Shown: piece after piece, positions 1 through 64,000 of the stretch
How the letters are laid out: each line of letters opens with the position of its first letter
How positions within the stretch are numbered: position 1 is the stretch's first letter
Assembly: GCF_044324875.1 (NCBI RefSeq)
Contig: NZ_CP172187.1
Reading direction: 5' to 3' (one strand)
Source: Escherichia coli
GTDB taxonomy: Bacteria; Pseudomonadota; Gammaproteobacteria; Enterobacterales; Enterobacteriaceae
Length of the DNA stretch: 64,000 nucleotides
The notes under the pieces: model-generated
What the model was told of the DNA's origin: nothing
Seen by the model: only the letters and a program-made list of their open reading frames with translations
Databases searched by the model: none
Position numbers and translations under genes: made by a program

Positions 1-858
1 GTGACTGATCTTCAACAAACGTATTACCGCCAGGTAAAGAACCCGAATCCGGTATTTACACCCCGTGAAGGTGCCGGAACGCTGAAGTTTTGCGAAAAAC
101 TGATGGAAAAGGCGGTGGGCTTCACCTCCCGTTTTGATTTCGCCATTCATGTGGCACACGCCCGTTCGCGTGGTCTGCGCCGGCGCATGCCGCCGGTACT
201 GCGTCGACGGGCCATTGATGCGCTGCTGCAGGGGCTGTGTTTCCACTATGACCCGCTGGCCAACCGCGTCCAGTGCTCCATCACCACACTGGCCATTGAG
301 TGCGGACTGGCGACGGAGTCTGCTGCCGGAAAACTCTCTATCACCCGTGCCACCCGCGCCCTGACGTTCCTCGCAGAGCTGGGCCTGATTACCTACCAGA
401 CGGAATATGACCCGCTTATCGGGTGCTACATTCCGACCGACATCACGTTCACACCGGCACTGTTTGCCGCTCTCGATGTGTCTGAGGTGGCGGTGGCAGC
501 TGCGCGCCGCAGTCGTGTGGAATGGGAAAACAGACAGCGCAAGAAGCAGGGACTGGATGCACTGGGTATGGATGAACTGATAGCGAAAGCCTGGCGTTTT
601 GTGCGTGAGCGTTTCCGCAGTTACCAGACAGAGCTTAAGTCCCGGGGAATAAAGCGTGCCCGTGCGCGTCGTGATGCGGACAGGGAACGTCAGGATATTG
701 TCACCCTGGTGAAACGGCAGCTGACGCGCGAAATCGCGGAAGGGCGCTTCACTGCTAATCGTGAGGCAGTAAAACGCGAAGTGGAGCGTCGTGTGAAGGA
801 GCGCATGATTCTGTCACGTAACCGTAATTACAGCCGGCTGGCCACAGCTTCCCCCTGA
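1..858 (+). CDS. repA1: IncFII replication initiator RepA1 (complete, GTG start at window position 1)
   Basis: 285 aa ORF recognised as near-identical to the R100/NR1 RepA1 sequence ([29 protein letters not shown]...). Confidence 0.9.
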
Positions 859-999
859 AAGTGACCTCCTCAGAATAATCCGGCCCGCGCCGGAGGCATT
901 CGCACGCCTGAAGCCTGTCAGCGAACAAAAAAGCAGCACTGCATACAAAAAACAATCTCATCATCCCCCTTCAGGTGCATCCGGTTCCCCCTGTTTTTG

Positions 1000-1260
1000 A
1001 TGCAAAACACCTCTCACAGACGGGGAATTTTGCTTGTCCACATTTAACTGCAAGGGACTTCCCCATAAGGTTACAACCGTTCATGCCATAAAGCGCCAGC
1101 CGACAGCCTTACAGGGTGCAATGTATCTTTTAAACACCAGTTTATATCTCCTTTAAACTACCTAATTACATTCATTTAAAAAGAAAACCTGTTCACTGCC
1201 TGTCCTGTGGACAGACAGATAGCACCTCCCACCGCAAGCGGCGGGCCCCCACCGGAGCCA
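1000..1260. other. IncFII vegetative origin oriR region (approximate)
   Basis: Lies just downstream of repA1; DnaA-box-like TTGTCCACA near 1024 and inverted TGTGGACAG near 1208; AT-rich stretch. Confidence 0.4.
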
Positions 1261-1820
1261 TTTTAGTTACAACACTCAAATACAACCACCAGGAAAACCC
1301 CGGTCCAGCGCAGAACCGAAACAACAAAGCCCCTCCCTCATAACTTAAAAGCGGCCCCGCCCCGGCCCGAAGGGCCGGAACAGAGTCGCTTTTAATTATG
1401 AATGTTGTAACTACATCTTCATCGCTGTCAGTCTTCTCGCTGGAAGTTCTCAGTACACGCTCGTAAGCGGCCCTCACGGCCCGCTAACGCGGAGATACGC
1501 CCCGACTTCGGGTAAACCCTCGTCGGGACCACTCCGACCGCGCACAGAAGCTCTATCATGGCTGAAAACGGGTATGGTCTGGCAGGGCTGGGGATAGGTA
1601 AGGTGAAATCTATCAATCAGTACCGGCTTACGCCGGGCTTCGGCGGTTTTACTCCTGTGCCATATGTAGCCACATCATGCCGCCTTCCATGCCGCTGGCG
1701 CGGCATATACCGGCAGTACAGCTATCTGTGTTTGATAGTATTTAAAGCGACGTTTTTTTCTTGAACCTGTGTCACTTATAAGAGACAATATACACAGGTT
1801 AAGGGAATGAGGGCGGCAAG

Positions 1821-2156
1821 ATGCCTTACACGGCGAAACGATATCAGACAGAAAACGGTGAGATCCCATACACCGACTGGATGAAAAAATTAAGACGCAA
1901 AGACCAGGCCGCAGCGTTAAAGGTGGATTCCAGAATTGCCCGCGCTATGAGCGGAAATTTCGGAGATCATAAATTTGAAAGGGACGGTGTCTGGGAATTA
2001 CGGATTGATTACGGTCCTGGTTACAGGGTTTATTATTCAATCGAAGATGGCGAAATAATTCTTCTGCTCATTGGCGGGAATAAAAAAACTCAGACAGCCG
2101 ATTTAGATAAAGCCGTTAGTTATCTGCAAGATTTTAAAAAGAGGTCAAAAAAATGA
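1821..2156 (+). CDS. Type II toxin, RelE/ParE superfamily (HigB-like, toxin-first arrangement)
   Basis: 111 aa; motif VWELRIDYGPGYRVYY...IILLLIGGNK typical of killer proteins; 4-bp overlap with the following HTH gene. Confidence 0.7.
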   Translation: MPYTAKRYQTENGEIPYTDWMKKLRRKDQAAALKVDSRIARAMSGNFGDHKFERDGVWELRIDYGPGYRVYYSIEDGEIILLLIGGNKKTQTADLDKAVSYLQDFKKRSKK

Positions 2157-2503
2157 CAGCCACCAAAAATGTGAAGGCGCAGAAAAATGGTTATCCGGCA
2201 TCCGTTGATCACAATGCCGCCATGATTGAAGAATTGCGCGCAGATCCTGATTATGCAAACGCTTATCTTGCTAATGCCCTGGAAGAAATAAACGAGCCTG
2301 GTGGTTTAGGCGGTTTTCTTGTTGCGCTACGTCAGGTCATCGAGGCGCGAGGGGGGATTTCCGAAGCTGCCAGGAAATCTGGCCTTGCCCGTCAGAGTAT
2401 TTACCGCGCATTATCCCCGAACGGGAATCCGACCATCACAACACTTGCACAACTTACATCAGTAGCCGGATTACAGTTCACTCTCAGTAAATCCAGCCAC
2501 TAA
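2153..2503 (+). CDS. HigA-family HTH antitoxin (addiction module antidote)
   Basis: 116 aa with C-terminal helix-turn-helix (EAARKSGLARQSIYRAL); translationally coupled to the upstream toxin. Confidence 0.7.
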   Translation: MTATKNVKAQKNGYPASVDHNAAMIEELRADPDYANAYLANALEEINEPGGLGGFLVALRQVIEARGGISEAARKSGLARQSIYRALSPNGNPTITTLAQLTSVAGLQFTLSKSSH

Positions 2504-3221
2504 TCTCTCCGGTTCCCCCTGAGCGGGGGAATTTCACTGGCACTTATTGCGGGGAACAAAACCATCGGACGGGGGAAACATCTGTATTTCTGTGTGTCCT
2601 GGTGTAATACGGTGGATTTGTGTGTGTCTGGAAGCTTAATGCTAATGTATGCGTACATTAGCATTAAGCCTGTTTTCCCGTCGTGTCGGGGTCAGTCTGG
2701 GAAACGTACAATATTGTGTGTTTCTTGCTGTAGGGGAACGAGGTAACGTTTACACACTCGCGAGTGAGCGGATGAAATAATATCTCATTCAGTACTCTTT
2801 TTATCTGCTGCCGTTTTTTCCGGTGATTTTTTTTCTGCATACAGAAAAAAAGCCTGCCCGGAGGGCAGGCATGAAAGACAATCGCACAGTCAGTGTTGAA
2901 ATTAATGATGTCACGCATTTTCCCGGCGGATACACAAACCATCCCGGCCAGTACCGGCGGCATCGTAATCAACGTCTGCGGGCTGTGCAATGCTCTTTTT
3001 GCTGATTTAAGATAAAGTTATTACAGCCCCTGACGGAGACGAAAACAACGGCAGACAATATACGGGAAATATAATCAGACCGTTTTAATATTATTTCCAG
3101 GAACGCGACGAAGTCAGGCAGATTTATATATTTCTGGCCGGGCTGACATTCCGGATTGGTGTATATAATAATACGTTTGTGATATATTTATAATCGGTTT
3201 TATTATGTTGCCGGGGTATTT

Positions 3222-3643
3222 ATGGCCAGGAATCAGGAAAAGAAAACGCCCGTCATTGTGGTGAAAAAACGTCGCGTTATTTCACCTCCTGTCGTCGATA
3301 AAACAGAGACTGTCATTCCGCCTGTACCGGAAGTGGCGGTACCACCGGCAGCTGCTGATGCGCAGCTGCCAGCCCCCATCCCGGATGCGTCTCCTGCGCC
3401 TGCTGCCGTCGGAAAGAAAAGGAAAGGAAGACCACCACGCAGGCCCCTCAGAGAGCACTGGACACGGGAGTTCACCGACCAGTGCATGGAAAAGGTCAAG
3501 GCAATTTTCCCGCATCTTCGCGCTGAAGGCGGCGGTTTTCTGCCTCTCAGGGTCGGTATCTCCCGCGATATTACTGCCTGGCTGGCTGAGCACCCTGAAG
3601 CCGGACTCACCCGGGATGAATGGGACTGTGCCGTATCCTGTAT
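3222..3643 (+). pseudogene. ProQ/FinO-family RNA-chaperone gene, 5-prime part, interrupted by the Tn1721 left IR
   Basis: ORF runs into the IR at 3644; resumes in frame at 30015 with a FinO-like C-terminus. Confidence 0.6.
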
Positions 3644-3681
3644 GGGGGAACCGCAGAATTCGGAAAAAATCGTACGCTAAG
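3644..3681. repeat. Tn1721 terminal inverted repeat (left)
   Basis: GGGGGAACCGCAGAATTCGGAAAAAATCGTACGCTAAG. Confidence 0.8.
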
Positions 3682-3832
3682 CTAACGGTGTTCTCGTGAC
3701 AGCTCTTTGACTAGGCTTTCTAAGGCCATTCTGATAGCCCTGACTTCCTGAAAAGCCATGGCTAAAATTTGTGCGGCTAAAAGGGATAACCGATGGTAAA
3801 GTAAGTTATCCCTGTCGAGATACTGAAAAGCG

Positions 3833-5150
3833 TTATCCTCGTTTTTCCCAAAACTGTTTTGCCAGTTCGCTCAGAGCGCTAGTTAACTGAGCGACAGATT
3901 TCGCACTTTGCAAATTATTCTGCCCGGTCTGTACATTGGTATCAGCAGCATCGCGTATATTGATAATACTGCGGTTTATGTCTTCACTTACTGCTCCCTG
4001 CTGCTCGACCGCAGTCGCTATTTGCGCGTTCATGTCGGTAATTTCGTTAACGCGTTGGCCAATTCCATCAAGAGCTGTAGCTGCTTCCTCTGCGTGAGCT
4101 ACACTCGTGTGCGCTTGCCGACTACTTTGCTCCATGACTGTAACAGCGGATTGCGCTCGCTCTTGTAGAGCGCTGATCATGCTTTGAATATCCGTTGTCG
4201 ATTGCTGTGTGCGAGCAGCAAGACTGCGAACCTCATCGGCGACAACAGCAAAACCACGCCCCTGCTCACCAGCACGCGCGGCCTCAATTGCTGCGTTGAG
4301 TGCCAACAAATTCGTTTGCTCGGCGATCCCTCGTATAACGTCAAGAACTTTTGATATCTCGTTACTTTGACCTTCAAGCTCATGAATAACCTGAGTGGCT
4401 TGCCTAATTTCACCTTCAAGGGCAGTGATTGACTGGCTTGTGTGGGCTACCAGACGCTGGCCAGATGCCGTCTCAGTGTCTGCTCTTCCGGCCGCATCTG
4501 CAGCATGCTGTGCATTGCTCGCAACCTCTTGAATGCTTGCCACCATTTGGTTTACTGCCGTTGCTATTTGATCTGTCTCTGCCTGCTGCTCAACTGTAAG
4601 TACATTGCTTGACTCAATATCCTTTAGTAGGCCTCGGGTGTGTTCGCTAAGCCGATTTGATGCATCACCTATGCGACCTACTATGGCGCCTGTTTCAGCT
4701 TGCATCATTCGTAAAGCAAACTCTATTTGGCCAAACTCATCGGTGCGCCCAGTGTAGAGGGATTGACTTAATGGGTTATTGGAAATATTCCTGGCTCTTT
4801 CAACCAGTCTTCCAAGAGGAGAGAGAATAGCCAAAACACTAACAGAGCTTAAGCTTCCTGACATTAAAGTGGCTAACAATAAGCTGCTTATTGATGTATC
4901 AGTAAGCATGCCGGCAGCCATTGCGCTTGATATAATACTACCCCATATGAGCAAGAGTATTTTCACGGAAAAGCTAGCAGCCAATTTCGGCCTCGCGGCC
5001 TTCCCGCTTCTCAATTGAGCATATAATTTTTCCGCAGCCAAAACCTGCTCAGGTTCAGGCTTGGTCCTTACAGACTGGTATTCAACAATCGAACCATTCT
5101 TAGCTATTGGCGTTACATAAGCACTTACCCAATAGTGGTCGCCATTTTTA
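3833..5150 (-). pseudogene. mcp: Methyl-accepting chemotaxis protein gene of Tn1721 (mcp/orfI), 5-prime end truncated by IS1
   Basis: PAS-like region followed by MCP signalling domain ([31 protein letters not shown]); ORF abuts the IS1 end at 5151. Confidence 0.7.
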
Positions 5151-5165
5151 GGTAATGACTCCAAC

Positions 5166-5669
5166 TTATTGATAGTGTTTTATGTTCAGATAATGCCCGA
5201 TGACTTTGTCATGCAGCTCCACCGATTTTGAGAACGACAGCGACTTCCGTCCCAGCCGTGCCAGGTGCTGCCTCAGATTCAGGTTATGCCGCTCAATTCG
5301 CTGCGTATATCGCTTGCTGATTACGTGCAGCTTTCCCTTCAGGCGGGATTCATACAGCGGCCAGCCATCCGTCATCCATATCACCACGTCAAAGGGTGAC
5401 AGCAGGCTCATAAGACGCCCCAGCGTCGCCATAGTGCGTTCACCGAATACGTGCGCAACAACCGTCTTCCGGAGCCTGTCATACGCGTAAAACAGCCAGC
5501 GCTGGCGCGATTTAGCCCCGACATAGCCCCACTGTTCGTCCATTTCCGCGCAGACGATGACGTCACTGCCCGGCTGTATGCGCGAGGTTACCGACTGCGG
5601 CCTGAGTTTTTTAAGTGACGTAAAATCGTGTTGAGGCCAACGCCCATAATGCGGGCAGTTGCCCGGCAT
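5166..5669 (-). CDS. insB: IS1 InsB (transposase is made as InsAB by frameshifting)
   Basis: 167 aa ORF recognised as IS1 InsB. Confidence 0.9.
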
Positions 5670-5863
5670 CCAACGCCATTCATGGCCATATCAATGATTT
5701 TCTGGTGCGTACCGGGTTGAGAAGCGGTGTAAGTGAACTGCAGTTGCCATGTTTTACGGCAGTGAGAGCAGAGATAGCGCTGATGTCCGGCGGTGCTTTT
5801 GCCGTTACGCACCACCCCGTCAGTAGCTGAACAGGAGGGACAGCTGATAGAAACAGAAGCCAC
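5588..5863 (-). CDS. insA: IS1 InsA
   Basis: 91 aa, [42 protein letters not shown]... Confidence 0.9.
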
Positions 5864-6054
5864 TGGAGCACCTCAAAAACACCATCATACACTAAATCAG
5901 TAAGTTGGCAGCATCACCTAGGATTACAGGGGCATTCAGTTGAAAGGCGGCCCAGCCACTGGCATCACATACAGCGGATGTCACATTTGAACCGTCAATA
6001 CAAGCAATCACATTTGTCATCGTTTTATTCCTTTGTTGTTGTGTTGCTAATGGC

Positions 6055-6630
6055 TTAGTGACCAGACATCATTTTTTCAACTTCTTCTGGCTTATCGTGT
6101 ACCCCAAATTTATCGACTATGGTGGCACTGGCTTCGTTAAGGCCAATCAACTCAACCTCAGTCCCCTCGCGGCGGAATTTAATCACTACCTTGTCGAGGG
6201 CCGATACCGCGGTAATATCCCAAAAATGTGCTTGAGATAAGTCGATAGTCACTTTATCAACCACTTCCCTAAAATCGAATGAATTACTGAACTTATCTGA
6301 TGAAGCAAAAAAGACTTGTCCAATAACCTGATAATGGCGACCAGTGTCAGCAGCAGTCGTTGTACTCTTAACCACCATAAAACGTCCCACTTTATTAGCA
6401 AAAAATAGGGACGCGAGTAATACACCTACAAATACCCCAATTGCTAAGTTATGGGTAGCGACCACGACCACAACCGTCGCCACCATCACAAGGTTGGTTG
6501 ACATAGGATGATGCTTAAGATTACGGATTGAATCCCAAGAGAATGTACCGATAGCCACCATGATCATCACGGCAACCAGTGCCGCCATAGGAATAAGCTT
6601 TAACCACTCTCCTAAAAACACCACCATCAC
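6055..6630 (-). pseudogene. SulP-family anion transporter, C-terminal fragment (last TM helices and STAS domain)
   Basis: 191 aa; hydrophobic N-part then STAS-like tail; no N-terminal permease core upstream. Confidence 0.55.
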
Positions 6631-6775
6631 AAGTAAAAAAACGCCTGCAGCGAAGGATGATAAACGTCCGCGACCACCCGATTTAACGTTGATGATCGAA
6701 TGTCAATAAATTCAAAATTCAATCCTATCCTGACGCAATTTACACATGGCATCTGACATCAGGTTAGGGTATGCC

Positions 6776-7126
6776 TCAACCTGACGGCGGCGAATCACAA
6801 GCGTCCGGTTTGACGCTGGTTTCGGTCGCAGTGCTGGCCCGCGCCTGGAAGCGCTGATAGCACTCCAGCCCGCAGAAATGCTCCACGTACTCGGCCCCTT
6901 CCGGCGTGAAGGCGGCATCGAGCGGGATTTCCTTGCAGCACACGCAGCAACTGGTGCTCGGTTCATTGGCGTTCATGGTGGTGTTCCTCCATTGGTTGAC
7001 GAAGCCGACGAAGGCCGCCGCCGGCATCGGCCTGGCGAACAGGAAACCCTGCACCGTGTCGCAACCCGCCTGCCGCAACCACGCAAGGCAGTCGGGTGTT
7101 TCCACACCCTCGGCTACCACCTCCAT
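6776..7126 (-). pseudogene. tnpM: Tn21 urf2M, 3-prime part (EAL-domain tail plus tnpM portion), separated from its 5-prime part by the integron
   Basis: Translation starts immediately outside IRi: [46 protein letters not shown]... Confidence 0.65.
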
Positions 7127-7328
7127 TGTCGTTTTCAGAAGACGGCTGCACTGAACGTCAGAAGCCGACTGCACTATAGCAGCGGAGGGGTTGGATCCAT
7201 CAGGCAACGACGGGCTGCTGCCGGCCATCAGCGGACGCAGGGAGGACTTTCCGCAACCGGCCGTTCGATGCGGCACCGATGGCCTTCGCGCAGGGGTAGT
7301 GAATCCGCCAGGATTGACTTGCGCTGCC

Positions 7329-8342
7329 CTACCTCTCACTAGTGAGGGGCGGCAGCGCATCAAGCGGTGAGCGCACTCCGGCACCGCCAACTTTCAGCAC
7401 ATGCGTGTAAATCATCGTCGTAGAGACGTCGGAATGGCCGAGCAGATCCTGCACGGTTCGAATGTCGTAACCGCTGCGGAGCAAGGCCGTCGCGAACGAG
7501 TGGCGGAGGGTGTGCGGTGTGGCGGGCTTCGTGATGCCTGCTTGTTCTACGGCACGTTTGAAGGCGCGCTGAAAGGTCTGGTCATACATGTGATGGCGAC
7601 GCACGACACCGCTCCGTGGATCGGTCGAATGCGTGTGCTGCGCAAAAACCCAGAACCACGGCCAGGAATGCCCGGCGCGCGGATACTTCCGCTCAAGGGC
7701 GTCGGGAAGCGCAACGCCGCTGCGGCCCTCGGCCTGGTCCTTCAGCCACCATGCCCGTGCACGCGACAGCTGCTCGCGCAGGCTGGGTGCCAAGCTCTCG
7801 GGTAACATCAAGGCCCGATCCTTGGAGCCCTTGCCCTCCCGCACGATGATCGTGCCGTGATCGAAATCCAGATCCTTGACCCGCAGTTGCAAACCCTCAC
7901 TGATCCGCATGCCCGTTCCATACAGAAGCTGGGCGAACAAACGATGCTCGCCTTCCAGAAAACCGAGGATGCGAACCACTTCATCCGGGGTCAGCACCAC
8001 CGGCAAGCGCCGCGACGGCCGAGGTCTTCCGATCTCCTGAAGCCAGGGCAGATCCGTGCACAGCACCTTGCCGTAGAAGAACAGCAAGGCCGCCAATGCC
8101 TGACGATGCGTGGAGACCGAAACCTTGCGCTCGTTCGCCAGCCAGGACAGAAATGCCTCGACTTCGCTGCTGCCCAAGGTTGCCGGGTGACGCACACCGT
8201 GGAAACGGATGAAGGCACGAACCCAGTGGACATAAGCCTGTTCGGTTCGTAAGCTGTAATGCAAGTAGCGTATGCGCTCACGCAACTGGTCCAGAACCTT
8301 GACCGAACGCAGCGGTGGTAACGGCGCAGTGGCGGTTTTCAT
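7329..8342 (-). CDS. intI1: Class 1 integron integrase IntI1
   Basis: 337 aa tyrosine recombinase recognised as IntI1 ([41 protein letters not shown]...). Confidence 0.95.
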
Positions 8343-8498
8343 GGCTTGTTATGACTGTTTTTTTGTACAGTCTATGCCTCGGGCATCCAAGCAGCAAGCG
8401 CGTTACGCCGTGGGTCGATGTTTGATGTTATGGAGCAGCAACGATGTTACGCAGCAGGGCAGTCGCCCTAAAACAAAGTTAACCTCTGAGGAAGAATT

Positions 8499-8972
8499 GT
8501 GAAACTATCACTAATGGTAGCTATATCGAAGAATGGAGTTATCGGGAATGGCCCTGATATTCCATGGAGTGCCAAAGGTGAACAGCTCCTGTTTAAAGCT
8601 ATTACCTATAACCAATGGCTGTTGGTTGGACGCAAGACTTTTGAATCAATGGGAGCATTACCCAACCGAAAGTATGCGGTCGTAACACGTTCAAGTTTTA
8701 CATCTGACAATGAGAACGTAGTGATCTTTCCATCAATTAAAGATGCTTTAACCAACCTAAAGAAAATAACGGATCATGTCATTGTTTCAGGTGGTGGGGA
8801 GATATACAAAAGCCTGATCGATCAAGTAGATACACTACATATATCTACAATAGACATCGAGCCGGAAGGTGATGTTTACTTTCCTGAAATCCCCAGCAAT
8901 TTTAGGCCAGTTTTTACCCAAGACTTCGCCTCTAACATAAATTATAGTTACCAAATCTGGCAAAAGGGTTAA
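8499..8972 (+). CDS. dfrA1: Trimethoprim-resistant dihydrofolate reductase cassette, DfrA1 type
   Basis: 157 aa matching DfrA1 as remembered ([42 protein letters not shown]...); first cassette after attI1. Confidence 0.85.
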
Positions 8973-9064
8973 CAAGTGGCAGCAACGGATTCGCAAACCT
9001 GTCACGCCTTTTGTACCAAAAGCCGCGCCAGGTTTGCGATCCGCTGTGCCAGGCGTTAAACATC

Positions 9065-9856
9065 ATGAGGGAAGCGGTGATCGCCGAAGTATCGACTCAA
9101 CTATCAGAGGTAGTTGGCGTCATCGAGCGCCATCTCGAACCGACGTTGCTGGCCGTACATTTGTACGGCTCCGCAGTGGATGGCGGCCTGAAGCCACACA
9201 GTGATATTGATTTGCTGGTTACGGTGACCGTAAGGCTTGATGAAACAACGCGGCGAGCTTTGATCAACGACCTTTTGGAAACTTCGGCTTCCCCTGGAGA
9301 GAGCGAGATTCTCCGCGCTGTAGAAGTCACCATTGTTGTGCACGACGACATCATTCCGTGGCGTTATCCAGCTAAGCGCGAACTGCAATTTGGAGAATGG
9401 CAGCGCAATGACATTCTTGCAGGTATCTTCGAGCCAGCCACGATCGACATTGATCTGGCTATCTTGCTGACAAAAGCAAGAGAACATAGCGTTGCCTTGG
9501 TAGGTCCAGCGGCGGAGGAACTCTTTGATCCGGTTCCTGAACAGGATCTATTTGAGGCGCTAAATGAAACCTTAACGCTATGGAACTCGCCGCCCGACTG
9601 GGCTGGCGATGAGCGAAATGTAGTGCTTACGTTGTCCCGCATTTGGTACAGCGCAGTAACCGGCAAAATCGCGCCGAAGGATGTCGCTGCCGACTGGGCA
9701 ATGGAGCGCCTGCCGGCCCAGTATCAGCCCGTCATACTTGAAGCTAGACAGGCTTATCTTGGACAAGAAGAAGATCGCTTGGCCTCCCGCGCAGATCAGT
9801 TGGAAGAATTTGTTCACTACGTGAAAGGCGAGATCACCAAGGTAGTCGGCAAATAA
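9065..9856 (+). CDS. aadA1: Aminoglycoside 3-double-prime-adenylyltransferase AadA1 (streptomycin/spectinomycin)
   Basis: MREAVIAEVSTQLSEVVGVIERHLEPTLLAVHLYGSAVDGGLKPHSDIDLLVTV...; track ORF starts upstream at 9011. Confidence 0.9.
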   Translation: MREAVIAEVSTQLSEVVGVIERHLEPTLLAVHLYGSAVDGGLKPHSDIDLLVTVTVRLDETTRRALINDLLETSASPGESEILRAVEVTIVVHDDIIPWRYPAKRELQFGEWQRNDILAGIFEPATIDIDLAILLTKAREHSVALVGPAAEELFDPVPEQDLFEALNETLTLWNSPPDWAGDERNVVLTLSRIWYSAVTGKIAPKDVAADWAMERLPAQYQPVILEARQAYLGQEEDRLASRADQLEEFVHYVKGEITKVVGK

Positions 9857-10019
9857 TGTCTAACAATTCGTTCAAGCCGACGCCGCTTCGCGGCGCGGCT
9901 TAACTCAAGCGTTAGATGCACTAAGCACATAATTGCTCACAGCCAAACTATCAGGTCAAGTCTGCTTTTATTATTTTTAAGCGTGCATAATAAGCCCTAC
10001 ACAAATTGGGAGATATATC

Positions 10020-10367
10020 ATGAAAGGCTGGCTTTTTCTTGTTATCGCAATAGTTGGCGAAGTAATCGCAACATCCGCATTAAAATCTAGCGAGGGCTTT
10101 ACTAAGCTTGCCCCTTCCGCCGTTGTCATAATCGGTTATGGCATCGCATTTTATTTTCTTTCTCTGGTTCTGAAATCCATCCCTGTCGGTGTTGCTTATG
10201 CAGTCTGGTCGGGACTCGGCGTCGTCATAATTACAGCCATTGCCTGGTTGCTTCATGGGCAAAAGCTTGATGCGTGGGGCTTTGTAGGTATGGGGCTCAT
10301 AATTGCTGCCTTTTTGCTCGCCCGATCCCCATCGTGGAAGTCGCTGCGGAGGCCGACGCCATGGTGA
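10020..10367 (+). CDS. qacEdelta1: QacEdelta1 small multidrug resistance efflux protein (3-prime conserved segment)
   Basis: 115 aa [27 protein letters not shown]...; overlaps sul1 start. Confidence 0.9.
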
Positions 10368-11200
10368 CGGTGTTCGGCATTCTGAATCTCACCGAGGACT
10401 CCTTCTTCGATGAGAGCCGGCGGCTAGACCCCGCCGGCGCTGTCACCGCGGCGATCGAAATGCTGCGAGTCGGATCAGACGTCGTGGATGTCGGACCGGC
10501 CGCCAGCCATCCGGACGCGAGGCCTGTATCGCCGGCCGATGAGATCAGACGTATTGCGCCGCTCTTAGACGCCCTGTCCGATCAGATGCACCGTGTTTCA
10601 ATCGACAGCTTCCAACCGGAAACCCAGCGCTATGCGCTCAAGCGCGGCGTGGGCTACCTGAACGATATCCAAGGATTTCCTGACCCTGCGCTCTATCCCG
10701 ATATTGCTGAGGCGGACTGCAGGCTGGTGGTTATGCACTCAGCGCAGCGGGATGGCATCGCCACCCGCACCGGTCACCTTCGACCCGAAGACGCGCTCGA
10801 CGAGATTGTGCGGTTCTTCGAGGCGCGGGTTTCCGCCTTGCGACGGAGCGGGGTCGCTGCCGACCGGCTCATCCTCGATCCGGGGATGGGATTTTTCTTG
10901 AGCCCCGCACCGGAAACATCGCTGCACGTGCTGTCGAACCTTCAAAAGCTGAAGTCGGCGTTGGGGCTTCCGCTATTGGTCTCGGTGTCGCGGAAATCCT
11001 TCTTGGGCGCCACCGTTGGCCTTCCTGTAAAGGATCTGGGTCCAGCGAGCCTTGCGGCGGAACTTCACGCGATCGGCAATGGCGCTGACTACGTCCGCAC
11101 CCACGCGCCTGGAGATCTGCGAAGCGCAATCACCTTCTCGGAAACCCTCGCGAAATTTCGCAGTCGCGACGCCAGAGACCGAGGGTTAGATCATGCCTAG
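10361..11200 (+). CDS. sul1: Sulfonamide-resistant dihydropteroate synthase Sul1
   Basis: [55 protein letters not shown]...; track ORF has an upstream extension. Confidence 0.9.
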
Positions 11201-11327
11201 CATTCACCTTCCGGCCGCCCGCTAGCGGACCCTGGTCAGGTTCCGCGAAGGTGGGCGCAGACATGCTGGGCTCGTCAGGATCAAACTGCACTATGAGGCG
11301 GCGGTTCATACCGCGCCAGGGGAGCGA

Positions 11328-11828
11328 ATGGACAGCGAGGAGCCTCCGAACGTTCGGGTCGCCTGCTCGGGTGATATCGACGAGGTTGTGCGGCTGATGC
11401 ACGACGCTGCGGCGTGGATGTCCGCCAAGGGAACGCCCGCCTGGGACGTCGCGCGGATCGACCGGACATTCGCGGAGACCTTCGTCCTGAGATCCGAGCT
11501 CCTAGTCGCGAGTTGCAGCGACGGCATCGTCGGCTGTTGCACCTTGTCGGCCGAGGATCCCGAGTTCTGGCCCGACGCCCTCAAGGGGGAGGCCGCATAT
11601 CTGCACAAGCTCGCGGTGCGACGGACACATGCGGGCCGGGGTGTCAGCTCCGCGCTGATCGAGGCTTGCCGCCATGCCGCGCGAACGCAGGGGTGCGCCA
11701 AGCTGCGGCTCGACTGCCACCCGAACCTGCGTGGCCTATACGAGCGGCTCGGATTCACCCACGTCGACACTTTCAATCCCGGCTGGGATCCAACCTTCAT
11801 CGCAGAACGCCTAGAACTCGAAATCTAA
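11328..11828 (+). CDS. orf5: GNAT-family acetyltransferase orf5 of the 3-prime conserved segment
   Basis: 166 aa, recognised as orf5 of class 1 integron 3-prime CS. Confidence 0.8.
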   Translation: MDSEEPPNVRVACSGDIDEVVRLMHDAAAWMSAKGTPAWDVARIDRTFAETFVLRSELLVASCSDGIVGCCTLSAEDPEFWPDALKGEAAYLHKLAVRRTHAGRGVSSALIEACRHAARTQGCAKLRLDCHPNLRGLYERLGFTHVDTFNPGWDPTFIAERLELEI

Positions 11829-12395
11829 CGTCCGTTCGGGCATCGAGGTCCATGTCGGGGTGGGACGGGCCCGTGGCTTCAAGATCACTTGCAGTCCGAC
11901 CGCGATGTCTTGGTTGCGCGAGAGGTTGTCGACAATCACCAGCATGCGCACGCCGACCTTGCGCAGCAGTGCCAGAGCCAGTTGCTCCATTTCCGGCAAC
12001 CGTGGGCGTGGGCGCAGCGGCGCGCCCATCGCGGCGAGCAGCGCGACGTAGAAGCGGATCACGGACGGCTCGGACGGCATCTGCACGACCAACACCGGGA
12101 TGTGCTCCTGGTCGGCGTCGGAGCTGGCCGGGTGGGTGCGGCGGAACTTCTCGACGATCATCGACTTGCCATTGTTGGTCGGGCCAACCAGCAGCAGGTT
12201 GGGCATGCGTTGCTTGTTTGGCCACGCATAAAGGGCTTCCAGCCGGTTCAGCGCCTCGACTGCGCGCGGATAGCCGATCCAGCGGTCGGCGCGAAGGCGC
12301 TGGATGCGCTCGTCCGCCGGAAGACGGGCCAAGCCCTGGGCCGCCGGCAGCAGGTGGGACAGGTCGATGATGGGATATTCGTCCACGGCTACCAC
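11811..12395 (-). pseudogene. tniB: tniB-delta (truncated Tn402 NTP-binding transposition protein)
   Basis: Walker A motif LLLVGPTNNGKS; C-terminal part missing; directly abuts orf5 with no IS1326/IS1353 between. Confidence 0.75.
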
Positions 12396-14068
12396 TCCTC
12401 AATCTGGTCGAACGGTTTGGCGGGTGGCAAGTTGTCTGCCTGCGGGTCGGCAATATCCGTATCCGGCGGAACGGGCTTGTCCGGCCGAGCTGATGTCTTG
12501 AGGTGCTGGCGGCGATCCGCGTCACGCCGCGCCTTGCGTGTGGCCTTCTGCGCGCTGGTCACAATCTCACGCATCTGGCCGATCATGCGGAACAGCGCCG
12601 ACTCATCCACCTGTTCGCGCCCTTGCTGCCGCAGTTTCGCCAGCGCCTGCCGTTGTTCCCAGAGGGTGACAGCCGGATGCGACAAGGTACGGTAGGGAAT
12701 TTCCAGGTAATGCTGTCCCTCCGGTTCCAGGACCCAGATACGGCTGATGTCGCGCGGATCGCGCCGGATCAGAAAGGACGGCCAGCGTTCACGCCGCGCA
12801 ATCCACGGCTTGAGCGCATCGGCGTAGTAGTGGATGTGGTCGATGACAAAGCCGGTGCGGGTCAGCGTGCGCCGGAGGATCGGCAGAAAATCGACCAGGA
12901 ACGAAGTAGCGCGTGTGACGACGGCCGGTACGCCGACACGCGCCACGGCCTCGGCCCAGCGCGCGGCCGGCGGTTGGAGCAGGCCGTTGTGCACCGAACC
13001 GTGGTAGGTGCCGACCGCCAATGTGAGCCAGCGCTCTAGCTCGCGCAGCGTCAGGGCGGCCTTGTTTTCGGAATCGTAGTCGCCGCGCTGGTCAGGGTTG
13101 GAGAAGGTCGTTCCCGGCAGTTCGTCGTGAATCATCTGCATCGCCGTGCCGATGATCCGTTCCACGATGCCGCCATAGTGCGGCTGTCCCAGCGGGCGAT
13201 AGTCCAGCCGGATGCCATGCTGCTCGCAACCCCGGCGCAGGGCCTCGCTCTTGAACTCGGCCGCGTTGTCTAGGTAGAGCAGCAAGGGCTTGCCGCTCAT
13301 CTGCCAATCCATTTCCACGTTCAGTCCTTCCAGCCAAGGGCGCTTGTCGCAGGCGACATGCACGAGGCACAGGCCAACCGAAACGGCAGACGGCGCTTCC
13401 AGCGTGACGACCATGCCGAGCACGCAGCGGGTGAACACGTCGATGGCGAGGGTCAGGTACGGGCGGCCAATAGGTTGCCGGTCGCGGTCATCGACCACGA
13501 TCAGGTCGATGACCGTATGGTCTATCTGCACCTGCTCCAGCGGCGCGGTCACGGCAGGAGGCTCGCCGCCCACACCTTGTAGGTCACGAGCGGCATCCTG
13601 GCCTTCCCGCCGGCGGATGACCTTGCGCGGGTCAAGGCTAGCGATCCGTAAGGCCACGGTATTGCGCGCCGGCACTCGCAGTTTTTGAGCCTTGCACACC
13701 TGAGTGACTTCGCGGTGAAAGGCCGCTAGGCTGCGCTTCTGCTTGGTCAGGAACCGCTTTTGCAGTAGCTCGTGGATGACGCGCTCGACCGGTTCCGGCA
13801 AGCGCCCCTTACCTTTACCTCCACCGGACTGGCCGGGCACCAGATCCGTCACGAGGCCGCTGCCTTGCCGGGCACGCCGGATCAGAACGTATACCTGGCG
13901 CCGAGACAAGCCCAGCGCCTGAGCCGCCATATCGGCCGCTTCGTGCCCGACCGTCTCCGACTGCGCCAACGGACTGATGATCTCCGCACGACGGCGCGCA
14001 CGCTCCCAAGCCTCATCAGGCAGAGTGGCCACGCCTTGTTCTGGAATCCGTGGGGTGTCCGTCGCCAT
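12389..14068 (-). CDS. tniA: Tn402-family transposase TniA
   Basis: 559 aa from MATDTPRIPEQ...; DDE transposase; adjacent to IRt. Confidence 0.85.
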   Translation of the reverse strand: MATDTPRIPEQGVATLPDEAWERARRRAEIISPLAQSETVGHEAADMAAQALGLSRRQVYVLIRRARQGSGLVTDLVPGQSGGGKGKGRLPEPVERVIHELLQKRFLTKQKRSLAAFHREVTQVCKAQKLRVPARNTVALRIASLDPRKVIRRREGQDAARDLQGVGGEPPAVTAPLEQVQIDHTVIDLIVVDDRDRQPIGRPYLTLAIDVFTRCVLGMVVTLEAPSAVSVGLCLVHVACDKRPWLEGLNVEMDWQMSGKPLLLYLDNAAEFKSEALRRGCEQHGIRLDYRPLGQPHYGGIVERIIGTAMQMIHDELPGTTFSNPDQRGDYDSENKAALTLRELERWLTLAVGTYHGSVHNGLLQPPAARWAEAVARVGVPAVVTRATSFLVDFLPILRRTLTRTGFVIDHIHYYADALKPWIARRERWPSFLIRRDPRDISRIWVLEPEGQHYLEIPYRTLSHPAVTLWEQRQALAKLRQQGREQVDESALFRMIGQMREIVTSAQKATRKARRDADRRQHLKTSARPDKPVPPDTDIADPQADNLPPAKPFDQIEEW

Positions 14069-14142
14069 GCTCACCTCGCTTTGGTGCACACGAGTATTGA
14101 GCATAGTCGAGATTGGTGCAGATCACTTCTGATATTGAACTG

Positions 14143-14850
14143 TCAGGAGCTGGCTGCACAACAGCCATTACGCCCAATCAACTGGTGCAGTCGTCTTCTG
14201 AAAATGACATCCATGCCCAGCCCGTGCGCGAGCTGGATCACCGCCCGCACGATAGTTTGGTCACGGGCATCATCCGGGAGCCTGGCGACAAAGGATTGGT
14301 CGATTTTCAATGTGGTGATGGGGCAGCATTTCAGATGTTGCAGGCAGGAATAGCCGGTGCCGAAGTCGTCGGCGGCGAAGCGCACGCCGATGGCGCGCAA
14401 GGCGTCGAAACTGGCGAACAGGGCTGGATTGCCGAATGCGACCGATTCGGTCAGTTCGATCTCCAGAAGCTCGGCGGGCAGGGCCATATCGGCCAGCACC
14501 CGCTTTACCTCGTCGTCGAACGTTGGCCCAACCTGGCTGGCGGACACATTGATGGCAAGACGGAACGGTTGCCATGCCGGTCCTTGCCACTTGTGCATCT
14601 GGCGACAGGCCTCGCCCAGCACCCACGCGCCTATTTCCGGCATCAGGCCGAACGACTCGGCCAGCGGCAGGAACTGGCCGGGCGGCAACAGGCCAAGCCT
14701 CGGATGCCGCCAGCGCATCAACGCTTCCGCGCCAGCGATCCGGTGATCGCGCAGATCGACCAGCGGCTGGTAATGCAGGTCAAGCTGTCCGCGCGCCGCC
14801 GCCTGCGCCAACTCGGCCGCCGTCCATCCGGCGGGCTGCGAACTCGTCAT
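14143..14850 (-). pseudogene. urf2: Tn21 urf2 (EAL-domain protein), 5-prime part, reading through IRt
   Basis: [33 protein letters not shown]... EAL-domain N-part; continues at 7126 on the other side of the integron. Confidence 0.7.
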
Positions 14851-15083
14851 GATCCGCCCCGGAAGGCGCGCAGCAGCCGCGTTACGGCCAGAACGAACAA
14901 GCCGGTCAGCGCGAGCGCGGCAACACCCCAATGCTCGCCAAGGAAGGCACCGGCGGTCGTCCCGGCCAGCACGGCGGCGAGAATCGGCAGATGGCAGGGG
15001 CAGGTCAACACGGCCAGCGCACCCCACAGGTAGCCGGAAACGGGTTGGCGCGTCTCGGGCGGCAGTTTGTCAGGGGCGTTCAC
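14847..15083 (-). CDS. merE: Mercury resistance protein MerE (GTG start)
   Basis: 78 aa (M/V)[34 protein letters not shown]... Confidence 0.8.
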
Positions 15084-15442
15084 GGCAATGCCTCCTCGTG
15101 CGCCCGCTCGGCTGGCATGGAGGCCAGTTGCGCGTCCAGATGGGCCAACGCCGCGCGCCGCCGCTCGACCAACTGGCGCAGCACGGCAAGCTGCGCTGCG
15201 GCTTGTGCGCCGTCCGCTGCGTCGAGCGCACGGCACAGCCGCGCCAGGGCATCCAGGCCGATACCCGCCTCGAAGGCCGCGCGCACGAAGCACAGCCGTT
15301 GCAAGGCCGCATCGTCGAACACGCCGTAGCCGCCCGTGGTGCAGGCCACCGGCCGTAACAAGCCGCGCACCAGGTAGTCGCGCACGATATGTACGCTCAC
15401 CCCAACGTTATGGGCCAGTTGCGATACCGTGTAGGCGCTCAT
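15080..15442 (-). CDS. merD: MerD co-regulator
   Basis: [29 protein letters not shown]... MerR-like HTH. Confidence 0.85.
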
Positions 15443-15459
15443 CGCACACCTCCTTGTCC

Positions 15460-17205
<1,746 letters not shown>

Positions 17206-17628
17206 TCACAAGCGCTTGGCGGGGAGTTCGCAGCCGTCCGGTCCGCAACGGCGATGCGCCGGCGACACGAAGTCCCAGATCGACACCCCAATCATCAAGG
17301 CCAGGCCGACGTACATCAGGTTCGCCGTCCACCAGTTGCCGAGCAGCCAGACCGTGGCCGCAAACACGATGGCCGGGCCGATCATGCCGAGCAGACTGCG
17401 CAGCCATTGCCGATGACTGAACCAACCCAGCGCGTTCGCCAGGAAGGCCAGCGCGGCAAACAGCGGCAGCAGGCGGCTGATGAACAGTCCCTCGTACTGG
17501 CTCAAGAAGCCCAGCCCGATGGCCGCGCCGAAGCTGGCGAGGGCTGGAAAGCAGGCGGCGCAGCCCATCGCGGAAACGACGCTGCCGAGCGCGCCGGTTT
17601 TATCGGCAATGCGTGTCATCAGTCCCAT
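17206..17628 (-). CDS. merC: Mercury transporter MerC
   Basis: MGLMTRIADKTGALGSVVSAMGCAACFPALASFGAAIGLGFL... Confidence 0.85.
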   Translation of the reverse strand: MGLMTRIADKTGALGSVVSAMGCAACFPALASFGAAIGLGFLSQYEGLFISRLLPLFAALAFLANALGWFSHRQWLRSLLGMIGPAIVFAATVWLLGNWWTANLMYVGLALMIGVSIWDFVSPAHRRCGPDGCELPAKRL

Positions 17629-17663
17629 GAAGCGGCTCTCGCTGTTGTCGTTGGCTTGCTGGC

Positions 17664-17939
17664 TCACTGCTTGACGCTGGACGGATAGCCGGCGTCTGCG
17701 GTGGCCTTGGTCAGCTTCTGTACGCTGGCCTTGGTGTCGTCAAAAGTGACGACGGCCTCGCGCTTCTCGAAGCCCACATCGACCTTGCTCACGCCTTCGA
17801 CCTTGGAGAGCGCTTTCTTGACTGTGATCGGGCAGGCGGCGCAAGTCATGCCGGGAACCGCTAGCGTGACGGTCTGGGTAGCGGCCCACACCGGGGCAAC
17901 AGCGGCGGCGAGGGCAAGGGAGGCAAACAGTTTCTTCAT
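17664..17939 (-). CDS. merP: Periplasmic mercury-binding protein MerP
   Basis: 91 aa with signal peptide and GMTCAACP motif. Confidence 0.9.
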   Translation of the reverse strand: MKKLFASLALAAAVAPVWAATQTVTLAVPGMTCAACPITVKKALSKVEGVSKVDVGFEKREAVVTFDDTKASVQKLTKATADAGYPSSVKQ

Positions 17940-17952
17940 GATGAACTCCTGG

Positions 17953-18303
17953 TTAATAGAAAAATGGAACGACATAGGGAAATCCAAGCGCGACCAGGAC
18001 CAGCACGGCCACGATCCAGAAAATCAGCTTGTAGGTGGCGCGCACCTGCGGAATCGCGCAGACCTCACCTGGCTTGCATGCCTGCACGGGCCGGTAAATC
18101 CGCTTCCAGGCGAAGAACAGCGCCACTAGCGCCGCGCCGATGAACAACGGTCGATAGGGTTCCAGCACCGTCAGGTTGCCGATCCAAGCACCGGAGAAGC
18201 CCAGGGCGACCAGTACTAGCGGCCCCAGGCAGCAGGTCGATGCAAGAATGGCGGCCAGCCCGCCGGCGAAGAGCGCACCGCGCCCGTTTTGTGGTTCAGA
18301 CAT
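17953..18303 (-). CDS. merT: Mercury transporter MerT
   Basis: [36 protein letters not shown]... Confidence 0.9.
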
Positions 18304-18374
18304 ACGTTGGCCCTTTTGAATTTGGATTGGATAGCGTAACCTTACTTCCGTACTCATGTACGGAGTCAAGCGAT

Positions 18375-18809
18375 ATGGAAAATAATTTGGAAAACCTGAC
18401 CATTGGCGTTTTTGCCAAGGCGGCCGGGGTCAACGTGGAGACAATCCGCTTCTATCAGCGCAAGGGCCTGTTGCGGGAACCGGACAAGCCTTACGGCAGC
18501 ATCCGCCGCTATGGGGAGGCGGACGTGGTTCGGGTGAAATTCGTGAAATCGGCACAGCGGCTGGGGTTCAGTCTGGACGAGATTGCCGAGCTGTTGCGGC
18601 TCGACGATGGCACCCACTGCGAGGAGGCCAGCAGCCTGGCCGAACACAAGCTCAAGGACGTGCGCGAGAAGATGGCCGACTTGGCGCGCATGGAAACCGT
18701 GCTGTCTGAACTCGTGTGCGCCTGCCATGCACGAAAGGGGAATGTTTCCTGCCCGTTGATCGCGTCACTACAGGGCGAAGCAGGCCTGGCAAGGTCAGCT
18801 ATGCCTTAG
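18375..18809 (+). CDS. merR: Mercury-responsive regulator MerR (divergent from merTPCADE)
   Basis: 144 aa [33 protein letters not shown]... Confidence 0.9.
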
Positions 18810-18842
18810 CGTGCTTTATTTTCCGTTTTCTGAGGTGCCCCC
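18805..18842. repeat. Tn21 terminal inverted repeat (mer end)
   Basis: Reverse complement of GGGGGCACCTCAGAAAACGGAAAATAAAGCACGCTAAG. Confidence 0.8.
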
Positions 18843-19560
18843 TAATTGAGCATTTCCAGGCGCTTGCGCCTGGTCAACGAAAGAGTCAGCGCCGTAGGCG
18901 CTGCCATTTTTGGGGTGAGGCCGTTCGCGGCCGAGGGGCGCAGCCCCTGGGGGGATGGGAGGCCCGCGTTAGCGGGCCGGGAGGGTTCGAGAAGGGGGGG
19001 CACCCCCCTTCGGCGTGCGCGGTCACGCGCACAGGGCGCAGCCCTGGTTAAAAACAAGGTTTATAAATATTGGTTTAAAAGCAGGTTAAAAGACAGGTTA
19101 GCGGTGGCCGAAAAACGGGCGGAAACCCTTGCAAATGCTGGATTTTCTGCCTGTGGACAGCCCCTCAAATGTCAATAGGTGCGCCCCTCATCTGTCAGCA
19201 CTCTGCCCCTCAAGTGTCAAGGATCGCGCCCCTCATCTGTCAGTGAGGGCCAAGTTTTCCGCGAGGTATCCACAACGCCGGCGGCCGCGGTGTCTCGCAC
19301 ACGGCTTCGACGGCGTTTCTGGCGCGTTTGCAGGGCCATAGACGGCCGCCAGCCCAGCGGCGAGGGCAACCAGCCCGGTGAGCGTCGGAAAGGCGCTGGA
19401 AGCCCCGTAGCGACGCGGAGAGGGGCGAGACAAGCCAAGGGCGCAGGCTCGATGCGCAGCACGACATAGCCGGTTCTCGCAAGGACGAGAATTTCCCTGC
19501 GGTGCCCCTCAAGTGTCAATGAAAGTTTCCAACGCGAGCCATTCGCGAGAGCCTTGAGTC
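18843..19560. other. IncP-1alpha (RK2/RP4)-type oriV segment: GC-rich block, AT-rich block, DnaA box and 17-bp iterons
   Basis: Iterons CCCCTCAAATGTCAATA / CCCCTCATCTGTCAGCA / CCCCTCAAGTGTCAAGG / CCCCTCATCTGTCAGTG at 19160-19260 plus one near 19505; TGTGGACAG DnaA box at ~19150; no trfA in window. Confidence 0.7.
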
Positions 19561-19869
19561 CACGCTAGATCTATCTCATCTGCGCAAGGCAGAACGTGAA
19601 GACGGCCGCCCTGGACCTCGCCCGCGAGCGCCAGGCGCACGAGGCCGGCGCGCGGACCCGCGCCACGGCCCACGAGCGGACGCCGCAGCAGGAGCGCCAG
19701 AAGGCCGCCAGAGAGGCCGAGCGCGGCCGTGAGGCTTGGACGCTAGGGCAGGGCATGAAAAAGCCCGTAGCGGGCTGCTACGGGCGTCTGACGCGGTGGA
19801 AAGGGGGAGGGGATGTTGTCTACATGGCTCTGCTGTAGTGAGTGGGTTGCGCTCCGGCAGCGGTCCTGA

Positions 19870-20520
19870 TCAATCGTCACCCTTTCTCGGTCCTTCAACG
19901 TTCCTGACAACGAGCCTCCTTTTCGCCAATCCATCGACAATCACCGCGAGTCCCTGCTCGAACGCTGCGTCCGGACCGGCTTCGTCGAAGGCGTCTATCG
20001 CGGCCCGCAACAGCGGCGAGAGCGGAGCCTGTTCAACGGTGCCGCCGCGCTCGCCGGCATCGCTGTCGCCGGCCTGCTCCTCAAGCACGGCCCCAACAGT
20101 GAAGTAGCTGATTGTCATCAGCGCATTGACGGCGTCCCCGGCCGAAAAACCCGCCTCGCAGAGGAAGCGAAGCTGCGCGTCGGCCGTTTCCATCTGCGGT
20201 GCGCCCGGTCGCGTGCCGGCATGGATGCGCGCGCCATCGCGGTAGGCGAGCAGCGCCTGCCTGAAGCTGCGGGCATTCCCGATCAGAAATGAGCGCCAGT
20301 CGTCGTCGGCTCTCGGCACCGAATGCGTATGATTCTCCGCCAGCATGGCTTCGGCCAGTGCGTCGAGCAGCGCCCGCTTGTTCCTGAAGTGCCAGTAAAG
20401 CGCCGGCTGCTGAACCCCCAACCGTTCCGCCAGTTTGCGTGTCGTCAGACCGTCTACGCCGACCTCGTTCAACAGGTCCAGGGCGGCACGGATCACTGTA
20501 TTCGGCTGCAACTTTGTCAT
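19870..20520 (-). CDS. tetR: Tetracycline repressor TetR(A)
   Basis: MTKLQPNTVIRAALDLLNEVGVDGLTTRKLAERLGVQQPALYWHF...; divergent from tetA. Confidence 0.9.
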   Translation of the reverse strand: MTKLQPNTVIRAALDLLNEVGVDGLTTRKLAERLGVQQPALYWHFRNKRALLDALAEAMLAENHTHSVPRADDDWRSFLIGNARSFRQALLAYRDGARIHAGTRPGAPQMETADAQLRFLCEAGFSAGDAVNALMTISYFTVGAVLEEQAGDSDAGERGGTVEQAPLSPLLRAAIDAFDEAGPDAAFEQGLAVIVDGLAKRRLVVRNVEGPRKGDD

Positions 20521-20625
20521 GCTTGACACTTTATCACTGATAAACATAATATGTCCACCAACTTATCAGTGATAAAGAATCCGCGCGTTCAATCGGACCA
20601 GCGGAGGCTGGTCCGGAGGCCAGAC

Positions 20626-21825
20626 GTGAAACCCAACAGACCCCTGATCGTAATTCTGAGCACTGTCGCGCTCGACGCTGTCGGCATCGGCCTGATTATG
20701 CCGGTGCTGCCGGGCCTCCTGCGCGATCTGGTTCACTCGAACGACGTCACCGCCCACTATGGCATTCTGCTGGCGCTGTATGCGTTGATGCAATTTGCCT
20801 GCGCACCTGTGCTGGGCGCGCTGTCGGATCGTTTCGGGCGGCGGCCGGTCTTGCTCGTCTCGCTGGCCGGCGCTGCTGTCGACTACGCCATCATGGCGAC
20901 GGCGCCTTTCCTTTGGGTTCTCTATATCGGGCGGATCGTGGCCGGCATCACCGGGGCGACTGGGGCGGTAGCCGGCGCTTATATTGCCGATATCACTGAT
21001 GGCGATGAGCGCGCGCGGCACTTCGGCTTCATGAGCGCCTGTTTCGGGTTCGGGATGGTCGCGGGACCTGTGCTCGGTGGGCTGATGGGCGGTTTCTCCC
21101 CCCACGCTCCGTTCTTCGCCGCGGCAGCCTTGAACGGCCTCAATTTCCTGACGGGCTGTTTCCTTTTGCCGGAGTCGCACAAAGGCGAACGCCGGCCGTT
21201 ACGCCGGGAGGCTCTCAACCCGCTCGCTTCGTTCCGGTGGGCCCGGGGCATGACCGTCGTCGCCGCCCTGATGGCGGTCTTCTTCATCATGCAACTTGTC
21301 GGACAGGTGCCGGCCGCGCTTTGGGTCATTTTCGGCGAGGATCGCTTTCACTGGGACGCGACCACGATCGGCATTTCGCTTGCCGCATTTGGCATTCTGC
21401 ATTCACTCGCCCAGGCAATGATCACCGGCCCTGTAGCCGCCCGGCTCGGCGAAAGGCGGGCACTCATGCTCGGAATGATTGCCGACGGCACAGGCTACAT
21501 CCTGCTTGCCTTCGCGACACGGGGATGGATGGCGTTCCCGATCATGGTCCTGCTTGCTTCGGGTGGCATCGGAATGCCGGCGCTGCAAGCAATGTTGTCC
21601 AGGCAGGTGGATGAGGAACGTCAGGGGCAGCTGCAAGGCTCACTGGCGGCGCTCACCAGCCTGACCTCGATCGTCGGACCCCTCCTCTTCACGGCGATCT
21701 ATGCGGCTTCTATAACAACGTGGAACGGGTGGGCATGGATTGCAGGCGCTGCCCTCTACTTGCTCTGCCTGCCGGCGCTGCGTCGCGGGCTTTGGAGCGG
21801 CGCAGGGCAACGAGCCGATCGCTGA
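20626..21825 (+). CDS. tetA: Tetracycline efflux MFS transporter TetA(A) (GTG start)
   Basis: 399 aa, (M/V)KPNRPLIVILSTVALDAVGIGLIMPVLPGLLRDL... Confidence 0.9.
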   Translation: MKPNRPLIVILSTVALDAVGIGLIMPVLPGLLRDLVHSNDVTAHYGILLALYALMQFACAPVLGALSDRFGRRPVLLVSLAGAAVDYAIMATAPFLWVLYIGRIVAGITGATGAVAGAYIADITDGDERARHFGFMSACFGFGMVAGPVLGGLMGGFSPHAPFFAAAALNGLNFLTGCFLLPESHKGERRPLRREALNPLASFRWARGMTVVAALMAVFFIMQLVGQVPAALWVIFGEDRFHWDATTIGISLAAFGILHSLAQAMITGPVAARLGERRALMLGMIADGTGYILLAFATRGWMAFPIMVLLASGGIGMPALQAMLSRQVDEERQGQLQGSLAALTSLTSIVGPLLFTAIYAASITTWNGWAWIAGAALYLLCLPALRRGLWSGAGQRADR

Positions 21826-21856
21826 TCGTGGAAACGATAGGCCTATGCCATGCGGG

Positions 21857-22639
21857 TCAAGGCGACTTCCGGCAAGCTATACGCGCCCTAGGAGTGCGGT
21901 TGGAACGTTGGCCCAGCCAGATACTCCCGATCACGAGCAGGACGCCGATGATTTGAAGCGCACTCAGCGTCTGATCCAAGAACAACCATCCTAGCAACAC
22001 GGCGGTCCCCGGGCTGAGAAAGCCCAGTAAGGAAACAACTGTAGGTTCGAGTCGCGAGATCCCCCGGAACCAAAGGAAGTAGGTTAAACCCGCTCCGATC
22101 AGGCCGAGCCACGCCAGGCCGAGAACATTGGTTCCTGTAGGCATCGGGATTGGCGGATCAAACACTAAAGCTACTGGAACGAGCAGAAGTCCTCCGGCCG
22201 CCAGTTGCCAGGCGGTAAAGGTGAGCAGAGGCACGGGAGGTTGCCACTTGCGGGTCAGCACGGTTCCGAACGCCATGGAAACCGCCCCCGCCAGGCCCGC
22301 TGCGACGCCGACAGGATCTAGCGCTGCGTTTGGTGTCAACACCAACAGCGCCACGCCCGCAGTTCCGCAAATAGCCCCCAGGACCGCCATCAATCGTATC
22401 GGGCTACCTAGCAGAGCGGCAGAGATGAACACGACCATCAGCGGCTGCACAGCGCCTACCGTCGCCGCGACCCCGCCCGGCAGGCGGTAGACCGAAATAA
22501 ACAACAAGCTCCAGAATAGCGAAATATTAAGTGCGCCGAGGATGAAGATGCGCATCCACCAGATTCCCGTTGGAATCTGTCGGACGATCATCACGAGCAA
22601 TAAACCCGCCGGCAACGCCCGCAGCATCGCGACCGTCAT
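21857..22639 (-). CDS. pecM: EamA-family (PecM-like) transporter of the Tn1721 tet module
   Basis: 260 aa polytopic membrane protein; position after tetA as in Tn1721; start lies 76 bp from the Tn2/Tn3 IR. Confidence 0.7.
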   Translation of the reverse strand: MTVAMLRALPAGLLLVMIVRQIPTGIWWMRIFILGALNISLFWSLLFISVYRLPGGVAATVGAVQPLMVVFISAALLGSPIRLMAVLGAICGTAGVALLVLTPNAALDPVGVAAGLAGAVSMAFGTVLTRKWQPPVPLLTFTAWQLAAGGLLLVPVALVFDPPIPMPTGTNVLGLAWLGLIGAGLTYFLWFRGISRLEPTVVSLLGFLSPGTAVLLGWLFLDQTLSALQIIGVLLVIGSIWLGQRSNRTPRARIACRKSP

Positions 22640-22861
22640 CGGTGAGAAGTTCGGCAGGTATTGGGTGGTGACAATGTAGGTGCTGCCCCAAATGGCAGGT
22701 GCTATCGCTGTGAAGGGGTCTGACGCTCAGTGGAACGAAAACTCACGTTAAGGGATTTTGGTCATGAGATTATCAAAAAGGATCTTCACCTAGATCCTTT
22801 TAAATTAAAAATGAAGTTTTAAATCAATCTAAAGTATATATGAGTAAACTTGGTCTGACAG

Positions 22862-23734
<873 letters not shown>

Positions 23735-23904
23735 TCAATATTATTGAAGCATTTATCAGGGTTATTGTCTCATGAGCGGATACATATTTGAATGTATTTA
23801 GAAAAATAAACAAATAGGGGTTCCGCGCACATTTCCCCGAAAAGTGCCACCTGACGTCTAAGAAACCATTATTATCATGACATTAACCTATAAAAATAGG
23901 CGTA

Positions 23905-24625
<721 letters not shown>

Positions 24626-35782: not shown

Positions 35783-36405
35783 AGAATAACCTCTTTCACT
35801 AACGCTTCGATTTCTTGCTGGGCTTTATCATTTTGCGTTTCAAAAATTGTCATTGATTCGGCCCAAGCATCTCGATGTGCTTTACGATCACATACCCGGG
35901 AGTTTGCCAGATGCATTTCAGGGTAATCCTTAAGTACTTCAGCTGCCTCATTGGCTTCATTAACAAACATATTTGTGGGCGTCATGTTTAAAACGAGATA
36001 TCCCCGAACATCCTCATTAAAATCTTTTGCTGCTGTAAAAACGGAGCATGTATGAGGCACAACATCCAGGTCCATCTGAGATGGGCGCAAAGGAGAAATG
36101 AATACATCTGCGGCCATCAATCCACTACGCATTTCTGCGCTATCACGGCCAGCACAGTCTGCAATAACAAAATCATAGGATTTTTCGTGTTCCTTTAACA
36201 TGGCTTTGATGTTACCTGTCGCGCCTGTAACCGGAATATGAGGGAGATCTTCAGGGCGATTGTTGTACCAGGTTAATACTGATTTCTGGTCATCTGCGTC
36301 GACAATAATCACTCTATTGCCTAGTGACATCAGATACGCAGCTATAGATACCGCCAGTGTACTTTTACCTACCCCACCCTTTTGACTACCTAATACTATT
36401 ATCAT
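35779..36405 (-). CDS. parA: ParA-family partition ATPase (type Ib)
   Basis: 208 aa with deviant Walker A GSQKGGVGKST. Confidence 0.85.
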   Translation of the reverse strand: MIIVLGSQKGGVGKSTLAVSIAAYLMSLGNRVIIVDADDQKSVLTWYNNRPEDLPHIPVTGATGNIKAMLKEHEKSYDFVIADCAGRDSAEMRSGLMAADVFISPLRPSQMDLDVVPHTCSVFTAAKDFNEDVRGYLVLNMTPTNMFVNEANEAAEVLKDYPEMHLANSRVCDRKAHRDAWAESMTIFETQNDKAQQEIEALVKEVIL

Positions 36406-36529
36406 TATAGCCTCATATTAAGTTGTTAAGTTAACAACTTAATATTGCCATCTGAACGCGAATCATGCAATTATTTTTGTTATATTAACAACTTAACAAG
36501 TTATTAAGTATTTGATTTATAGATTAATT

Positions 36530-36585
36530 AATATAACAAGATAACAAGATAACAAGATAACAAGATAACAAGATAACAATATTAT
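36530..36585. repeat. Partition centromere-like iteron array upstream of parA (8-bp ATAACAAG units)
   Basis: Six tandem GATAACAA units; palindromic operator-like sequence at 36420-36450. Confidence 0.55.
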
Positions 36586-36600
36586 GGGTGGATTACATAT

Positions 36601-37872
36601 TCATAACTGGGCTACTGGCAAATCTGTCCATCTGGTGGTATACGCAGGAGAAAGCATTTCCCGTTTCATTTGCCATTCAGGGGCGGTTCCTCGCCCCGCA
36701 AACCACACTTTCCCTTTTCCAGACTGGTTCAGTTCATCGAGTGTTTTCATTAACTTTTCGCTGTTTTTACGGGGCTGGATCTCATCAAATAATCCCGGCT
36801 GCGCTATACCCGATGGTGTGAAATCAGCCAGCATGACTCCTGCCTTCATATAGCGGTACCCTTCACGCCAGACATGGTTTAAGGCTCTGCATGCGGCGGC
36901 AATAATGTCCCGGCTGTCCTGTGTGGGCAATGGAAGCTTTTCCACAGCGGCATTGCTGTAACAGGGTTCTTTTACTGCAAAGGGGGATGTCCGTACAAAT
37001 GTCGTCACCTGCCGGCAATACTGACGTTCCCCACGTAGTTTCTCTGCGGCCCGCTCTGCATACTGAACAACAGCCTGGTGCATGGCATCTTTGTCTGTGA
37101 TTCGTTCACCAAAACTGCGACTACAGACAATCTGCTGTTTTGCCGGTGGTGCTTCTTCCAGGGATATGCAGGACTCGCCGTTGAGTTCGCGTACCGTACG
37201 CTCAAGAATGACGCTGAAGTTTTTCCGGATGAATGCCGTGTTAGCCTGCGCCAGCTGCAGTGCTGTGTTAATACCCAGCGCATTCAGCTTTTCCGTCAGT
37301 CTGCGTCCTACTCCCCAGACCTCACCAACTGGCTGCAGCCCCAGTAGCTTCAAGGTCCGATTACGGTTTTCTGCCGTCAGCGCGACCACTCCGGAAAACT
37401 GTGGCCATTGCTTTGTTGCCCACTGTGCACTTTTAGCCAGCGTTTTTGTAGGCGCAATGCCCACCCCCATGGTGAGTCCTGTCCAGCTCTTTACCTGTTC
37501 CCTGAGCTGATGACCAAAAACCTCCGGAGAGATGCAATGATTTATCCCCCGCAAATCAATGAACATTTCATCAATTGAGTAGGGCTCAACTGCGGGAGAA
37601 AGCGACTCCAGAACAGCCATAACCCGTTGGCTCATGCTGTGGTACAGCGCATAATTGCTGGAAAATACATGTATTTTCTTCTCCAGGCGCATTTGTCTCA
37701 CCTGAAACCAGGGCTGCCCCATTCTGATGCCAAGGGCTTTTGCCTCCGGGCTGCGCGCGATCACACAGCCATCGTTATTGCTGAGTACGATGACCGGTTC
37801 GTTGCGAAGGTCCGGGCGGAAAACTTTTTCACATGAGGCGTAGAAACTGTTGATATCAGCCAGTGCAAACAT
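36601..37872 (-). CDS. impB: Y-family translesion DNA polymerase subunit (UmuC/ImpB/MucB-like)
   Basis: 423 aa; MFALADINSFYASCEKVFRPDLRNEPVIVLSNNDGCVIARS... Confidence 0.85.
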   Translation of the reverse strand: MFALADINSFYASCEKVFRPDLRNEPVIVLSNNDGCVIARSPEAKALGIRMGQPWFQVRQMRLEKKIHVFSSNYALYHSMSQRVMAVLESLSPAVEPYSIDEMFIDLRGINHCISPEVFGHQLREQVKSWTGLTMGVGIAPTKTLAKSAQWATKQWPQFSGVVALTAENRNRTLKLLGLQPVGEVWGVGRRLTEKLNALGINTALQLAQANTAFIRKNFSVILERTVRELNGESCISLEEAPPAKQQIVCSRSFGERITDKDAMHQAVVQYAERAAEKLRGERQYCRQVTTFVRTSPFAVKEPCYSNAAVEKLPLPTQDSRDIIAAACRALNHVWREGYRYMKAGVMLADFTPSGIAQPGLFDEIQPRKNSEKLMKTLDELNQSGKGKVWFAGRGTAPEWQMKREMLSPAYTTRWTDLPVAQL

Positions 37873-38309
37873 CAGCGTAACTCCCGCGTCCTGTGTATCA
37901 CGTGAGTGACAACACCAAAAATACAGATGTTTTCCGGATACAGTGTGCGGAACTCCGGGCTGTCTGAAACCGGCTCCAGTGCCGGGCGTGGGCGCAACAG
38001 CAGTCGTTTGACGGTGAACTCACCATCGATCTCAGCGATAACGATGTCCCCGTGTTGTGGTTTTTCGGCCCTGTCCACTACCAGCAGATCACCATTCTGC
38101 ACGCCAGCCTGGTTCATCGATTCACCGCTGGCGCGCAGAAAGAAGGTGGCTGCAGGTCTGCTGATGCAATAGCTGTTCAGATCCAGTTCCTGCTCAGCAT
38201 AATCAGTGGCAGGCGAAGGAAAACCGGCCTGGCAACGATCGGCAAACAACGGTCGCACGTAACTGTCATTGCCTGAAGGGTCAGCCGGACGGTGATAAAC
38301 GGTACTCAT
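37872..38309 (-). CDS. impA: UmuD/ImpA-like SOS mutagenesis protein (self-cleaving S24 peptidase)
   Basis: 145 aa; LexA-like C-terminal domain with RASGESM and K motifs. Confidence 0.85.
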   Translation of the reverse strand: MSTVYHRPADPSGNDSYVRPLFADRCQAGFPSPATDYAEQELDLNSYCISRPAATFFLRASGESMNQAGVQNGDLLVVDRAEKPQHGDIVIAEIDGEFTVKRLLLRPRPALEPVSDSPEFRTLYPENICIFGVVTHVIHRTRELR

Positions 38310-38554
38310 GCTGCAGGCAGCCAGCTGTCGTCCTGCCAGATTTCTTCCAGCAGAGACAGGATACGTTCTTTATCCTTGTCGTTGCGGGCTCCTGTGACAG
38401 ATACAGACGGGGCGCTGCCCTGGTCTATACGCAGCCAGATTTCCGGGTAGTGTGGTTTCAGACGTCGTTCGATTTCATTCTGTAGCGCCTGAAGTGTGCC
38501 TGATTTGAGGTTTTTTGTGCTCTGGCGGTCGAAAAGAATTTCAATGCGGATCAT
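38306..38554 (-). CDS. impC: DinI-like protein ImpC
   Basis: 82 aa from MIRIEILFDRQSTKNL...; first gene of the impCAB arrangement. Confidence 0.65.
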   Translation of the reverse strand: MIRIEILFDRQSTKNLKSGTLQALQNEIERRLKPHYPEIWLRIDQGSAPSVSVTGARNDKDKERILSLLEEIWQDDSWLPAA

Positions 38555-38581
38555 GTTCTCATCTCCCTTTTCTTTTGCTGT

Positions 38582-38597
38582 ATGTATATACAGTATT
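38582..38597. promoter_or_regulatory. LexA (SOS) box upstream of impCAB
   Basis: CTGTATGTATATACAG matches CTGT-N8-ACAG. Confidence 0.55.
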
Positions 38598-38863
38598 CTA
38601 ATAACTGAATCCACACACAGTCAAATGTCATTATTGTGACTAAAAAACGCTCAATTCTCTGAGGGTGTGGCTGTATGCCTGCTGTGGACTGCTGTGTCCA
38701 GCTTATCCACAGCATTTTGCGCACGGTTCTGTGAATAAAATACCTGGTTACCCAGGCCGTGCCGGCACGTTAACCGGGCTGCATCCAATGCAAGTGTGTC
38801 GCTGTCGCCGGCATCCTCACCAGGTCACTCAGCAGTCAGGGAGAAAAATGGCGGATGAAGTAT

Positions 38864-39217
38864 GACGGAGACGGTCGGGCAAGTGCCCGTTTCTTTTCCG
38901 ACAAAGGATGTCGCCGTGCTCCTCTTTTTACTGCGCCGGCTGACGCGGCGCGGCATAAACGCTGCCTGTGGTCAGTGTCCCGCGTCCGGCGGGCACGGGA
39001 CGGGCGCTTTTACCGCTCCCGGCTGGCGTCGGTGACAGTGTACGCCAGCCCGTCGCCCTTTTCTGATGAACGCCCTTCAAGCCGCTTTCGCGGCATAGCC
39101 TTGCCGTCAAAAAGACGACGGCTGCGGTATTCCACGGTCGGCCTGACCCGTTACCGGACGCGGTGAACAGCCCACAGGCAGCGGGGAACGGGCACCACAG
39201 GGGGGCCCTCCCGGTGC
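38864..39217 (+). repeat. Leading-region GC-rich repeat, family A copy 1 (354 bp)
   Basis: Near-identical to 40169-40522; immediately upstream of a gene start. Confidence 0.75.
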
Positions 39218-39221
39218 TCCT

Positions 39222-40163
39222 GTGAGGAGAATTCCCATGCCAAACTGGTGCTCAAATCGTATGTATTTTTCTGGTGAACCAGCACAGATCGCTGAGATTA
39301 AACGACTGGCCAGCGGTGCAGTCACACCGCTTTATCGCCGCGCCACAGATGAAGGTATTCAGCTGTTTCTGGCCGGTAGTGCCGGACTTCTGCAGACCAC
39401 TGAAGATGTGCGGTTTGAACCATGCCCCGGACTGACGGCTGCCGGACGTGGTGTTGTATCGCCGGAGAATATCGCGTTCACCCGCTGGCTGACACACCTG
39501 CAGAACGGTGTGCTACTGGATGAAAAAAACTGCCTGATGCTGCATGAACTCTGGCTGCAGAGTGGTACTGGCCAGCGTCGCTGGGAAGGATTACCGGATG
39601 AGGTCAGGGAAAGCATCACCGTGCATTTCACCGCCAAAAGAGGTAACTGGTGTGGCTTCTGGAGTAACGAGGATGTATCGGTGTGGTGGAACCGTCTGTG
39701 TGACAATGTACTGCCGGAAAAAACCATGCCGTTTGACCTGCTGACGGTTCTGCCCACCCGCCTGGATGTTGAAGTGAATGGCTTTAACGGTGGTGTTCTG
39801 AACGGTGTTCCTTCTGCGTATCACTGGTATACGGAACAGTATGGCGTGAAGTGGCCTGTGGGGTATGAGGTGAATATCAGCAGTCAGGGAGACAACTTCA
39901 TTCAGGTTGATTTCGACACGCCGTGGTGTCAGCCGGAAAGCGACGTTATTGCAGAATTAAGCCGCCGTTTCAGTTGCACACTGGAGCACTGGTATGCCGA
40001 GCAGGGCTGCAATTTCTGTGGCTGGCAGCGATATGAGCGTGGAGAGCTTGTTGATGTCCTGTGGGGGGAATTGGAATGGTCTTCCCCGACAGATGACGAT
40101 GAGCTGCCGGAAGTCACCGGACCTGCGTGGATTGTCGACAAGGTGGCGCATTACGGTGGATGA
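39222..40163 (+). CDS. Hypothetical leading-region protein (313 aa, Trp/Cys-rich)
   Basis: Good RBS GAGGAG; sits between the two family A repeats. Confidence 0.5.
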   Translation: MRRIPMPNWCSNRMYFSGEPAQIAEIKRLASGAVTPLYRRATDEGIQLFLAGSAGLLQTTEDVRFEPCPGLTAAGRGVVSPENIAFTRWLTHLQNGVLLDEKNCLMLHELWLQSGTGQRRWEGLPDEVRESITVHFTAKRGNWCGFWSNEDVSVWWNRLCDNVLPEKTMPFDLLTVLPTRLDVEVNGFNGGVLNGVPSAYHWYTEQYGVKWPVGYEVNISSQGDNFIQVDFDTPWCQPESDVIAELSRRFSCTLEHWYAEQGCNFCGWQRYERGELVDVLWGELEWSSPTDDDELPEVTGPAWIVDKVAHYGG

Positions 40164-40168
40164 ATTCT

Positions 40169-40522
40169 GACGGAGACGGGCGGGCAACCGCCCGTTTCTT
40201 TTCCGACAAAGGATGTCGCCGTGCTCCTCTTTTTACTGCGCCGGCTGACGCGGCGCGGCATAAACGCTGCCTGTGGTCAGTGTCCCGCGTCCGGCGGGCA
40301 CGGGACGGGCGCTTTTACCGCTCCCGGCTGGCACCGGTGACAGTGTACGCCAGCCCGTCGCCCTTTTCTGATGAACGCCCTTCAAGCCGCTTTCGCGGCA
40401 TAGCCTTGCCGTCAAAAAGACGACGGCTGCGGTATTCCACGGTCGGCCTGACCCGTTACCGGACGCGGTGAACAGCCCACAGGCAGCGGGGAACGGGCAC
40501 CACAGGGGTGCCCTCCCGGTGC
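40169..40522 (+). repeat. Leading-region GC-rich repeat, family A copy 2 (354 bp)
   Basis: Near-identical to 38864-39217. Confidence 0.75.
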
Positions 40523-40546
40523 CTTCTGTAAGAGAAGGAGGCTTTT

Positions 40547-41230
40547 ATGTCCCGTTTTATCCTGGGTGACTGCGTGCGAGTTATGGCCACGTTTCCGGAC
40601 AATGCTGTCGATTTCATCCTCACCGACCCGCCGTATCTCGTCGGTTTCCGTGACCGTTCCGGGCGCACCATTGCCGGTGACGTTAACGATGACTGGTTGC
40701 AACCTGCCAGCAATGAGATGTACCGCGTACTCAAAAAAGACGCTCTGTTGGTCAGCTTCTACGGCTGGAACCGTATTGACCGCTTTATGGCGGCCTGGAA
40801 ACGCGCCGGATTCAGCGTGGCAGGGCACCTCGTGTTCACCAAAAACTACACATCCAAATCTGCGTATGTCGCGTACCGCCACGAATGCGCCTACATCCTG
40901 GCAAAAGGCCGTCCACGTCTGCCACAAAACCCGCTGCCGGACGTGCTGGGCTGGAAATATTCGGGCAATCGTCATCACCCGACGGAAAAGCCTGTTACCA
41001 GCCTGCAACCGCTGATTGAGAGCTTCACACACCCGAACGCAATTGTGCTGGACCCGTTTGCAGGCAGCGGCTCAACCTGCGTTGCCGCCCTCCAGTCCGG
41101 ACGCCGGTATATCGGTATCGAGCTGCTTGAGCAGTATCACCGTGCCGGACAGCAACGACTGGCTGCCGTTCAACGGGCCATGCAGCAGGGGGCCGCGAAT
41201 GATGACTGGTTTATGCCGGAGGCTGCGTAA
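40547..41230 (+). CDS. Orphan DNA methyltransferase (amino-methyltransferase with DPPY motif)
   Basis: 227 aa; FILTDPPYLVGF motif and C-terminal AdoMet motif VLDPFAGSGSTCVAA; no adjacent restriction enzyme. Confidence 0.75.
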   Translation: MSRFILGDCVRVMATFPDNAVDFILTDPPYLVGFRDRSGRTIAGDVNDDWLQPASNEMYRVLKKDALLVSFYGWNRIDRFMAAWKRAGFSVAGHLVFTKNYTSKSAYVAYRHECAYILAKGRPRLPQNPLPDVLGWKYSGNRHHPTEKPVTSLQPLIESFTHPNAIVLDPFAGSGSTCVAALQSGRRYIGIELLEQYHRAGQQRLAAVQRAMQQGAANDDWFMPEAA

Positions 41231-41452
41231 ATGAACTATGCCGGACACGAAAAACTTCGCGCCGAAGTGGCGGAGGTGGCCAACACCATGTGTGACCTTC
41301 GGGCCAGGCTGAACGATATGGAGCATCGCTGTCGTTTTGATTCCGATGTGCTTGTTGAACGCCTGACACGCCAGACGCTGTATCGCGCCAATCGCCTGTT
41401 TATGGAGGCGTATACCGAAATTCTTGAACTGGATGCGTGCTTCAAAGATTAA
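41231..41452 (+). CDS. Hypothetical small leading-region protein
   Basis: 73 aa, start directly after methyltransferase stop. Confidence 0.4.
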   Translation: MNYAGHEKLRAEVAEVANTMCDLRARLNDMEHRCRFDSDVLVERLTRQTLYRANRLFMEAYTEILELDACFKD

Positions 41453-41464
41453 GGGGGAGACGAA

Positions 41465-41899
41465 ATGTACGGAACATGCGAAACACTCTGCCGGGAGCTG
41501 GCAGCGCAGTATCCGGGAGACACGCCGCTGATGCTGGTTGTCTGGTCCCCGGAAGAGATTCAGGCACTGGCTGACGGTATGGAAATTTCTCTGACCGATC
41601 ATGAAATCAGGACCGTCCTGTCGCGCCTGGAGGACATCCCGGAAGACCAGCGGAGTGAATCCGGTATTTCTTCTGCCGCTGCGATGGAGATTATCAGCAA
41701 CGTGAGCGAAAACCGCCAGGTGACCGTCCCTGCTGAACTGCTGGCGTCCCTGATTCAGACCGCCGAACAGGCACTGTGGAAACGTGAATGGGCCGCCCGT
41801 GATAACGGCCTTGCCGTCCCGGAATGTGTTACCCGCCGTCAGGCAGTGATTAATCAGGCCCGCACCCTGCTGAAAAACAACACACACGAAAACAACTGA
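41465..41899 (+). CDS. Hypothetical leading-region protein (paralog of the 43376 ORF)
   Basis: 144 aa; shares RQVTVPAELL / RHVTVPAMML segment with 43376-43798. Confidence 0.5.
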   Translation: MYGTCETLCRELAAQYPGDTPLMLVVWSPEEIQALADGMEISLTDHEIRTVLSRLEDIPEDQRSESGISSAAAMEIISNVSENRQVTVPAELLASLIQTAEQALWKREWAARDNGLAVPECVTRRQAVINQARTLLKNNTHENN

Positions 41900-42013
41900 T
41901 GTTATCGCCGCCTGCCCTCTGCCATTCAGAGACTGACCGGAACCGGGGCGGAACTGGTACTGTCCGGCAGTCAGTGGCAGTCGCTGCCGGTACTTCCGGC
42001 AGACGGAACGCAG

Positions 42014-42487
42014 GTGTCTTTCCCGTATGCCGGAGAATGGCTGACCGAAGACGAAATCAGGGCTGTTCTTGATGCGGTGCACGATGCGGTACGAAGCATC
42101 TGTTACCAGGTGGCAGAAGATACGCGGCGTATCCGTGCGGCGCTGACCACCACCGGTCAGACGTTGCTGACCCGCCAGACGCGCCGCTTTCGCCTGGTCG
42201 TGAAGGAAAGCGATCATCCCTGCTGGCTCGATGAAGATGACGAAAACCTGCCCGTAGTGCTCGATGTCATCGTGAACCGGGGCGCACGTTTTTCGGCAGT
42301 GGAAATGTACCTGGTCAGCGATTGTATTGAGCATATCCTGTCCAGTGGGCTGGCCTGCGATGTGCTGCGTATACCGGATGAACCGCCCCGCCGCTGGTTT
42401 GACCGTGGTGTTCTGCGGGAGGTGGTCCGGGAAGCCCGGACCGAAATCCGCAGCATGGCGGATGCCCTGGCAAAAATCCGTAAATGA
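42014..42487 (+). CDS. Hypothetical leading-region protein
   Basis: 157 aa, same strand and operon context. Confidence 0.45.
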
Positions 42488-42903
42488 TGACACTGGCGGG
42501 GTAAATCCCCGCCTTTTTCCTGCCGGTCCCCGGACAGAGCACAAAGGAAGTCGCCGCCGGCTCCGCTTTACCCGGCCATGCGGGGCATGGCCTTGTGGAT
42601 TTTCAGTTATGTGGCCTCAGCGTCGTGTGCGGGCTGTGCCGTGCCTCCATCGTAGCCGGGCTTCTGCGGGCGGGTTGCAAGGTAAGGTGAACCGCTGCGG
42701 TCACCCGGTCCCTCCTTCCCGTCTGCCGTGATTTTCCGGTCGTTCACCCGCTCAGATTTCGCGGTCTCACCCTCCAACTCCCGCCAGCCGTGTGCGTCAG
42801 GCTGCGGCTTCCCTTGCGCCCTTGCAACCCTGCAGGCCCGGCAAAGATGGAGGCACGGCACCGCCCGGTGTCGCGGAATATGTGAACAACGGAGGAAAAC
42901 ATC

Positions 42904-43329
42904 ATGCAATATGCGAAACCTGTCACTCTGAATGTTGAAGAGTGCGACCGTCTGTTTTTTCTGCCTTACCTGTTTGGCCAGGATTTTCTGTATGCCGAGG
43001 CATCTGTGTACGCGCTGGCGAAAAAAATGATGCCGGAATATGACGGCGGATTCTGGCACTTCATCCGCCTGCCGGACGGTGGCGGTTACATGATGCCGGA
43101 TGGCGACCGTTTTCATCTGGTCAACGGTGAAAACTGGTTTGACCGTACGGTCAGCGCCGATGCCGCAGGCATCATTGTGACTTCCCTTGTGATTAACCGT
43201 CAGTTGTGGCTGTACCACGACAGCGGTGATGCAGGACTGACTCACCTGTACAGGATGCGCGATGCGCAGTTGTGGAGCCACATCGAATTTCACCCCGAAT
43301 GCAATGCGATTTACGCGGCACTGGACTGA
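42904..43329 (+). CDS. KlcA/ArdB-family antirestriction-like protein
   Basis: 141 aa; pattern FLPYLFG...[19 protein letters not shown]...[10 protein letters not shown]...NAIYAALD parallels RK2 KlcA. Confidence 0.65.
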
Positions 43330-43375
43330 TTAACGGACGGGGCGGCAATGCCGCCCCTGTAAAGGAGACGAGAAC

Positions 43376-43798
43376 ATGTACTGTACTGTTAAAGAAATTA
43401 TCCGCGAAGTGCTGGATACAGACGTGCCGGACAGTGAATGCGTTTTTGCCGTGGTGCTGACCCGTGGGGATGTGCGCCACATAGCTCAGGACTGGAGTCT
43501 GGCAGACGATGAGCTGGAAACCGTCATGCAGCGGCTGGACGATGCCTTTGAGCATGGTGCGGATGTCAGCGTTGTTCACGACGTTGTTCGTGAACTGATG
43601 GAAGAAAAGCGCGCCAGCCGTCATGTGACAGTCCCGGCGATGATGCTGGAAAAAGTGATGGCGCTGGCAGGCAGTGAAATGAAGCGCCTGTATGCCGTCG
43701 GAAGTGAGAACGGGGGCGACGGTGACGCATTCGTCAGGGAGGAACGCGAAGCAATGGACGTTGTGTTACAGGCGCTGGACGGGGAGACGATGTCATGA
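43376..43798 (+). CDS. Hypothetical leading-region protein (paralog of the 41465 ORF)
   Basis: 140 aa; paralogous segment with 41465-41899. Confidence 0.5.
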   Translation: MYCTVKEIIREVLDTDVPDSECVFAVVLTRGDVRHIAQDWSLADDELETVMQRLDDAFEHGADVSVVHDVVRELMEEKRASRHVTVPAMMLEKVMALAGSEMKRLYAVGSENGGDGDAFVREEREAMDVVLQALDGETMS

Positions 43799-43986
43799 AT
43801 ATCAGCACAGAAACCCGCGAAATTCTGCGTAATTACAGGGCCGTGATTAATGCGCGGCGTCGTGAAATGGGGCAGAAACCGCTCACCACCGCGCAGATTG
43901 TTGATGAAATCTGCGATTTTGTGGCGAATCAGCAGGCGGTTTTCCTGGGCGGTCACTACATCTTACAGGGCAGCAGAAACAGGTGA
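43795..43986 (+). CDS. Hypothetical small protein, translationally coupled
   Basis: 63 aa, ATGA overlap with upstream gene. Confidence 0.3.
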   Translation: MNISTETREILRNYRAVINARRREMGQKPLTTAQIVDEICDFVANQQAVFLGGHYILQGSRNR

Positions 43987-44183
43987 TACAGGGGCAGGCG
44001 GTGGAGGCCGCCTGTCAGCCCGCGCGAAAACCCCTGGCAGGCTGACGCCTGCCGGAAGGGAAGCGGGCCACGCTGGCGCGTCGCCCGTTACCCTTCCCGT
44101 CTGTGATGTGTCTGACTCAGGAGTGTTTCTTTCTTATGTTGCGGAACTGTTCCTGATGTTGTTGTTGTTCCTTTATCTGCTGC

Positions 44184-44788
44184 TCTGATTCTGACTACTG
44201 CAGTGTTGTTCTGTCTGCCGGGCGCACCTTCGGCTCCCGGCTGCCTGGCGGCATCCGGTCGTCAGGCCCGACTCCGACAGGCAGCTGCTGGCGCACCTGC
44301 CAGTCTCCGCCGAACCCGCTGGCGCGGCTTCGGGCTGCCGCTACGGTCCGATGCGTGAAAACCCCGGGCTTGCAGCGACCGTTCTGGTCGCGCCGCCTCT
44401 GTCGCGCCGTGGCCTGCGCTCCAGGCATCCCGGCAAAAAGACGCCGGGATGTAAGGCGCAACGCCGTTTCGCAAACCGCGCTTCACGTCGTTGCTGCGGG
44501 TCCCTGCTCATTGCCTGCCGGGTGCCACACACCCGTATGAGTCCCTGTCGCCGGGGGCATAGACAGCCACAACCTGCCGCACTGACTGTCCAGGGTAAAT
44601 GAACAGCCCACAAAATTTTTTACCCAAAACCCGGTAAAAAATTTTGCGTTCTGCCCAGGACAGGTGCGTCAGGCCGTGGCAGTGATGCCCCTTGCGGCGA
44701 AGGTTCTCAAACGGGTGAAGTTCATACCACAGGGAATACAGCAGCAGGTTCCCGCGAAACGTCAAAACCGCGGCTCCCGAAACTCAAC
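44184..44788 (+). repeat. Leading-region GC-rich repeat, family B copy 1 (about 605 bp), candidate ssDNA promoter (Frpo-like)
   Basis: Near-identical copies at 47544-48147 and 55606-56210, each immediately upstream of a gene. Confidence 0.7.
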
Positions 44789-45027
44789 GGGTGATGTTCT
44801 TTAAAAATCAGGATTTATTTCAGGCTCCGGCAATACGCATTTATGTGTTCTGTCAGTCATCCGGCTGGCAGGTAATGAGAACGCAGGAACAGAAGGAGGA
44901 AAACACCGGAGAACGTCAGACGCAGATATGAAAAAAGCAGGCCGGGGAGGACCTGCTTAATCCACACCGCAAAAACTGTTCGAGCAGTTTCTGCGGTTCC
45001 ATTCAACAGTCATAAGGAGTTTCATTT

Positions 45028-45258
45028 ATGACGGTAAGTATTGTTTCACCTTCCGCAGCGGCTGTAAAGCCCCGCCGTCATCCCCGTTTCAGACGCGAAG
45101 ACATCCCCGCGCCGGAAATTGACCCCGTGCTGAAAGCCTTCGGGCGACACATAGCCCGGAGTTTTCACCGGGGGCGTGGTGTACACATCCCCGCCATGAA
45201 AAACACGGCCTTCGGGCAGGTGCTCCGCACACTCGAACTGAAACGCGCTTTTAACTGA
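45028..45258 (+). CDS. Hypothetical small protein
   Basis: 76 aa with strong AAGGAG RBS. Confidence 0.4.
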   Translation: MTVSIVSPSAAAVKPRRHPRFRREDIPAPEIDPVLKAFGRHIARSFHRGRGVHIPAMKNTAFGQVLRTLELKRAFN

Positions 45259-45309
45259 TGAGGTGAGCCGCCCCGCGAGGGGCGGCAACAGATGGAAGGA
45301 GAACATTTT

Positions 45310-46671
45310 ATGACATTAGCAGCAATCACCATGACCGCCCCGGAAGCCGCCAACCCTGTGCAGATGTACCGCGCGACCTACTCACCGGATGACAACAAAC
45401 TGCGCCTGTATGCCGCGTCACGTCTTGACCCGGAGACGTATAAAAAAGTGCATGATGCCGGTTTTCGCTGGGCACCCAAACAGGCGCTGTTTGTCGCGCC
45501 AGCCTGGACACCGGGCCGGGAAGACGTGCTCCTCTCACTTGCCGGAGAGATTGAGGATGAAGACAGCACGCTCGCTGAACGTCAGGAAGCACGGGCGGAG
45601 CGGTTTACCGGATACAGCGGAAAGCGGGCCAGTGAATCCGCACAGGCACTTGATGAAGTGGAAAGACTGGCCGCGATGATCCCGCCCGGTCAGCCCATTC
45701 TTGTGGGGCATCACAGCGAACGCCGCGCCCGTCGTGATGCGCAGCGTATTGAAAACGGCATGAAACGTGCCGTGATGCTCTTTGAGCGTGCGGAATACTG
45801 GGAGGAGCGGGCGCGGTCGGCACTGCTTCACGCGAAGTATAAAGAACGCCCGGACGTTCGCTGGCGTCGTATCAAAAAAATCGAAGCGGATTTGCGCAAG
45901 GCTGAAAAGACCATCGCGCAGTCGCAGAAATATCTGACGATGTGGCGGGCTGAATCGCTGGATCTGAATATGGCAAAACTCATCAGCAGTCATGACCATA
46001 TCAGCGCCTGTTTCCCGCTGGACAGGTATCCGCGCCCGGCAGAAAAAAGCCAGTATGAAGGAAGTCGATCGTTATGGTCGGCCCTGGATGATGACATCAT
46101 CACCACGGAGCAGGCCCGCGAAATTGCGATCCGCTGTCATGAACGGCAGATTCAGCATCAACAACGCTGGGTTAACCACTATCATAACCGCCTGATCTAT
46201 GAGCGTGCCATGCTGGACGAAAGCGGCGGCGTGGTTACCCGGACACAGGATTTTGAGCCGGGCGGACAGGTTTTCAGCCGGGGCGAGTGGCTGACCATCA
46301 TCCGCGTGAACAAAAGCAACGGGGCGGTGAGTTCAGTCACAACGCCGAATTACAGTTTTCTCGGGTACAGCGGCACGATGAAAGTGACACCCGATCGCAT
46401 CACGGACTACAAAGCACCATCGGCAGAAGAGGCTGCCGTCGCCAGTCAGGCCGCGAAGCGTCCGCCGGTAGTCAACTATCCGGGGGAAGGTTTCCGGGAA
46501 ATGACAAAGGCGCAGTGGGCCGCCCTGCCCCGGGACTGTAAGGCCGTGCGCAGTGTGGCAGAGACAGAAGACCACGGGGCATACCGCTACCGCCGCACAA
46601 TGGACAATAATTTCCGCCTGGTGAATGTGTATATCACTGACATGAAAATCACGGAAATCCCACAGAAATAA
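45310..46671 (+). CDS. Hypothetical leading-region protein (453 aa, possibly DUF3560-like)
   Basis: Long ORF with AGGAG RBS before MTLAAITMTAPEA; family assignment from memory only. Confidence 0.5.
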   Translation: MTLAAITMTAPEAANPVQMYRATYSPDDNKLRLYAASRLDPETYKKVHDAGFRWAPKQALFVAPAWTPGREDVLLSLAGEIEDEDSTLAERQEARAERFTGYSGKRASESAQALDEVERLAAMIPPGQPILVGHHSERRARRDAQRIENGMKRAVMLFERAEYWEERARSALLHAKYKERPDVRWRRIKKIEADLRKAEKTIAQSQKYLTMWRAESLDLNMAKLISSHDHISACFPLDRYPRPAEKSQYEGSRSLWSALDDDIITTEQAREIAIRCHERQIQHQQRWVNHYHNRLIYERAMLDESGGVVTRTQDFEPGGQVFSRGEWLTIIRVNKSNGAVSSVTTPNYSFLGYSGTMKVTPDRITDYKAPSAEEAAVASQAAKRPPVVNYPGEGFREMTKAQWAALPRDCKAVRSVAETEDHGAYRYRRTMDNNFRLVNVYITDMKITEIPQK

Positions 46672-46717
46672 GGTATATCCCCCCGGGAAATCCCCGGGGG
46701 ATGACGGAGATAATGAC

Positions 46718-47281
46718 ATGCACAGTCAGTTAAGAGAACGTATCCGGCTGATGCGCGCAAGGCTGGATAACGCCGCGCCGGTTGCTGAAATCCGGGCTGA
46801 ATCTCAGCTTTTTGTGACTCCTGCCCCGGTCTGTGATCGCCTGGTGACGCTGGCGGAAATCAGCAACCGTGATCACATTCTGGAACCCTCTGCCGGCACC
46901 GGGGCCATACTGCTGGCGATTCGGGATACCGCGCCGGAGGCCATGTGTGATGCGGTGGAGATTAACAGCGGGCTGGTCCGGTATCTGCGGGAAAATTTTA
47001 ACGGTGTCAGGGTACAGTGTGGCGACTTCATGGAATGGCAGCCGGTGCAGTATTACAGCCGGATCATTATGAATCCGCCGTTCAGTCACGGGCAGGATAT
47101 CCGGCATATCCTGCGGGCTTTTTCCCTGTTGCGTCCGGGGGGCGTTCTGGTTGCCGTCTGTCTCAACGGGCCGCGCCAGCAGGAGAAGCTGTTACCGTTT
47201 TCTGACGTCCGCGAGGAGCTGCCGCGCGGCACGTTTGCTTATACCGATGTCCCGACGATGATTATTCGTTTGCGTGCCTGA
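46718..47281 (+). CDS. Small SAM-dependent methyltransferase (NPPF motif), putative orphan DNA methylase
   Basis: 187 aa; ILEPSAGTGAILLAI AdoMet motif and IIMNPPFS catalytic motif. Confidence 0.65.
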   Translation: MHSQLRERIRLMRARLDNAAPVAEIRAESQLFVTPAPVCDRLVTLAEISNRDHILEPSAGTGAILLAIRDTAPEAMCDAVEINSGLVRYLRENFNGVRVQCGDFMEWQPVQYYSRIIMNPPFSHGQDIRHILRAFSLLRPGGVLVAVCLNGPRQQEKLLPFSDVREELPRGTFAYTDVPTMIIRLRA

Positions 47282-47460
47282 TGACACAGGGCTGGCGGGA
47301 GGATAAATGCCCGTCTGTCCGCGCCGGGAAAAGACCGCGCGCCGGTGGCGCTGAAAGGGGCCGCGCTCACGCGCCGCCCCTTTCATTACGCGGACGTTCT
47401 GATGGGGGCTTCTGTCTTTTCAGACCTGTCATTTGTCTGTTACTGATGATGTTGTTGTTC

Positions 47461-47526
47461 CTGCTACTGCTACTGCTACTGCTACTGCTACTGCTACTGC
47501 TACTGCTACTGCTACTGCTACTGCTC
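47461..47526. repeat. Hexanucleotide tandem repeat (CTGCTA)x11
   Basis: Perfect 66-bp array; absent from the corresponding position in the other two family B copies. Confidence 0.85.
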
Positions 47527-47543
47527 TTCTTTTTCCTGCTGCT

Positions 47544-48147
47544 CTGATTCTGACTACTGCAGTGTTGTTCTGTCTGCCGGGCGCACCTTCGGCTCCCGGC
47601 TGCCTGGCGGCATCCGGTCGTCAGGCCCGACTCCGACAGGCAGCTGCTGGCGCACCTGCCAGTCTCCGCCGAACCCGCTGGCGCGGTTTCGGGCTGCCGC
47701 TACGGTCCGATGCGTGAAAACCCGGCTTGCAGCGACCGTTCCGGTCGCGCCGCCCCTGTCGCGCCGTGACCTGCGCTCCAGGCATCCCGGCAAAAAGACG
47801 CCGGGATGTAAGGCGCAACGCCGTTTCGCAAACCGCGCTTCACGTCGTTGCGGCGGGTCCCTGCCCGTTGTTGTGTCCGGTGCCATTCACCTGTTTAAGC
47901 CCCTGTCGCCGGGGGCTGATACAGCCACAACCTGCCGCACTGACTGTCCAGGGTAAATGAACAGCCCACAAAATTTTTTACCCAAAACCCGGTAAAAAAT
48001 TTTGCGTTCTGCCCAGGACAGGTGCGTCAGGCCGTGGCAGTGATGCCCCATGCGGCGAAGGTTCTCAAACAGGTGATGGTGAATACCGGAGGGAACAAAG
48101 AGCAGGTCCCCGCAAAACGTCAAAACCGCGGCTCCCGAAACTCAACA
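47544..48147 (+). repeat. Leading-region GC-rich repeat, family B copy 2, immediately upstream of ssb
   Basis: Near-identical to 44184-44788 and 55606-56210. Confidence 0.7.
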
Positions 48148-48187
48148 GATGATGGGGGCTGAAAACATCAACAGAAGGAGACACATC

Positions 48188-51100
48188 ATGGCAGTTCGTG
48201 GCATTAACAAGGTCATTCTTGTCGGTGTGCGCCGTTGAAGCGCGGTGTTTTATGGAGTGTTGCCTGAAAAGCAACATGGCTTAGTGGTATAGCCATTGCA
48301 TACTGTGGTTAGCCTTGCTTGGTAACAGGCTCGGAGATCCTGAAAAGGAGAGGTGAACATAGCATCCACAGAAAAGGGTGGTGAATATGGAAATCGTTAT
48401 AAGTATCACCATTCAATGCAAGATGTATATGGATAAACTGGGTTTGTTGAAGTCGAGATCTATGTGGGAAACAGGAAACCAATAACGCAGAACGATTGAA
48501 GCGTTATTCCCGTACTAGCACAAGAAATCCGTCCGACGTTGATTGTGACCACTCTAACGGGCCAGCTATTGATGAAATAGTTAAACGATCGAAAGACATC
48601 CTAAGTACATCGCATCTCCACACCGTGAAACTACGGGACTACCTAAACTGGATTTATACCCAGCATGGTAGCGGAGTCTCCATAGTACTCAAGGTCGGCC
48701 TGTAATGGGTTCCGGCAGTCCGCATTATACGGAAGCAGCAAAGGTATAAATCAACCGGAAGGAAGATGAAAGCCTCACAGTGCTGCGGGGAAGGGAGACA
48801 GTTGTTAGATACATCAATCTCTAAGAGGAGGGTTAGCCAATGCTGCCTGATGAACTTGAGAAAAGATTAGATGGAATTGAGGATGCTTCAAAAAAAGGGT
48901 ATCCAGTACGTAATCTATACAAAATTGCGTGTGAGCCCGGACTGTGGCTGCAAGCCTACGTGAATATACGGGCCAATGCAGGTGCACTGACTCAAGGTGT
49001 ATCAACAGATACCATTGATGGCTTTTCTATCGAAAGAGCAGAGAAGCTGGCAAAAACATTGCGGAGTAGAGAATACGTAGCGAAACCTGTACGCAGAGTT
49101 CAGATCCCAAAAAAGGACGGAAAAACCAGACCGCTGGGGATTCCAGGTGGAGACGATAAACTGGCGCAAGAAGTAGCAAGAATTATTCTGGAAAGGGTTT
49201 ATGAACCAGTATTCTCTGAACACTCTCATGGATTCAGACCAAAACGTTCGTGTGAAACTGCGCTCAGATCTATTCGTCCAGTCTGGAACGGAGTTAAATG
49301 GATCGTGGATGTTGATATCAAAGGTTTCTTTGACAATATCCCCCACAAACTATTGCTGAATACACTGGCAGAGAAAATTAAGGATAAGAATTTCCTGAAA
49401 TTAATCGAACAGTGGCTGAAGGCAGGATATGTGGACAATTGGAAATACCATCGCTCATATTCTGGCACGCCACAAGGTGGGATAATTTCTCCCTTACTGG
49501 CAAATATATACCTCGACAAACTGGACCGTTTTGTAGAACAGAATTTAATTCCTGCATATACAAGCGGTACAAAACGAAGAGCGAATCCAGATATGAACAG
49601 GCTGGCCCATAAGATTCATAAACTACGAAAGAAAGTAGACGGTATGGCAACTGATTCTGAATCAGAAAAAGAAGCCATAAAGAAAGAAATTGAACGACTG
49701 CTTGAAGAAAAACGTTCTATACCATCTCAGGTCATGAACGATCCAAACTTCAGGCGTATGTACTATGTTCGATATGCTGATGACTTCGTAATCGGTGTCA
49801 TCGGCTCGAAGAAAGATGCTGAACATATATCAAGACAGGTCAGAAACTTTATTACTACTTCACTGGGATTGGAAGTTAATGAAGCAAAGACCAGGATCCG
49901 CCATATCTCAGAAGGAGTTAATTTTTTAGGCTATGAAATCAGACAGGCAGATGCAAAGAAATTGCTGAAGCAGAAAATGCAAGGGCGGCACGCTCTCCGG
50001 AGATCCACCACAGGAATTGTGCAGCTCTTCGTTCCTGACAATATAGCCGCTAAATTTTGTCACCAAAAGAAATATGGCTGTTATGAGAATGTGAAGGCTG
50101 TACATCGTTCAAGTCTACAAAATCTCAGTGAAGCTGAAATTGTTCTGACTTTCAACGCGGAAATGCGCGGATTGGCGAACTACTACAGTCTGGCGCTGGA
50201 CATGAAATATAAATTATCAAAATTATATTTCATATGGCAAATAAGCCTTTTTAAGACCCTGGCGAATAAACGACGTAGTTCAGTGAATAAAGTCGCCAAA
50301 TCGCTACGGCAAAATAATGGAGATCTGGCTATTACCGTTCAGGCCAAAAATGGATCCCGAAAGATTGAGGTTTTCAAACTCAAACATGTCAATCGCAACC
50401 GAACAACGATTGTCGATACGGAACCGAGAACCGCACATATCACAACCCGCACAACAGAGATCATGCGTCGATTAGGGGCAAGGATCTGCGAGTATTGTGC
50501 GAAGACTGGGCGCTGCGAAGTACATCATGTCAGAAAGCTAAAAGACCTGAAGAAAGGTCGTAAGGCCGGATATAAACCCAGCTTGTGGCAACTAATGATG
50601 ATCGCACGCCGCCGGAAAACGATGATTTTGTGCGCAAGTTGCCACGACAAGTTACATAGCGGAAAACTACCCGATTTGAGACAGGAAAAGGGAAGAATAC
50701 TCCTGCAACCACCTGTCTCAAGCGGGGATTCTGCTAAATGAGTTTATCCCCAATAAGCTAGCAATGGAGAGCCGTATGCACTGAAAGGTGCACGTACGGT
50801 TCGGAGGGGGGGTAACGGTGATCTAACTCAAGATAAGCAGGACATATTCGCCATTTATCTTGAAAGACCACACGTACCCTACCCTACCGTCTGGGAAAAG
50901 ATCCGGAAGTCCGTTACATCCCAAACGGGGGCGCAGTGGCAAACCTGCAGGTGGCCACGTCAGAAAGCTGGCGCGACAAACAGACGGGGGAGATACGGGA
51001 GCAGACAGAATGGCATCGCGTGGTGCTGTTCGGCAAGCTCGCGGAAGTGGCTGGTGAGTATCTGCGCAAGGGCGCGCAGGTCTACATCGAAGGTCAGCTT

Positions 51101-51376
51101 CGCACCCGTAGCTGGGAGGATAACGGTATCACCCGTTACGTCACCGAAATTCTTGTTAAGACCACGGGCACCATGCAGATGCTGGGACGTGCCGCAGGTA
51201 CTCAGACTCAGCCGGAAGAGGCGCAACAGTTCAGCGGTCAGCCTCAGCCGGAATCACAGCCGGAACCGAAAAAAGGAGGCGCGAAAACGAAAGGCCGTGG
51301 ACGTAAGGCCGCGCAGCCGGAGCCTCAGCAGCCGTCTGAACCCGCGTATGACTTCGATGACGACATTCCGTTCTAA
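48188..51376 (+). CDS. ssb: Plasmid single-stranded DNA-binding protein Ssb, interrupted by a group II intron (exon 1 48188-48226, exon 2 50888-51376)
   Basis: Exon 1 [13 protein letters not shown]; exon 2 [35 protein letters not shown]...DDDIPF; joined frame gives a 175 aa SSB. Confidence 0.8.
48227..50887 (+). mobile_element. Group II intron (about 2.66 kb) inserted in ssb
   Basis: Starts GTGCG; domain V-like GAGCCGTATGCACTGAAAGGTGCACGTACGGTTC at ~50768; encodes RT/maturase/HNH protein in domain IV. Confidence 0.8.
48840..50741 (+). CDS. Group II intron-encoded protein: reverse transcriptase, maturase and HNH endonuclease domains
   Basis: 633 aa; RT motifs incl. [13 protein letters not shown]-terminal HNH/Zn motif [17 protein letters not shown]...CASCHDKLH. 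Confidence 0.85.
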   Translation: MLPDELEKRLDGIEDASKKGYPVRNLYKIACEPGLWLQAYVNIRANAGALTQGVSTDTIDGFSIERAEKLAKTLRSREYVAKPVRRVQIPKKDGKTRPLGIPGGDDKLAQEVARIILERVYEPVFSEHSHGFRPKRSCETALRSIRPVWNGVKWIVDVDIKGFFDNIPHKLLLNTLAEKIKDKNFLKLIEQWLKAGYVDNWKYHRSYSGTPQGGIISPLLANIYLDKLDRFVEQNLIPAYTSGTKRRANPDMNRLAHKIHKLRKKVDGMATDSESEKEAIKKEIERLLEEKRSIPSQVMNDPNFRRMYYVRYADDFVIGVIGSKKDAEHISRQVRNFITTSLGLEVNEAKTRIRHISEGVNFLGYEIRQADAKKLLKQKMQGRHALRRSTTGIVQLFVPDNIAAKFCHQKKYGCYENVKAVHRSSLQNLSEAEIVLTFNAEMRGLANYYSLALDMKYKLSKLYFIWQISLFKTLANKRRSSVNKVAKSLRQNNGDLAITVQAKNGSRKIEVFKLKHVNRNRTTIVDTEPRTAHITTRTTEIMRRLGARICEYCAKTGRCEVHHVRKLKDLKKGRKAGYKPSLWQLMMIARRRKTMILCASCHDKLHSGKLPDLRQEKGRILLQPPVSSGDSAK

Positions 51377-51389
51377 CGAAAGACAGTGA

Positions 51390-51665
<276 letters not shown>

Positions 51666-51728
51666 GAGAGGTGCCGGACGGGAACGCGTCCGGCAGACAT
51701 ACAACCATCCCGGTCAAAGGAGAAATAT

Positions 51729-53686
51729 ATGTCAGTTACAGAGTCTAAGACAAAAACGGAGCGTAAATCCAGCCGTAAACCTGCAAAAACGCAGGAAACT
51801 GCACTGTCTGCCCTGCTGGCGCAGACGGAGGAAGTGAGCGTGCCGCTGGATTCACTGATTAAATCACCGCTGAATGTGCGCACGGTGCCGTATTCTGCGG
51901 AGTCCGTCAGTGAACTGGCTGATTCCATTAAGGGAGTCGGCCTGCTGCAGAATCTGGTTGTTCATGCCCTGCCAGGTGACCGTTACGGTGTCGCCGCAGG
52001 TGGTCGCCGACTGGCAGCACTCAACATGCTGGCAGAGCGTGACATCATTCAGGCTGACTGGCCTGTCCGCGTGAAAATTATTCCGCAGGAGCTGGCGACG
52101 GCTGCATCGATGACCGAGAACGGTCATCGTCGGGATATGCACCCTGCCGAACAGATTGCCGGATTCCGCGCAATGGCGCAGGAAGGCAAAACACCTGCGC
52201 AAATCGGTGATTTGCTGGGCTATTCACCCCGCCATGTCCAGCGAATGCTGAAACTGGCTGACCTTGCGCCTGTCATCCTCGATGCGCTGGCAGAAGACCG
52301 CATCACCACCGAACACTGTCAGGCGCTGGCGCTGGAGAACGACACCGCGCGTCAGGTGCAGGTGTTTGAAGCCGCTGCCAGTCAGGATGGGGTGGAAAAC
52401 CGGATGTGCGGGTTATCCGCAACCTGATTACGGAAAGTGAAGTGGCGGTGAAGGACAACACTAAATTTCGCTTTGTGGGGGCTGATGCTTTCTCGCCTGA
52501 CGAACTGCGCACCGATTTGTTCAGCGATGACGGGGACGGTTATGTCGACCGCGTGGCGCTCGATGCCGCCCTGCTGGAAAAACTCCAGGTTGTTGCAGAG
52601 TCCCTTCGGGAAGCAGAAGGCTGGGAATGGTGCGCCGGGCGCATGGAGCCAGTCGGTGAGTGCCGTGAGGATGCCGGAACATACCGCTGTCTGCCGGAGC
52701 CGGAAGCGGTGCTGACGGAGGCGGAAGAAGAACGCCTGAACGAACTGATGACGCGTTACGACGCGCTGGAAAACCAGTGTGAGGAATCCGACCTGCTGGA
52801 AGCAGAAATGAAGCTGATGCGCTGCATGGCGAAGGTCAGAGCGTGGACGCCGGAGATACGTGCCGGAAGCGGTGTGGTGGTGTCCTGGCGTTATGGCAAC
52901 GTATGTGTCCAGCGTGGTGTGCAGTTGCGCAGTGAAGATGACGCGACTGACGACGCTGACCGCACGGAACAGGTGCAGGAGAAAGCGTCAGTGGAGGAAA
53001 TCAGTCTGCCACTGCTGACGAAAATGTCTTCCGAACGCACGCTGGCAGTCCAGGCGGCACTGATGCAGCAACCGGACAAATCCCTGACACTGCTGGCATG
53101 GACGCTCTGCCTGAATGTGTTTGGCAGCGGAGCGTACAGTAAACCAGCACAAATCAGCCTGGAATGTAAACATTATTCGCTGACCAGCGATGCGCCGTCA
53201 GGGAAGGAAGGTGCCGCATTCATGGCGCTGATGGCAGAAAAAGCCCGTCTTGCGGCCCTGTTACCGGAGGGATGGTCACGGGACATGACGACATTCCTTT
53301 CACTCAGTCAGGAGGTGCTGTTATCCCTGCTCAGTTTCTGCACCGCGTGCAGCATCCACGGCGTTCAGACCCGCGAGTGTGGTCACACGTCACGCAGCCC
53401 GCTGGACACGCTGGAGAGCGCCATCGGTTTTCACATGCGCGACTGGTGGCAGCCGACAAAAGCAAACTTCTTCGGACACCTGAAAAAGCCGCAGATTATC
53501 GCAGCCCTGAATGAGGCAGGACTGTCCGGTGCCGCACGGGACGCGGAGAAGATGAAGAAAGGCGATGCGGCTGAACATGCAGAGTTCCATATGAAAGACA
53601 ACCGCTGGGTGCCTGGCTGGATGTGTGCACCACGTCCACAGACGGATACCACTGAACGCACTGATAACCTGGCTGATGCCGCCTGA
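51729..53686 (+). pseudogene. ParB-like nuclease domain protein gene, split by a +1 frameshift near 52400
   Basis: ORFs 51729-52427 and 52406-53686 overlap in different frames; first part has ParB/Srx-like N-domain; combined length about 650 aa. Confidence 0.6.
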
Positions 53687-53737
53687 TGAACAACCACACC
53701 GCCCCGCCGGAGACGGGGCGGCAGCAAGGGAGATACC

Positions 53738-54175
53738 GTGATGAAAACTGAACTGACCCTGAATGTCCTGCAGACCATGAACGCACAGGAATATGAAGAT
53801 ATCCGTGCTGCGGGAAGCGATATGCGCCGTAATCTCACTCACGAGGTGATGCGTAAAGTGGACGCACCGGCTAACTGGATGATGAATGGCGAGTATGGCA
53901 GTGAGTTCGGGGGCTTTTTCCCCGTCCAGGTTCGTTTCACGCCAGCCCACGAACGTTTTCACCTGGCGTTATGTTCACCGGGCGATGTCTCTCAGGTCTG
54001 GGTGCTGGTTCTGGTGAATGCCGGTGGTGAGCCGTTTGCGGTGGTTCAGGTGCAGCGGCGGTTTGCACCGGAAGCTGTCAGCCATTCACTGGCACTGGCG
54101 GCGTCACTGGATGCGCAGGGGTACAGCGTTAACGACATCATTCATATCCTGATGGCGGAAGGAGGTCAGGCATGA
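53738..54175 (+). CDS. psiB: Plasmid SOS inhibition protein PsiB
   Basis: [38 protein letters not shown]... Confidence 0.9.
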
Positions 54176-54891
54176 GCGCACGTTCACAGGCACTGGTTCC
54201 TCTCAGCACAGAGCAACAGGCCGCATGGCGGGCGGTGGCGGAGACCGAAAAACGCCGCCATCAGGGTAACACGCTGGCTGAATATCCGTATGCGGGTGCG
54301 TTTTTCCGCTGTCTGAACGGAAGCCGCAGGATATCGCTGTCTGACCTGCGATTTTTCATGCCGTCCCTGACCGCAGAAGAACTGCACGGCAACCGTCTTC
54401 AGTGGCTGTATGCCATCGATGTGCTGATTGAAACACAGGGCGAGGTCTGCCTCCTTCCCCTTCCCGGTGATGCAGCAGAGCGCTTGTTCCCGTCGGTGCG
54501 GTTTCGTGTCAGGGAACGCAGTCGCCATAAATCCGCGCTGGTCATGCAGAAGTACAGCCGCCAGCAGGCGAGGGAGGCAGAGCAGAAAGCCCGTGCGTAC
54601 CAGGCGCTGGTCGCTCAGGCTGAAATCGAACTGGCATTCCATTCGCCGGAAACAGTCGGAAGCTGGCATGCACGCTGGAGTGACCGGGTGGCAGAGCATG
54701 ACCTGGAAACCCTGTTCTGGCAGTGGGGCGAGCGTTTTCCGTCACTGGCCGGAATGGAACGCTGGCAGTGGCAGGATATGCCGTTCTGGCAGGTTATTGC
54801 GGAAGCCAGTCTTGCAGCAAGAGAGGCCGGTCACGCTGTCCGTGAGATGGAGCGGTGGATGGTGCCGAACAAACTCCGGGAGGCAGCGTGA
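54172..54891 (+). CDS. psiA: Plasmid SOS inhibition protein PsiA
   Basis: 239 aa, overlaps psiB stop. Confidence 0.85.
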
Positions 54892-55112
54892 TGCGGCAAC
54901 AATCACACGGATTTCCCGTGAACGGTCTGAATGAGCGGATTATTTTCAGGGAAAGTGAGTGTGGTCAGCGTGCAGGTATATGGGCTATGATGTGCCCGGC
55001 GCTTGAGGCTTTCTGCCTCATGACGTGAAGGTGGTTTGTTGCCGTGTTGTGTGGCAGAAAGAAGATAGCCCCGTAGTAAGTTAATTTTCATTAACCACCA
55101 CGAGGCATCCCT

Positions 55113-55325
55113 ATGTCTAGTCCACATCAGGATAGCCTCTTACCGCGCTTTGCGCAAGGAGAAGAAGGCCATGAAACTACCACGAAGTTCCCTTGTCTGG
55201 TGTGTGTTGATCGTGTGTCTCACACTGTTGATATTCACTTATCTGACACGAAAATCGCTGTGCGAGATTCGTTACAGAGACGGACACAGGGAGGTGGCGG
55301 CTTTCATGGCTTACGAATCCGGTAA
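55113..55325 (+). CDS. mok: Mok/FlmC-like overlapping reading frame of the hok/sok-type locus
   Basis: 70 aa ORF overlapping hok in another frame. Confidence 0.5.
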
Positions 55326-55329
55326 GTAG
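55171..55329 (+). CDS. hok: Hok/FlmA type I toxin (52 aa); antisense Sok-like RNA expected just upstream on the opposite strand
   Basis: [52 protein letters not shown]; below the 60-aa ORF track cutoff. Confidence 0.8.
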
Positions 55330-55605
55330 CAACCTGGAGGCGGGCGCAGGCCCGCCTTTTCAGGACTGATGCTGGTCTGACTACTGAAGCGCCTTTATAA
55401 AGGGGCTGCTGGTTCGCCGGTAGCCCCTTTCTCCTTGCTGATGTTGTACGGGCATGAACAACCTGACTTCAGGAAGGTCGTTTCCCTTCAGGAACGGGGA
55501 TGAACGCGCGCCTGCGGCGCCCGTTCTTTTCCCCCGCCTTCTCTGGTTATGGCCTGTCAGAAATCACATCACCTTCCCTGTGATTATTCTCTTTTTCTTC
55601 CTGCT

Positions 55606-56210
55606 CTGATTCTGACTACTGCAGTGTTGTCCTGTCTGCCGGCGCACCTTCGGCTCCCGGCTGCCTGGCGGCATCCGGTCGTCAGGCCCGACTCCGACAG
55701 GCAGCTGCTGGCGCACCTGCCAGTCTCCGCCGAACCCGCTGGCGCGGTTTCGGGCTGTCGCTACGGTCCGATGCGTGAAAACCCCGGGCTTGCAGCGACC
55801 GTTCCGGTCGCGCCGCCTCTGTCGCGCCGTGGCCTGCGCTCCTGGCATCCCGGCAAAAAGACGCCGGGATGTAAGGCGCAACGCCGTTTCGCAAACCGCG
55901 CTTCACGTCGTTGCTGCGGGTCCCTGCCCGTTGTTGTGTCCGGTGCCATTCACCTGTTTAAGCCCCTGTCGCCGGGGGCTGATACAGCCACAACCTGCCG
56001 CACTGACTGTCCAGGGTAAATGAACAGCCCACAAAATTTTTTACCCAAAACCCGGTAAAAAATTTTGCGTTCTGCCCAGGACAGGTGCGTCAGGCCGTGG
56101 CAGTGATGCCCCATGCGGCGAAGGTTCTCAAACAGGTGATGGTGAATACCGGAGGGAACAAAGAGCAGGTCCCCGCAAAACGTCAAAACCGCGGCTCCCG
56201 AAACTCAACA
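55606..56210 (+). repeat. Leading-region GC-rich repeat, family B copy 3
   Basis: Near-identical to copies 1 and 2. Confidence 0.7.
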
Positions 56211-56249
56211 GATGATGGGGGCTGAAAACCAGAGAGAGGAGAAAGCTGG

Positions 56250-56537
56250 ATGAGTACCCGAAATATCCACGTTAACACCGCGTCGTACACGATTCTTGTT
56301 GCCGGGAGGGAAAAAAACACCGGGGAAGAGTGGGACGTCCTGGAATTCAGCAGCCTGACTGAGCTGAAAAAATATCGCAAAAGCCACCCGGAAAAGATGG
56401 CCTTCAGCTATAGCTACGCGCTCAGCCGGGGTGTGGATACGCAGTTCCGCCATATCAACATTGCGGAAGCCGATCACTTCAAACAGTTCCTGCGTCAGAT
56501 TAAGCGTGCCGGCCTCGATATCCGGGCGATCTGCTGA
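56250..56537 (+). CDS. Leading-region protein (F orf95-like, 95 aa)
   Basis: 95 aa ORF directly downstream of repeat copy 3. Confidence 0.5.
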   Translation: MSTRNIHVNTASYTILVAGREKNTGEEWDVLEFSSLTELKKYRKSHPEKMAFSYSYALSRGVDTQFRHINIAEADHFKQFLRQIKRAGLDIRAIC

Positions 56538-56655
56538 CCGGATGTGATGAATATCCCTCCTGATTGTTGCAATCTTGTTAATGGAGATCGGGAGAGATGA
56601 TATTAAGCGGAAAAATTTTTTATTAAATTTATTCTTTCATAAAGGAGTAGCTGTT

Positions 56656-57477
56656 ATGCGATTAGCTTCCCGTTTTGGTCGGTATAATTCCATCCGTCGT
56701 GAACGTCCTTTAACGGATGATGAATTAATGCAGTTCGTGCCTTCGGTATTTTCCGGTGATAAACATGAGTCCCGGAGTGAACGTTATACGTATATTCCAA
56801 CAATCAATATCATCAATAAGTTACGTGATGAAGGTTTCCAGCCATTCTTTGCCTGTCAGAGTCGGGTTCGTGATTTGGGACGCCGCGAATACAGTAAACA
56901 TATGTTACGTCTTCGCAGGGAAGGGCATATTAACGGGCAGGAAGTTCCTGAAATTATCCTGCTTAATTCACATGATGGTTCATCCAGTTATCAGATGATC
57001 CCCGGAATTTTTCGTTTTGTCTGCACAAATGGCCTGGTGTGCGGAAATAATTTTGGCGAAATCCGTGTTCCACATAAAGGTGATATTGTCGGGCAGGTTA
57101 TCGAGGGAGCGTATGAAGTGCTCGGTGTCTTTGATAAGGTCACTGATAATATGGAGGCGATGAAAGAAATTCATCTTAACAGTGACGAGCAACATTTATT
57201 TGGCAGAGCTGCACTGATGGTCAGGTATGAAGATGAAAATAAAACGCCAGTGACACCTGAACAGATAATTACTCCCCGTCGTCGGGAAGATAAACAGAAC
57301 GATCTCTGGACAACCTGGCAGCGGGTTCAGGAGAATATGATAAAAGGTGGATTATCGGGGCGAAGTGCCTCCGGGAAAAATACCAGGACAAGAGCCATTA
57401 CAGGTATTGATGGTGATATAAGAATCAACAAGGCGTTATGGGTGATTGCCGAACAGTTCAGAAAGTGGAAGTCATGA
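56656..57477 (+). CDS. Leading-region protein (F orf273-like, DUF932-type)
   Basis: 273 aa from MRLASRFGRYNSIRRERPLTDDELMQF... Confidence 0.55.
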   Translation: MRLASRFGRYNSIRRERPLTDDELMQFVPSVFSGDKHESRSERYTYIPTINIINKLRDEGFQPFFACQSRVRDLGRREYSKHMLRLRREGHINGQEVPEIILLNSHDGSSSYQMIPGIFRFVCTNGLVCGNNFGEIRVPHKGDIVGQVIEGAYEVLGVFDKVTDNMEAMKEIHLNSDEQHLFGRAALMVRYEDENKTPVTPEQIITPRRREDKQNDLWTTWQRVQENMIKGGLSGRSASGKNTRTRAITGIDGDIRINKALWVIAEQFRKWKS

Positions 57478-57488
57478 TAATATAAGTA

Positions 57489-57520
57489 AAGCCCCGAAAA
57501 AATTTTCGGGGCTTTACTTA
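57489..57520 (+). terminator. Rho-independent terminator after the orf273-like gene
   Basis: GCCCCGAAAAAATTTTCGGGGC hairpin followed by T-rich tract. Confidence 0.5.
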
Positions 57521-57773
57521 TATTATCATTTTTCGGCATTGCTGTGTCGTCTGATATACCTCAATTTCATCGACCGGCTTTCCGGTTGTCTGTAAATATT
57601 GTGCCCGCGAAAAATGGTCTGGCAGGAGGCTGCGCAGTTACCGGGTATATATAAGATGGGTTCCCGCTTCGCGGGGCTTCGGCCAGTCAGTATTGTCACT
57701 CATATGATATTTTTGTGTGTGGCCTTCCATGCCGCTTTTGCGGCATAACCGGTATCTGACAATGTCTGTAAGA

Positions 57774-58283
57774 TTAATTGTTCTGCACGCTGTTAATTTC
57801 CGGAAGTGATTTCTTCGTGGCCGGAAGCCGGATACCTTTACTGCTTTTTATCCCGGTATAAATCCGGTAAACCTCTGATGCGTAGGCAAGACGTCTCTGG
57901 TTCTGGCGTTCGGATTTCCTGAATCCTGCATTGTATGCACCAACGGCCTCCCAGGTGACGCCCCATTTTTTAAATGCTATTGCCAGATAATAAGCACCGG
58001 TATAAATGTTCATGCAGGGATCTGTTGTCAGATGTTCTGGCTTAATTCCGTAGCGGGCCAGTTCGTTAAAATGCTGGGAATCTACCTGCATCAGTCCGCT
58101 GCCATATCCCGTTACCGGATTAATACCGATGGCATTAACCCGGTAACGGGATTCTTTCCATGATATTGCTCTCAGTAAATCAGGATCTATTTTGTAATCC
58201 CGGCCTGCAAGATCAAAGCAATCAGTGGCATGGCAGATCTCATTTATAAACATCAGGCAGATGGCTAACATCCATTTTTTCAT
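57774..58283 (-). CDS. Lytic transglycosylase (F orf169 / gene X homolog)
   Basis: 169 aa from [12 protein letters not shown]...; SLT motif AISWKESRY. Confidence 0.85.
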
Positions 58284-58339
58284 TTTTCCACCTCTGGTGA
58301 CTTTATCCGTAAATAATTTAACCCACTCCACAAAAAGGC

Positions 58340-58700
58340 TCAACAGGTTGGTGGTTCTCACCACCAAAAGCACCACACACTACGCAAAAACAAGTTTTTG
58401 CTGATTTGCCACTTGAATCATTAACTTATGTTTTAAATAATGTATTTTAATTTATTTTACATTATAAAAAGGATTCATTGGTGAATCGCATATGATTCAC
58501 CAATGAATTTAACACAACTCATAGATGAATCAGTAATAATAAAACAACGAGTTAAAGCGAATTGACTCTAGATTCAATTCGTGATGTGATTTGCTGCATG
58601 AATCGTAATTTTCGTAACTTGCGTCACGATTCGATTCATCGATGAATTGTCATTTTTTTATATGTGAAATAAATTTGATGCGATAAGAAAATAAAGAGGT
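58340..58700. other. oriT: Origin of transfer oriT (nick region near 58360-58370 on the minus strand, plus TraM/TraY/IHF binding region)
   Basis: Reverse complement contains TTTTTGCGTAGTGTGTGGTGCTTTTGGTGGTGAGAACCACCAAC, the F/R100-type nick region. Confidence 0.65.
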
Positions 58701-58706
58701 ATACAT

Positions 58707-59090
58707 ATGGCGAAAGTGCAGGCTTATGTCAGTGACGAAATTGTCTATAAAATAAATAAAATTGTGGAAAGAAGACGTGCAGAAGGAGCTAAAAGTACAG
58801 ATGTAAGTTTCTCAAGCATATCCACTATGCTTCTCGAATTAGGGCTTCGTGTATATGAGGCTCAGATGGAGCGTAAAGAGTCAGCGTTCAATCAGGCTGA
58901 GTTTAATAAGGTGCTTCTTGAATGTGCGGTAAAAACACAGTCAACAGTTGCTAAGATTTTAGGTATTGAGTCACTAAGCCCTCATGTTTCCGGGAATCCA
59001 AAGTTTGAATATGCGAATATGGTCGAAGATATCAGGGAGAAGGTGTCATCTGAGATGGAGAGGTTCTTTCCAGAAAATGATGAGGATTAA
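58707..59090 (+). CDS. traM: Relaxosome protein TraM
   Basis: 127 aa MAKVQAYVSDEIVYKINKIVERRRAEGAK... Confidence 0.9.
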   Translation: MAKVQAYVSDEIVYKINKIVERRRAEGAKSTDVSFSSISTMLLELGLRVYEAQMERKESAFNQAEFNKVLLECAVKTQSTVAKILGIESLSPHVSGNPKFEYANMVEDIREKVSSEMERFFPENDED

Positions 59091-59283
59091 AAAAGAATTA
59101 AAAGTTGATTTGCTTCAAATAACAGGATTTTGATCTGGTTCAATTTGATGACAATTAACCGCATAAAGGTTATATTAATTACGTGGTTAATGCCACGTTA
59201 AAAATTGAAACTGAAAATCGCCGATGCAGGGAGTTCAGACCTCCCTGCATCGACTGTCCATAGAATCCTTAACGGAGGTTCCT

Positions 59284-59970
59284 ATGTGTGCGCTGGATCG
59301 TAGAGAAAGGCCACTTAACAGTCAATCTGTAAATAAATACATCCTTAACGTTCAGAATATCTACAGAAATTCTCCCGTTCCGGTTTGTGTCCGTAACAAA
59401 AACCGGAAAATCCTTTATGCCAATGGGGCTTTTATTGAACTCTTTTCCAGAGAAGATAAACCCTTATCCGGAGAGAGTTATATACGTCTGCAGGTTGAAA
59501 TTTTTCTTTCATCACTTGAACTGGAATGCCAGGCTCTTGGACATGGCTCTGCATTTTGTCGTCGTTTTAATTTTCATGGCGAAATCTATCAGATAAGGAT
59601 GGAGAATGTTTCTTTTTATAATGACGAATCTGTTGTTTTATGGCAAATTAATCCGTTTCCTGATTATCCATTTTTTGCGTTAAATCAGAGTGGAAGTAAT
59701 ACAAATACTTCTGATAAATTAACGATATGGAATGATCTTTCTCCAGGGACATTGGTTGTTTTCTCTTTTTATATGCTGGGTGTTGGTCACGCAACAATTG
59801 CCAGAGAGTTGGGTATTACAGACAGAGCATCTGAGGATCGAATTAAACCAGTTAAACGGAAAATAAAAGAATTTTTTGAACACTTTGATTTATTCAGAGT
59901 GTCATGTATCTATAAAGGAGAAATAGATTCGCTATTAAGTATAATTCGTGAATTTTATAGTATTAAGTAA
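59284..59970 (+). CDS. traJ: Transfer operon activator TraJ (track ORF starts at 59224)
   Basis: Position between traM and traY; AT-rich codon usage typical of traJ. Confidence 0.7.
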
Positions 59971-59981
59971 ATGTTAAATAA

Positions 59982-60010
59982 GGCACGCCAATTTTGGCGT
60001 GTTTTTTTTC
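59982..60010 (+). terminator. Rho-independent terminator after traJ
   Basis: GGCACGCCAATTTTGGCGTG hairpin followed by T8. Confidence 0.55.
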
Positions 60011-60063
60011 GTCGGTTTCTGTGCAATCATGATTTTATTAGTCAGGAAACAGAGGTGAATTGA

Positions 60064-60291
60064 GTGAGGAGGCGTAACGCGAGAGGCGGGATAAGCAGAA
60101 CAGTCTCAGTGTATCTCGATGAAGATACAAATAACCGACTTATTCGGGCCAAAGATCGTAGCGGTAGAAGTAAAACTATAGAGGTTCAGATCCGTCTCAG
60201 AGATCATCTGAAACGGTTTCCTGATTTCTATAATGAAGAAATATTCAGGGAGGTGATCGAAGAGAACGAGTCAACATTTAAAGAACTTTAG
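60064..60291 (+). CDS. traY: Relaxosome accessory protein TraY (GTG start)
   Basis: 75 aa RHH protein. Confidence 0.8.
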   Translation: MRRRNARGGISRTVSVYLDEDTNNRLIRAKDRSGRSKTIEVQIRLRDHLKRFPDFYNEEIFREVIEENESTFKEL

Positions 60292-60324
60292 TTTTTATCT
60301 ATCAATATTAAACAGAGGAATCAT

Positions 60325-60684
60325 ATGAATACTGTTTTAAGTGTTCAGGGTGCTTCTGCGCCTGTTGAAAAGAAATCGTTTTTTTCTAAATTCACTCGTC
60401 TGAATATGCTTCGCCTGGTTCGCGCAGTGATCCCGGTTGCTGTTCTGATGATGTTCTTCCCGCAACTGGCAATGGCAGCACAGGGCCAGGACCTGATGCA
60501 GAGTGGTAACTCCACGGTTAAGGCGACCTTCGGTAAGGACTCCAGTGTTGTTAAATGGGTTGTTCTGGCTGAAGTTCTGGTCGGTGCTGTCATGTACATG
60601 ATGACCAAAAACGTCAAGTTCCTGGCCGGTTTTGCCATCATCTCTGTATTTATTGCTGTGGGTATGGCCGTCGTTGGCCTCTGA
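60325..60684 (+). CDS. traA: Propilin TraA (F-type pilin)
   Basis: [31 protein letters not shown]...[19 protein letters not shown]. Confidence 0.9.
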
Positions 60685-60698
60685 CAGGAAATAAAACG

Positions 60699-61010
60699 AT
60701 GTCGGGAGACGAGAATAAACTTAAGAAATATCGTTTCCCGGAAACACTGACCAACCAGAGCCGCTGGTTTGGCCTGCCACTGGATGAACTGATCCCCGCA
60801 GCAATCTGTGTTGGCTGGGGTATCACAACATCGAAATATCTGTTCGGTATTGGTGCAGCTGTTCTGGTTTATTTCGGGATTAAAAAACTGAAAAAAGGGC
60901 GGGGCAGTTCCTGGTTACGTGACCTGATTTACTGGTATATGCCAACAGCCCTGCTGCGCGGTATTTTTCATAATGTTCCCGATTCGTGTTTCCGGCAGTG
61001 GATTAAATAG
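60699..61010 (+). CDS. traL: Pilus assembly protein TraL
   Basis: Position and size in F-type tra operon. Confidence 0.8.
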
Positions 61011-61031
61011 AACTGATATCAGGATTGTTAT

Positions 61032-61598
61032 ATGGAACACGGTGCCCGTTTAAGTACCAGTCGTGTAATGGCCATCGCCTTTATATTTATGTCAGTGCTT
61101 ATTGTTCTCAGCCTCTCTGTTAACGTCATTCAGGGGGTGAATAACTACCGCCTTCAGAATGAGCAACGCACTGCCGTGACGCCAATGGCATTTAATGCCC
61201 CCTTTGCCGTGTCACAGAACAGTGCCGACGCCTCTTATTTACAGCAGATGGCGCTGTCATTTATTGCCCTCCGTCTGAATGTTTCATCAGAAACCGTCGA
61301 TGCCTCACATCAGGCGCTTCTGCAATATATCCGCCCGGGCGCACAGAACCAGATGAAAGTTATTCTGGCTGAAGAAGCGAAGCGTATTAAAAACGATAAC
61401 GTGAACTCAGCCTTTTTCCAGACCAGTGTTCGTGTCTGGCCTCAGTATGGCCGTGTGGAAATTCGTGGTGTGCTTAAAACCTGGATTGGTGATTCAAAAC
61501 CTTTCACTGATATCAAACATTACATCCTTATTCTGAAGCGGGAAAACGGGGTGACCTGGCTGGATAATTTCGGGGAAACAGACGATGAGAAAAAATAA
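61032..61598 (+). CDS. traE: Pilus assembly protein TraE
   Basis: 188 aa with N-terminal TM anchor. Confidence 0.85.
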
Positions 61599-62313
61599 TA
61601 CGGCAATAATATTCGGCGGCCTGTTTTTTTCCTGCAGCGTGATGGCCGCAAACGGTACGCTGGCCCCCACTGTGGTGCCAATGGTGAACGGTGGTCAGGC
61701 CAGTATTGCCATCAGCAATACCAGCCCGAATCTGTTTACCGTTCCCGGTGACCGGATTATCGCCGTGAACAGTCTGGATGGTGCCCTGACCAATAATGAG
61801 CAGACCTCCTCCGGCGGTGTGGTGGTGGCCACCGTCAACAAAAAGCCCTTTACGTTCATTCTGGAAACAGAACGTGGTCTGAATCTTTCCATTCAGGCCG
61901 TTCCCCGTGAAGGCGCGGGGCGTACCATTCAGCTGGTCAGTGACCTGCGCGGAACCGGAGAAGAAGCCGGTGCGTGGGAAACGTCCACGCCTTACGAATC
62001 CCTGCTTGTGACCATCAGCCAGGCTGTCCGTGGCGGAAAATTACCTGCAGGCTGGTATCAGGTTCCTGTGACAAAGGAAACCCTGCAGGCCCCGGCGGGG
62101 CTGTCTTCAGTGGCAGATGCCGTATGGACGGGGAATCACCTGAAGATGGTCCGCTTTACCGTGGAAAATAAAACGCTGTCTGCCCTGAATATCCGGGAAA
62201 GTGATTTCTGGCAGCCGGGAACCCGTGCCGTGATGTTCAGCCAGCCTGCCAGCCAGTTACTGGCAGGTGCGCGCATGGATGTGTATGTCATCCGTGACGG
62301 GGAGGGCAACTGA
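61585..62313 (+). CDS. traK: Pilus assembly protein TraK
   Basis: 242 aa with signal peptide. Confidence 0.85.
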
Positions 62314-63740
62314 TGGCCAGTATCAACACCATTGTGAAACGCAAGCAGTACCTGTGGCTGGGGATTGTGGTTGTCGGTGCAGCCTCCGCGATTGGTGGGG
62401 CACTGTATCTGTCTGATGTGGACATGTCCGGTAACGGTGAGGCGGTGGCTGAACAGGAGCCTGTACCGGATATGACCGGTGTGGTGGATACGACCTTTGA
62501 TGACAAGGTGCGTCAGCATGCCACCACAGAGATGCAGGTGACGGCAGCGCAGATGCAGAAGCAGTATGAGGAAATCCGTCGTGAGCTGGATGTCCTGAAC
62601 AAACAGCGCGGTGATGACCAGCGTCGTATTGAAAAGCTGGGACAGGATAATGCTGCCCTGGCAGAGCAGGTAAAAGCCCTGGGTGCAAATCCCGTCACCG
62701 CGACCGGTGAGCCAGTACCGCAGACGCCAGCCTCACCGCCCGGCCCGGAAGGCGAACCACAGCCAGGAAACACACCCGTATCTTTCCCGCCGCAGGGCAG
62801 CGTTGCTGTTCCACCGCCGACGGCGTTTTATCCCGGGAATGGTGTCACGCCACCACCACAGGTGACGTACCAGTCTGTGCCGGTGCCTAACCGGATACAG
62901 CGTAAGGTGTTTACCCGTAATGAGGGAAAACAGGGACCATCACTGCCGTACATTCCGTCAGGAAGTTTTGCGAAAGCCATGCTGATTGAAGGGGCGGATG
63001 CCAATGCCTCTGTCACCGGTAATGAATCCACGGTGCCGATGCAGCTGCGTATCACCGGCCTGGTGGAAATGCCGAACAGCAAGACGTATGACGCAACGGG
63101 ATGTTTTGTGGGTCTGGAAGCCTGGGGGGATGTGTCCAGTGAGCGTGCCATTGTACGCACCCGCAATATCAGCTGCCTGAAGGACGGCAAAACTATTGAT
63201 ATGCCGATTAAGGGGCATGTCAGCTTCCGGGGTAAAAACGGTATCAAGGGCGAAGTGGTGATGCGTAACGGCAAAATCCTCGGCTGGGCATGGGGCGCGG
63301 GATTTGTTGACGGTATCGGTCAGGGAATGGAGCGTGCCTCCCAGCCGGCTGTCGGGCTGGGTGCCACCGCTGCTTACGGGGCCGGCGATGTCCTTAAAAT
63401 GGGTATCGGTGGCGGCGCATCGAAAGCCGCACAGACGCTCAGTGACTACTACATCAAACGTGCCGAACAGTATCACCCGGTGATACCGATTGGTGCGGGC
63501 AACGAAGTGACCGTGGTGTTCCAGGACGGCTTCCAGCTGAAAACCGTGGAAGAGATGGCGCTGGAACGCACGCAGAGCAGAGCTGAAGAAGACAATCCGG
63601 AAAGTCCGGTTCCTGTTCCGCCATCGGCTGAAAGTCATCTTAACGGCTTTAATACTGACCAGATGCTGAAGCAGCTGGGCAACCTGAATCCGCAGCAGTT
63701 TATGTCCGGCAGCCAGGGAGGGGGCAACGATGGCAAATAA
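62313..63740 (+). CDS. traB: Pilus assembly protein TraB
   Basis: 475 aa with Pro-rich linker. Confidence 0.9.
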   Translation: MASINTIVKRKQYLWLGIVVVGAASAIGGALYLSDVDMSGNGEAVAEQEPVPDMTGVVDTTFDDKVRQHATTEMQVTAAQMQKQYEEIRRELDVLNKQRGDDQRRIEKLGQDNAALAEQVKALGANPVTATGEPVPQTPASPPGPEGEPQPGNTPVSFPPQGSVAVPPPTAFYPGNGVTPPPQVTYQSVPVPNRIQRKVFTRNEGKQGPSLPYIPSGSFAKAMLIEGADANASVTGNESTVPMQLRITGLVEMPNSKTYDATGCFVGLEAWGDVSSERAIVRTRNISCLKDGKTIDMPIKGHVSFRGKNGIKGEVVMRNGKILGWAWGAGFVDGIGQGMERASQPAVGLGATAAYGAGDVLKMGIGGGASKAAQTLSDYYIKRAEQYHPVIPIGAGNEVTVVFQDGFQLKTVEEMALERTQSRAEEDNPESPVPVPPSAESHLNGFNTDQMLKQLGNLNPQQFMSGSQGGGNDGK

Positions 63741-64000
63741 TATGTCACTCCGTCAGATATGCCATGCCACCCGGTATGTTGTTGTCCGGGGCCTGTGTTG
63801 GTTGTTCTGGTGTCTGAAATACGCCGTCATTCTGCCACTGGCCACAATGGCCCTGATGGCTCTGTTTGTTTTATGGAAGGACAACACCACACCGGGAAAA
63901 TTACTGGTTCAGGAAATTGACTTCGTAAGACAAACAGCCCCTGCCGGGCAGTTTCCTGTAAGAGAATGTTTGCCTTCTCTGCATGATCTTCCAGGAGCAG
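63730..64000 (+). CDS. traP: TraP (partial, continues beyond window end)
   Basis: MANNMSLRQICHATRYVVVRGLCWLFW... overlaps traB stop. Confidence 0.65.
   Translation, partial: MANNMSLRQICHATRYVVVRGLCWLFWCLKYAVILPLATMALMALFVLWKDNTTPGKLLVQEIDFVRQTAPAGQFPVRECLPSLHDLPGA

What the first reader, a model, noticed from the sequence alone, without database searches (positions are those of the whole stretch)
5151..6776. IS1 joins unrelated sequences: truncated mcp on one side, orphan SulP tail and a Tn21 lacking tnpA/tnpR on the other
The 9 bp flanking IS1 differ (CCATTTTTA vs TAGGATTAC), so this copy marks a deletion or recombination junction rather than a simple insertion. Left is Tn1721 mcp missing its 5-prime end; right is only the C-terminal 190 aa of a SulP transporter, then the Tn21 urf2M tail with no tnpR or tnpA. 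The Tn21 and Tn1721 transposition modules are therefore missing, leaving the island dependent on the outer Tn1721 IRs and a transposase in trans.
Basis: seen in the sequence. Interest (0 to 1): 0.35.

Follow-up and report, generated by a model that had tools for sequence, protein, structure and literature searches.

The report
IS1 deletion scar in resistance island
This is an ordinary scar left by an IS1 insertion sequence that deleted about 10.7 kb inside a widespread plasmid antibiotic-resistance island, and a surviving relative shows what was lost.

Summary
IS1 (768 bp, window 5151-5918) lies between unrelated DNA, with different 9-bp flanks. To its left is Tn1721 mcp, missing its first 260 bp. 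To its right are 781 bp from a 7.9-kb Tn3-family transposon ("TnX", my working label). Tn21 then starts at 6700, not 6776. That point is inside res, 50 bp upstream of where tnpR would begin. No Tn21 or Tn1721 tnpR or complete tnpA occurs anywhere in the window.

A related plasmid from E. coli CH4804 keeps the older layout: mcp|IS1-catA1-ybjA-Tn21 tnpA-tnpR-[TnX remnant]-Tn21 res. Its IS1-to-tnpR stretch is 100% identical to R100. So this IS1 sits where the IS1 of the R100 resistance determinant (Tn2670) sits. The usual form arose by an IS1 adjacent deletion of 10,661 bp. The sulP|Tn21 junction is older than that deletion and did not involve IS1.

The window carries one further change not found in either collection searched. 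Another 189 bp of mcp are gone, and the IS1 is the chromosomal IS1A isoform rather than IS1B.

This is a known kind of structure and of low interest.

The parts
3644..3681 (+). Tn1721 left inverted repeat (38 bp), preceded by the 5-bp target duplication TGTAT (3639-3643)
3833..5150 (-). Tn1721 mcp (orfI) lacking its first 260 bp. The open frame runs 14 nt into IS1 (to 5164), giving a 443-aa ORF that has HAMP and MCPsignal domains but no PAS domain.
5151..5918 (-). IS1, 768 bp, intact (insA 5588-5863, insB 5166-5669, A6C frameshift motif). It is 100% identical to the chromosomal E. coli IS1A isoform. It differs at 6 positions (373, 376, 465, 468, 471, 507) from the IS1B copy at this place in related plasmids and in R100.
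5919..6020 (-). First 102 nt (34 codons) of the TnX universal-stress-protein gene, cut by IS1
6021..6054 (-). TnX sulP-usp intergenic spacer
6055..6699 (-). Last 645 nt of TnX sulP (nt 847-1491, 214 aa): the tail of the Sulfate_transp domain plus the STAS domain. It is a pseudogene. The whole stretch 5919-6699 is 100% identical to TnX.
6700..6786 (-). Tn21 res remnant. The inferred crossover site res I (about 6757-6786, centre TAT at 6770-6772) and the adjacent accessory sequence are kept. The 49 bp nearest tnpR are lost. The first 11 nt of this part overlap the 3' end of tnpM.
6776..7126 (-). Tn21 tnpM (3' part of urf2M: end of an EAL domain plus DUF3330)
7127..7151 (+). IRi of the class 1 integron. 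Identity to the pFBAOT6 integron starts at 7127. intI1 is at 7329-8342 on the minus strand, followed by dfrA1-aadA1.
   Evidence: for the sequence and the integron match; the IRi consensus itself is from my memory
18805..18842 (-). Tn21 IRmer, the only Tn21 terminal repeat in the window
29977..30014 (-). Tn1721 right inverted repeat, followed by the 5-bp duplication TGTAT

Best explanation
The interval is a scar from serial rearrangements inside a Tn1721-bounded multiresistance island built from Tn1721, the R100-type resistance determinant (Tn2670: IS1-catA1-ybjA-Tn21) and Tn21. It is not a functional unit.

Step 1 (shown by comparison). In an ancestor like the CH4804 plasmid, the outer end of the Tn2670 IS1 abutted Tn1721 mcp 71 bp inside the gene. 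Tn1721 res, tnpR and the 5' part of tnpA were already gone.

Step 2 (shown by comparison; mechanism unknown). A 7.9-kb Tn3-family transposon, TnX, left a remnant in a 39-bp gap of Tn21 between tnpR and res. TnX carries sulP-usp-dksA/traR, a resolvase gene, phd-parE and tnpA. This event produced the blunt sulP|Tn21-res joint at 6699/6700.

Step 3 (inferred from nested end points). The resident IS1 stayed in place and made an adjacent deletion of 10,661 bp to its right. That removed catA1, ybjA, Tn21 IRtnp-tnpA-tnpR and most of the TnX remnant, and it ended at usp nt 102. This is the common form. A 9,387-bp version exists in pPSS-10_1.

Step 4 (window-specific; inferred). A further 189 bp of mcp were lost on the left, and the element now reads as IS1A. 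The likeliest route is insertion of a chromosomal IS1A 189 bp further into mcp, followed by IS1A x IS1B homologous recombination. An adjacent deletion plus gene conversion would give the same product.

Result. The 26.4-kb island (3644-30014) keeps both Tn1721 IRs but no cognate transposase or resolvase, and only an incomplete Tn21 res. It can move only if a compatible Tn21-subgroup transposase is supplied in trans, or by recombination.
For: - IS1 limits and differing flanks.
- Ancestral-like layout in CH4804 plasmid L025. Its positions 10486-16320 are 100% identical to R100 21992-16158 (IS1-catA1-ybjA-Tn21 tnpA-tnpR). Positions 22696 onward match R100 from 16118 down, which leaves a 39-bp gap filled by 6,375 bp that include TnX coordinates 6302-1343.
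- The window equals L025 minus 10297-10485 and minus 11254-21914 in this region.
- The same left junction, TGAGGGGAG|IS1, occurs in L001, L002, L003 and L016. Their right flanks are TAGGATTAC (TnX coordinate 2126) or GTATTGACG (TnX coordinate 3400).
- The sulP|Tn21 joint is also present where IS26 truncates the TnX remnant.
- TnX is a real transposon: 7,940 bp, about 43-bp terminal IRs, perfect 5-bp duplications at 3 of 6 complete copies, and copies at different sites, including the Shewanella sp. W3-18-1 chromosome.
- Frequency: 90 plasmid records cover the usp-sulP-Tn21 stretch, and 48 E. coli genomes carry the IS1|usp joint.
- The window's left joint is absent from both collections. Its IS1 is 100% IS1A, while the listed relatives carry IS1B, with 6 mismatches.
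- Sibling plasmid p135-2 has the same backbone site and target duplication but the common IS1B form.
- No Tn21 or Tn1721 tnpR or full tnpA in the window.
- A Tn1721 backbone interrupted by a Tn2670-derived Tn21 with catA1-IS1 is described for R1215 (PMC4899885).
Against: - CH4804 is not the direct ancestor. Its integron has aadA1 only and carries IS1326, and it sits at another backbone site. The order of events is therefore inferred from shared junctions.
- An adjacent deletion leaves no signature beyond the joint itself, so step 3 cannot be told apart from IS1 x IS1 recombination with a second, now lost, IS1 copy.
- The mechanism of the blunt sulP|res joint is unknown.
- The IS1A reading could be an artefact of short-read polishing, because E. 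coli chromosomes carry many IS1A copies. That would leave only the 189-bp loss as real.
- Mobility in trans was not tested.
Confidence: 0.85

Rival explanations
1. IS1 x IS1 homologous recombination, rather than IS1 transposase-driven adjacent deletion, made the right-hand joint. A second IS1 inserted in usp, and recombination with the Tn2670 IS1 removed the 10.7 kb between them.
For: IS1 copies at this place do recombine or get replaced: the window has the IS1A isoform, p1 of A134_1EC has a mosaic, 5'-truncated IS1 with fosA, and pPK8277 has an IS1A 7 bp from the window's mcp joint.
Against: No record found keeps two IS1 copies flanking the deleted stretch. The common form carries the same IS1B sequence as R100, so no second isoform is visible. 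Two different right end points from one fixed left joint are what adjacent deletions typically give.
Confidence: 0.2
2. The truncation of Tn21 at res is a product of resolvase-mediated site-specific recombination between Tn21 res and another res site.
For: res-site hybrids do occur in this family. pSA186_MCR1 joins Tn1721 mcp to Tn21 tnpM exactly at the centre of res I.
Against: The break at 6699/6700 is about 70 bp from the res I centre (6770-6772). The partner sequence is the middle of the sulP coding region, nt 847 of 1491, not a res site.
Confidence: 0.03
3. The window-specific features (189-bp loss, IS1A sequence) are assembly or polishing artefacts, and the plasmid really has the common form.
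For: The left joint and the IS1A-plus-usp combination are found in no other record. IS1A is present in many copies per E. coli chromosome, which is the situation in which repeat consensus errors arise.
Against: A clean 189-bp loss ending exactly at the IS1 terminus is what IS1 activity produces. An independent IS1A lies 7 bp away in pPK8277, showing that this A+T-rich spot is a real IS1 target.
Confidence: 0.1
4. A simple IS1 insertion whose 9-bp duplication has decayed.
For: None beyond the presence of an intact IS1.
Against: The flanks belong to different elements. The left is 100% Tn1721 and the right is 100% TnX. No record shows them contiguous.
Confidence: 0.01

Closest known systems
Tn2670, the resistance determinant of NR1/R100 (IS1-catA1-ybjA-Tn21)
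   Same: In the CH4804 relative, the IS1 next to mcp and the following 5.8 kb (catA1, ybjA, Tn21 IRtnp, tnpA, tnpR) are 100% identical to R100. The window's IS1 occupies that position.
   Different: In the window catA1, ybjA and the Tn21 tnp module are deleted, and the second IS1 of Tn2670 is absent. The flank of Tn21 IRmer is not the R100 one. The IS1 isoform is IS1A, not the R100 type.
Resistance island of IncM plasmid R1215, progenitor of the Acinetobacter AbaR0/AbGRI2 regions (Blackwell, Hamidian and Hall 2016, PMC4899885)
   Same: A region bounded by Tn1721 remnants with tetA(A) at the right end, a truncated orfI (mcp) at the left, and a Tn21-type transposon whose tnp end runs into the Tn2670 catA1-IS1 configuration.
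   Different: R1215 has a Tn21-Tn1696 hybrid with different cassettes. Its IS1 is cut by Tn1, and orfI is cut by IS26. No TnX remnant is reported there. I did not compare the sequences directly.
IS1-mediated adjacent deletions (classical IS1 behaviour; from my own knowledge)
   Same: The IS stays in place, one flank is kept, the other flank is replaced by more distant DNA, there is no 9-bp duplication, and nested end points occur in relatives.
   Different: The mechanism is inferred from end products only. The isoform change in the window needs an extra recombination or conversion step.
Tn1403-type Tn3-family transposons (backbone tnpA-tnpR-res-sup-uspA-dksA-yjiK; PMC6399125, PMC5620268)
   Same: The same trio of passenger genes: sulfate permease, universal stress protein, DksA-like.
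   Different: TnX has a different gene order, with the passenger genes on the far side of a divergently placed resolvase gene. It carries a phd-parE pair, and PGAP gives it only the generic label 'Tn3 family transposase'. I did not compare TnX and Tn1403 sequences, and I found no published name for TnX.

Membership tests
IS1 | 768-bp element with IS1 terminal inverted repeats | tested here: met
   5151-5918; 100% identical over 768 bp to copies annotated as IS1A in many E. coli chromosomes
IS1 | insA and insB' frames with the A6C -1 frameshift site | tested here: met
   Pfam Zn_ribbon_InsA, HTH_Tnp_IS1 and DDE_Tnp_IS1; TTAAAAAAC at element position 305
IS1 | 9-bp target duplication (mark of a simple insertion, not of family membership) | tested here: not met
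   CCATTTTTA versus TAGGATTAC
Tn1721 | 38-bp terminal inverted repeats with a 5-bp target duplication | tested here: met
   3644-3681 and 29977-30014, each flanked by TGTAT
Tn1721 | Own res, tnpR and full tnpA (the Tn1722 module), and the third internal IR | tested here: not met
   Only the 3' tnpA remnant at 28226-29909 matches. Only two IR copies are found with up to 3 mismatches.
Tn1721 | tetR-tet(A) module | tested here: met
   Window 19202-22714 is 99.9% identical to the annotated tetR-tet(A)-EamA stretch of L025
Tn21 | Both 38-bp terminal repeats (IRtnp and IRmer) | tested here: not met
   Only IRmer at 18805-18842
Tn21 | tnpA, tnpR and complete res | tested here: not met
   No tnpR or tnpA in 64 kb. 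res is cut 50 bp upstream of the tnpR start, so 76 of 125 bp are kept.
Tn21 | tnpM / class 1 integron / urf2-mer operon backbone | tested here: met
   100% match from 6700 to typical Tn21 records. Annotation of near-identical loci shows intI1 through merR.
SulP anion transporter | Full Sulfate_transp membrane domain plus C-terminal STAS domain | tested here: not met
   The fragment has only profile positions 305-378 of 380 of Sulfate_transp, plus STAS. The intact TnX gene (496 aa) has both domains.
Tn3-family transposon (TnX) | Terminal IRs, 5-bp duplication, DDE_Tnp_Tn3 transposase and a serine resolvase | tested here: met
   Met for complete copies in related loci. The window holds only an internal 781-bp fragment with none of these features.

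The most novel reading that the evidence does not exclude
The TnX remnant lies in a 39-bp gap inside Tn21 res. This could mean that this unnamed, toxin-antitoxin-carrying Tn3-family transposon entered Tn21 by targeting its res site, or by one-ended transposition that ended inside sulP. In that case the blunt sulP|res joint would be a primary transposition product rather than a later deletion.
Probability: 0.1. Interest if true: 0.35.

Novelty: already known. Interest (0 to 1): 0.15.

Why it matters
The practical value is modest.

- The sulP|Tn21-res joint and the mcp|IS1|usp joints are exact molecular signatures. They mark one lineage of a Tn21-derived island that carries trimethoprim, streptomycin, sulfonamide, mercury and tetracycline resistance. 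This lineage has spread across IncF, IncHI1, IncHI2, IncI and IncK-type plasmids and into chromosomes.
- The comparison ties that lineage back to the R100-type resistance determinant from the 1950s.
- It also shows that the island has lost every transposition gene of its own.

No new biology is implied.

Tried and rejected
- **Published description of this scar.** Four full-text searches (Tn1721/Tn21/sulP/IS1; sulP/usp/Tn3/Shewanella; Tn1721/Tn21/IS1/mcp/dfrA1; Tn2670/Tn1721) found no paper that describes it. They did find the R1215 paper and the Tn1403 backbone.
- **Name for TnX.** The Tn3-family toxin-antitoxin survey (PMC7157771) does not list it. PGAP gives only 'Tn3 family transposase'.
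- **pFBAOT6 as a full Tn1721 reference.** It gave the mcp-res-tnpR stretch, but its tet side is absent. I therefore did not map the region between Tn21 IRmer and tetR against a reference.
- **Rogowsky et al. 1985 on Tn21/Tn1721 res sites (PMC554474).** The paper is not held. The sub-site limits are therefore my own reading of the dyad symmetries and of one natural res hybrid. Only the general three-sub-site rule is cited (PMC13367494).
- **Rejected explanations.** A simple insertion, resolvase-made truncation, and an IS1 composite transposon (only one IS1 is in the window).

Full report
**What is in the sequence**

Window 5151-5918 is a complete 768-bp IS1, the only copy in the 64 kb. Its flanks are CCATTTTTA on the left and TAGGATTAC on the right, so there is no 9-bp duplication. 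The element is intact. The insA and insB frames give full Pfam matches and the TTAAAAAAC frameshift motif is present.

**Left flank**

Window 3644-5150 is 100% identical to the left end of Tn1721 as carried by pFBAOT6. It starts with the 38-bp IR at 3644-3681. The mcp gene reads on the minus strand towards that IR. The full gene is 1578 bp (525 aa, with PAS, HAMP and MCPsignal domains), as in pFBAOT6 and pSA186_MCR1. Here 1318 bp remain, so the first 260 bp and most of the PAS domain are gone. The open frame continues 14 nt into IS1, which gives a 443-aa ORF.

**Right flank**

Positions 5919-6699 are 100% identical to an internal piece of a 7,940-bp Tn3-family transposon, which I call TnX as a working label.

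- Complete copies of TnX carry sulP (496 aa), usp (284 aa), a DksA/TraR zinc-finger gene, a serine resolvase gene on the other strand, phd-parE, and a 1026-aa Tn3-type transposase gene.
- They end in repeats of about 43 bp that begin GGCTAAATTTGCCC. Three of six complete copies have perfect 5-bp duplications.
- They sit at different places in the Shewanella sp. W3-18-1 chromosome, an Enterobacter chromosome (two copies) and many plasmids.

The window keeps usp nt 1-102 (5919-6020), the 34-bp spacer, and sulP nt 847-1491 (6055-6699). The sulP piece encodes 214 aa: the tail of the membrane domain plus STAS. So IS1 abuts usp, not sulP. I found no published name for TnX. Tn1403-type transposons carry the same trio of passenger genes.

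**Tn21 breakpoint**

Typical Tn21 records match at 100% from 6700 onward. Against a Tn21 with annotated tnpR, 6700 lies 50 bp upstream of the tnpR start codon. So 76 bp of the 125-bp tnpR-tnpM interval survive and the 49 bp nearest tnpR are lost. TnX identity stops at 6699 and Tn21 identity starts at 6700, with no shared bases.

The surviving part contains the dyad CATCAGGTTAGGG-TAT-GCCTCAACCTGACG at about 6757-6786. This is where a natural Tn1721/Tn21 res hybrid in pSA186_MCR1 switches parent, so I take it to be res I. In the Tn3 family, res has three sub-sites and strand exchange occurs at the centre of site I (PMC13367494). The exact sub-site limits here are my inference. The break is about 70 bp from that centre, so a resolvase did not make it.

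**What is missing**

BLAST of the Tn1721 res-tnpR-tnpA stretch and of the Tn21 tnpR-tnpA-IRtnp stretch against the whole window finds only two things. One is the 3' tnpA remnant at 28226-29909, which is a normal part of the right end of Tn1721. The other is the Tn21 IRmer at 18805-18842.

The island 3644-30014 is bounded by the two Tn1721 IRs and flanked by TGTAT on both sides.

**How the scar arose**

The key relative is a plasmid of E. coli CH4804, NZ_JBRBPR010000002.1. Its gene order is:

- Tn1721 IRL - mcp | IS1 - catA1 - ybjA - Tn21 tnpA - tnpR
- then an IS1380-family fragment, a di-iron protein gene, and a truncated TnX (part of tnpA, parE, phd, resolvase gene, dksA, usp, partial sulP)
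- then | Tn21 res - tnpM - integron - mer - tetR - tet(A).

From the outer end of IS1 to 10 bp upstream of tnpR, it is 100% identical to R100 over 5,835 bp. Tn21 then resumes at the same base as in the window. This leaves a 39-bp gap in Tn21, filled by 6,375 bp.

Two conclusions follow. The IS1 next to mcp sits where the IS1 of the R100 resistance determinant (Tn2670) sits. And the sulP|res joint predates the IS1 deletion and is independent of it. Two further plasmids agree, because IS26 rather than IS1 truncates the TnX remnant in them.

Relative to CH4804, the common form lacks 10,661 bp immediately to the right of IS1. pPSS-10_1 has the same left joint but a shorter loss of 9,387 bp, ending 98 bp beyond dksA. 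One fixed IS1 end with nested end points on the other side is the expected outcome of IS1 adjacent deletions. That mechanism is inferred, not shown.

The common form is frequent. Ninety plasmid records cover the usp-sulP-Tn21 stretch, at least 39 cover mcp-IS1-usp-sulP-Tn21-intI1, and 48 E. coli genomes carry the IS1|usp joint. They include IncF, IncHI1, IncHI2, IncI and IncK-type plasmids as well as chromosomes.

**What is particular to the window**

In all the relatives I read, IS1 is preceded by TGAGGGGAG, 71 bp inside mcp. In the window the joint lies 189 bp further into mcp. A query spanning this joint finds no identical record in 72,556 plasmids or 5,426 E. coli genomes.

The window's IS1 also differs at six positions from the IS1B copy in the relatives and in R100. 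It is 100% identical to the IS1A isoform that is common in E. coli chromosomes. No other record combines IS1A with the usp joint.

Sibling plasmid p135-2 has the same backbone, insertion site and Tn2 position, but the common IS1B form. The change therefore happened in this plasmid lineage. Possible routes are:

- Insertion of an IS1A 189 bp to the left, then IS1A x IS1B recombination with the crossover to the right of position 507.
- An adjacent deletion plus gene conversion.
- A double crossover with another replicon.

The end product cannot separate these. The spot is a real IS1 target, since pPK8277 has an independent IS1A 7 bp away. Short-read polishing could also have overwritten the IS1B bases, which I cannot check.

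**Mobility**

Islands carrying the mcp|IS1|usp scar have perfect 5-bp duplications at three different sites: TGTAT, GCTTA and TTTAA. This fits movement through the Tn1721 IRs with a helper transposase.

However, pSA186_MCR1 shares the TTTAA site with pSEN110055 and has a different interior. So interior exchange by homologous recombination must also occur. The trans-mobilisation idea stays an inference.

From memory, Tn21-subgroup transposases cross-complement in part. If so, the intact Tn21 tnpA of the CH4804-type ancestor could have served.

**Comparison with what is known**

A Tn1721 backbone interrupted near the tet module by a Tn21-type transposon, whose tnp end runs into the Tn2670 catA1-IS1 configuration, is described for R1215, isolated in or before 1980 (PMC4899885). 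IS1 adjacent deletions are classical. The structure is therefore a known kind, common in databases, and ordinary.

**Verdict**

Interest is low.

Noticed in passing
window 22715-27664: Tn2/Tn3-type transposon with blaTEM-1, flanked by a 5-bp duplication (GTGAA). It is inserted in the EamA/pecM gene of the Tn1721 tet module. Sibling plasmid p135-2 has the same position, while pE203449_106 has its copy elsewhere.
   Followed up: partly
window 18843-19300: Directly outside Tn21 IRmer lies a G+C-rich stretch with repeated TGTCA...CCCCTCA motifs. I recall these as IncP (RK2) oriV-type iterons. CH4804 has about 175 bp more here. The flank differs from the R100 flank of IRmer, so this Tn21 is not at the R100 site.
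   Followed up: partly
L020 (pSA186_MCR1) 6560-6760: Tn1721 mcp is joined to Tn21 tnpM by a head-to-head hybrid of the two res I sites. The left half of Tn1721 res I is fused to the reverse complement of the left half of Tn21 res I, switching at the central TAT. Formally this is a deletion between inverted res sites, which resolvases are not expected to make.
   Followed up: partly
L025 (CH4804 plasmid) 16321-22695: The insert in the 39-bp gap of Tn21 res holds the TnX remnant plus an IS1380-family transposase fragment and an oxygen-binding di-iron protein gene. These cut the TnX tnpA at TnX coordinate 6302. Their origin was not traced.
   Followed up: no
L027 (p1 of E. coli A134_1EC) 2870-4419: At the same IS1|usp joint, a mosaic IS1 lacking its first ~19 bp is preceded by fosA and a fragment of a substrate-binding protein gene. 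This is another rearrangement at this spot.
   Followed up: partly
L019 (pPK8277-98kb) 7294-8061: An IS1A lies 7 bp from the window's mcp joint and is joined on its other side to ybjA-Tn21 tnpA, with catA1 lost. This is an independent IS1 event in the same A+T-rich stretch of mcp.
   Followed up: partly
window 8495-9054 and 11929-11932: Compared with CH4804, the window's integron has an extra dfrA1 cassette and lacks IS1326 together with part of tniB. p135-2 has a 111-bp deletion in intI1 that the window lacks.
   Followed up: no

What the first reader, a model, noticed from the sequence alone, without database searches (positions are those of the whole stretch)
18843..19560. RK2/RP4-type oriV (iterons, DnaA box, AT-rich and GC-rich blocks) between the Tn21 mer IR and tetR
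Immediately after the Tn21 mer IR lies a sequence I recognise as the IncP-1alpha vegetative origin: GC-rich block, AT-rich block, TGTGGACAG DnaA box and four clustered 17-bp iterons plus a fifth near 19505, followed by tetR/tetA as in RK2. No trfA is present in the window. This is either a captured broad-host-range origin that could fire if TrfA is supplied in trans, or a sign of chimeric or vector-derived sequence (RK2-derived vectors carry exactly oriV plus tetRA).
Basis: partly seen in the sequence, partly recalled or inferred. Interest (0 to 1): 0.6.

Follow-up and report, generated by a model that had tools for sequence, protein, structure and literature searches.

The report
Orphan IncP-1α oriV relic beside tet(A)
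A partly deleted copy of the replication origin of the broad-host-range plasmid RK2/RP4, without its initiator gene, sits between a mercury-resistance transposon end and the tetracycline-resistance genes; it is a real, widespread and already published passenger fragment, not a working origin or a cloning artefact.

Summary
Window 18843-19570 is 100% identical to the IncP-1α (RK2/RP4/pBS228-type) oriV region, apart from one precise 216-bp deletion. That deletion joins two identical 18-bp iteron copies. It removes iterons 3-5 and the DnaA-box cluster, and leaves four clustered iterons plus the isolated iteron 1. The segment starts directly after the Tn21-type IRmer (18805-18842). It runs on without a break into tetR-tetA, as in IncP-1α plasmids. 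Canonical Tn1721 homology starts only at 19571, so the segment is not part of Tn1721. The window has no trfA; its replicon is IncFII/F-like.

The IRmer|oriV junction occurs in 294 PLSDB plasmids and in 149 of 5,426 complete E. coli genomes. The exact 216-bp deletion allele occurs in 58 plasmids. This rules out vector contamination or an assembly chimera. The Tn21-oriV(IncP-1α)-ΔTn1721 arrangement, including iteron-deletion variants, was published by Venturini et al. 2013 (PMC3817090).

The most likely reading is an inert hitch-hiking relic. At most it is a TrfA-binding site and a stretch of homology to IncP-1α plasmids. New here: the whole 26.4-kb resistance region (3644-30014) is bounded by Tn1721 inverted repeats with a 5-bp target duplication (TGTAT). 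Novelty: already known. Interest: low.

The parts
18375..18809 (+). merR of the Tn21-type mer module (context, left neighbour)
   Evidence: Annotation of the identical stretch in NZ_CP033632 carried over by offset; ORF list.
18805..18842 (-). 38-bp terminal inverted repeat IRmer of a Tn21-family transposon; its outer end abuts oriV at 18842|18843
   Evidence: Sequence read directly. The junction query 18790-18900 is found over at least 80% of its length in 294 PLSDB records and in 149 of 5,426 E. coli genomes.
18843..19570 (-). IncP-1α backbone segment (oriV region) not present in canonical Tn1721; native oriV reads on the minus strand here
   Evidence: 100% identical to pMNCN064 L002 6001-6402 and 6601-6944, with a 216-bp gap. 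Also 100% identical to pBS228 in this stretch. Canonical Tn1721 IRRI joins at 19570|19571.
18900..19045 (.). GC-rich block of oriV
   Evidence: 73-80% GC in 60-bp windows; identical to IncP-1α.
19046..19105 (.). AT-rich block (DNA-unwinding element of RK2 oriV), intact
   Evidence: 35-45% GC. Short A/T-rich direct repeats GGTTAAAAxCAGGTT (family D4). Identical to IncP-1α.
19152..19160 (+). DnaA-box-like 9-mer TGTGGACAG between the AT-rich block and the iterons
   Evidence: 7 of 9 match to TGTGGATAA; the same site is in pMNCN064 at 6310-6318.
19160..19244 (-). Cluster of four TrfA iterons (RK2 iterons 9, 8, 7 and a 6/2 hybrid); cores at 19160-74, 19183-97, 19205-19, 19228-42
   Evidence: The native plasmid has five iterons here (L002 6318-6423).
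19227..19244 (.). Crossover point of the 216-bp deletion: the 18-bp perfect repeat CGCCCCTCATCTGTCAGT shared by iterons 6 and 2. The deleted DNA held iterons 5, 4 and 3 and the DnaA boxes TTATCCCCA, TTGTCCACA and TGTGGGAAA
   Evidence: Prefix/suffix comparison with pMNCN064. The identical deletion junction is in 58 PLSDB records.
19266..19274 (+). DnaA-box-like GTATCCACA (8 of 9 to consensus), brought to 24 bp from the iteron cluster by the deletion
   Evidence: the native position is L002 6640-6648, beyond iteron 2.
19504..19518 (-). Isolated iteron 1
   Evidence: It corresponds to L002 6878-6892.
19571..22713 (.). tet module shared with canonical Tn1721 and with IncP-1α: ORF 19596-19838, tetR(A) 19870-20520 (minus), tetA(A) 20626-21825 (plus), pecM/EamA 21857-22713 (minus, interrupted by Tn2)
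   Evidence: 100% identical to Tn1721 in L010. 100% identical to pMNCN064 up to 21826. Identical to pBS228 up to 22626 except 7 SNPs in tetA. Annotation; EamA match.
22714..27664 (.). Tn2 (blaTEM-1, tnpR, tnpA) inserted in pecM, with 5-bp duplication GTGAA (22709-13 and 27665-69)
27665..30014 (.). Remainder of ΔTn1721: 5' end of pecM, a hydrolase fragment, truncated tnpA (28161-29981) and IRRII (29977-30014)
   Evidence: 100% identical to L010 8193-10542; Tn3-family transposase C-terminal part; IR read directly.
3644..3681 (+). Tn1721 IRL, left end of the 26,371-bp unit 3644-30014 that contains the oriV relic; flanked by 5-bp direct repeats TGTAT (3639-43 and 30015-19)
   Evidence: Sequences read directly; blastn match to the Tn1721 IR.

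Best explanation
Window 18843-19570 is a hitch-hiking fragment of an IncP-1α (RK2/RP4/pBS228-type) plasmid backbone: the vegetative origin oriV, orphaned from its initiator gene trfA. How it got there is inferred as follows. A Tn21-family mercury transposon inserted about 57 bp outside the GC-rich end of oriV in an IncP-1α plasmid that carried oriV-tetR-tetA-pecM. Recombination within the tet/pecM sequence shared with Tn1721 then joined the mer end, oriV and the tet module to the ΔtnpA-IRRII end of Tn1721. After that the fragment travelled as internal cargo of a Tn21/Tn1721 hybrid resistance region. In this lineage, recombination or replication slippage between two identical 18-bp iteron copies (iterons 6 and 2) deleted 216 bp. 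This removed iterons 3-5 and the DnaA-box cluster. In this window the whole 26.4-kb region (3644-30014) sits in an IncFII/F-type plasmid as one Tn1721-ended unit with a 5-bp target duplication. Functionally the relic is most likely silent. Without TrfA nothing can open the AT-rich element. With TrfA supplied in trans, the loss of the DnaA-box cluster, where DnaA-DnaBC is first positioned in E. coli, probably prevents or strongly impairs firing in enterobacteria. What it can still do is inferred. Its five intact iterons can bind TrfA. Together with tetRA-pecM it also offers about 3.7 kb of perfect homology for recombination with a co-resident IncP-1α plasmid.
For: Shown. The segment is 100% identical to IncP-1α oriV on both sides of a precise 216-bp gap whose ends lie in an 18-bp perfect repeat. 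IncP-1α identity continues through tetR-tetA to 21826 in pMNCN064 with 0 differences, and to 22626 in pBS228. The canonical Tn1721 IRRI joins at 19570|19571, so 18843-19570 lies outside Tn1721. The outer end of IRmer abuts oriV exactly where window and IncP-1α sequences begin to agree. No TrfA is encoded in the window, and the backbone is IncFII RepA with an F-like leading and tra region. The IRmer|oriV junction is in 294 PLSDB plasmids and in 149 of 5,426 complete E. coli genomes, including 65 chromosomal places. The Δ216 junction is in 58 plasmids from six genera, 74-423 kb in size. IncP-1α-type TrfA (at least 99% identity) is in only 20 PLSDB records, and none of the 18 listed is among the 58. 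The TGTAT duplications flank 3644-30014. Published. The Tn21-oriV(IncP-1α)-ΔTn1721 region was described with an intact origin in pO111-CRL115 and a 160-bp iteron/DnaA-box deletion in pO26-CRL125, and was judged non-functional for lack of trfA (PMC3817090; PMC6780720). [quoted passage not shown]
Against: No experiment was done here on this allele. Four iterons with native spacing to an intact AT-rich element remain. The deletion also brings a good DnaA box (GTATCCACA, 8 of 9) to 24 bp from the iteron cluster, so residual TrfA-dependent activity cannot be excluded. DnaA is dispensable for RK2 in Pseudomonas (PMC4980987, Table 1). Only the window was searched for trfA, not the rest of the genome. 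The progenitor IncP-1α::Tn21 plasmid with the reciprocal junction was not found (0 records). No SNP separates the IncP-1α-type from the Tn1721-type tet sequence here. The recombination history is therefore inferred, not shown.
Confidence: 0.8

Rival explanations
1. Conditional origin. The fragment is a captured broad-host-range origin that still fires when TrfA is supplied in trans, for example by a co-resident IncP-1α plasmid, and so gives the host replicon a second, broad-host-range mode of replication.
For: The AT-rich element, the GC-rich block, four correctly spaced iterons and two DnaA-box-like sites are intact. DnaA is dispensable for RK2 replication in Pseudomonas (PMC4980987). Full-length oriV copies exist at the same junction in other plasmids (about four fifths of the roughly 320 full-coverage hits in the spread sample).
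Against: Iteron 5 of the minimal five-iteron cluster and the whole DnaA-box cluster are deleted. [quoted passage not shown] There is no trfA in the window. The cognate trfA is rare (20 PLSDB records) compared with the relic (294 records with the junction). The relic tolerates deletions (Δ216 here, Δ160 in pO26-CRL125) and sits in E. coli chromosomes at 65 places. Both points argue against selection for origin function.
Confidence: 0.1
2. TrfA sink or incompatibility determinant. The orphan iterons are kept because they titrate or handcuff TrfA, and so destabilise or exclude incoming IncP-1α plasmids.
For: Five perfect iterons are retained. From my own knowledge of the RK2 literature, not checked here, cloned oriV iterons inhibit RK2 replication in trans (Thomas et al. 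1981; Kittell and Helinski 1991).
Against: The iteron number is reduced by deletion in two independent alleles (PMC3817090), which points to drift rather than selection. The host plasmids are low-copy F or I types, so the iteron dose is small. No co-occurrence or exclusion data were obtained.
Confidence: 0.08
3. Artefact. The stretch is contamination from an RK2-derived cloning vector (oriV plus tetRA) or an assembly chimera at 18842|18843.
For: RK2-derived vectors do carry oriV and tetRA, and PLSDB holds such vectors (H57, H347-H349).
Against: The identical junction and the identical deletion occur in hundreds of independently sequenced complete plasmids and chromosomes from several genera and countries and in published natural plasmids. 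The vector oriV cassette begins and ends elsewhere (window-equivalent 18900-19244, then on into iteron 5, H57). The left junction is the exact outer end of a transposon IR. The segment lies inside a unit with intact target-site duplications.
Confidence: 0.01
4. The segment is simply an integral part of canonical Tn1721.
For: The tetR-tetA-pecM-ΔtnpA-IRRII part is 100% identical to Tn1721, and Tn1721 IRL is present at 3644.
Against: In canonical Tn1721 (L010) the IRRI of the Tn1722 part abuts the tet module at the position equivalent to 19571. Nothing equivalent to 18843-19570 is present there.
Confidence: 0.01

Closest known systems
oriV of IncP-1α plasmids RK2/RP4/RP1, pBS228 and pMNCN064
   Same: 100% nucleotide identity over 402 + 344 bp. 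It has the same GC-rich block, AT-rich unwinding element, iterons 9-6 and 1, and the same continuation into tetR-tetA (and into pecM as in pBS228).
   Different: 216 bp are missing (iterons 5, 4 and 3, one copy of the 6/2 iteron, and the DnaA-box cluster). Iteron 10 and the klcA side are cut off by IRmer. There is no trfA, ssb, kor or tra backbone. The fragment sits in an IncFII/F plasmid.
Tn21-oriV(IncP-1α)-ΔTn1721 complex resistance locus of pO111-CRL115 and pO26-CRL125 (Venturini et al. 2013, PMC3817090; also Wyrsch et al. 2019, PMC6780720)
   Same: The same three-part arrangement: the mer end of a Tn21 derivative, IncP-1α oriV, then tetR-tetA-pecM-ΔtnpA-IRtet of Tn1721. There is no trfA, and iteron-bounded deletion variants of the oriV occur.
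   Different: The deletion here is 216 bp (iterons 5, 4, 3 and the 6/2 fusion), not 160 bp (iterons 5 and 4) or none. The left end is Tn1721 IRL-mcp, truncated by IS1, instead of Tn21 IRtnp. The integron cassettes are dfrA1-aadA1 in the near-identical p135-2, not dfrA5/Tn6026. Tn2 is inserted in pecM. A 5-bp target duplication is present here, whereas the paper reports none. The backbone is IncFII/F instead of IncZ/I1. I could not fetch KC340959/KC340960 to compare junctions base by base.
Canonical Tn1721 (Tn1722 plus tet module)
   Same: IRL, part of mcp, and tetR-tetA-pecM-ΔtnpA-IRRII are 100% identical.
   Different: tnpR-tnpA-IRRI of the Tn1722 part are replaced by IS1, a class 1 integron/Tn21 mer module and the IncP-1α oriV segment. 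The IRRI|tet junction at 19571 is absent.
oriV cassettes of RK2-derived cloning vectors
   Same: They contain the same GC-rich block, AT-rich block and iterons 9-6 (H57: 100% over window-equivalent 18900-19244).
   Different: The vectors keep iteron 5 and the DnaA boxes, carry trfA (H347-H349) and have engineered boundaries. None has the IRmer junction.

Membership tests
IncP-1α (RK2/RP4) oriV | Nucleotide homology to RK2-type oriV, including the GC-rich and AT-rich blocks | tested here: met
   100% identity to pMNCN064 and pBS228 over 18843-19244 and 19227-19570; composition profile.
IncP-1α (RK2/RP4) oriV | 17-bp TrfA iterons with core TGACANNTGAGGGGC | tested here: met
   Five exact cores, against 0.11 expected by chance.
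IncP-1α (RK2/RP4) oriV | Complete minimal origin: the five-iteron cluster (iterons 5-9) next to the AT-rich element | tested here: not met
   Only four iterons remain; iteron 5 was lost in the 216-bp deletion.
IncP-1α (RK2/RP4) oriV | Cluster of DnaA boxes immediately upstream of the five iterons | tested here: not met
   TTATCCCCA, TTGTCCACA and TGTGGGAAA (L002 6438-6472) lie in the deleted 216 bp. Only TGTGGACAG (19152) and GTATCCACA (19266) remain.
IncP-1α (RK2/RP4) oriV | Cognate initiator TrfA available | tested here: not met
   tblastn of TrfA1 against the window gave a best E of 0.41. No other IncP backbone DNA is present. The rest of the genome is not available.
IncP-1α (RK2/RP4) oriV | TrfA-dependent initiation of replication | not testable with these tools
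   Needs a replication assay.
Tn21-oriV-ΔTn1721 hybrid resistance region (Venturini 2013) | Tn21-type IRmer directly followed by IncP-1α oriV | tested here: met
   Junction at 18842|18843. It is shared by 294 PLSDB records.
Tn21-oriV-ΔTn1721 hybrid resistance region (Venturini 2013) | oriV-to-tetR junction as in pBS228, followed by tetR-tetA-pecM-ΔtnpA-IR of Tn1721 | tested here: met
   Colinear with pBS228 to 22626. 100% identical to Tn1721 over 19571-22714 and 27665-30014.
Tn21-oriV-ΔTn1721 hybrid resistance region (Venturini 2013) | Base-for-base identity of junctions with pO26-CRL125 and pO111-CRL115 | not tested
   KC340959 and KC340960 are not in the collections. Only the paper's description was used.
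Canonical Tn1721 | Tn1722 tnpA-IRRI abutting the tet module at the position equivalent to 19571 | tested here: not met
   The window has IncP-1α sequence to the left of 19571; L010 has IRRI there.
RK2-derived vector oriV cassette | Engineered oriV boundaries and linked trfA | tested here: not met
   The vector match covers only 18900-19244 and then diverges (H57). No trfA was found.

The most novel reading that the evidence does not exclude
The Δ216 orphan oriV is not inert. With four native-spaced iterons, an intact unwinding element and a DnaA box newly placed beside the iterons, it would still respond to TrfA from a visiting IncP-1α plasmid. It could act as a helper-dependent broad-host-range origin, notably in Pseudomonas where the DnaA boxes are dispensable. 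Alternatively it could act as a TrfA sink that destabilises IncP-1α competitors. Either would give this very common resistance region (about 3% of complete E. coli genomes) an unrecognised interaction with IncP-1 plasmids.
Probability: 0.12. Interest if true: 0.45.

Novelty: already known. Interest (0 to 1): 0.12.

Why it matters
The main value is for annotation. This oriV should not be read as evidence of an IncP replicon, of a multi-replicon plasmid, or of vector contamination. Replicon-typing or contamination screens that key on RK2 oriV will flag it falsely in roughly 3% of complete E. coli genomes. It also records history: the widespread Tn21/Tn1721 tet(A)-mer resistance region passed through an IncP-1α plasmid. 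Its iterons are recombination-prone, giving allele markers (intact, Δ160, Δ216) that can be used to trace lineages of this resistance region. If the relic still binds TrfA, it could influence co-residence with IncP-1α plasmids, but nothing here shows that.

Tried and rejected
1. I searched for the progenitor junction, meaning the IncP-1α klcA-side flank plus the presumed TAATT duplication plus Tn21 IRtnp. No PLSDB record covers at least 80% of that query. The original IncP-1α::Tn21 plasmid is therefore not in that collection, or the other end was lost.

2. I tried to locate the recombination crossover between IncP-1α-type and Tn1721-type tet sequence from SNPs. This was impossible: the window is 100% identical to both pMNCN064 and the Tn1721 copy in L010 over the shared stretch. 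Only pBS228 differs, by 7 SNPs in tetA.

3. I tried to fetch pO26-CRL125 and pO111-CRL115 (KC340960, KC340959) for a base-level comparison. They are not in the collections.

4. Plasmids whose match starts at window 19396 looked at first like canonical Tn1721. They turned out to carry a Tn5393-type IR at that point (pSN254 and pP13-67). The large class starting at 19571 includes both true Tn1721 (L010) and a different Tn3-family miniature IR (IncN pA56-1S).

5. Vector contamination or chimerism was rejected. Being part of Tn1721 was rejected.

6. The ORF at 19596-19838, named 'transposase' or 'relaxase' in public records, has no NCBIfam match and was not pursued.

7. The first two Python calls failed because several loci are stored in one FASTA file. 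This had no bearing on the results.

Full report

Yes. The sequence at 18805-18842 is the 38-bp IRmer of a Tn21-family transposon, read on the minus strand as GGGGGCACCTCAGAAAACGGAAAATAAAGCACGCTAAG. It follows merR (18375-18809) directly.

- From 18843 the window is 100% identical to the oriV region of the IncP-1α plasmid pMNCN064 (LC623901, typed IncP, with klcA on one side and trfA on the other) and of pBS228.
- The GC-rich block (about 18900-19045, 73-80% GC) and the AT-rich block (about 19046-19105, 35-45% GC) are evident in the composition profile.
- The iteron core GCCCCTCANNTGTCA occurs exactly five times in the 64-kb window, all within the finding: 19160-74, 19183-97, 19205-19, 19228-42 and 19504-18.
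- Shuffled sequence gives 0.11 such matches on average, and never five.
- TGTGGACAG is at 19152-19160.
- tetR(A) (19870-20520, minus strand) and tetA(A) (20626-21825) follow.
- A tblastn with the full TrfA1 protein finds nothing in the window (best E = 0.41). No other IncP backbone DNA is present.

**2.

I compared window 18843-19570 (728 bp) with the native 944-bp stretch of pMNCN064.

- The two share a common prefix of 402 bp and a common suffix of 344 bp. These overlap by an 18-bp perfect repeat, CGCCCCTCATCTGTCAGT (19227-19244).
- The native origin has iteron 1 alone, then iterons 2-4, then a DnaA-box cluster (TTATCCCCA, TTGTCCACA, TGTGGGAAA), then iterons 5-9, then the AT-rich and GC-rich blocks. 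A tenth, inverted iteron lies further out.
- The window therefore carries a deletion between iterons 6 and 2. It removed iterons 5, 4 and 3, one copy of the 6/2 repeat and the whole DnaA-box cluster.
- Iteron 10 lies beyond the IRmer junction and is also absent. Five of the ten iterons remain.
- A deletion whose ends lie in a perfect direct repeat is the signature of homologous recombination or replication slippage between iterons.
- The 98-bp sequence across the deletion point is found at 100% identity in 58 PLSDB plasmids. They come from Escherichia, Salmonella, Klebsiella, Citrobacter, Shigella and Enterobacter, and range from 74 to 423 kb. The deletion is thus an inherited, disseminated allele and not an assembly error.

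**3. Where each homology starts and ends**

- Identity to IncP-1α starts at 18843, exactly at the outer end of IRmer. To the left, the IncP plasmid continues towards klcA while the window continues into the IR.
- To the right, identity to pMNCN064 is perfect through tetR and tetA up to 21826. There the IncP plasmid turns towards trfA.
- pBS228 stays colinear up to 22626, inside pecM, with 7 SNPs in tetA.
- A canonical Tn1721 (Aeromonas plasmid NZ_CP121792: tnpR-tnpA-IRRI-tetR-tetA-pecM) matches the window at 100% only from 19571. Its IRRI abuts that position.
- So 18843-19570 is IncP-1α backbone that canonical Tn1721 does not contain. The true right boundary is 19570 rather than 19560.

**4. 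Context**

- The window's own replicon is an IncFII-family RepA (1-858). It also has ParA, UmuDC and an F-like leading and transfer region.
- The oriV relic lies inside a 26,371-bp unit (3644-30014).
- The unit starts with Tn1721 IRL (3644-3681) and the mcp gene, which is truncated by IS1. A class 1 integron and a Tn21-type tni/urf2/mer module follow. In the near-identical p135-2 the integron is annotated dfrA1-aadA1-qacEΔ1-sul1.
- Then come IRmer, the oriV relic and tetR-tetA-pecM. Tn2 (blaTEM-1) is inserted in pecM with a GTGAA duplication.
- The unit ends with the truncated Tn1721 tnpA and IRRII (29977-30014).
- The unit is flanked by a perfect 5-bp direct repeat, TGTAT, at 3639-3643 and 30015-30019. 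The whole resistance region, oriV relic included, therefore arrived at this site by Tn1721-type transposition.

**5. Artefact or biology?**

- The 111-bp IRmer|oriV junction is present, over at least 80% of its length, in 294 PLSDB plasmids.
- It is also present in 149 of 5,426 complete E. coli genomes, with 85 plasmid and 65 chromosomal places.
- RK2-derived vectors in PLSDB match only window-equivalent 18900-19244 and then continue into iteron 5 (H57). They also carry trfA.
- Vector contamination or a chimeric assembly is therefore excluded for practical purposes.

**6. Prior knowledge**

- Venturini et al. 2013 (PMC3817090) described exactly this arrangement in pO111-CRL115 and pO26-CRL125. 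[quoted passage not shown]
- In their plasmids trfA is absent and the oriV-to-tet junction is as in pBS228.
- One plasmid has an intact origin with nine iterons. [quoted passage not shown]
- They judged the origin non-functional for lack of trfA. Wyrsch et al. 2019 (PMC6780720) repeat the description.
- The window carries a further allele (Δ216) in a different outer configuration. It has a Tn1721 IRL end, a target duplication, Tn2 in pecM and an IncF backbone. The feature itself is already known.

**7. How it most likely works**

Shown: the element is an orphan. It has no trfA in cis, no IncP backbone, and a different resident replicon.

From the literature (review PMC4980987):
- RK2 initiation needs TrfA bound to the iterons.
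- In E. coli it also needs DnaA at the four DnaA boxes, where DnaB-DnaC is first positioned before transfer to the unwound AT-rich element.
- DnaA and DnaC are absolutely required in E. coli. Inverting a single DnaA box abolishes replication.
- In Pseudomonas, DnaA is dispensable.

Inferred: without TrfA the relic is silent. Even with TrfA in trans, the Δ216 allele is probably dead or crippled in enterobacteria.

Caveats:
- Four iterons keep their native spacing to an intact unwinding element.
- The deletion has moved a good DnaA box (GTATCCACA, 19266-19274) to 24 bp from the iteron cluster.
- Residual helper-dependent activity, especially in Pseudomonas, therefore cannot be excluded.

Other plausible but untested consequences are TrfA titration or handcuffing by the five iterons (from my knowledge of the RK2 literature) and homologous recombination with a co-resident IncP-1α plasmid over about 3.7 kb (18843-22626).

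Three observations argue against selection for origin function:
- The relic has decayed by deletion at least twice.
- It sits in chromosomes.
- It outnumbers its cognate initiator: 294 junction-bearing plasmids and 1,373 plasmids with any part of it, against 20 with IncP-1α TrfA.

**8. History (inferred)**

- A Tn21-family element inserted next to oriV in an IncP-1α plasmid of the pBS228 type.
- Recombination within the tet/pecM sequence shared with Tn1721 then linked it to Tn1721 ends.
- I could not find the reciprocal junction of the original insertion.
- No SNPs mark the crossover.
- This step therefore remains a model, consistent with the one proposed by Venturini et al.

**9. Verdict**

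The feature is a known, common, most probably inert IncP-1α oriV relic. Novelty: already known. Interest: low (0.12). Its main practical importance is to avoid mis-calling an IncP replicon or vector contamination.

Noticed in passing
window 3639-30019: The whole 26,371-bp resistance region is bounded by Tn1721 IRL (3644-3681) and IRRII (29977-30014). It runs IRL-mcp, IS1, class 1 integron, Tn21 tni/mer, oriV relic, tetRA, pecM::Tn2, ΔtnpA. It is flanked by a perfect 5-bp duplication, TGTAT, so it moved as one Tn1721-ended unit even though it now lacks an intact Tn1721 transposase. Venturini et al. reported no duplications for their version.
   Followed up: partly
window 22709-27669: Tn2 (blaTEM-1, tnpR, tnpA) is inserted in pecM with the 5-bp duplication GTGAA. 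Canonical Tn1721 is uninterrupted at this point.
   Followed up: yes
window 19316, 19396 and 19571 (compared with L004, L003/L006, L009/L010): Ends of different Tn3-family elements abut the oriV-tetR interval in other plasmids. A Tn5393-type IR sits at 19316 (p1079) and at 19396 (pSN254 and other IncC plasmids, pP13-67). Both Tn1721 IRRI (L010) and an unrelated miniature Tn3-family IR pair flanking tetRA in IncN pA56-1S (L009 6967-7000 and 9927-9965) sit at exactly 19571. The shared 19571 boundary for two different IRs is unexplained.
   Followed up: partly
L013 3950-4300 (IncHI2 pGENC213) versus window 19420-19890: A diverged tet determinant (roughly 84-90% identity upstream of tetR) is colinear with the window across the 19570|19571 Tn1721 boundary. 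It includes a degenerate copy of iteron 1 (GCCCCACAAGTATCA). This suggests the uninterrupted, IncP-like arrangement is ancestral, and that the left end of the Tn1721 tet module was created by a Tn1722 insertion into it.
   Followed up: partly
PLSDB records NZ_CP024192, NZ_CP024564, NZ_CP024557 and others: Large K. pneumoniae and Serratia plasmids (184-222 kb) hold the klcA-side flank of IncP-1α oriV as well. They therefore carry larger IncP-1α backbone fragments, with full-length oriV, than the IRmer-bounded relic does.
   Followed up: no
E. coli complete genomes: 65 of the 150 occurrences of the IRmer|oriV junction are on chromosomes. The Tn21/oriV/tet(A) region is therefore often chromosomally integrated in E. 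coli.
   Followed up: no
window 19596-19838 (+): An 80-aa arginine-rich ORF between iteron 1 and tetR is annotated as 'transposase' (WP_000844627.1) or 'relaxase' in public records. It has no NCBIfam match, so the name looks like an annotation artefact.
   Followed up: partly
window 5151-7390: IS1 truncates the Tn1721 mcp gene. Between IS1 and intI1 lie a C-terminal SulP-transporter fragment (6055-6630, about 76% nucleotide identity to the SulP gene of the Tn3-family element in pBS228) and an EAL-domain fragment (6776-7390, probably Tn21 tnpM). The origin of this joint was not resolved.
   Followed up: no
window 1-2668 versus p135-2 (L008): The repA-side flank is only about 91% identical to the IncK2/Z plasmid p135-2, whereas 2664-25000, including about 1 kb outside IRL, is essentially identical. 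The resistance unit together with a piece of flanking backbone therefore appears to have been exchanged between different replicons.
   Followed up: no

What the first reader, a model, noticed from the sequence alone, without database searches (positions are those of the whole stretch)
38864..40522. Second repeat family: two 354 bp GC-rich direct repeats flanking a 313 aa ORF
38864-39217 and 40169-40522 are near-identical and each precedes a gene start (39222 ORF and the DPPY methyltransferase at 40547). Recombination between them would excise the 313 aa gene; they may also act as ssDNA promoters or terminators.
Basis: seen in the sequence. Interest (0 to 1): 0.45.

Follow-up and report, generated by a model that had tools for sequence, protein, structure and literature searches.

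The report
Duplicated class-3 single-stranded-DNA promoter
The two GC-rich repeats are two copies of an already described hairpin promoter that works only while a conjugative plasmid is still single-stranded in a new host; here a second copy sits in front of a neighbouring gene, and recombination between the copies can delete that gene.

Summary
Windows 38864-39217 and 40169-40522 differ at 6 of 354 bases, and the repeat extends to 38850-39231 / 40155-40536.

The window is an IncFII/F-like plasmid, and the repeats lie in its leading region. Copy B is the orthologue (96.6% to pESBL, 94% to F) of the spacer 5' of the M.EcoGIX methyltransferase. Wen et al. (NAR 2025) showed by RNA-seq and 5'RACE that this spacer is a "class 3" ssDNA promoter (ssp3).

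Copy A is a segmental duplicate that still carries the last 12 nt of the DUF1281 ORF. It replaces the native region upstream of DUF1281.

Diverged homologues from nine other genera show:
- a three-way-junction hairpin kept by compensatory changes;
- selection on the transferred (minus) strand only (G·T 97 versus A·C 4);
- no conservation of the 103-aa ORF that PGAP annotates inside the element.

Only 68 PLSDB plasmids carry the copy-A junction. At least five carry the predicted recombinant, a hybrid A/B copy with DUF1281 gone.

The kind of element is known; the duplication is a minor new instance.

The parts
38850..39231 (.). Repeat copy A, full extent. It is a segmental duplicate of the DUF1281-methylase spacer and now lies upstream of DUF1281.
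   Evidence: blastn 96.6% over 383 nt to copy B. It is absent from pESBL, pMTY9803 and F, which have about 103 nt of other sequence in place of window 38829-39220.
40155..40536 (.). Repeat copy B, the orthologue of the class 3 ssDNA promoter (ssp3) 5' of M.EcoGIX.
   Evidence: Same synteny as pESBL (DinI, DUF1281, element, methylase). 96.6% identical to pESBL and 94% to F.
38829..38858 (+). Remnant of a DUF1281 3' end at the left junction of copy A: 18 nt resembling 39877-39895, then AATGGCGGATGA, which is the last codons plus the stop.
38872..38897 (+). Intrinsic-terminator-like hairpin plus TTTCTTTT, copy A (stem CGGGC/GCCCG).
   Evidence: The three A/B differences here (repeat positions 12, 20 and 21) keep a hairpin in both copies.
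40177..40202 (+). Intrinsic-terminator-like hairpin (CGGGCGG-GCAA-CCGCCCG) plus TTTCTTTT, copy B, 14 nt after the DUF1281 stop codon.
   Evidence: Read directly from the sequence.
38960..39183 (-). T-strand three-way-junction hairpin of copy A: basal stem 38960-38999 / 39147-39183 and two apical branches.
40265..40488 (-). T-strand three-way-junction hairpin of copy B.
39071..39097 (-). Invariant apical core TATGCCGCGAAAGCGGCTTGAAGGGCG in copy A. The copy B equivalent is 40376-40402.
   Evidence: Identical in 20 of the 22 aligned copies, with a single substitution in Kgri_up and Cama_MT.
38974..38979 (-). Candidate -10 element GACACT (CACACT in most homologues) on the 3' arm of the basal stem. 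The copy B equivalent is 40279-40284. This is an inference.
   Evidence: Its second base (A) and sixth base (T) face conserved mismatches: C·A in 20/21 and T·T in 20/21.
39174..39178 (+). Predicted transcription start (A39176/G39177), about 7 nt downstream of the candidate -10. The copy B equivalent is 40479-40483. This is an inference and was not checked against the published 5'RACE.
   Evidence: Geometry derived.
39222..40163 (+). DUF1281 (YubB/YccB/YfdA-type) gene between the repeats. The likely start is ATG 39237.
   Evidence: It belongs to family 27 of the leading-region-enriched families in Samuel et al..
40547..41230 (+). DPPY DNA methyltransferase, 93% identical to pESBL M.EcoGIX.

Best explanation
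Each repeat is one complete copy of a class 3 single-stranded-DNA promoter module (ssp3) of the conjugative leading region.

How it is thought to work. During conjugation the minus strand of this window enters the recipient 5'-first from oriT. On that strand, 38960-39183 and 40265-40488 fold into a three-way-junction hairpin of about 224 nt. Host RNA polymerase treats the basal stem as a promoter and transcribes rightwards, out of the base of the stem into the downstream gene. Complementary-strand synthesis then irons the hairpin flat and switches expression off.

What is shown and what is inferred. Shown elsewhere for the pESBL and F orthologues: early induction, a 5'RACE start site, and portability. 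Shown here: homology, position, strand, fold, covariation and non-coding status. Inferred here: a -10-like hexamer (G/C)ACACT on the 3' arm, whose A(-11) and T(-7) equivalents are held unpaired by conserved mismatches, placing the start near 39176 / 40481.

Other parts of the unit. Each unit also begins with a plus-strand intrinsic terminator, so it insulates as well as promotes.

Origin and consequence of the duplication. Copy B is the ancestral copy and drives the M.EcoGIX-type methyltransferase. Copy A arose by segmental duplication. It replaced half of the native upstream region of DUF1281, so DUF1281 now has the same promoter but keeps its own ribosome-binding site. As direct repeats in double-stranded DNA, the two copies are a substrate for homologous recombination that deletes DUF1281.
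For: Context. traJ 5'UTR, FinP and sok, IncFII RepA and F ssiD/ssiE homologues on the minus strand fix the leading region and show that the T-strand is the minus strand. All leading-region genes are on the plus strand.

Homology. Synteny with pESBL is identical. The element is 96.6% identical to pESBL, the methylase is 93% identical to M.EcoGIX, and the element is 94% identical to F.

Literature. The hairpin 5' of M.EcoGIX is the class 3 ssDNA promoter, with RNA-seq induction and a 5'RACE start site, and is conserved in F (PMC12672017). ssp3 can functionally replace ssp2.

Fold. MFE is -103 kcal/mol with z -5.1, and z -3.9 for the core alone.

Covariation. In 22 copies from 10 genera, 64 pairs are 96.1% paired, 14 pairs show changes on both sides, 0/500 shuffles reach the observed value, and slid controls give 33-46% paired.

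Strand specificity. G·T 97 versus A·C 4. The consensus fold is -89.2 kcal/mol on the minus strand versus -62.7 on the plus strand. All 21 sequences fold better on the minus strand. The A/B difference at repeat positions 165-166 turns two Watson-Crick pairs into G·T wobbles on the minus strand only.

No conventional promoter. The scan found no sigma-70 consensus site on either strand of 38600-40700.

Recombination. Hybrid single-copy plasmids lacking DUF1281 exist.

Independent precedent. In Citrobacter freundii and C. werkmanii plasmids a diverged class 3 copy also sits directly upstream of a 45%-identical DUF1281 homologue.
Against: No experiment exists for this plasmid or for copy A.

I could not read the published 5'RACE coordinate, because the figure is not held. 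My -10 and start-site assignment is therefore untested.

No TTGACA-like -35 lies at the right distance on the same arm. A second -10-like hexamer (TACACT / TAAAAT) sits in the loop of branch 2 and could be the real one.

The central about 80 nt are invariant, so their pairing cannot be tested by covariation.

Wen et al. list six induced operons in pESBL and do not name DUF1281 among them. Early expression may therefore not be the ancestral state of that gene.
Confidence: 0.85

Rival explanations
1. The repeats are two copies of a small protein-coding gene, the 103-aa 'hypothetical protein' that PGAP annotates inside the element in thousands of plasmids.
For: An ORF of 103 aa (38855-39166) and one of 114 aa (40127-40471) exist. 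They are annotated as WP_032141194.1, WP_001310011.1 and others in related plasmids.
Against: Variable sites are spread evenly over codon positions: 37/69, 40/69 and 33/68. Homologues differ by indels of 1, 2 and 4 nt. The frame is broken in most homologues. There is no NCBIfam match. Substitutions instead follow base-pairing on the opposite strand.
Confidence: 0.03
2. The structure acts at the RNA level on the plus strand, as a structured 5' leader, attenuator or riboswitch of the downstream mRNA, rather than as folded DNA.
For: The plus strand also folds well (-102.6 kcal/mol, z -4.3). A genuine plus-strand terminator hairpin sits at the 5' end of the unit.
Against: Non-Watson-Crick cells are G·T on the minus strand 97 times and A·C only 4 times. 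On plus-strand RNA these would be A·C mismatches. The consensus fold is 26 kcal/mol weaker on the plus strand, and 21/21 sequences fold better on the minus strand. There is no Rfam match.
Confidence: 0.05
3. The element is mainly a single-strand initiation (priming) signal for complementary-strand DNA synthesis, recognised by primase or used through an RNA polymerase primer. Gene expression would be secondary. This is not exclusive of the best explanation.
For: Frpo/ssiD serves both roles (Masai and Arai 1997, as cited). The invariant apical core shares a motif of about 30 nt with the F ssiE homologue at 57721-57750 and with a site about 0.8 kb downstream of IncFII repA. The core contains the GCGAAAGC mini-hairpin, which is also present in stem-loop I of the phage G4 complementary-strand origin.
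Against: The published data show mRNA and a start site for the orthologue. The 2026 preprint reports early transcription-dependent conversion downstream of the ssp1a and ssp1b promoters; the passages I retrieved say nothing of the kind for ssp3, only that it has no roadblock activity. Similarity to G4 is limited to the mini-hairpin, and blastn against phages found nothing significant. The nature of ssiE rests on my memory and was not verified.
Confidence: 0.1
4. The repeats are copies of a small mobile element (MITE-like) that inserted twice.
For: The element is GC-rich, is present in more than 5000 plasmid records, sometimes occurs twice per record, and contains a 30-nt inverted repeat.
Against: The inverted repeat is internal, not terminal. 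Copy A carries the last codons of DUF1281, so it was copied together with its flank. The element is always found in one orientation and one context, upstream of leading-region genes. No target-site duplication is visible at the junctions.
Confidence: 0.02

Closest known systems
Class 3 ssDNA promoter / ssp3 of pESBL-EA11 and F (Wen et al., NAR 2025, PMC12672017; bioRxiv 10.64898/2026.01.09.698686)
   Same: Same sequence family (96.6% identical to pESBL, 94% to F). Same position 5' of the M.EcoGIX-type methylase. Same strand. Both form a large T-strand stem-loop.
   Different: This plasmid has a second copy, transplanted in front of DUF1281. pESBL and F have one copy and a different 103-nt sequence upstream of DUF1281.
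Frpo / ssiD / ssi1-3 (class 1 ssDNA promoters; Masai and Arai 1997; Bates et al. 1999; Couturier et al. 2023)
   Same: Same logic: a leading-region hairpin on the T-strand that RNA polymerase reads as a promoter, active only before double-strand conversion. Class 1 is also present as near-identical direct repeats that could recombine. Couturier et al. make that same point for Frpo1 and Frpo2.
   Different: No sequence homology. Class 1 is a simple long hairpin with an A/T-rich UP-like apex, whereas class 3 is a GC-rich three-way junction. Class 1 occupies 44452-44785, 47809-48158 and 55872-56221 in this window.
Class 2 ssDNA promoter / ssp2 (upstream of klcA/ardB/yfgB)
   Same: Same region and same function.
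   Different: Unrelated sequence. In the window it lies at 42540-42874. ssp2 acts as a replication roadblock, and ssp3 is reported not to.

Membership tests
Class 3 ssDNA promoter (ssp3) | Sequence homology to the segment 5' of M.EcoGIX in pESBL and its counterpart in F | tested here: met
   96.6% over 385 nt to pESBL. 94% over 384 nt to F. The methylase is 93% identical to M.EcoGIX.
Class 3 ssDNA promoter (ssp3) | Lies in the leading region, with the downstream gene templated by the transferred strand | tested here: met
   oriT-side markers lie at 57.6-59.3 kb. The genes are on the plus strand. F ssiD and ssiE match the minus strand.
Class 3 ssDNA promoter (ssp3) | Large, stable stem-loop on the transferred strand | tested here: met
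   MFE -103 kcal/mol with z -5.1. Covariation: 14 pairs changed on both sides, 0/500 shuffles. T-strand bias: G·T 97 versus A·C 4.
Class 3 ssDNA promoter (ssp3) | Reconstituted -35 and -10 boxes in the stem | tested here: inconclusive
   The consensus scan found no site. There is a conserved (G/C)ACACT with mismatch-exposed A and T. No convincing -35 was found.
Class 3 ssDNA promoter (ssp3) | Transcription starts inside the hairpin in fresh transconjugants and stops after double-strand conversion | not testable with these tools
   Reported for the pESBL orthologue only.
Frpo / class 1 ssDNA promoter | Homology to F ssiD or ColIb-P9 ssi1-3 | tested here: not met
   blastn with the five reference sequences hits only the three-copy family and ssiE, not 38850-39231 or 40155-40536.
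Protein-coding gene (PGAP 'hypothetical protein') | Reading frame and codon-position pattern conserved in diverged homologues | tested here: not met
Rfam RNA families | Match at the gathering threshold | tested here: not met
   The six Rfam hits in the window all lie outside the repeats.

The most novel reading that the evidence does not exclude
Class 3 elements may be bifunctional three-way DNA junctions. The basal stem would be a promoter whose -10 bases are pre-flipped by conserved mismatches. The invariant apical branch, which shares a motif of about 30 nt with ssiE and with a site downstream of the IncFII origin, would be a priming signal for complementary-strand synthesis. Duplicating the module would then add both an early-expressed gene and a second priming site, and would create a recombination switch that gains or loses DUF1281.
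Probability: 0.15. Interest if true: 0.5.

Novelty: new member of a known kind. Interest (0 to 1): 0.3.

Why it matters
The finding matters mainly as annotation. A non-coding element of about 380 nt, present in more than 5000 sequenced enterobacterial plasmids, is routinely called a 'hypothetical protein'. It is in fact a strand-specific DNA structure that times anti-restriction methylase expression during plasmid entry.

The duplication shows that these promoter modules are portable in nature, as they are in the laboratory swap ssp2::ssp3. It also shows that direct repeats of them make leading-region gene content unstable.

The comparative data collected here give testable handles on how RNA polymerase reads class 3 elements: the covarying basal stem, the conserved mismatches opposite an ACACT motif, and the invariant core.

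Tried and rejected
- Rfam gathering scan: nothing at the repeats.
- blastn of all Frpo, ssi, Frpo' and Frpo* sequences from Samuel et al. against the window. None matches the repeats. They identify the class 1 copies, ssiE and the class 2 hairpin instead.
- Sigma-70 consensus scan: no site on either strand.
- The supplement of Wen et al. is not held, so the mapped +1 could not be compared with my prediction.
- Accessions AP001918.1, NC_001420.1 and J02454 are not in the collections. NC_002483.1 and V00657 were used instead.
- blastn of the ssiE-like motif against phages: only chance-level hits. Comparison with the G4 origin shows only the shared GCGAAAGC mini-hairpin, so I do not claim a G4-type site.
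- A junction-spanning -35 was considered: TTGA at alignment columns 128-131 stacked on CC at columns 209-210, giving a spacer of 18-19. It is too speculative to list as a part.
- The weak collinear blast hits between the repeats and the class 1 family (E 1-3.6) were judged to be chance.

Full report
**Observation**

The similarity begins 14 nt earlier and ends 14 nt later, giving 38850-39231 and 40155-40536 (96.6% over 383 nt). A profile built from the family finds exactly these two copies in the window. Copy A ends just before the 313-aa ORF (GTG 39222, probable ATG 39237, stop 40163). Copy B ends just before the 227-aa DPPY methyltransferase (40547-41230).

**Context**

The window begins with IncFII repA. 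It carries the traJ leader, FinP and sok at 55-59 kb. It also carries homologues of F ssiE (57591-57779) and of F ssiD/Frpo (47809-48158, 55872-56221, 44452-44785), all on the minus strand.

The segment from about 38 kb to 58.5 kb is therefore the leading region of an F-like plasmid. The transferred strand is the minus strand, and the leading genes, all on the plus strand, are templated by it. The neighbourhood is ParA, UmuC, UmuD, a DinI-like protein, DUF1281, a DNA methylase, then DUF1380 and antirestriction genes. This is the same order as in IncI1 pESBL-EA11, in IncK2/Z plasmids and in F.

**Identity of the element**

In pESBL the only intergenic segment 5' of the methylase M.EcoGIX is 96.6% identical to the repeat. 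The window's methylase is 93% identical to M.EcoGIX. F has the same element at 94%.

Wen et al. (PMC12672017) report that the hairpin 5' of M.EcoGIX has no homology to Frpo and drives one of six operons induced within 15 min of transfer. It has a 5'RACE-mapped start and is conserved in F. They name it the class 3 ssDNA promoter. A 2026 preprint calls it ssp3 and shows that it can replace ssp2 and still drive the downstream gene.

Copy B is thus an orthologue of a characterised element. None of the Frpo-like sequences listed by Samuel et al. matches it.

**Origin of copy A**

pESBL, pMTY9803 and F lack copy A. Window 38829-39220 is replaced there by about 103 nt. Together with 38753-38796, this 103-nt sequence forms a weaker T-strand hairpin.

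Copy A starts with AATGGCGGATGA, the last codons and stop of DUF1281. This is preceded by 18 nt resembling an internal DUF1281 segment. It ends where the DUF1281 ribosome-binding site resumes.

Copy A is therefore a segmental duplicate of the DUF1281-methylase spacer. It replaced the promoter-proximal half of the native upstream region and kept the gene's own RBS.

The copy-A junction occurs in only 68 PLSDB records, whereas the element itself occurs in at least 5000.

**Recombination**

I searched with a synthetic deletion product (left flank of A, one repeat, right flank of B). Contiguous full-length matches at 96.7-97.8% were found in five plasmids.

In pHN7DS11 the gene order is DinI, element, methylase, with no DUF1281. 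Its single copy has the A-type junction and A-type bases at repeat positions 12, 20-21 and 165-166. It has the B-type base at position 341 and the B-type right flank. This is the signature of a crossover between the two copies.

pSTEC405 lost DUF1281 by a different deletion that shares the same left breakpoint.

**Structure**

Each copy folds on the minus strand into a long hairpin (38960-39183; -103 kcal/mol for the whole unit, z -5.1).

To test whether the fold is selected, I collected methylase loci from one genome per species. Homologues of the core at 72-85% identity were found upstream of the methylase in Citrobacter, Erwinia, Entomohabitans, Edwardsiella, Raoultella, Enterobacter, Buttiauxella, Klebsiella grimontii and Hafnia. 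Several of these loci have a second copy further upstream.

The 22-sequence alignment gives a consensus three-way junction. Results of the pair count:
- 64 pairs, 96.1% paired;
- 14 pairs changed on both sides;
- 0 of 500 shuffles reach the observed value;
- slid controls give 33-46% paired.

The covariation lies in the basal stem and in the hairpin of branch 2. The central roughly 80 nt are invariant in sequence, so their pairing is untestable.

**Strand**

Among non-Watson-Crick cells, G·T occurs 97 times and A·C 4 times. The consensus fold is -89.2 kcal/mol on the minus strand against -62.7 on the plus strand. All 21 sequences fold better on the minus strand. Within the window, the A/B difference at positions 165-166 converts two Watson-Crick pairs into G·T wobbles on the minus strand only. 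The structure is therefore selected on the transferred DNA strand, not on the mRNA.

**Coding test**

PGAP annotates a 103-aa hypothetical protein inside the element. Variable sites are spread evenly over codon positions (37/69, 40/69, 33/68). Homologues differ by indels of 1, 2 and 4 nt, and the frame is interrupted in most of them. There is no family match. The ORF is an artefact of GC-rich non-coding DNA.

**Mechanism (inferred part)**

No sigma-70 consensus site exists on either strand of the duplex. This fits the report that the methylase is silent in established hosts.

On the 3' arm of the basal stem, which would be the non-template strand for rightward transcription, there is a conserved (G/C)ACACT. 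Its second base (A) and last base (T) lie opposite conserved C·A and T·T mismatches. From established knowledge of sigma-70, these are the two -10 bases (A-11 and T-7) that sigma flips out of the helix. A stem that holds them unpaired would act as a pre-melted promoter.

This places the start near A39176 and A40481, giving leaders of 61 and 66 nt. I could not check it against the published 5'RACE. A rival -10 (TACACT/TAAAAT) sits in the loop of branch 2.

Each unit also opens with a plus-strand terminator hairpin and T-run. In copy B this terminator follows the DUF1281 stop codon.

**Comparison and novelty**

The element is a member of the class 3 / ssp3 family by homology, position, strand and fold. 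The boxes and the activity are untested here. It works like Frpo but is not homologous to it.

A class 3 copy directly upstream of a 45%-identical DUF1281 homologue also occurs in Citrobacter plasmids. Placing DUF1281 under this promoter type is therefore recurrent.

The kind of element is known. What is new is minor: the particular duplication, its natural recombinants, and the comparative evidence for a T-strand-specific three-way junction.

Noticed in passing
window 44163-44811, 47522-48169, 55583-56232: A three-copy direct-repeat family of about 650 nt. Its cores (44452-44785, 47809-48158, 55872-56221, minus strand) are 80-87% identical to F ssiD/Frpo, so these are class 1 ssDNA promoters. 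The window therefore has three class 1 copies, one class 2 copy and two class 3 copies.
   Followed up: partly
window 42540-42874 (inverted repeat 42630-42661 / 42836-42867): A hairpin upstream of the antirestriction-like ORF 42904-43329. It is 79% identical to the candidate 'Frpo' 4' of Samuel et al., so it is probably the class 2 (ssp2) promoter.
   Followed up: partly
window 57721-57750, 1682-1713, 39071-39100 and 40376-40405 (minus strand): A motif of about 30 nt, TATGCCGC-NNNN-GCGGC(A/T)TG(G/A)AAGGC, is shared by the invariant core of the class 3 element, the F ssiE homologue, and a site about 0.8 kb downstream of IncFII repA. From memory, that last position is where the R1 primase 'G site' lies. 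What the three have in common is not established.
   Followed up: partly
window 38753-38828; L004 3340-3575: This is the remaining left half of the native region upstream of DUF1281. In pESBL the intact region folds on the T-strand (-55.5 kcal/mol, z -2.9). Part of it (window 38756-38821) resembles the candidate 'Frpo* 1' of Samuel et al. at 79% over 67 nt. It may be a weaker ssDNA promoter that copy A displaced.
   Followed up: partly
L006 (pSTEC405_1) 2670-2720 versus window 38823-38828: An independent loss of DUF1281 uses the same left breakpoint (after GGTCAC) as the copy-A junction. It is fused directly to the last 13 nt of the DUF1281 ORF. This suggests a deletion-prone point, perhaps at the loop of the native hairpin.
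   Followed up: no
window 36522-36585: About six tandem 8-nt units (AAGATAAC), plus nearby inverted TTAAGTTGTTAA motifs (36415-36504), lie between parA (35779-36405) and umuC. They are probably the partition site or operator of the ParA system.
   Followed up: no
window 47437-47559 and 44147-44194: A run of CTGCTA / 12-nt tandem repeats lies immediately upstream of a class 1 promoter copy. Its role is unknown.
   Followed up: no
window 50767-50887: Rfam reports a group II intron catalytic domain inside the leading region, just after the 633-aa ORF 48840-50741.
   Followed up: no
L007, L008, L017, L031, L032: Contigs labelled Collinsella, Oscillibacter, Oscillospiraceae and Streptomyces morookaense carry this enterobacterial plasmid methylase at 86-95% amino-acid identity. 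L007, L008 and L032 also carry the class 3 element at 96-99% nucleotide identity. This is most likely contamination or mis-binning in the public assemblies.
   Followed up: no
window 38895-38925 (AAGGATGTCGCC) and Samuel et al. Frpo' 4 and Frpo* 3: The short motif GGCGACATCCTT (T-strand) recurs on the 3' side of otherwise unrelated ssDNA-promoter candidates. It is unexplained.
   Followed up: no

Follow-up and report, generated by a model that had tools for sequence, protein, structure and literature searches.

In an F-like (IncFII, MOBF) conjugative plasmid, the region from 40547 to 47281 of the window (the whole 64-kb stretch of DNA that was analysed) makes up the distal half of the leading region and carries the block of early-expressed protective genes found just inside the transfer origin of F-like and IncI1 conjugative plasmids. 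Judged by homology, the region is made up of three operons (A, B and C), each with an upstream counterpart of a described single-stranded DNA (ssDNA) promoter: class 3, class 2 and Frpo (class 1), respectively. It is very likely that these operons form an 'establishment' or anti-defence island that is transiently switched on in the recipient. The gene identities, synteny, conservation, hairpins, promoter homology and in-window orphan status of the methyltransferases come from the present analysis. Activities are carried over from homologues: published work on 93%-identical proteins is the source for the activity of M.EcoGIX, its protective effect and the activity of the ssDNA promoters.

The closest relatives of the plasmid are MOBF/MPF_F conjugative plasmids, and at least 3422 PLSDB records contain 80% or more of the region. 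A pattern match in the window located an oriT nick sequence of the R100 type, GTAGTGTGT/GGTGCTTT, on the minus strand at 58367-58383. Its position with respect to the SLT gene is the one that the exact F nick sequence has in plasmid F. From established knowledge of F-like oriT sites, the nick is presumed to fall between 58375 and 58374, inside the motif. The nick site and the transfer genes traM/J/Y/A/L/E/K/B (58707-63740) together fix the orientation of the region. Since the nick sequence is on the minus strand, this is the transferred strand and every gene of the cluster is readable from it. The open reading frames (ORFs) named in the preliminary description are all present on the plus strand, that at 45310 being an internal start. 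The cluster had been placed in the first DNA to enter a recipient; at 11.1-17.8 kb from the nick it is early-entering DNA, yet not the very first.

The class 3 element of operon A (40155-40546, minus strand) is 96.1% identical to the pESBL region upstream of M.EcoGIX, where transcription on ssDNA has been mapped by 5' RACE (PMC12672017), and its minus strand folds at -110 kcal/mol (z -6.5). An extra copy of this element (38850-39221, minus strand), which is 97.5% identical to it and directly repeats 40155-40454 over 300 nt at 97%, lies upstream of the DUF1281/YubB gene; its hairpin forms on the transferred minus strand, and pESBL has unrelated sequence at this position. The gene that follows the extra copy, DUF1281 (YubB/YfdA; 39222-40163, plus strand), is just upstream of the cluster and encodes a protein 93% identical to its pESBL counterpart. 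PF06924 and PF18406 match the same gene in loci L003 and L005, and its true start is probably the methionine of MPNWCSN at 39237.

The class 2 element of operon B (42520-42903, minus strand), with a long hairpin at about 42633-42862, shares 88.6% identity with the sequence preceding klcA in pESBL and 86.5% with that preceding ardA; for both of these ssDNA promoters the start sites have been mapped (PMC12672017). Its minus strand also folds at -110 kcal/mol (z -6.0). Upstream of operon C is the third copy of Frpo (44163-44811, minus strand), a member of a three-copy repeat family, with a core that shares 91.2% identity with the Frpo preceding ssb in the F plasmid and a minus strand that folds at -142 kcal/mol (z -11.3). 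The next copy of the same family, upstream of ssb (47522-48169, minus strand; core 93.1% identical to the same F sequence), is the right-hand boundary of the cluster. Five Frpo copies share a common hairpin of about 150 pairs, and 6 of the 169 pairs in the consensus structure are kept through compensatory changes on both sides. Start sites and zygotic induction have been measured for the pESBL class 3, pESBL class 2 and F Frpo elements (PMC12672017). A consensus scan found no duplex σ70 promoter on the plus strand upstream of any of the three operons. The hairpins fold about equally on both strands, therefore folding alone does not prove promoter function.

In the proposed mechanism, the minus strand would enter the recipient with its 5' end leading, starting from the nick at 58375/58374. 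Each upstream element, on arrival as a single strand, would form a long, imperfectly paired hairpin resembling a duplex σ70 promoter, and the host RNA polymerase would use the single strand as template for the plus-sense genes before its complement is made. Expression would be shut off as the hairpins are lost on conversion of the DNA to double strand.

The first gene of operon A, MT1 (40547-41230, plus strand), encodes a 227 aa beta-class DNA adenine methyltransferase without a target-recognition domain. This is the DPPY methyltransferase described previously, and it is an orthologue of M.EcoGIX (YubD/YfeA), with 93% identity to the pESBL protein over 227/227 aa. It matches NCBIfam PRK13699 at 489 bits (cutoff 244), has the beta-class motif order of DPPY (27-30) then FAGSGST (171-177), and has CcrM, RsrI and DpnA as relatives of solved structure. 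M.EcoGIX of pESBL promiscuously methylates single-stranded DNA and shields the entering plasmid from restriction (PMC4288162, PMC7736820). Its m6A modification at SAY is strand-asymmetric as well as promiscuous, with a restriction block that depends on orientation (PMC7736820), and its deletion reduces transfer into EcoRI, EcoGIII and K. pneumoniae recipients (PMC4288162). The earlier reading of the region as a leading-region anti-defence cluster is supported. MT1 would promiscuously methylate adenines on the entering strand, leaving the later duplex hemimethylated at many restriction sites. The other products of the operon would be YubE, the first DUF1380 protein and a defective YchA.

The start codon of the YubE/YfcA gene (41231-41452, plus strand; 73 aa, PF27407 match) abuts the MT1 stop codon. 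In F and pESBL, as in the plasmids from Salmonella, Paramixta and Serratia, this gene comes directly after the MT1 homologue, with identities of 52-96% and a dN/dS of 0.23. The MT1 homologue of the Serratia locus is directly preceded by a 442-aa gene whose product has an endonuclease-like Pfam match (PF27227) at its C-terminus. YubE is followed by DUF1380 paralogue a (YubF/YcgB; 41465-41899, plus strand), a 144 aa acidic, helical protein. The next ORF (42014-42487, plus strand) holds only the C-terminal 155 codons of ychA/yubG and aligns at 93% to residues 104-257 of the 258-aa pESBL YchA/YubG. Relative to F and pESBL, a 234-bp deletion has taken out the N-terminal third of ychA together with its start codon and ribosome-binding site. 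The ORF is thus a deletion remnant rather than an independent gene, and probably a pseudogene. The operon is closed by an intrinsic terminator-like hairpin found by scanning (42495-42513, plus strand; GGCGGGGTAAATCCCCGCC then TTTTT).

Operon B begins with the gene for KlcA (YubI; 42904-43329, plus strand), a 141 aa antirestriction protein of the KlcA/ArdB family, as had been recognised beforehand. The protein matches PF03230, shares 93% identity with KlcA/ArdB of pESBL, and finds the solved structures of KlcA (2KMG, full length, E 1.8e-18) and ArdB (2WJ9, 7.5e-8). KlcA would alleviate type I restriction in vivo, expressed together with the second DUF1380 protein and a 63-aa protein. The activity of KlcA/ArdB is weak and dependent on expression level, and in pB10 and RIP113 no effect of deleting klcA or ardB could be detected (PMC11602122). 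DUF1380 paralogue b (YubJ/YcjA; 43376-43798, plus strand; 140 aa) is very acidic, with a pI of 4.4 and a net charge of -17. The paralogy of the two proteins, proposed previously, is seen in 27% identity over 116 aa (E 3e-9) and the assignment of both to DUF1380/PF07128; homologues of paralogue b are named DUF1380 in the sources. The start of the hp63 gene (YubK-like; 43795-43986, plus strand; 63 aa) overlaps the stop of the gene at 43376. Identity of hp63 is 98% in F and pESBL and 63% in the Salmonella plasmid, with a dN/dS of 0.28.

The first gene of operon C, hp76 (45028-45258, plus strand), encodes a very basic 76 aa protein (pI 11.9) and has a TAAGGAG ribosome-binding site 7 nt upstream; identity in the Salmonella plasmid is 68%, with a dN/dS of 0.20. 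Its ribosome-binding site and start codon are overlapped by the gene for the antisense RNA AS-pc01 (44932-45033, minus strand; Rfam RF02875, full model, 89.7 bits against a gathering score of 79), which is flanked on the minus strand by a σ70-like promoter (45068-45040) and a terminator (44958-44935). This RNA, templated by the new complementary strand and covering the hp76 ribosome-binding site, would be expected to aid in the shut-off of operon C. The second gene encodes the DUF3560 protein (YdbA; 45310-46671, plus strand; 453 aa), with three conserved modules and PF12083 at 95-212 (E 1e-36). The mechanical ORF begins at 45292, but an AAGGAG is present 7 nt before the ATG at 45310 and public annotation uses the 453-aa form, therefore the start given in the preliminary description is the better one. 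No relative of DUF3560 was found among solved structures, profile search included. The gene is directly 5' of MT2 in three distant plasmids; in a Pantoea-like plasmid DUF3560 is split and a 152-aa gene lies between it and MT2.

MT2 (YdcA-like; 46718-47281, plus strand; 187 aa), the NPPF methyltransferase of the earlier reading, has an amino-methyltransferase core with gamma-class motif order and matches PF05175. The motifs FVTP, EPSAGTG, NPPF (119-122) and LPRGTFxYTDV are followed by the end of the protein, with no target-recognition domain. It is likely that MT2 is a second non-specific DNA adenine-N6 methyltransferase. Operon C would then express the basic 76-aa protein, DUF3560 and MT2, which would broaden or reinforce methyl protection, with DUF3560 possibly its substrate-binding partner. 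It is unlikely that MT2 instead modifies RNA or protein of the recipient translation apparatus, as an Erm/KsgA-, TrmN- or PrmC-like enzyme with a role in host reprogramming rather than restriction protection. The best NCBIfam matches of MT2 are to Erm (2.9e-8), KsgA (2.6e-7) and PrmC (6.6e-7), all far under the cutoffs, whereas matches to DNA methyltransferase families are much stronger: the methyltransferase domains of giant (polyvalent) phage proteins in PHROGs (1e-30 to 1e-32), and in PADLOC the Mad2 DNA methylase (1e-20), then type II methyltransferases down to 7e-11. The predicted model (pLDDT 86.7) has M.TaqI, TrmN, HsdM, Dim1 and ErmE among its Foldseek neighbours, and in a profile search of solved structures MJ0882, KsgA, Erm and HemK rank beside M.TaqI. 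However, M.TaqI is both the top match in a single-sequence search of solved structures and the structural neighbour of highest identity (22-24%). Some databases place MT2 homologues in an 'rRNA adenine N-6-methyltransferase family', and the protein has no DNA-recognition domain. The characterised neighbour M.EcoGIX has no such domain either, and the MT2 gene is in an operon behind an ssDNA promoter, amid DNA-protecting genes.

The two methyltransferases had been described as orphans, and this holds for the 64-kb window, antisense ORFs included: no restriction nuclease is annotated in 1-40546, the remainder consists of the leading and tra regions, and the minus-strand ORFs beneath the cluster have no family match. 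It is highly improbable that either is the modification half of a restriction-modification system with its nuclease elsewhere on the plasmid. The visible part of the plasmid is 64 kb only and PADLOC places the MT1 family under 'type II methyltransferase' models; against this, MT1 and MT2 both lack a target-recognition domain, and no nuclease is adjacent to the MT1 block in F and pESBL or, in the Salmonella and Paramixta loci, to either the MT1 or the MT2 block. M.EcoGIX is itself described as an orphan, silent in established cells (PMC7736820).

Purifying selection acts on each of the nine intact genes (dN/dS 0.11-0.33), and gene order is conserved in the Salmonella, Paramixta and Serratia plasmids. 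The small ORFs had been put forward as separate candidate anti-defence factors, with conservation across related plasmids set beforehand as a test. The intact ones are conserved, with 46-77% identity to their diverged Salmonella plasmid counterparts and a dN/dS of 0.20-0.33. They are real genes, the exception being the ychA remnant at 42014. There is no positive evidence of anti-defence activity for the small ORFs, none of which is matched in a PADLOC search, and no evidence links YubE, DUF1380, hp63, hp76 or DUF3560 to a defence system; a structure search with DUF1380 gave no informative relative. These small proteins could instead act in replication, SOS control or host reprogramming. That they are establishment or housekeeping factors (regulators of leading-region operons, helpers of complementary-strand synthesis, or modulators of methyltransferases or host physiology) rather than defence inhibitors is a real possibility, if somewhat short of an even one. 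The constant position of YubE directly 3' of MT1, and of DUF3560 beside MT2 save for the gene between them in the Pantoea-like plasmid, fits accessory roles, and the strong basicity of hp76 points to nucleic-acid binding. Effects on host physiology are reported for other leading-region proteins, such as host reprogramming by the ParB-like YfjB (PMC13370423). However, known anti-defence genes are strongly enriched at exactly these positions (PMC11541004). With net charges of -10 and -17, both DUF1380 paralogues are acidic; they are also the fastest-evolving in the cluster (dN/dS 0.30-0.33) and have no invariant catalytic-type residues, features that fit binding proteins in an arms race. Their distribution also bears on this: F, pESBL and the Salmonella plasmid have one copy in the methylase operon and another directly after klcA, the Paramixta plasmid has the first only, and the Serratia plasmid has neither.

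The small genes had also been considered candidates for novel anti-restriction or anti-CRISPR factors, and here the word 'novel' is not supported or is overstated, as the families are already listed by Samuel et al. 2024 and several are flagged there as uncharacterised candidates. The families in that study are enriched in leading regions, in the orientation readable from the T-strand. YchA/YubG, DUF1380 (both YubF and YubJ types), YfcA/YubE and DUF3560/YdbA are among the largest, and an MT2-like methylase family (K07317/K00561) is at position 11, beside DUF3560. The island is ordinary, already catalogued and partly characterised. It differs from F and pESBL, the plasmids profiled for zygotic induction, in operon C, which is absent from both; this operon is found in thousands of IncF plasmids and stays together in distant Enterobacterales plasmids.

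The genes at 40547–47281, all on the plus strand, form three operons that are predicted to be zygotically induced on the basis of homology with mapped elements. Operon A carries a methyltransferase gene, here MT1 (40547), followed by genes for YubE (41231), a DUF1380 protein (41465) and a shortened YchA (42014). Operon B encodes KlcA (42904), a second DUF1380 protein (43376) and a 63-aa protein (43795), and operon C encodes a 76-aa protein, hp76 (45028), a DUF3560 protein (45310) and a second methyltransferase, MT2 (46718). All of the ORFs listed in the preliminary description, which had read the cluster as anti-defence genes, are present as described there. An oriT nick sequence of the R100 type is matched on the minus strand of the window at 58367–58383; in plasmid F, the exact F nick sequence has the same position with respect to the SLT gene. 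Its type, strand and F-like placement indicate that the minus strand is the transferred strand, with entry from 58374 downwards. The transferred strand therefore serves as the template for all of the cluster genes. The cluster lies 11.1–17.8 kb from the nick site, and at a transfer rate of ~46 kb/min (PMC12672017) it would arrive about 15–25 seconds after the start of entry.

To the right of the cluster are a group II intron, ssb, DUF905, a ParB-like gene, psiB, psiA, hok/sok, DUF932 and the SLT gene, after which come traM-J-Y-A-L-E-K-B. To the left are dinI, umuDC, parA, a resistance region (Tn3/TEM-1, tetA, mer and a class 1 integron) and the IncFII repA. At least 5000 PLSDB plasmids match the 6.7-kb region, and at least 3422 of these cover 80% or more of it. 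The matches are nearly all from Escherichia, Klebsiella, Salmonella and Shigella, most being conjugative, and the best is the MOBF/MPF_F plasmid pTB-nb3 at 99.4%. The left 40 kb has a different affinity: positions 1–40546, containing the IncFII repA, the resistance region, umuDC and DUF1281, are near-identical and colinear with p135-2 (NZ_CP080262.1), typed by MOB-suite as IncK2/Z with MPF_I, whereas the block from the methylase to MT2 is nearest to the IncF plasmid pTB-nb3. Judged from these matches the window is a mosaic, with its probable junction near the class 3 promoter repeats.

The region is interspersed with repeats of two families. Alignment of the repeats identified three copies, each of ~650 nt, of the Frpo (class 1) family, at 44163–44811, 47522–48169 and 55583–56232. 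These align with the sequences that precede ssb and the DUF932 operon in F, with cores that are 80–94% identical, and the class 1 elements have 91–94% identity to the F Frpo upstream of ssb. For the copy that precedes hp76, the minus-strand fold has an energy of −142 kcal/mol (z −11.3 against shuffled sequences). A hairpin of ~150 pairs is common to five Frpo copies; of the 169 pairs predicted in their consensus structure, 6 show compensatory changes, with both bases altered and pairing maintained. Directly before the Frpo copy that precedes ssb, and following a pyrimidine-rich run, there is a perfect hexanucleotide microsatellite, (CTGCTA) × 10.8, at 47461–47525; plasmid F has a CTT-rich tract at this position.

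The second family, class 3, has two 300 nt copies at 38850–39149 and 40155–40454, which are 97% identical to each other and flank DUF1281/YubB. The class 3 element is 96% identical to the sequence upstream of the methylase gene for M.EcoGIX in the IncI1 plasmid pESBL, and the class 2 region preceding klcA has 89% identity to its counterpart before klcA in pESBL and 87% to the sequence upstream of ardA. In pESBL the class 3 element is present only upstream of the methylase, the second copy before DUF1281 being absent; in the window, DUF1281 appears to have acquired an early promoter of its own. On the minus strand, the class 3 and class 2 elements each fold at −110 kcal/mol (z −6.5 and −6.0, respectively, against shuffled sequences). 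All three elements thus have a long stable hairpin on the transferred strand, directly upstream of an operon that is readable from the T-strand. Wen et al. mapped single-strand DNA (ssDNA) dependent transcription starts at exactly these pESBL elements, distinguishing class 3 (M.EcoGIX), class 2 (klcA) and Frpo/ssi as class 1, and found that transcripts of the KlcA and M.EcoGIX operons increase in F transconjugants (PMC12672017). By homology and folding, the three upstream elements are predicted ssDNA promoters. A consensus scan found no duplex promoters upstream of the three operons, which fits ssDNA promoters as weak negative evidence, and exact −35 and −10 boxes had no confident placement within the hairpins. 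A terminator-like hairpin follows ychA.

Several other ORFs in the region were considered as genes and set aside. Those at 38855–39166 (103 aa) and 40127–40471 (114 aa), and others that overlap the Frpo copies, fall within the promoter hairpins; they are unlikely to be genes, though some, the 103 and 114 aa ORFs among them, appear as 'hypothetical protein' in several RefSeq records. On the minus strand beneath the cluster, a 490-aa ORF (41072–42544) and seven others have no family match in NCBIfam or PADLOC and are treated as chance ORFs in GC-rich DNA.

MT1 is a predicted ssDNA adenine methyltransferase of the M.EcoGIX family, its activity being assigned by homology. It is 93% identical to pESBL M.EcoGIX over 227/227 aa and matches NCBIfam PRK13699 at 489 bits (cutoff 244). 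The motif order is that of the beta class, with DPPY at residues 27–30 before FAGSGST at 171–177, and its 227 aa include no separate target-recognition domain. Among proteins of solved structure, it is related to the beta-class enzymes CcrM, RsrI, DpnA and MboIIA. Its placement is likewise that of the M.EcoGIX family, in the leading region, with the T-strand as template, a class 3 element upstream and no nuclease in the window. M.EcoGIX is promiscuous, generating strand-asymmetric m6A at SAY, and its protection is orientation-dependent, acting on the entering single strand, as shown by Fomenkov et al. (PMC7736820). Only the enzymes from pESBL and Burkholderia are known to combine promiscuous m6A methylation of ssDNA with protection on entry (PMC7736820, PMC4288162).

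The call of a KlcA-like protein at 42904 is borne out. The 141-aa product is 93% identical to pESBL KlcA/ArdB, matches PF03230 and phrog_10132 ('anti-restriction protein'), and aligns over its whole length with the solved KlcA 2KMG (residues 5–141, E 1.8e-18) and with ArdB 2WJ9 (7.5e-8). Alleviation of type I restriction in vivo has been reported for KlcA and ArdB homologues, but varies with expression level and is unseen in some plasmids (PMC11602122). Dimitriu et al. found that deletion of klcA or ardB had no effect in pB10 and RIP113, and give 'methylase, dam' and klcA for the IncF plasmids R1 and pRK100 (PMC11602122).

MT2 has the NPPF motif of the preliminary description at residues 119–122 of 187 aa. 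Its homologues are uniformly 183–197 aa in length and conserve FVTP, EPSAGTG, an acidic residue after strand 2, GDF, NPPF and a terminal LPRGTFxYTDV. The motif order, X, I, II, III, IV (NPPY/F) to VIII, is that of the gamma class (M.TaqI/Eco57I type) with a Rossmann fold. Rossmann topology is also seen in the AlphaFold2 model (pLDDT 86.7), which has M.TaqI, TrmN, PacII, HsdM methylase subunits and Dim1/Erm as structural neighbours. A C-terminal target-recognition domain is absent: MT2 stops a few residues past the last conserved motif, and M.TaqI is ~180 residues longer. Since MT2 ends where such a domain would begin, it should be seen as a catalytic core only, rather than as a conventional type II methyltransferase.

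The substrate of MT2 is less evident from its relatives. Its best-scoring families are DNA methyltransferases, the PHROG matches (at 1e-30) being methyltransferase domains of phage proteins of 1200–3900 aa and the best PADLOC match being the Mad2 DNA methylase (1e-20). When single sequences of solved structures are compared, M.TaqI matches best. A profile search of solved structures, however, ranks amino-methyltransferases acting on rRNA, tRNA and protein roughly level with M.TaqI. The DNA-family scores and the core-only layout, weighed against the comparable closeness of RNA and protein enzymes, make it likely that MT2 is a DNA adenine methylase without sequence specificity, as far as its sequence and model indicate.

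Pairing of either MT1 or MT2 with a restriction enzyme was considered and rejected. No restriction nuclease is annotated beside either gene, on either strand, or anywhere within the 64-kb window, which agrees with the view that both are orphan methyltransferases.

Genes for hp76, DUF3560 and MT2 are absent from F and pESBL, yet operon C is widespread in plasmids. DUF3560 and MT2 are found together in Salmonella, Paramixta, Serratia and Pantoea-like plasmids at 56–74% identity, with DUF3560 split into two genes in the Pantoea-like plasmid. The start of DUF3560 at 45310 is backed by an AAGGAG ribosome-binding site and by public annotation. Pfam recognises only the DUF3560 domain in this protein, and no relatives were found among solved structures by sequence or profile. 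Between the hp76 and DUF3560 genes, at 45264–45288, is a strong GC hairpin without a T-run, GCCGCCCC GCGA GGGGCGGC, that may be an intra-operon RNA stabiliser or attenuator. Relatives of hp76 that are 42–46% identical occur in pESBL (~16075–16341 of locus L006) and in a Paramixta plasmid (~14451–14711 of locus L010), at other leading-region positions nearer oriT. The 76-aa protein is therefore one of a mobile family of small proteins found in leading regions and is not specific to the DUF3560–MT2 operon.

An antisense RNA is also encoded at the start of operon C. Rfam RF02875, AS-pc01 ('antisense to pHK01_035'), matches the minus strand at 44932–45033 with 89.7 bits, against a gathering threshold of 79, over model positions 1–99 of 99. 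It spans the ribosome-binding site and start codon of hp76, and its first loop is complementary to both. On the minus strand it is flanked by a sigma-70-like promoter (45068–45040) and a terminator-like site (44958–44935). The template of AS-pc01 is the plus strand, which exists only after complementary-strand synthesis, so that this RNA could silence operon C once the plasmid is double-stranded.

Of the uncharacterised ORFs that the preliminary description put forward as candidate anti-restriction or anti-CRISPR factors, all except that at 42014 are real genes. Against a diverged Salmonella plasmid the intact genes have 46–86% identity and dN/dS of 0.11–0.33. The protein at 41231 is YubE (PF27407). 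Those at 41465 and 43376 are indeed paralogues, both DUF1380 proteins, the former of the YubF type with a direct PF07128 match and the latter of the YubJ type, tied to DUF1380 by BLASTP against 41465 (27% identity, E 3e-9), by phrog_9024 and by the names of its homologues. A deep search of 1.84 billion cluster representatives found only 150 DUF1380 relatives, many of them fragments. Full-length representatives are 133–163 aa (~140) and nearly all stand alone; two longer matches (375 and 443 aa) align over their first 100–136 residues only. No residues are invariant in the family. Both paralogues are acidic, with net charges of −10 (41465) and −17 (43376), and the fold is predicted to be all-helical (pLDDT 85), with only generic helical hairpins as structural neighbours. 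The name 'adenine-specific methyltransferase' carried by many DUF1380 members in databases is therefore not credible, given the lack of invariant residues, the helical fold and the uninformative neighbours. None of the small proteins matches PADLOC, and no positive evidence of an anti-defence role was found for them; such roles are plausible from position, orientation and conservation.

Of ychA/yubG, the ORF at 42014 retains just the final 155 codons and is a pseudogene remnant. Compared with F and pESBL, 234 bp have been deleted, and the ribosome-binding site, the start codon and the N-terminal third were lost with them. The deletion junction, at 41908–41912, is within a short repeated CGCCGCCT/CGCCGCTCCT motif, and this sequence context suggests slippage or recombination between short repeats as the origin of the deletion. 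Two plasmids of 99.4% identity match in one piece of about the query length, while the 96% matches carry ~230 extra bp; the two 99.4% plasmids appear to share the deletion.

The plasmid ssb gene (48189–51376) is interrupted after codon 13 by a 2660 nt group II intron (48228–50887), whose ltrA (48840–50741) encodes a 633-aa reverse transcriptase/maturase. When the flanks are joined, the junction reads ...VG|RLGK..., exactly as in F ssb, and SSB can therefore be made only after splicing. Because the intron separates the Frpo promoter from the bulk of ssb, it should delay the first production of SSB in the recipient, or lower it. An ltrA intron is present at another site, within the block corresponding to 40547–47281, in several Klebsiella and Salmonella plasmids.

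One reading would join several of these features, although it is considered rather unlikely as a whole. Operon C would be a self-contained second methylation module, in which MT2 is brought to the entering single strand by DUF3560 and/or the basic hp76 and would there methylate adenines broadly, in a pattern different from that made by M.EcoGIX. The module would be turned off by AS-pc01, for which the complementary strand must first have been synthesised. Separately, the two acidic DUF1380 proteins would be inhibitors acting directly on a restriction or other defence complex.

The leading region settles the survival of a resistance plasmid in its first minute in a new host. That of plasmid F, from yubD to yubK with Frpo1 and Frpo2, was reportedly described by Manwaring in 1999 and by Masai and Arai in 1997. 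F shares the genes running from the methylase to that for the 63-aa protein at 92–98% protein identity, with the order kept from the methylase onward, and likewise has Frpo upstream of ssb and of the DUF932 operon and a nick motif at the same place. The window differs in having hp76, DUF3560 and MT2, three Frpo copies rather than two, the R100 variant of the nick motif and the intron in ssb. In pESBL, and in R64, the gene order is the same: DinI, DUF1281, methylase, 73-aa protein, DUF1380, YchA, KlcA, DUF1380, 63-aa protein and ssb. Proteins of the window are 79–98% identical to those of pESBL, in which YchA is full-length. pESBL lacks the Frpo-hp76-DUF3560-MT2 operon and carries ardA, which is missing between psiA and oriT in the window. 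F and pESBL are the two model plasmids behind all expression and methylation work. Because neither has the DUF3560–MT2 operon, which is in thousands of clinical plasmids, this pair is the best and most tractable target.

DpnA of the DpnII system, and methyltransferase domains of phage and polyvalent proteins such as the DarB-type proteins of P1, are orphan methyltransferases, ssDNA-acting or non-specific, that protect incoming DNA. MT1 and MT2 resemble them in being small amino-methyltransferases without a dedicated recognition domain, and DpnA is among the solved relatives of MT1. MT2 is free-standing, whereas its phage kin are domains of giant proteins, and any comparable function of MT2 would be by analogy.

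Anti-defence islands in leading regions were described by Samuel et al. (Nature 2024). Like the region described here, these islands group orphan methyltransferases with KlcA or ArdA, SSB, PsiB/PsiA and toxin-antitoxin genes; Frpo-like elements precede the genes, which can be read with the T-strand as template. In the supplementary table of that study, which lists the 30 largest leading-region-enriched families, the genes of the cluster correspond to families 6–11, 14 and 26–28. The M.EcoGIX-type methylase is family 8, KlcA family 9, YchA/YubG family 10, YfcA/YubE family 11, DUF1380 families 7 and 14, and DUF1281 family 27; MT2-like methylases are family 26, at a median position of 11 ORFs from oriT, and DUF3560/YdbA is family 28, at a median position of 12 (Samuel et al. 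2024). No known anti-CRISPR gene is recognised in the window. The reading of the cluster as anti-defence is thus right in substance, but its suggestion of novelty does not hold: with the families already catalogued, it is an accurate reading of known structure, to which this instance adds nothing beyond Samuel et al. 2024. Current understanding is unchanged, and the value is in correct annotation, which points to seven conserved but uncharacterised leading-region genes, those for YubE, the two DUF1380 proteins, the 63-aa and 76-aa proteins, DUF3560 and MT2. The window carries the textbook protective block of IncF and IncI1 plasmids, here on a plasmid with mercury, tetracycline, TEM-1 and integron resistance.

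Follow-up and report, generated by a model that had tools for sequence, protein, structure and literature searches.

What are the three long, GC-rich repeats that recur in front of genes in a 64,000-nucleotide stretch of an Escherichia coli contig (NZ_CP172187.1; the whole stretch analysed is called the window), and do they work as promoters on the single DNA strand that enters a recipient cell, as a first-pass annotation had proposed by comparison with the Frpo elements of the F plasmid?

Three repeat units in an IncF leading region

The window represents the leading region of an IncF plasmid and contains an oriT nick region (Table 1) with traM and traJ/FinP just to its right, and since the nick falls on the minus strand, this is the transferred strand, with entry running from high to low coordinates. 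Measured from the nick, the three copies are at 2.2, 10.2 and 13.6 kb, and the genes downstream of all of them are on the plus strand and thus templated by the transferred strand.

Self-BLAST of the window, the pairwise alignment that had been suggested as a check, returned three direct repeats with 93.4-98.3% identity. The units are ~630-640 bp long, extending ~12-20 bp further at each end than the 605 bp first described. Their near-identity holds for B and C (47528-48166 / 55590-56229, 98.3% over 641 nt) but not for A, which aligns to C at 93.4% (44165-44796 / 55584-56217, 636 nt) and to B at 93.6% (44171-44796 / 47529-48154, 629 nt) and diverges from both in two blocks. The copies are mutually offset by 1- and 2-nt indels. 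They are indeed GC-rich, if modestly so (61% versus 54.5% in the leading region), and each precedes the gene named in the first-pass annotation: 221 nt separate copy A from the ATG of the 45028 ORF, 22 nt copy B from that of ssb (48188), and 21 nt copy C from that of the orf95-like gene (56250). Downstream of ssb follow a DUF905 gene, a ParB-like gene, psiB and psiA, and the interval separating B from C includes hok/sok. We found no convincing intrinsic terminator in the left half of the repeats that could act as an operon boundary.

In public records the repeat is annotated with one to four hypothetical proteins, and ORFs of 50-156 aa are present on both of its strands; that the repeats code for protein or are gene remnants is nevertheless barely credible. 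The ORFs look spurious, as had been claimed, because their lengths and end points vary from copy to copy, indels separate the copies, and none of the ten ORFs tested matches an NCBIfam family. In addition, the substitutions compensate each other between paired arms and are not codon-like. A pyrimidine tract with (CTGCTA)n was considered as a genuine poly-Leu protein tail and rejected, since the translations of the three upstream ORFs are Arg/Gly/Pro-rich junk followed by Leu/Phe runs, with no family match.

Table 1. Positions of the repeats, their parts and the neighbouring features in the window.
Feature	Position	Strand	Remark
Repeat copy A, whole ~636-bp unit	44172..44807	-	93-94% identity to B and C
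Repeat copy B, whole ~641-bp unit	47530..48170	-	
Repeat copy C, whole ~638-bp unit	55592..56229	-	98.3% identity to B
Frpo-type hairpin A	44466..44783	-	ssiD match 44785-44452, 80.3%; fold -100.4 kcal/mol
Hairpin B	47822..48141	-	F Frpo2/ssp1b equivalent, upstream of ssb; fold -101 kcal/mol
Hairpin C	55885..56204	-	F Frpo1/ssp1a equivalent, upstream of orf95/ygeA; fold -101.8 kcal/mol
GC-rich accessory segment A, modules 1-2	44190..44465	-	short-hairpin cluster 3' of Frpo on the transferred strand
Accessory segment equivalents	47548-47821 (B), 55610-55884 (C)	-	
Candidate promoter motif, copy A	44682-44710	-	TTGAGA-N17-CATCAC
Candidate promoter, 5' arm of hairpin B	48040..48068	-	TTGAGA 48063-48068, 17 nt, CATCAC 48040-45
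Candidate promoter motif, copy C	56103-56131	-	TTGAGA-N17-CATCAC
Operon after copy A	45028..47547	+	cassette missing in F
76-aa ORF	45028-45258	+	first in copy A operon
DUF3560 protein	45292-46671	+	copy A operon
Class I SAM methyltransferase	46718-47281	+	copy A operon
88-aa ORF, doubtful	within 45028..47547	+	copy A operon
ssb	48188..51376	+	first gene after copy B; split by group II intron
ssb exons	48188-48226 and 50888-51376	+	basis includes annotation of a near-identical plasmid
Group II intron in ssb	48227-50887		
Operon after copy C	56250..57477	+	
orf95/ygeA-like gene	56250-56537	+	copy C operon
DUF932/ygeB-like gene	56575-57477	+	copy C operon
Class 2 / class 3 candidates	42540-42903; 38850-39231 / 40155-40536		
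oriT nick region, GTAGTGTGT|GGTGCTTTT	58366..58383	-	nick near 58374

A conserved hairpin on the transferred strand

The comparison with F, on which the proposed identification had been made to depend, came out in its favour. The F ssiD/Frpo sequence (D90178, taken from supplement 4 of Samuel et al., 2024) aligns by BLASTN to all three copies on the minus strand over 335-351 nt, with 80-87% identity and E-values of 1e-80 to 1e-120 (copy B, 48158-47809, 87.0%; copy C, 56221-55872, 86.8%; copy A in Table 1). The match is confined to the right-hand ~320 nt of each repeat, so that the label Frpo-type applies to the right-hand half of the units and not to the left.

The same ~320 nt make up the long imperfect palindrome that had been noticed in each copy. 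On the transferred strand it is predicted to fold into a single long imperfect stem-loop of 122-123 pairs with -100 to -102 kcal/mol, a greater predicted stability than that of F Frpo1 (-89) or F Frpo2 (-84 kcal/mol), both of which have been validated by experiment. The whole 627-nt unit folds with z = -12.5 relative to shuffles. When the transferred strand was folded in sliding 300-nt windows between 38000 and 58400, the hairpins (-93.6 to -98.5) were among the deepest minima of a background with mean -49 and sd 14.5. No Rfam family covers the repeats at gathering and E-value thresholds.

Compensatory changes support the transferred-strand hairpin. Among 15 units, 51 pairs have changed on both sides, versus 30.4 +/- 3.5 after shuffling (a value reached in 0 of 500 shuffles) and 19-30 in slid controls; in a second set of 20 broader homologues, metagenomic ones included, the count was 34 versus 21.9 +/- 2.4 (again 0/500), with 14-19 pairs in slid controls. 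On the transferred strand the hairpin is also the more stable one, exceeding the complement by 8-20 kcal/mol in 15 of 15 homologues, while background windows show +2.8 +/- 4.8 in the opposite sense and only 1.4% of them reach -8.

This asymmetry bears on whether the structure acts as RNA, that is, as a long structured 5' leader for translation or stability instead of as single-stranded DNA. A start placed in the left arm would leave most of the palindrome in the mRNA, where it could refold. Yet 4-11 G-T pairs of the transferred strand become C-A mismatches in the plus-sense RNA, which together with the weaker complement suggests that selection acts on the minus strand of the DNA. We therefore regard a role as RNA as highly improbable.

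Candidate promoter elements in the stem

The first-pass annotation had also made its reading depend on a stable single-stranded hairpin with promoter-like elements. The hairpin and a -35-like TTGAGA are present, but the -10 element is weak and a scan of the repeat for the strict sigma-70 consensus gave no -35/-10 pair on either strand. In a relaxed scan, TTGAGA-N17-CATCAC was the best combination on the transferred strand (8/12 matches). TTGAG and the CCTTCGCCGC spacer are invariant across 20 homologues, and the candidate -10, CATCAC, which lacks the final T, is located in a mismatch bubble (internal loop) of the stem. The old ssiD entry reads CATACT at this place, versus CATCAC(T) in the window and in the current F sequence. 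The Frpo2 fragment of Samuel et al. begins inside the left arm and does not include the partner of TTGAGA, and thus either a duplex -35 is dispensable or the true boxes lie elsewhere. We infer the exact hexamers and the start site of the three copies from sequence; the predicted plus-strand starts, which pair with sites ~7 nt past CATCAC, fall near 47924 (copy B), 55987 (copy C) and about 44568 (copy A).

A GC-rich accessory segment

The left ~275 bp of the units are a GC-rich, mosaic and dispensable accessory segment, which appears to be swapped as a module between copies and plasmids. One may ask whether the whole 635-bp unit is nonetheless one functional element, to which this segment contributes additional hairpins on the transferred strand that could insulate Frpo against read-through or against the complementary strand as it advances, or could load a primosome. 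The segment has a stronger fold than its shuffles (z = -5.2 for transferred-strand DNA and -3.1 for plus-strand RNA), the transferred strand is favoured over the complement by 3-14 kcal/mol in 15/15 units (background +2.8 +/- 4.8), F and this plasmid agree at 92-100% in module 2, and ColIb-P9 has another hairpin at the same place, after CCTTA; Rfam holds no matching family. Module 1, however, exists as two unrelated alleles (40% identity), and the 351-nt ssiD and the shorter Frpo2 fragment are active without the segment. It is also missing in ~20 of 34 metagenomic Frpo homologues retrieved with a hairpin-anchored pattern, and the strand bias of the flanks of these is inconsistent (-9.6 to +6.3). 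These homologues come from a metagenome scan with a 17-mer in which most of the 120 loci were chance matches, ~34 true homologues remaining after an nhmmer filter. Covariation is uninformative here because the main hairpins of the segment (helices 13 and 16) hardly vary, and the invariance of module 2 in alignment A3 is partly built in, its 10 loci having been fetched with a module-2 pattern. A search for distant relatives in PLSDB with the left half of the repeat was saturated by close relatives and of no use for diversity. On balance, a single functional unit seems unlikely to us, and slightly less likely still is a separate, undescribed transferred-strand structure, be it an insulator or barrier against read-through polymerases or a primosome loading site.

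Recombination and relation to known elements

The lower stem of hairpin A carries an allele, alpha, that differs from B and C by joint changes in both arms. The copies have a mosaic structure, and the allele pattern makes F Frpo2 an A-left/B-right chimera, which apparently arose by recombination of an A-type with a B-type copy and would as such be direct evidence for recombination between copies. This bears out the suggestion that the repeats serve as substrates for homologous recombination, by which the gain or loss of a cassette between F and this plasmid can be explained.

The closest relatives of the hairpins are F Frpo1 (ssiD, ssp1a) and Frpo2 (ssp1b), which share the ~320-nt hairpin at 80-87% identity, an identical TTGAGA-N17-CATCAC stretch, the position upstream of orf95/ygeA and ssb in the same orientation to oriT, and a repeat unit of ~600 bp whose left half is GC-rich. 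Unlike F, this plasmid carries copy A as a third unit, with a 3.36-kb cassette of its own. The upper hairpins of all three copies are of the Frpo2 type and 100% identical, whereas the top of F Frpo1 differs (67%); the left-most ~150 bp (module 1) belong to an allele unrelated to that of F; and in F Frpo2 an alpha arm faces a mismatched beta arm in the lower stem, with a fold that is weaker by 17 kcal/mol.

The IncI1 class 1 elements ssi1-3 of ColIb-P9/pESBL likewise comprise three leading-region copies of the same long-hairpin class, each of which precedes an early operon (ardA, psiB, ssb), and recombination between them has been documented (PMC3817090; PMC12672017). Their stems are far more diverged and the main hairpin is shorter (sequences compared without formal alignment), and the small hairpin after CCTTA is a different one. 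In IncF and IncI plasmids, each copy of Frpo is accompanied by the GC-rich left ~275 bp.

Class 2 (ssp2/'Frpo3') and class 3 (ssp3) elements, candidates for which occur in the window (Table 1), likewise form hairpins on the transferred strand ahead of leading-region operons, but share no sequence similarity with the three repeats. Moreover, ssp2 is a roadblock to complementary-strand synthesis, a property not reported for class 1. A strong fold at 38925 was considered as part of an IS110 element and rejected, because this fold duplicates the hairpin that lies upstream of the methylase.

Promoters or priming sites

We conclude, with a probability of about 0.9, that each repeat bears a class 1 single-stranded-DNA promoter (Frpo/ssi/ssp1) of the IncF leading region; by analogy with F Frpo1 and Frpo2, we infer that the three copies behave as promoters. 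In the proposed mechanism, the minus strand would enter the recipient with its 5' end first, starting from the nick, and the ~320-nt inverted repeat of each copy would form its hairpin before complementary-strand synthesis. The stem would mimic duplex promoter DNA, with the -35-like and weak -10 hexamers on the 5' arm, and host sigma-70 RNA polymerase could then use the 3' arm as template and continue around the loop into the co-oriented genes. Copy C would thereby drive orf95 and the DUF932 gene, copy B ssb and the four genes behind it up to psiA, and copy A the extra cassette with the 76-aa ORF, the DUF3560 gene and the methyltransferase. The same transcripts may prime complementary-strand synthesis, and conversion to duplex DNA would abolish the hairpin and switch the promoters off. 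For F, early expression in vivo requires Frpo1 and Frpo2 (PMC9849209); 5' RACE supports class 1 promoters, and single-stranded transcription in the recipient has also been demonstrated for IncI1 ssi1-3 (both PMC12672017). In vivo evidence on F ssp1a and ssp1b further shows that conversion is primed by Frpo transcripts (bioRxiv 10.64898/2026.01.09.698686).

The most serious competing view is that the repeats are mainly ssi sites that prime the complementary strand, gene expression being a by-product. The priming signal ssiD was the form in which Frpo was originally isolated; early conversion downstream of both ssp1a and ssp1b is sensitive to rifampicin in vivo, as reported by Fraikin et al.; and the hairpins recur every 3-8 kb within the first 14 kb to enter. 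Against a purely secondary role of expression, each copy lies directly upstream of a co-oriented operon that has no other promoter there, a scan for strict sigma-70 sites on the plus strand having found none within 300 bp upstream of 45028, 48188 and 56250. Priming as the main function is thus possible but doubtful, and it does not exclude the promoter function, because the transcript is the primer.

The single-stranded promoter reading is real but ordinary: class 1 (Frpo/ssp1) promoters have already been described in thousands of plasmids, with 13,089 Frpo homologues in 6,006 elements (PMC11541004), and our analysis adds nothing fundamentally new for the field. Its value for the window lies mainly in annotation, as it establishes which strand is transferred, splits the leading region into operons and marks the hypothetical proteins within the repeats as spurious. 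Within minutes of entry, Frpo elements switch on the genes for SOS inhibition, SSB, anti-restriction and other establishment functions, and this early expression, which precedes the double-stranded state, is a recognised determinant of the spread of conjugative resistance plasmids.

Three probable class 1 promoters in the leading region

The window carries three direct repeats (copies A, B and C), on which repeat finding, MAFFT and self-BLAST agree. By self-BLAST, copies B and C are 98.3% identical over 641 nt (47528-48166 vs 55590-56229), while copy A is 93.4% identical to C over 636 nt (44165-44796 vs 55584-56217) and 93.6% identical to B over 629 nt (44171-44796 vs 47529-48154). These lengths give a unit of ~635 bp, so that of the three near-identical 605 bp repeats described in the first-pass annotation the number stands, but the units are a little longer at both ends and near-identity applies to B and C only. 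Their GC content is 61% (vs 54.5% for the leading region around them), and more than 5000 PLSDB plasmids contain the repeat, at ~2.9 places per record. The ORFs inside the repeats had been called spurious, in agreement with lengths and end points that vary among the copies, the indels of 1 and 2 nt that distinguish these, and the absence of NCBIfam matches (0/10 ORFs). Each copy is preceded by a pyrimidine-rich tract, with plus-strand contents of ~40-46% for T and 11-12% for A (44147-44215 before A, 55570-55640 before C); the tract before B encloses a perfect (CTGCTA) x 10.8 microsatellite (47461-47525). In F the matching position holds a CTT/CCT-rich tract. ORFs crossing these tracts look spurious.

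All three copies match the F ssiD/Frpo reference (D90178, taken from supplement 4 of Samuel et al., 2024). The F plasmid has two ~600-bp repeats, before ssb (Frpo2) and before orf95/ygeA (Frpo1), whose alignment with the window copies begins near mid-unit. By homology, position and structure, copies A, B and C are class 1 single-stranded-DNA promoters, and the earlier Frpo-type interpretation is supported. Copy C corresponds to Frpo1 (ssp1a) and copy B to Frpo2 (ssp1b), whereas copy A is an extra copy whose cassette (a 76-aa ORF, a DUF3560 protein and a SAM methyltransferase) is absent from F. The element itself is already known: in the leading regions of IncF and IncI plasmids it is textbook-level and has been well studied in recent years.

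Among plasmids, the best match is conjugative (IncF/MOBF) and carries the usual leading-region genes. Since the R100-type nick sequence lies on the minus strand, this is the transferred strand, entering from high to low coordinates. The nick is ~2.2 kb away from copy C, ~10.2 kb from B and ~13.6 kb from A. The leading genes are all on the plus strand, and the transferred strand is therefore their template.

Features of the leading region and of the three repeats (window positions unless stated)
Feature	Position	Strand	Remark
Repeat copy A	44172-44807		
Repeat copy B	47530-48170		
Repeat copy C	55592-56229		
ssiD match, copy A	44785-44452	minus	80.3% identity
ssiD match, copy B	48158-47809	minus	87.0% identity
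ssiD match, copy C	56221-55872	minus	86.8% identity
~320-nt imperfect hairpin, copy A	44466-44783	transferred	fold
~320-nt imperfect hairpin, copy B	47822-48141	transferred	fold
~320-nt imperfect hairpin, copy C	55885-56204	transferred	fold
TTGAGA-N17-CATCAC, copy A	44710-44682	transferred	
TTGAGA-N17-CATCAC, copy B	48068-48040	transferred	
TTGAGA-N17-CATCAC, copy C	56131-56103	transferred	
sok	54997-55173		Rfam
R100-type nick sequence GTAGTGTGT/GGTGCTTTT	58366-58383	minus	slash, nick
traJ 5' UTR/FinP	59181-59290		Rfam
F Frpo2 chimera	L002 (F plasmid) 8175-8626 vs window 44359-48166		A-type left arm, B-type right arm

Hairpins on the transferred strand

The hairpins of copies A-C (-100 to -102 kcal/mol, DNA parameters) are more stable than those of the validated F Frpo1 (-89) and Frpo2 (-84 kcal/mol), and the whole unit folds with z = -12.5 vs shuffles. 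With the criterion of Wen et al. (2025), a sliding fold of the transferred strand (300-nt windows, 38000-58400) gave some of its deepest minima at the three repeats (-93.6 to -98.5 vs a mean of -49, sd 14.5). The hairpin is also supported by covariation, seen in each of two samples: 51 pairs changed on both sides among 15 units from F, Klebsiella, Citrobacter and Lelliottia (shuffles 30.4 +/- 3.5, 0/500 reaching 51; slid controls 19-30), and 34 among 20 broader homologues, metagenomic ones included (shuffles 21.9 +/- 2.4, 0/500; slid controls 14-19). The transferred-strand hairpin is 8-20 kcal/mol more stable than its complement in 15/15 homologues, owing to G-T pairs; in background 320-nt windows of the leading region the complement is favoured by 2.8 +/- 4.8, and -8 is reached in only 1.4%. 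This asymmetry argues for selection on the minus DNA strand and not on mRNA.

Elsewhere in the leading region the transferred strand forms further strong hairpins. That at 42540-42903, before a klcA/ardB-like gene (42904), resembles the class 2/ssp2 type (Samuel et al. Frpo' 4), and a second is a 383-bp direct repeat (96.6%; 38850-39231 and 40155-40536) of the candidate class 3 hairpin preceding a DNA methylase (40547). An unusually strong fold (52075-52374, -75 kcal/mol) also lies inside the ParB-like gene (51729-53686), which is in two frames with a switch near 52376-52379 (frameshift, pseudogene or sequencing error); its F homologue is intact (652 aa).

Within each unit Frpo is confined to the right ~350 bp, the left ~275 bp being a GC-rich cluster of short hairpins. 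As transferred-strand DNA this segment folds with z = -5.2 and has the same strand bias as the hairpin in 15/15 units. Module 2, the proximal part, shares 92-100% identity with F, whereas the distal ~150 bp (module 1) occur as two unrelated alleles, window type and F type (40% identity). A second homologue sample, anchored on the hairpin instead, lacks the segment in ~20/34 Frpo homologues, whose flanks are without consistent strand bias; the left segment is therefore an accessory, lineage-specific module, and a distinct role for it seems unlikely.

A probable recombinant Frpo2 in F

The upper hairpins of the three copies are 100% identical. In the lower stem, copy A has one allele (alpha) and copies B and C another (beta), and the two arms differ in step, which keeps each hairpin paired. 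F Frpo2 has in its left arm the A variant at 13 consecutive A/B-differing sites, and from 47917 onward the B variant at more than 40, placing the crossover between 47900 and 47917 (copy B coordinates). Exactly one repeat period (3358 bp, 44788 to 47717) is absent from F. F Frpo2 is best read as an A-type copy that recombined with a B-type one. The product (-83.6 kcal/mol) folds 17 kcal/mol more weakly than either parent type because its arms are mismatched. Since the arms match in both A and B, we infer a deletion in F rather than an insertion in the window plasmid. A similar event was described in IncI plasmids (PMC3817090), and Couturier et al. pointed out that hok/sok between Frpo1 and Frpo2 should protect against such deletions (PMC9849209). 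Here, sok lies between copies B and C, with nothing comparable between A and B.

Candidate promoter elements and gene expression

A strict scan gave no sigma-70 site in the repeat on either strand; the best transferred-strand pair in a relaxed scan is TTGAGA-N17-CATCAC (8/12 matches). TTGAG and the following CCTTCGCCGC do not vary in 20 homologues. At the -10 position, which lies in an internal loop of the stem, F-like copies have CATCAC, most diverged homologues (G)TAAAC and the old ssiD entry CATACT. We infer that TTGAGA and CATCAC are the promoter hexamers, and the start site is assigned on the same footing.

For the mechanism we rely on published work. RNA polymerase binds single-stranded Frpo, and the resulting RNA also primes DNA synthesis (Masai and Arai, 1997, as summarised in PMC9849209); start sites of class 1 promoters (Frpo, ssi1-3) were mapped by 5' RACE (PMC12672017), and in vivo it is the transcripts from these promoters that prime conversion. 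The promoter on the 5' arm of copies A-C would be directed at the loop with the 3' arm as template, and RNA polymerase would round the loop and exit toward the gene, giving plus-sense mRNA.

After copy A, the minus strand carries an AS-pc01 antisense RNA (Rfam, 89.7 bits; 44932-45033), for which there is a separate sigma-70-like promoter (45068-45040, including TG) as well as a terminator (44958-44935). Both the start of the 76-aa ORF and its ribosome-binding site are overlapped by this RNA, an arrangement suggestive of antisense control over the cassette's first gene. After copy B, a complete group II intron of 2661 bp (48227-50887; start GTGCG, end CTAC; RT/maturase ORF 48840-50741; Rfam domain V/VI 50767-50887) follows codon 13 of ssb (48188-51376); once the exons are joined, they encode an intact SSB of 175 aa. 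In PLSDB, 514 plasmids contain this intron, at least 311 with the same ssb junction. Given its location immediately after Frpo copy B, the intron is expected to be transcribed from single-stranded DNA when the plasmid enters. A strict scan found no plus-strand promoter within 300 bp upstream of 45028, 48188 and 56250, which fits a dependence of gene expression on the hairpins.

Follow-up and report, generated by a model that had tools for sequence, protein, structure and literature searches.

A length-variable hexanucleotide array between a methyltransferase module and the Frpo-like element upstream of ssb in an F-like plasmid

The window analysed here is a stretch of 64,000 nucleotides of Escherichia coli DNA, and the array described below sits in the leading region of an F-like plasmid with an R100-type oriT. 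The gene order around it is a gene for a DUF3560 protein (45292-46671), a methyltransferase gene (46718-47281), the array, a repeated element of about 650 bp and ssb. The methyltransferase gene lies on the + strand and encodes a class I SAM-dependent enzyme of 187 aa, as assigned from its Pfam matches (MTS/Methyltransf_25) and from the RefSeq annotation of relatives. The array starts 180 bp past the stop codon of this gene and was found to be linked to the methyltransferase module in all the relatives examined. More than 5,000 plasmids in PLSDB match the region; most of these records are conjugative plasmids of E. coli, Klebsiella and Salmonella, and the relatives that were fetched type as MOBF/MPF_F with IncF replicons. 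The best match at the locus is pLH50-c-D, which is 99.3% identical to the window and one unit shorter.

Between the methyltransferase stop codon and the array, an inverted repeat at 47352-47385 forms a GC-rich hairpin with 15-nt arms that are 93% complementary. It adjoins a terminator-like hairpin on the - strand (47351-47339), followed by TCTTTT, which was found in a terminator scan. Directly past the stop codon, a strong Shine-Dalgarno, spacer and start arrangement (GGAGG ATAA ATG at 47307) opens an ORF of 15 codons (window 47298-47354), which overlaps the GC-rich hairpin and is kept in a divergent Salmonella plasmid. Judged by sequence, this ORF and the hairpins at 47339-47385 could possibly represent a leader peptide or a terminator for an antisense transcript.

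The repeated element ("family B") is present in three copies located at 44163-44811, 47522-48169 and 55583-56232. Copy 2 (+ strand) was delimited from the repeat families D1, D2 and D5 and from blastn against F, and its segment from about 47718 to 48169 is 94% identical to Frpo2 of F, located upstream of ssb, and 90% identical to Frpo1. Over the three copies, the 3' 450 bp are 93-94% identical to F Frpo2 and 85-90% identical to F Frpo1, which is found upstream of ygeA. Both Frpo1 and Frpo2 of F have been characterised as single-stranded DNA promoters (PMC9849209). The main Frpo-like stem-loop of copy 2 is formed on the - strand at 47823-48141, as located by DNA folds and the inverted repeats I2, I6 and I8; it spans 319 nt with 122 centroid pairs and has its apex at 47962-48011. 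The predicted fold of the - strand of 47400-48200 as single-stranded DNA has a z score of -10.9 against shuffles.

The ssb gene itself is interrupted. Its first exon (48188-48226, + strand) was identified by blastn of an intact ssb, and after codon 13 a group II intron of 2,661 bp (48227-50887; Rfam Intron_gpII at 50767-50887 and ltrA annotation in relatives) intervenes before the gene resumes at 50888-51376. The intron carries an RT/maturase ORF (48840-50741), the two exons are 100% identical to an intact plasmid ssb, and the ssb-intron junction was observed in at least 313 PLSDB plasmids. At Rfam gathering thresholds nothing was found in 47250-48200, and the wider interval 43000-57000 gave only AS-pc01, sok and the group II intron. 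The AS-pc01 match (44932-45033, - strand), an antisense RNA first described on pHK01 (Rfam), overlaps the start of a small ORF at 45028-45258, and the sok antitoxin RNA match (54997-55173, + strand) is located upstream of Frpo copy 3. Elsewhere in the window, two perfect 8-bp arrays, AAGATAAC x6.4 followed by inverted TGTTATCT x2 (35405-35472) and ATAACAAG x5.9 (36533-36579), flank a two-gene cassette on the - strand with ORFs of 208 aa (35779-36405) and 100 aa (35480-35782). By its layout and ORF sizes this could be a putative partition cassette with centromere repeats on both sides.

The direction of transfer was read from the oriT. A pattern search located the nic-region sequence GTAGTGTGTGGTGCTTT at 58367-58383 (- strand), where one flanking ORF has the size of a transglycosylase gene and the other that of traM. 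The sequence has two differences from that of F and we take it to be the R100 nic sequence described by Harley & Schildbach 2003, which indicates a putative R100/R1-type relaxase specificity for the plasmid. Since GTAGTGTGTGGTGCTTT is on the - strand, the - strand is the transferred strand and the template of ssb, and the array, in the form (TAGCAG)n, therefore follows Frpo copy 2 directly into the recipient.

The array occupies 47461-47525 on the + strand as (CTGCTA)x10 followed by CTGCT, as determined by TRF, direct reading of the sequence and shuffles. TRF reports a period of 6, 10.8 copies, 100% matches and a score of 130, which is the top TRF score in the 64-kb window. The ten complete units end at 47520, and as base 47526 is a C, the eleventh unit reads CTGCTC. 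The original prediction of a perfect (CTGCTA)x11 array of 66 bp was thus right about a perfect tandem array and one base too generous about its length, although 11 Leu-Leu codon pairs do run across the 10.8 perfect units. A probe of three units has eight exact matches in the window, all of them within the array, against 0.00 expected from 100 dinucleotide-preserving shuffles; with short units repeated head to tail so far above chance, the array belongs to the simple sequence repeats (VNTRs). The sequence of the array on the transferred strand is (TAGCAG)n.

The array is a real feature. An assembly or sequencing artefact is effectively excluded, as the same array and flanks are present in more than 100 independent assemblies and in complete plasmids from many laboratories, and its 65 bp are shorter than a typical read. 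Many short-read metagenome contigs do stop within 100-300 nt of the array, and repeats here do break assemblies, but the dispersed 650-bp repeat that follows the array explains these breaks better. We noticed that many of these contigs end 100-300 nt past the search anchor described below, either within the array and the first part of the Frpo repeat or just beyond them, which makes the locus a systematic breakpoint when F-like plasmids are assembled from metagenomes.

The array is embedded in a low-complexity tract on the + strand (47417-47575), delimited by composition, Y-T-N run statistics and edge alignment. The tract is rich in T (43%) and poor in A (13%), or 48% and 10% respectively when the array is collapsed to one unit, and it is phased in triplets, with Y-T-N on the + strand (Leu/Phe codons) corresponding to A-R-N on the - strand. 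The 5' flank of the array, ATG(TTG)2TTC (47449-47460, + strand), is a second, smaller length-variable triplet repeat. Its variants in relatives range from ATGTTC up to ATG(TTG)4TTC, or read TTGTTGTTC, so that the neighbouring (TTG)n is also variable in length.

When the copies of the element were aligned at their upstream edges, the array was found to be missing at the equivalent site of copies 1 and 3, as had been predicted. However, copy 1 has a homologous low-complexity tract, CTGTTCCTGATG(TTG)4TTCCTTTATCTGCTGCTCTGA. Its edge reads ...CTGATG(TTG)4TTCCTTTATCTGCTGCTCTGATTCTGAC, where that of copy 2 reads ...CTGATGATG(TTG)2TTC(CTGCTA)10CTGCTCTTCTTTTTCCTGCTGCTCTGATTCTGAC, and copy 3 retains only the final ~35 nt of such a tract. 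The array is therefore an expansion within a shared tract and not a foreign insertion. Tracts that are T-rich (43-52%) and A-poor (6-13%) on the + strand precede all three copies in the window and both Frpo elements of F; those before the other Frpo-like copies are located at 44120-44215 and 55570-55640 in the window and at 7960-8085 and ~13430-13530 in F. At the same Frpo edge, other plasmids were observed to carry other length-variable, triplet-based repeats, for example (GTT)3-5 and (TTC)n with n up to 8, and F carries (CTCTTCTTC)x3.

All the variable motifs in these tracts have a period of 3, 6 or 9 and share one common phase. With the array collapsed, the Y-T-N run in copy 2 extends over 13 triplets against 3.8 in shuffles, and that of F Frpo2 over 19 triplets against 5.0. 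The phasing in copy 3 is also above shuffles (P 0.025), but that in copy 1 (P 0.11) and in F Frpo1 (P 0.07) falls short of significance. Furthermore, the F-type tract occurs in length classes that, in 13 of 14 cases, are congruent modulo 3. We do not take the phasing as evidence of selection because most of this regularity follows automatically from triplet-based microsatellites.

The number of units was compared across related plasmids and was found to be highly polymorphic; array length is not invariant. Searching with an exact 23-nt anchor taken from the 5' flank, CTGTCATTTGTCTGTTACTGATG, brought up at least 120 metagenome contigs. Among the matches listed there are 128 complete arrays, comprising 121 from metagenome contigs, six from complete plasmids and that of the window. 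One to seven complete units are all common in these arrays (13, 19, 15, 16, 17, 18 and 17 arrays respectively), and eight to thirteen units were observed in 3, 5, 1, 1, 2 and 1 arrays. The distribution is broad and smooth without preferred classes, and with a median of 5 the ten units of the window fall in its upper tail. Three further complete E. coli plasmids have 16 (p9662-1), 13 and 2 units, and eight more complete plasmids have 4, 4, 4, 4, 4, 3, 10 and 8. The five with n = 4 bear the intron, come from different sources and carry two methyltransferase alleles, and the instability is therefore not extreme.

All length differences between arrays are whole units, and they are also found among closely related sequences, which is the behaviour of a VNTR. 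Groups were formed from loci with the same 400 bp of upstream and 100 bp of downstream flank, and n differs in 14 of the 16 groups, by 1 to 9 units. Therefore, the repeat number changes faster than 500 bp of flank gains one substitution. With complete units ranging from 1 to 16 and such differences on identical flanks, the array is slippage-prone in the population sense, in agreement with the original prediction. Complete loss of the array (n = 0) was not observed among the loci that carry the anchor, although the anchor search itself needed flanking sequence. At least 80% of 47290-47640 is present in 1,547 of 5,426 RefSeq complete E. coli genomes, and among the 19 full-length rows of a spread sample of these genomes the locus spans 294 to 387 bp. 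The anchor had no match in a scan of viral contigs. In the set of species-representative genomes it had one match, in a MAG labelled Oscillibacter, which is probably a mis-binned plasmid contig.

An identical 5' flank and array were observed joined to two variants of the downstream element, CTCTGATTCTGACTACTGCAG... and CTCTGATTACTGTCTGTTTTG..., and the array is absent from F, which also lacks the DUF3560-methyltransferase module. Thus the array belongs to the 3' spacer of the methyltransferase module and travels with it, rather than with one copy of "family B" as had been supposed. F (7650-8644) is without the whole segment between Frpo copies 1 and 2 (window 44163-47723), that is, the small ORF, the DUF3560 gene, the methyltransferase gene and the array. 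By sequence, this difference would be consistent with gain or loss of the module by recombination between Frpo repeats, a route that has been proposed for IncI plasmids (PMC3817090).

Two reading frames are open across the array. The predicted ORF with a poly-Leu tail over the array is present in the ORF list at 47281-47547 and starts at an ATG that overlaps the methyltransferase stop codon (TGATG), and a second ORF (47433-47717) reads the array as (Ala-Thr)n. A coding role for the array, whether as a segment of a small, length-variable and hydrophobic membrane peptide (poly-Leu/Phe) or as an (Ala-Thr)n protein, is very improbable. The open frames, the placement of the start of the long ORF on the methyltransferase stop and the frame kept through all repeat changes would favour such a peptide, but the frame is preserved automatically because the unit is 6 nt. 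The start differs among loci, as the stop-overlapping ATG is kept in 63 of the 130 loci listed and the segment before the anchor is 1 nt shorter in 18 of the 130, and a TGA-to-TCA change removes the stop in some haplotypes. No purine-rich ribosome-binding sequence was found before the internal ATGs at 47446 and 47449, neither ORF over the array has a Pfam match at E up to 0.01, and F has another repeat at the same place that gives an unrelated peptide. PGAP annotates "hypothetical proteins" over the array in many plasmids, but the frames, starts and accessions differ from record to record and these proteins look spurious. A conserved start, stop and frame with a ribosome-binding site, as expected for a protein-coding gene, was thus not observed for either ORF, and the poly-Leu ORF is spurious, as originally suggested, given its unconserved start, the 1-nt upstream deletion, and the lack of a Pfam family and of an internal Shine-Dalgarno sequence. 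We rejected a coding peptide over the array on the unconserved start among loci and the lack of a Pfam family.

The array also stands apart from the promoter element. It ends at 47525 and blastn found no Frpo homology there, the homology to F Frpo2 and Frpo1 beginning near 47718. The distance from the end of the array to the base of the stem-loop is 298 nt, with the first predicted smaller stems about 45 nt away. In the predicted folds of the transferred strand the array has no pairing in the centroid structure and is 57-64% unpaired in the ensemble. As it is unpaired, 298 nt from the stem base and upstream of the Frpo homology, the array is not part of the promoter. We also folded the transferred strand with n = 0, 1, 4, 10 and 16, and in the predicted ensemble the apex remains 0.99 paired and the stem base 0.83 paired; the predicted MFE changes by no more than 3 kcal/mol over n = 0-16. 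The predicted folds, being unchanged for n = 0-16, rule out the array as a part of the Frpo hairpin or an influence on it. A hairpin formed by (CTGCTA)n itself was also discarded, as its self-pairing is poor by inspection and amounts in the folds to no more than trivial 2-bp pairs.

A scan of both strands of 46600-48300 found no sigma-70-like promoter, and a role in conventional promoter spacing was rejected on that account; the ssb promoter element is a self-contained stem-loop of the transferred strand (47823-48141). In addition, we noticed that 23 nt of the 5' flank of the array (47431-47453) are 78% complementary to the Shine-Dalgarno and start region of ssb (48164-48186). In the read-through RNA, the predicted unpaired probability from the ssb Shine-Dalgarno sequence to the AUG is 0.35, 0.35, 0.26, 0.36 and 0.36 for n = 0, 1, 4, 10 and 16, and an anti-Shine-Dalgarno role of the flank was rejected because the predicted accessibility has no trend in n. 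The suggestion that changed spacing would have consequences for the ssb promoter was therefore not borne out, given the unchanged predicted hairpin, the lack of a sigma-70-like site and the trendless accessibility. The models gave no computable sign of function for the array or its length.

We consider it likely, with a probability of roughly 0.7, that the array is a non-coding, near-neutral hexanucleotide microsatellite (VNTR) that arose by slippage. Slipped-strand mispairing would have expanded it inside a pre-existing T-rich, A-poor, triplet-phased spacer, which lies between the DUF3560-methyltransferase module and the single-strand promoter, of Frpo type, that serves the ssb operon, and the copy number would then drift by whole units. 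We infer near-neutrality, which is the most likely state of the array under our models, because no effect on the promoter hairpin, on the ssb translation signals or on any conserved ORF could be detected. The array is more polymorphic than could have been known when it was first noticed, and it is probably inert. Neutrality is, however, an argument from absence of evidence that is built on structure predictions. At least one unit was present in every complete array, although the anchor search required the flanks, and pure neutrality would not predict the periods of 3, 6 or 9 together with a tract as phased as that of copy 2 (a run of 13 against 3.8).

It is possible, if rather unlikely, that replication stalling at the adjacent Frpo hairpin raises slippage and so explains the length-variable tracts found there. 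Replication has been shown to stall at ssp2, a single-strand promoter of F, with the arrested 3' end mapping to the foot of the stem, and UvrD resolves this roadblock (bioRxiv 10.64898/2026.01.09.698686). Complementary-strand synthesis in the recipient would run in the + direction of the window, through the array and on to the structured Frpo element. A stall beside a repeat could make slippage more frequent at that point, and the edges of the elements would so collect variable microsatellites. However, the array ends 298 nt before the main stem, or ~45 nt before the smaller predicted ones, the published stall was mapped at another promoter (ssp2) in F, five plasmids of different sources share n = 4, and ordinary vegetative slippage would suffice for the variation.

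Functional readings of the array are less probable still. It could be a tunable spacer or contingency locus, a reading we consider doubtful, in which array length sets the distance, or the amount of unstructured single-stranded DNA, between the methyltransferase module and the single-stranded DNA promoter; slippage would then give sub-populations of the plasmid that differ in zygotic ssb/psiB expression or in conversion delay. The high polymorphism of n on identical flanks, the position of the array, which complementary-strand synthesis has to cross to reach a structure of a known roadblock kind, and its largely unpaired state in the predicted transferred strand all agree with this. The length of the array, 6-96 nt, also spans the size of the SSB binding site. 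However, the array is neither in or between promoter hexamers nor in a conserved ORF, the predicted hairpin is insensitive to n, and n has no preferred classes. F, which is without the array, still has a functional Frpo2, and deletion of Frpo2 or ssb in F left transfer efficiency unchanged (PMC9849209), so that any selectable effect of array length would be small.

An equally doubtful reading is that the whole tract, which on the transferred strand is T-poor, purine-rich and phased as (A-R-N)n, has a function of its own and that the array is the largest instance of it. Such a tract might be an unstructured insulator that keeps flanking GC-rich sequence from competing with the Frpo fold, or could offer a landing site to a factor that binds single strands (SSB, UvrD or Hfq). 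The distal face of Hfq binds A-R-N repeats in RNA, and the tract is considered here as single-stranded DNA. The A-poor tracts (6-13% A on the + strand) before all three copies and both F Frpo elements are in keeping with this idea, as are the period and phase kept by every variable motif and the 13 of 14 F-type length classes that are congruent modulo 3. The phase argument is, however, largely circular because period-3 motifs change by multiples of 3 by construction; only two deletions outside microsatellites (12 and 36 nt) are informative, and the phasing is not significant in copy 1 and F Frpo1. At its furthest, this reading makes the array the most expanded case of a functional tract before every Frpo/ssp hairpin, structure-free because it is T-poor, that tunes the duration of zygotic induction; or else it makes the array a footprint of stalling. 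We regard this as more doubtful again. A run-up or landing zone for SSB, UvrD, Hfq or a stalled replisome would set how long the leading region stays single-stranded, and through slippage plasmid lineages would come to differ heritably in how long zygotic induction lasts. Alternatively, the variability of the repeats would be the natural footprint of replisome stalling at single-strand promoters during conjugation.

As a near-neutral microsatellite, the array is an ordinary kind of feature (VNTR/SSR) that is apparently undescribed, since a search of the literature available found neither CTGCTACTGCTA in a plasmid context nor tandem repeats at this site of the IncF leading region. It offers a length marker of high diversity and PCR size on F-like plasmids in about a quarter of complete E. 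coli genomes (1,547/5,426), and its length could sub-type resistance and virulence plasmids that are otherwise nearly identical. The array further accounts for a family of spurious "hypothetical proteins", poly-Leu or (Ala-Thr)n, in which each repeat length brings a new accession. Furthermore, as the array lies beside an element of the stalling kind, it may be a natural read-out with which to test whether conjugative DNA conversion is mutagenic for repeats beside a single-strand promoter. Were early gene expression to depend on array length, the array would represent a plasmid contingency locus of a new kind, but we found no pointer to this.

The array can be compared with several known systems. 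Like iteron and centromere arrays, of which the 8-bp arrays at 35405-35455 and 36533-36579 beside the partition-like cassette are candidate examples in the window, it consists of perfect short tandem units, but protein-binding arrays are expected to keep their copy number and to adjoin genes for their binding proteins. Here n varies from 1 to 16, the neighbours are a methyltransferase gene and ssb with no candidate binding protein adjacent, and F shares the downstream neighbourhood genes without the array. With its copy number unconstrained, the array therefore does not behave as an iteron or centromere array. It shares with the contingency loci of Neisseria, Haemophilus and Campylobacter a hypervariable repeat number near expression signals. 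Repeats of those loci lie in a conserved ORF or in or between promoter elements, whereas this array is in neither a conserved ORF nor a promoter, its 6-nt unit cannot shift a frame, and the nearest promoter is a hairpin 298 nt away with a predicted fold that is independent of n.

Frpo, ssi and ssp are single-stranded DNA promoters of F and IncI plasmids (Masai & Arai 1997; PMC9849209; bioRxiv 10.64898/2026.01.09.698686). The array adjoins such a 650-bp element, which matches F Frpo2 at 94% identity over its 3' 450 bp; the array shares the transferred strand with this element and is upstream of it in the sense of both transcription and complementary-strand synthesis. It differs in being outside the Frpo homology and the stem-loop, and the edge of F Frpo2 has a pyrimidine repeat, (CTCTTCTTC)x3, instead. 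[quoted passage not shown] It resembles these loci in its perfect short units, in whole-unit changes on otherwise identical sequences and in its intergenic position.
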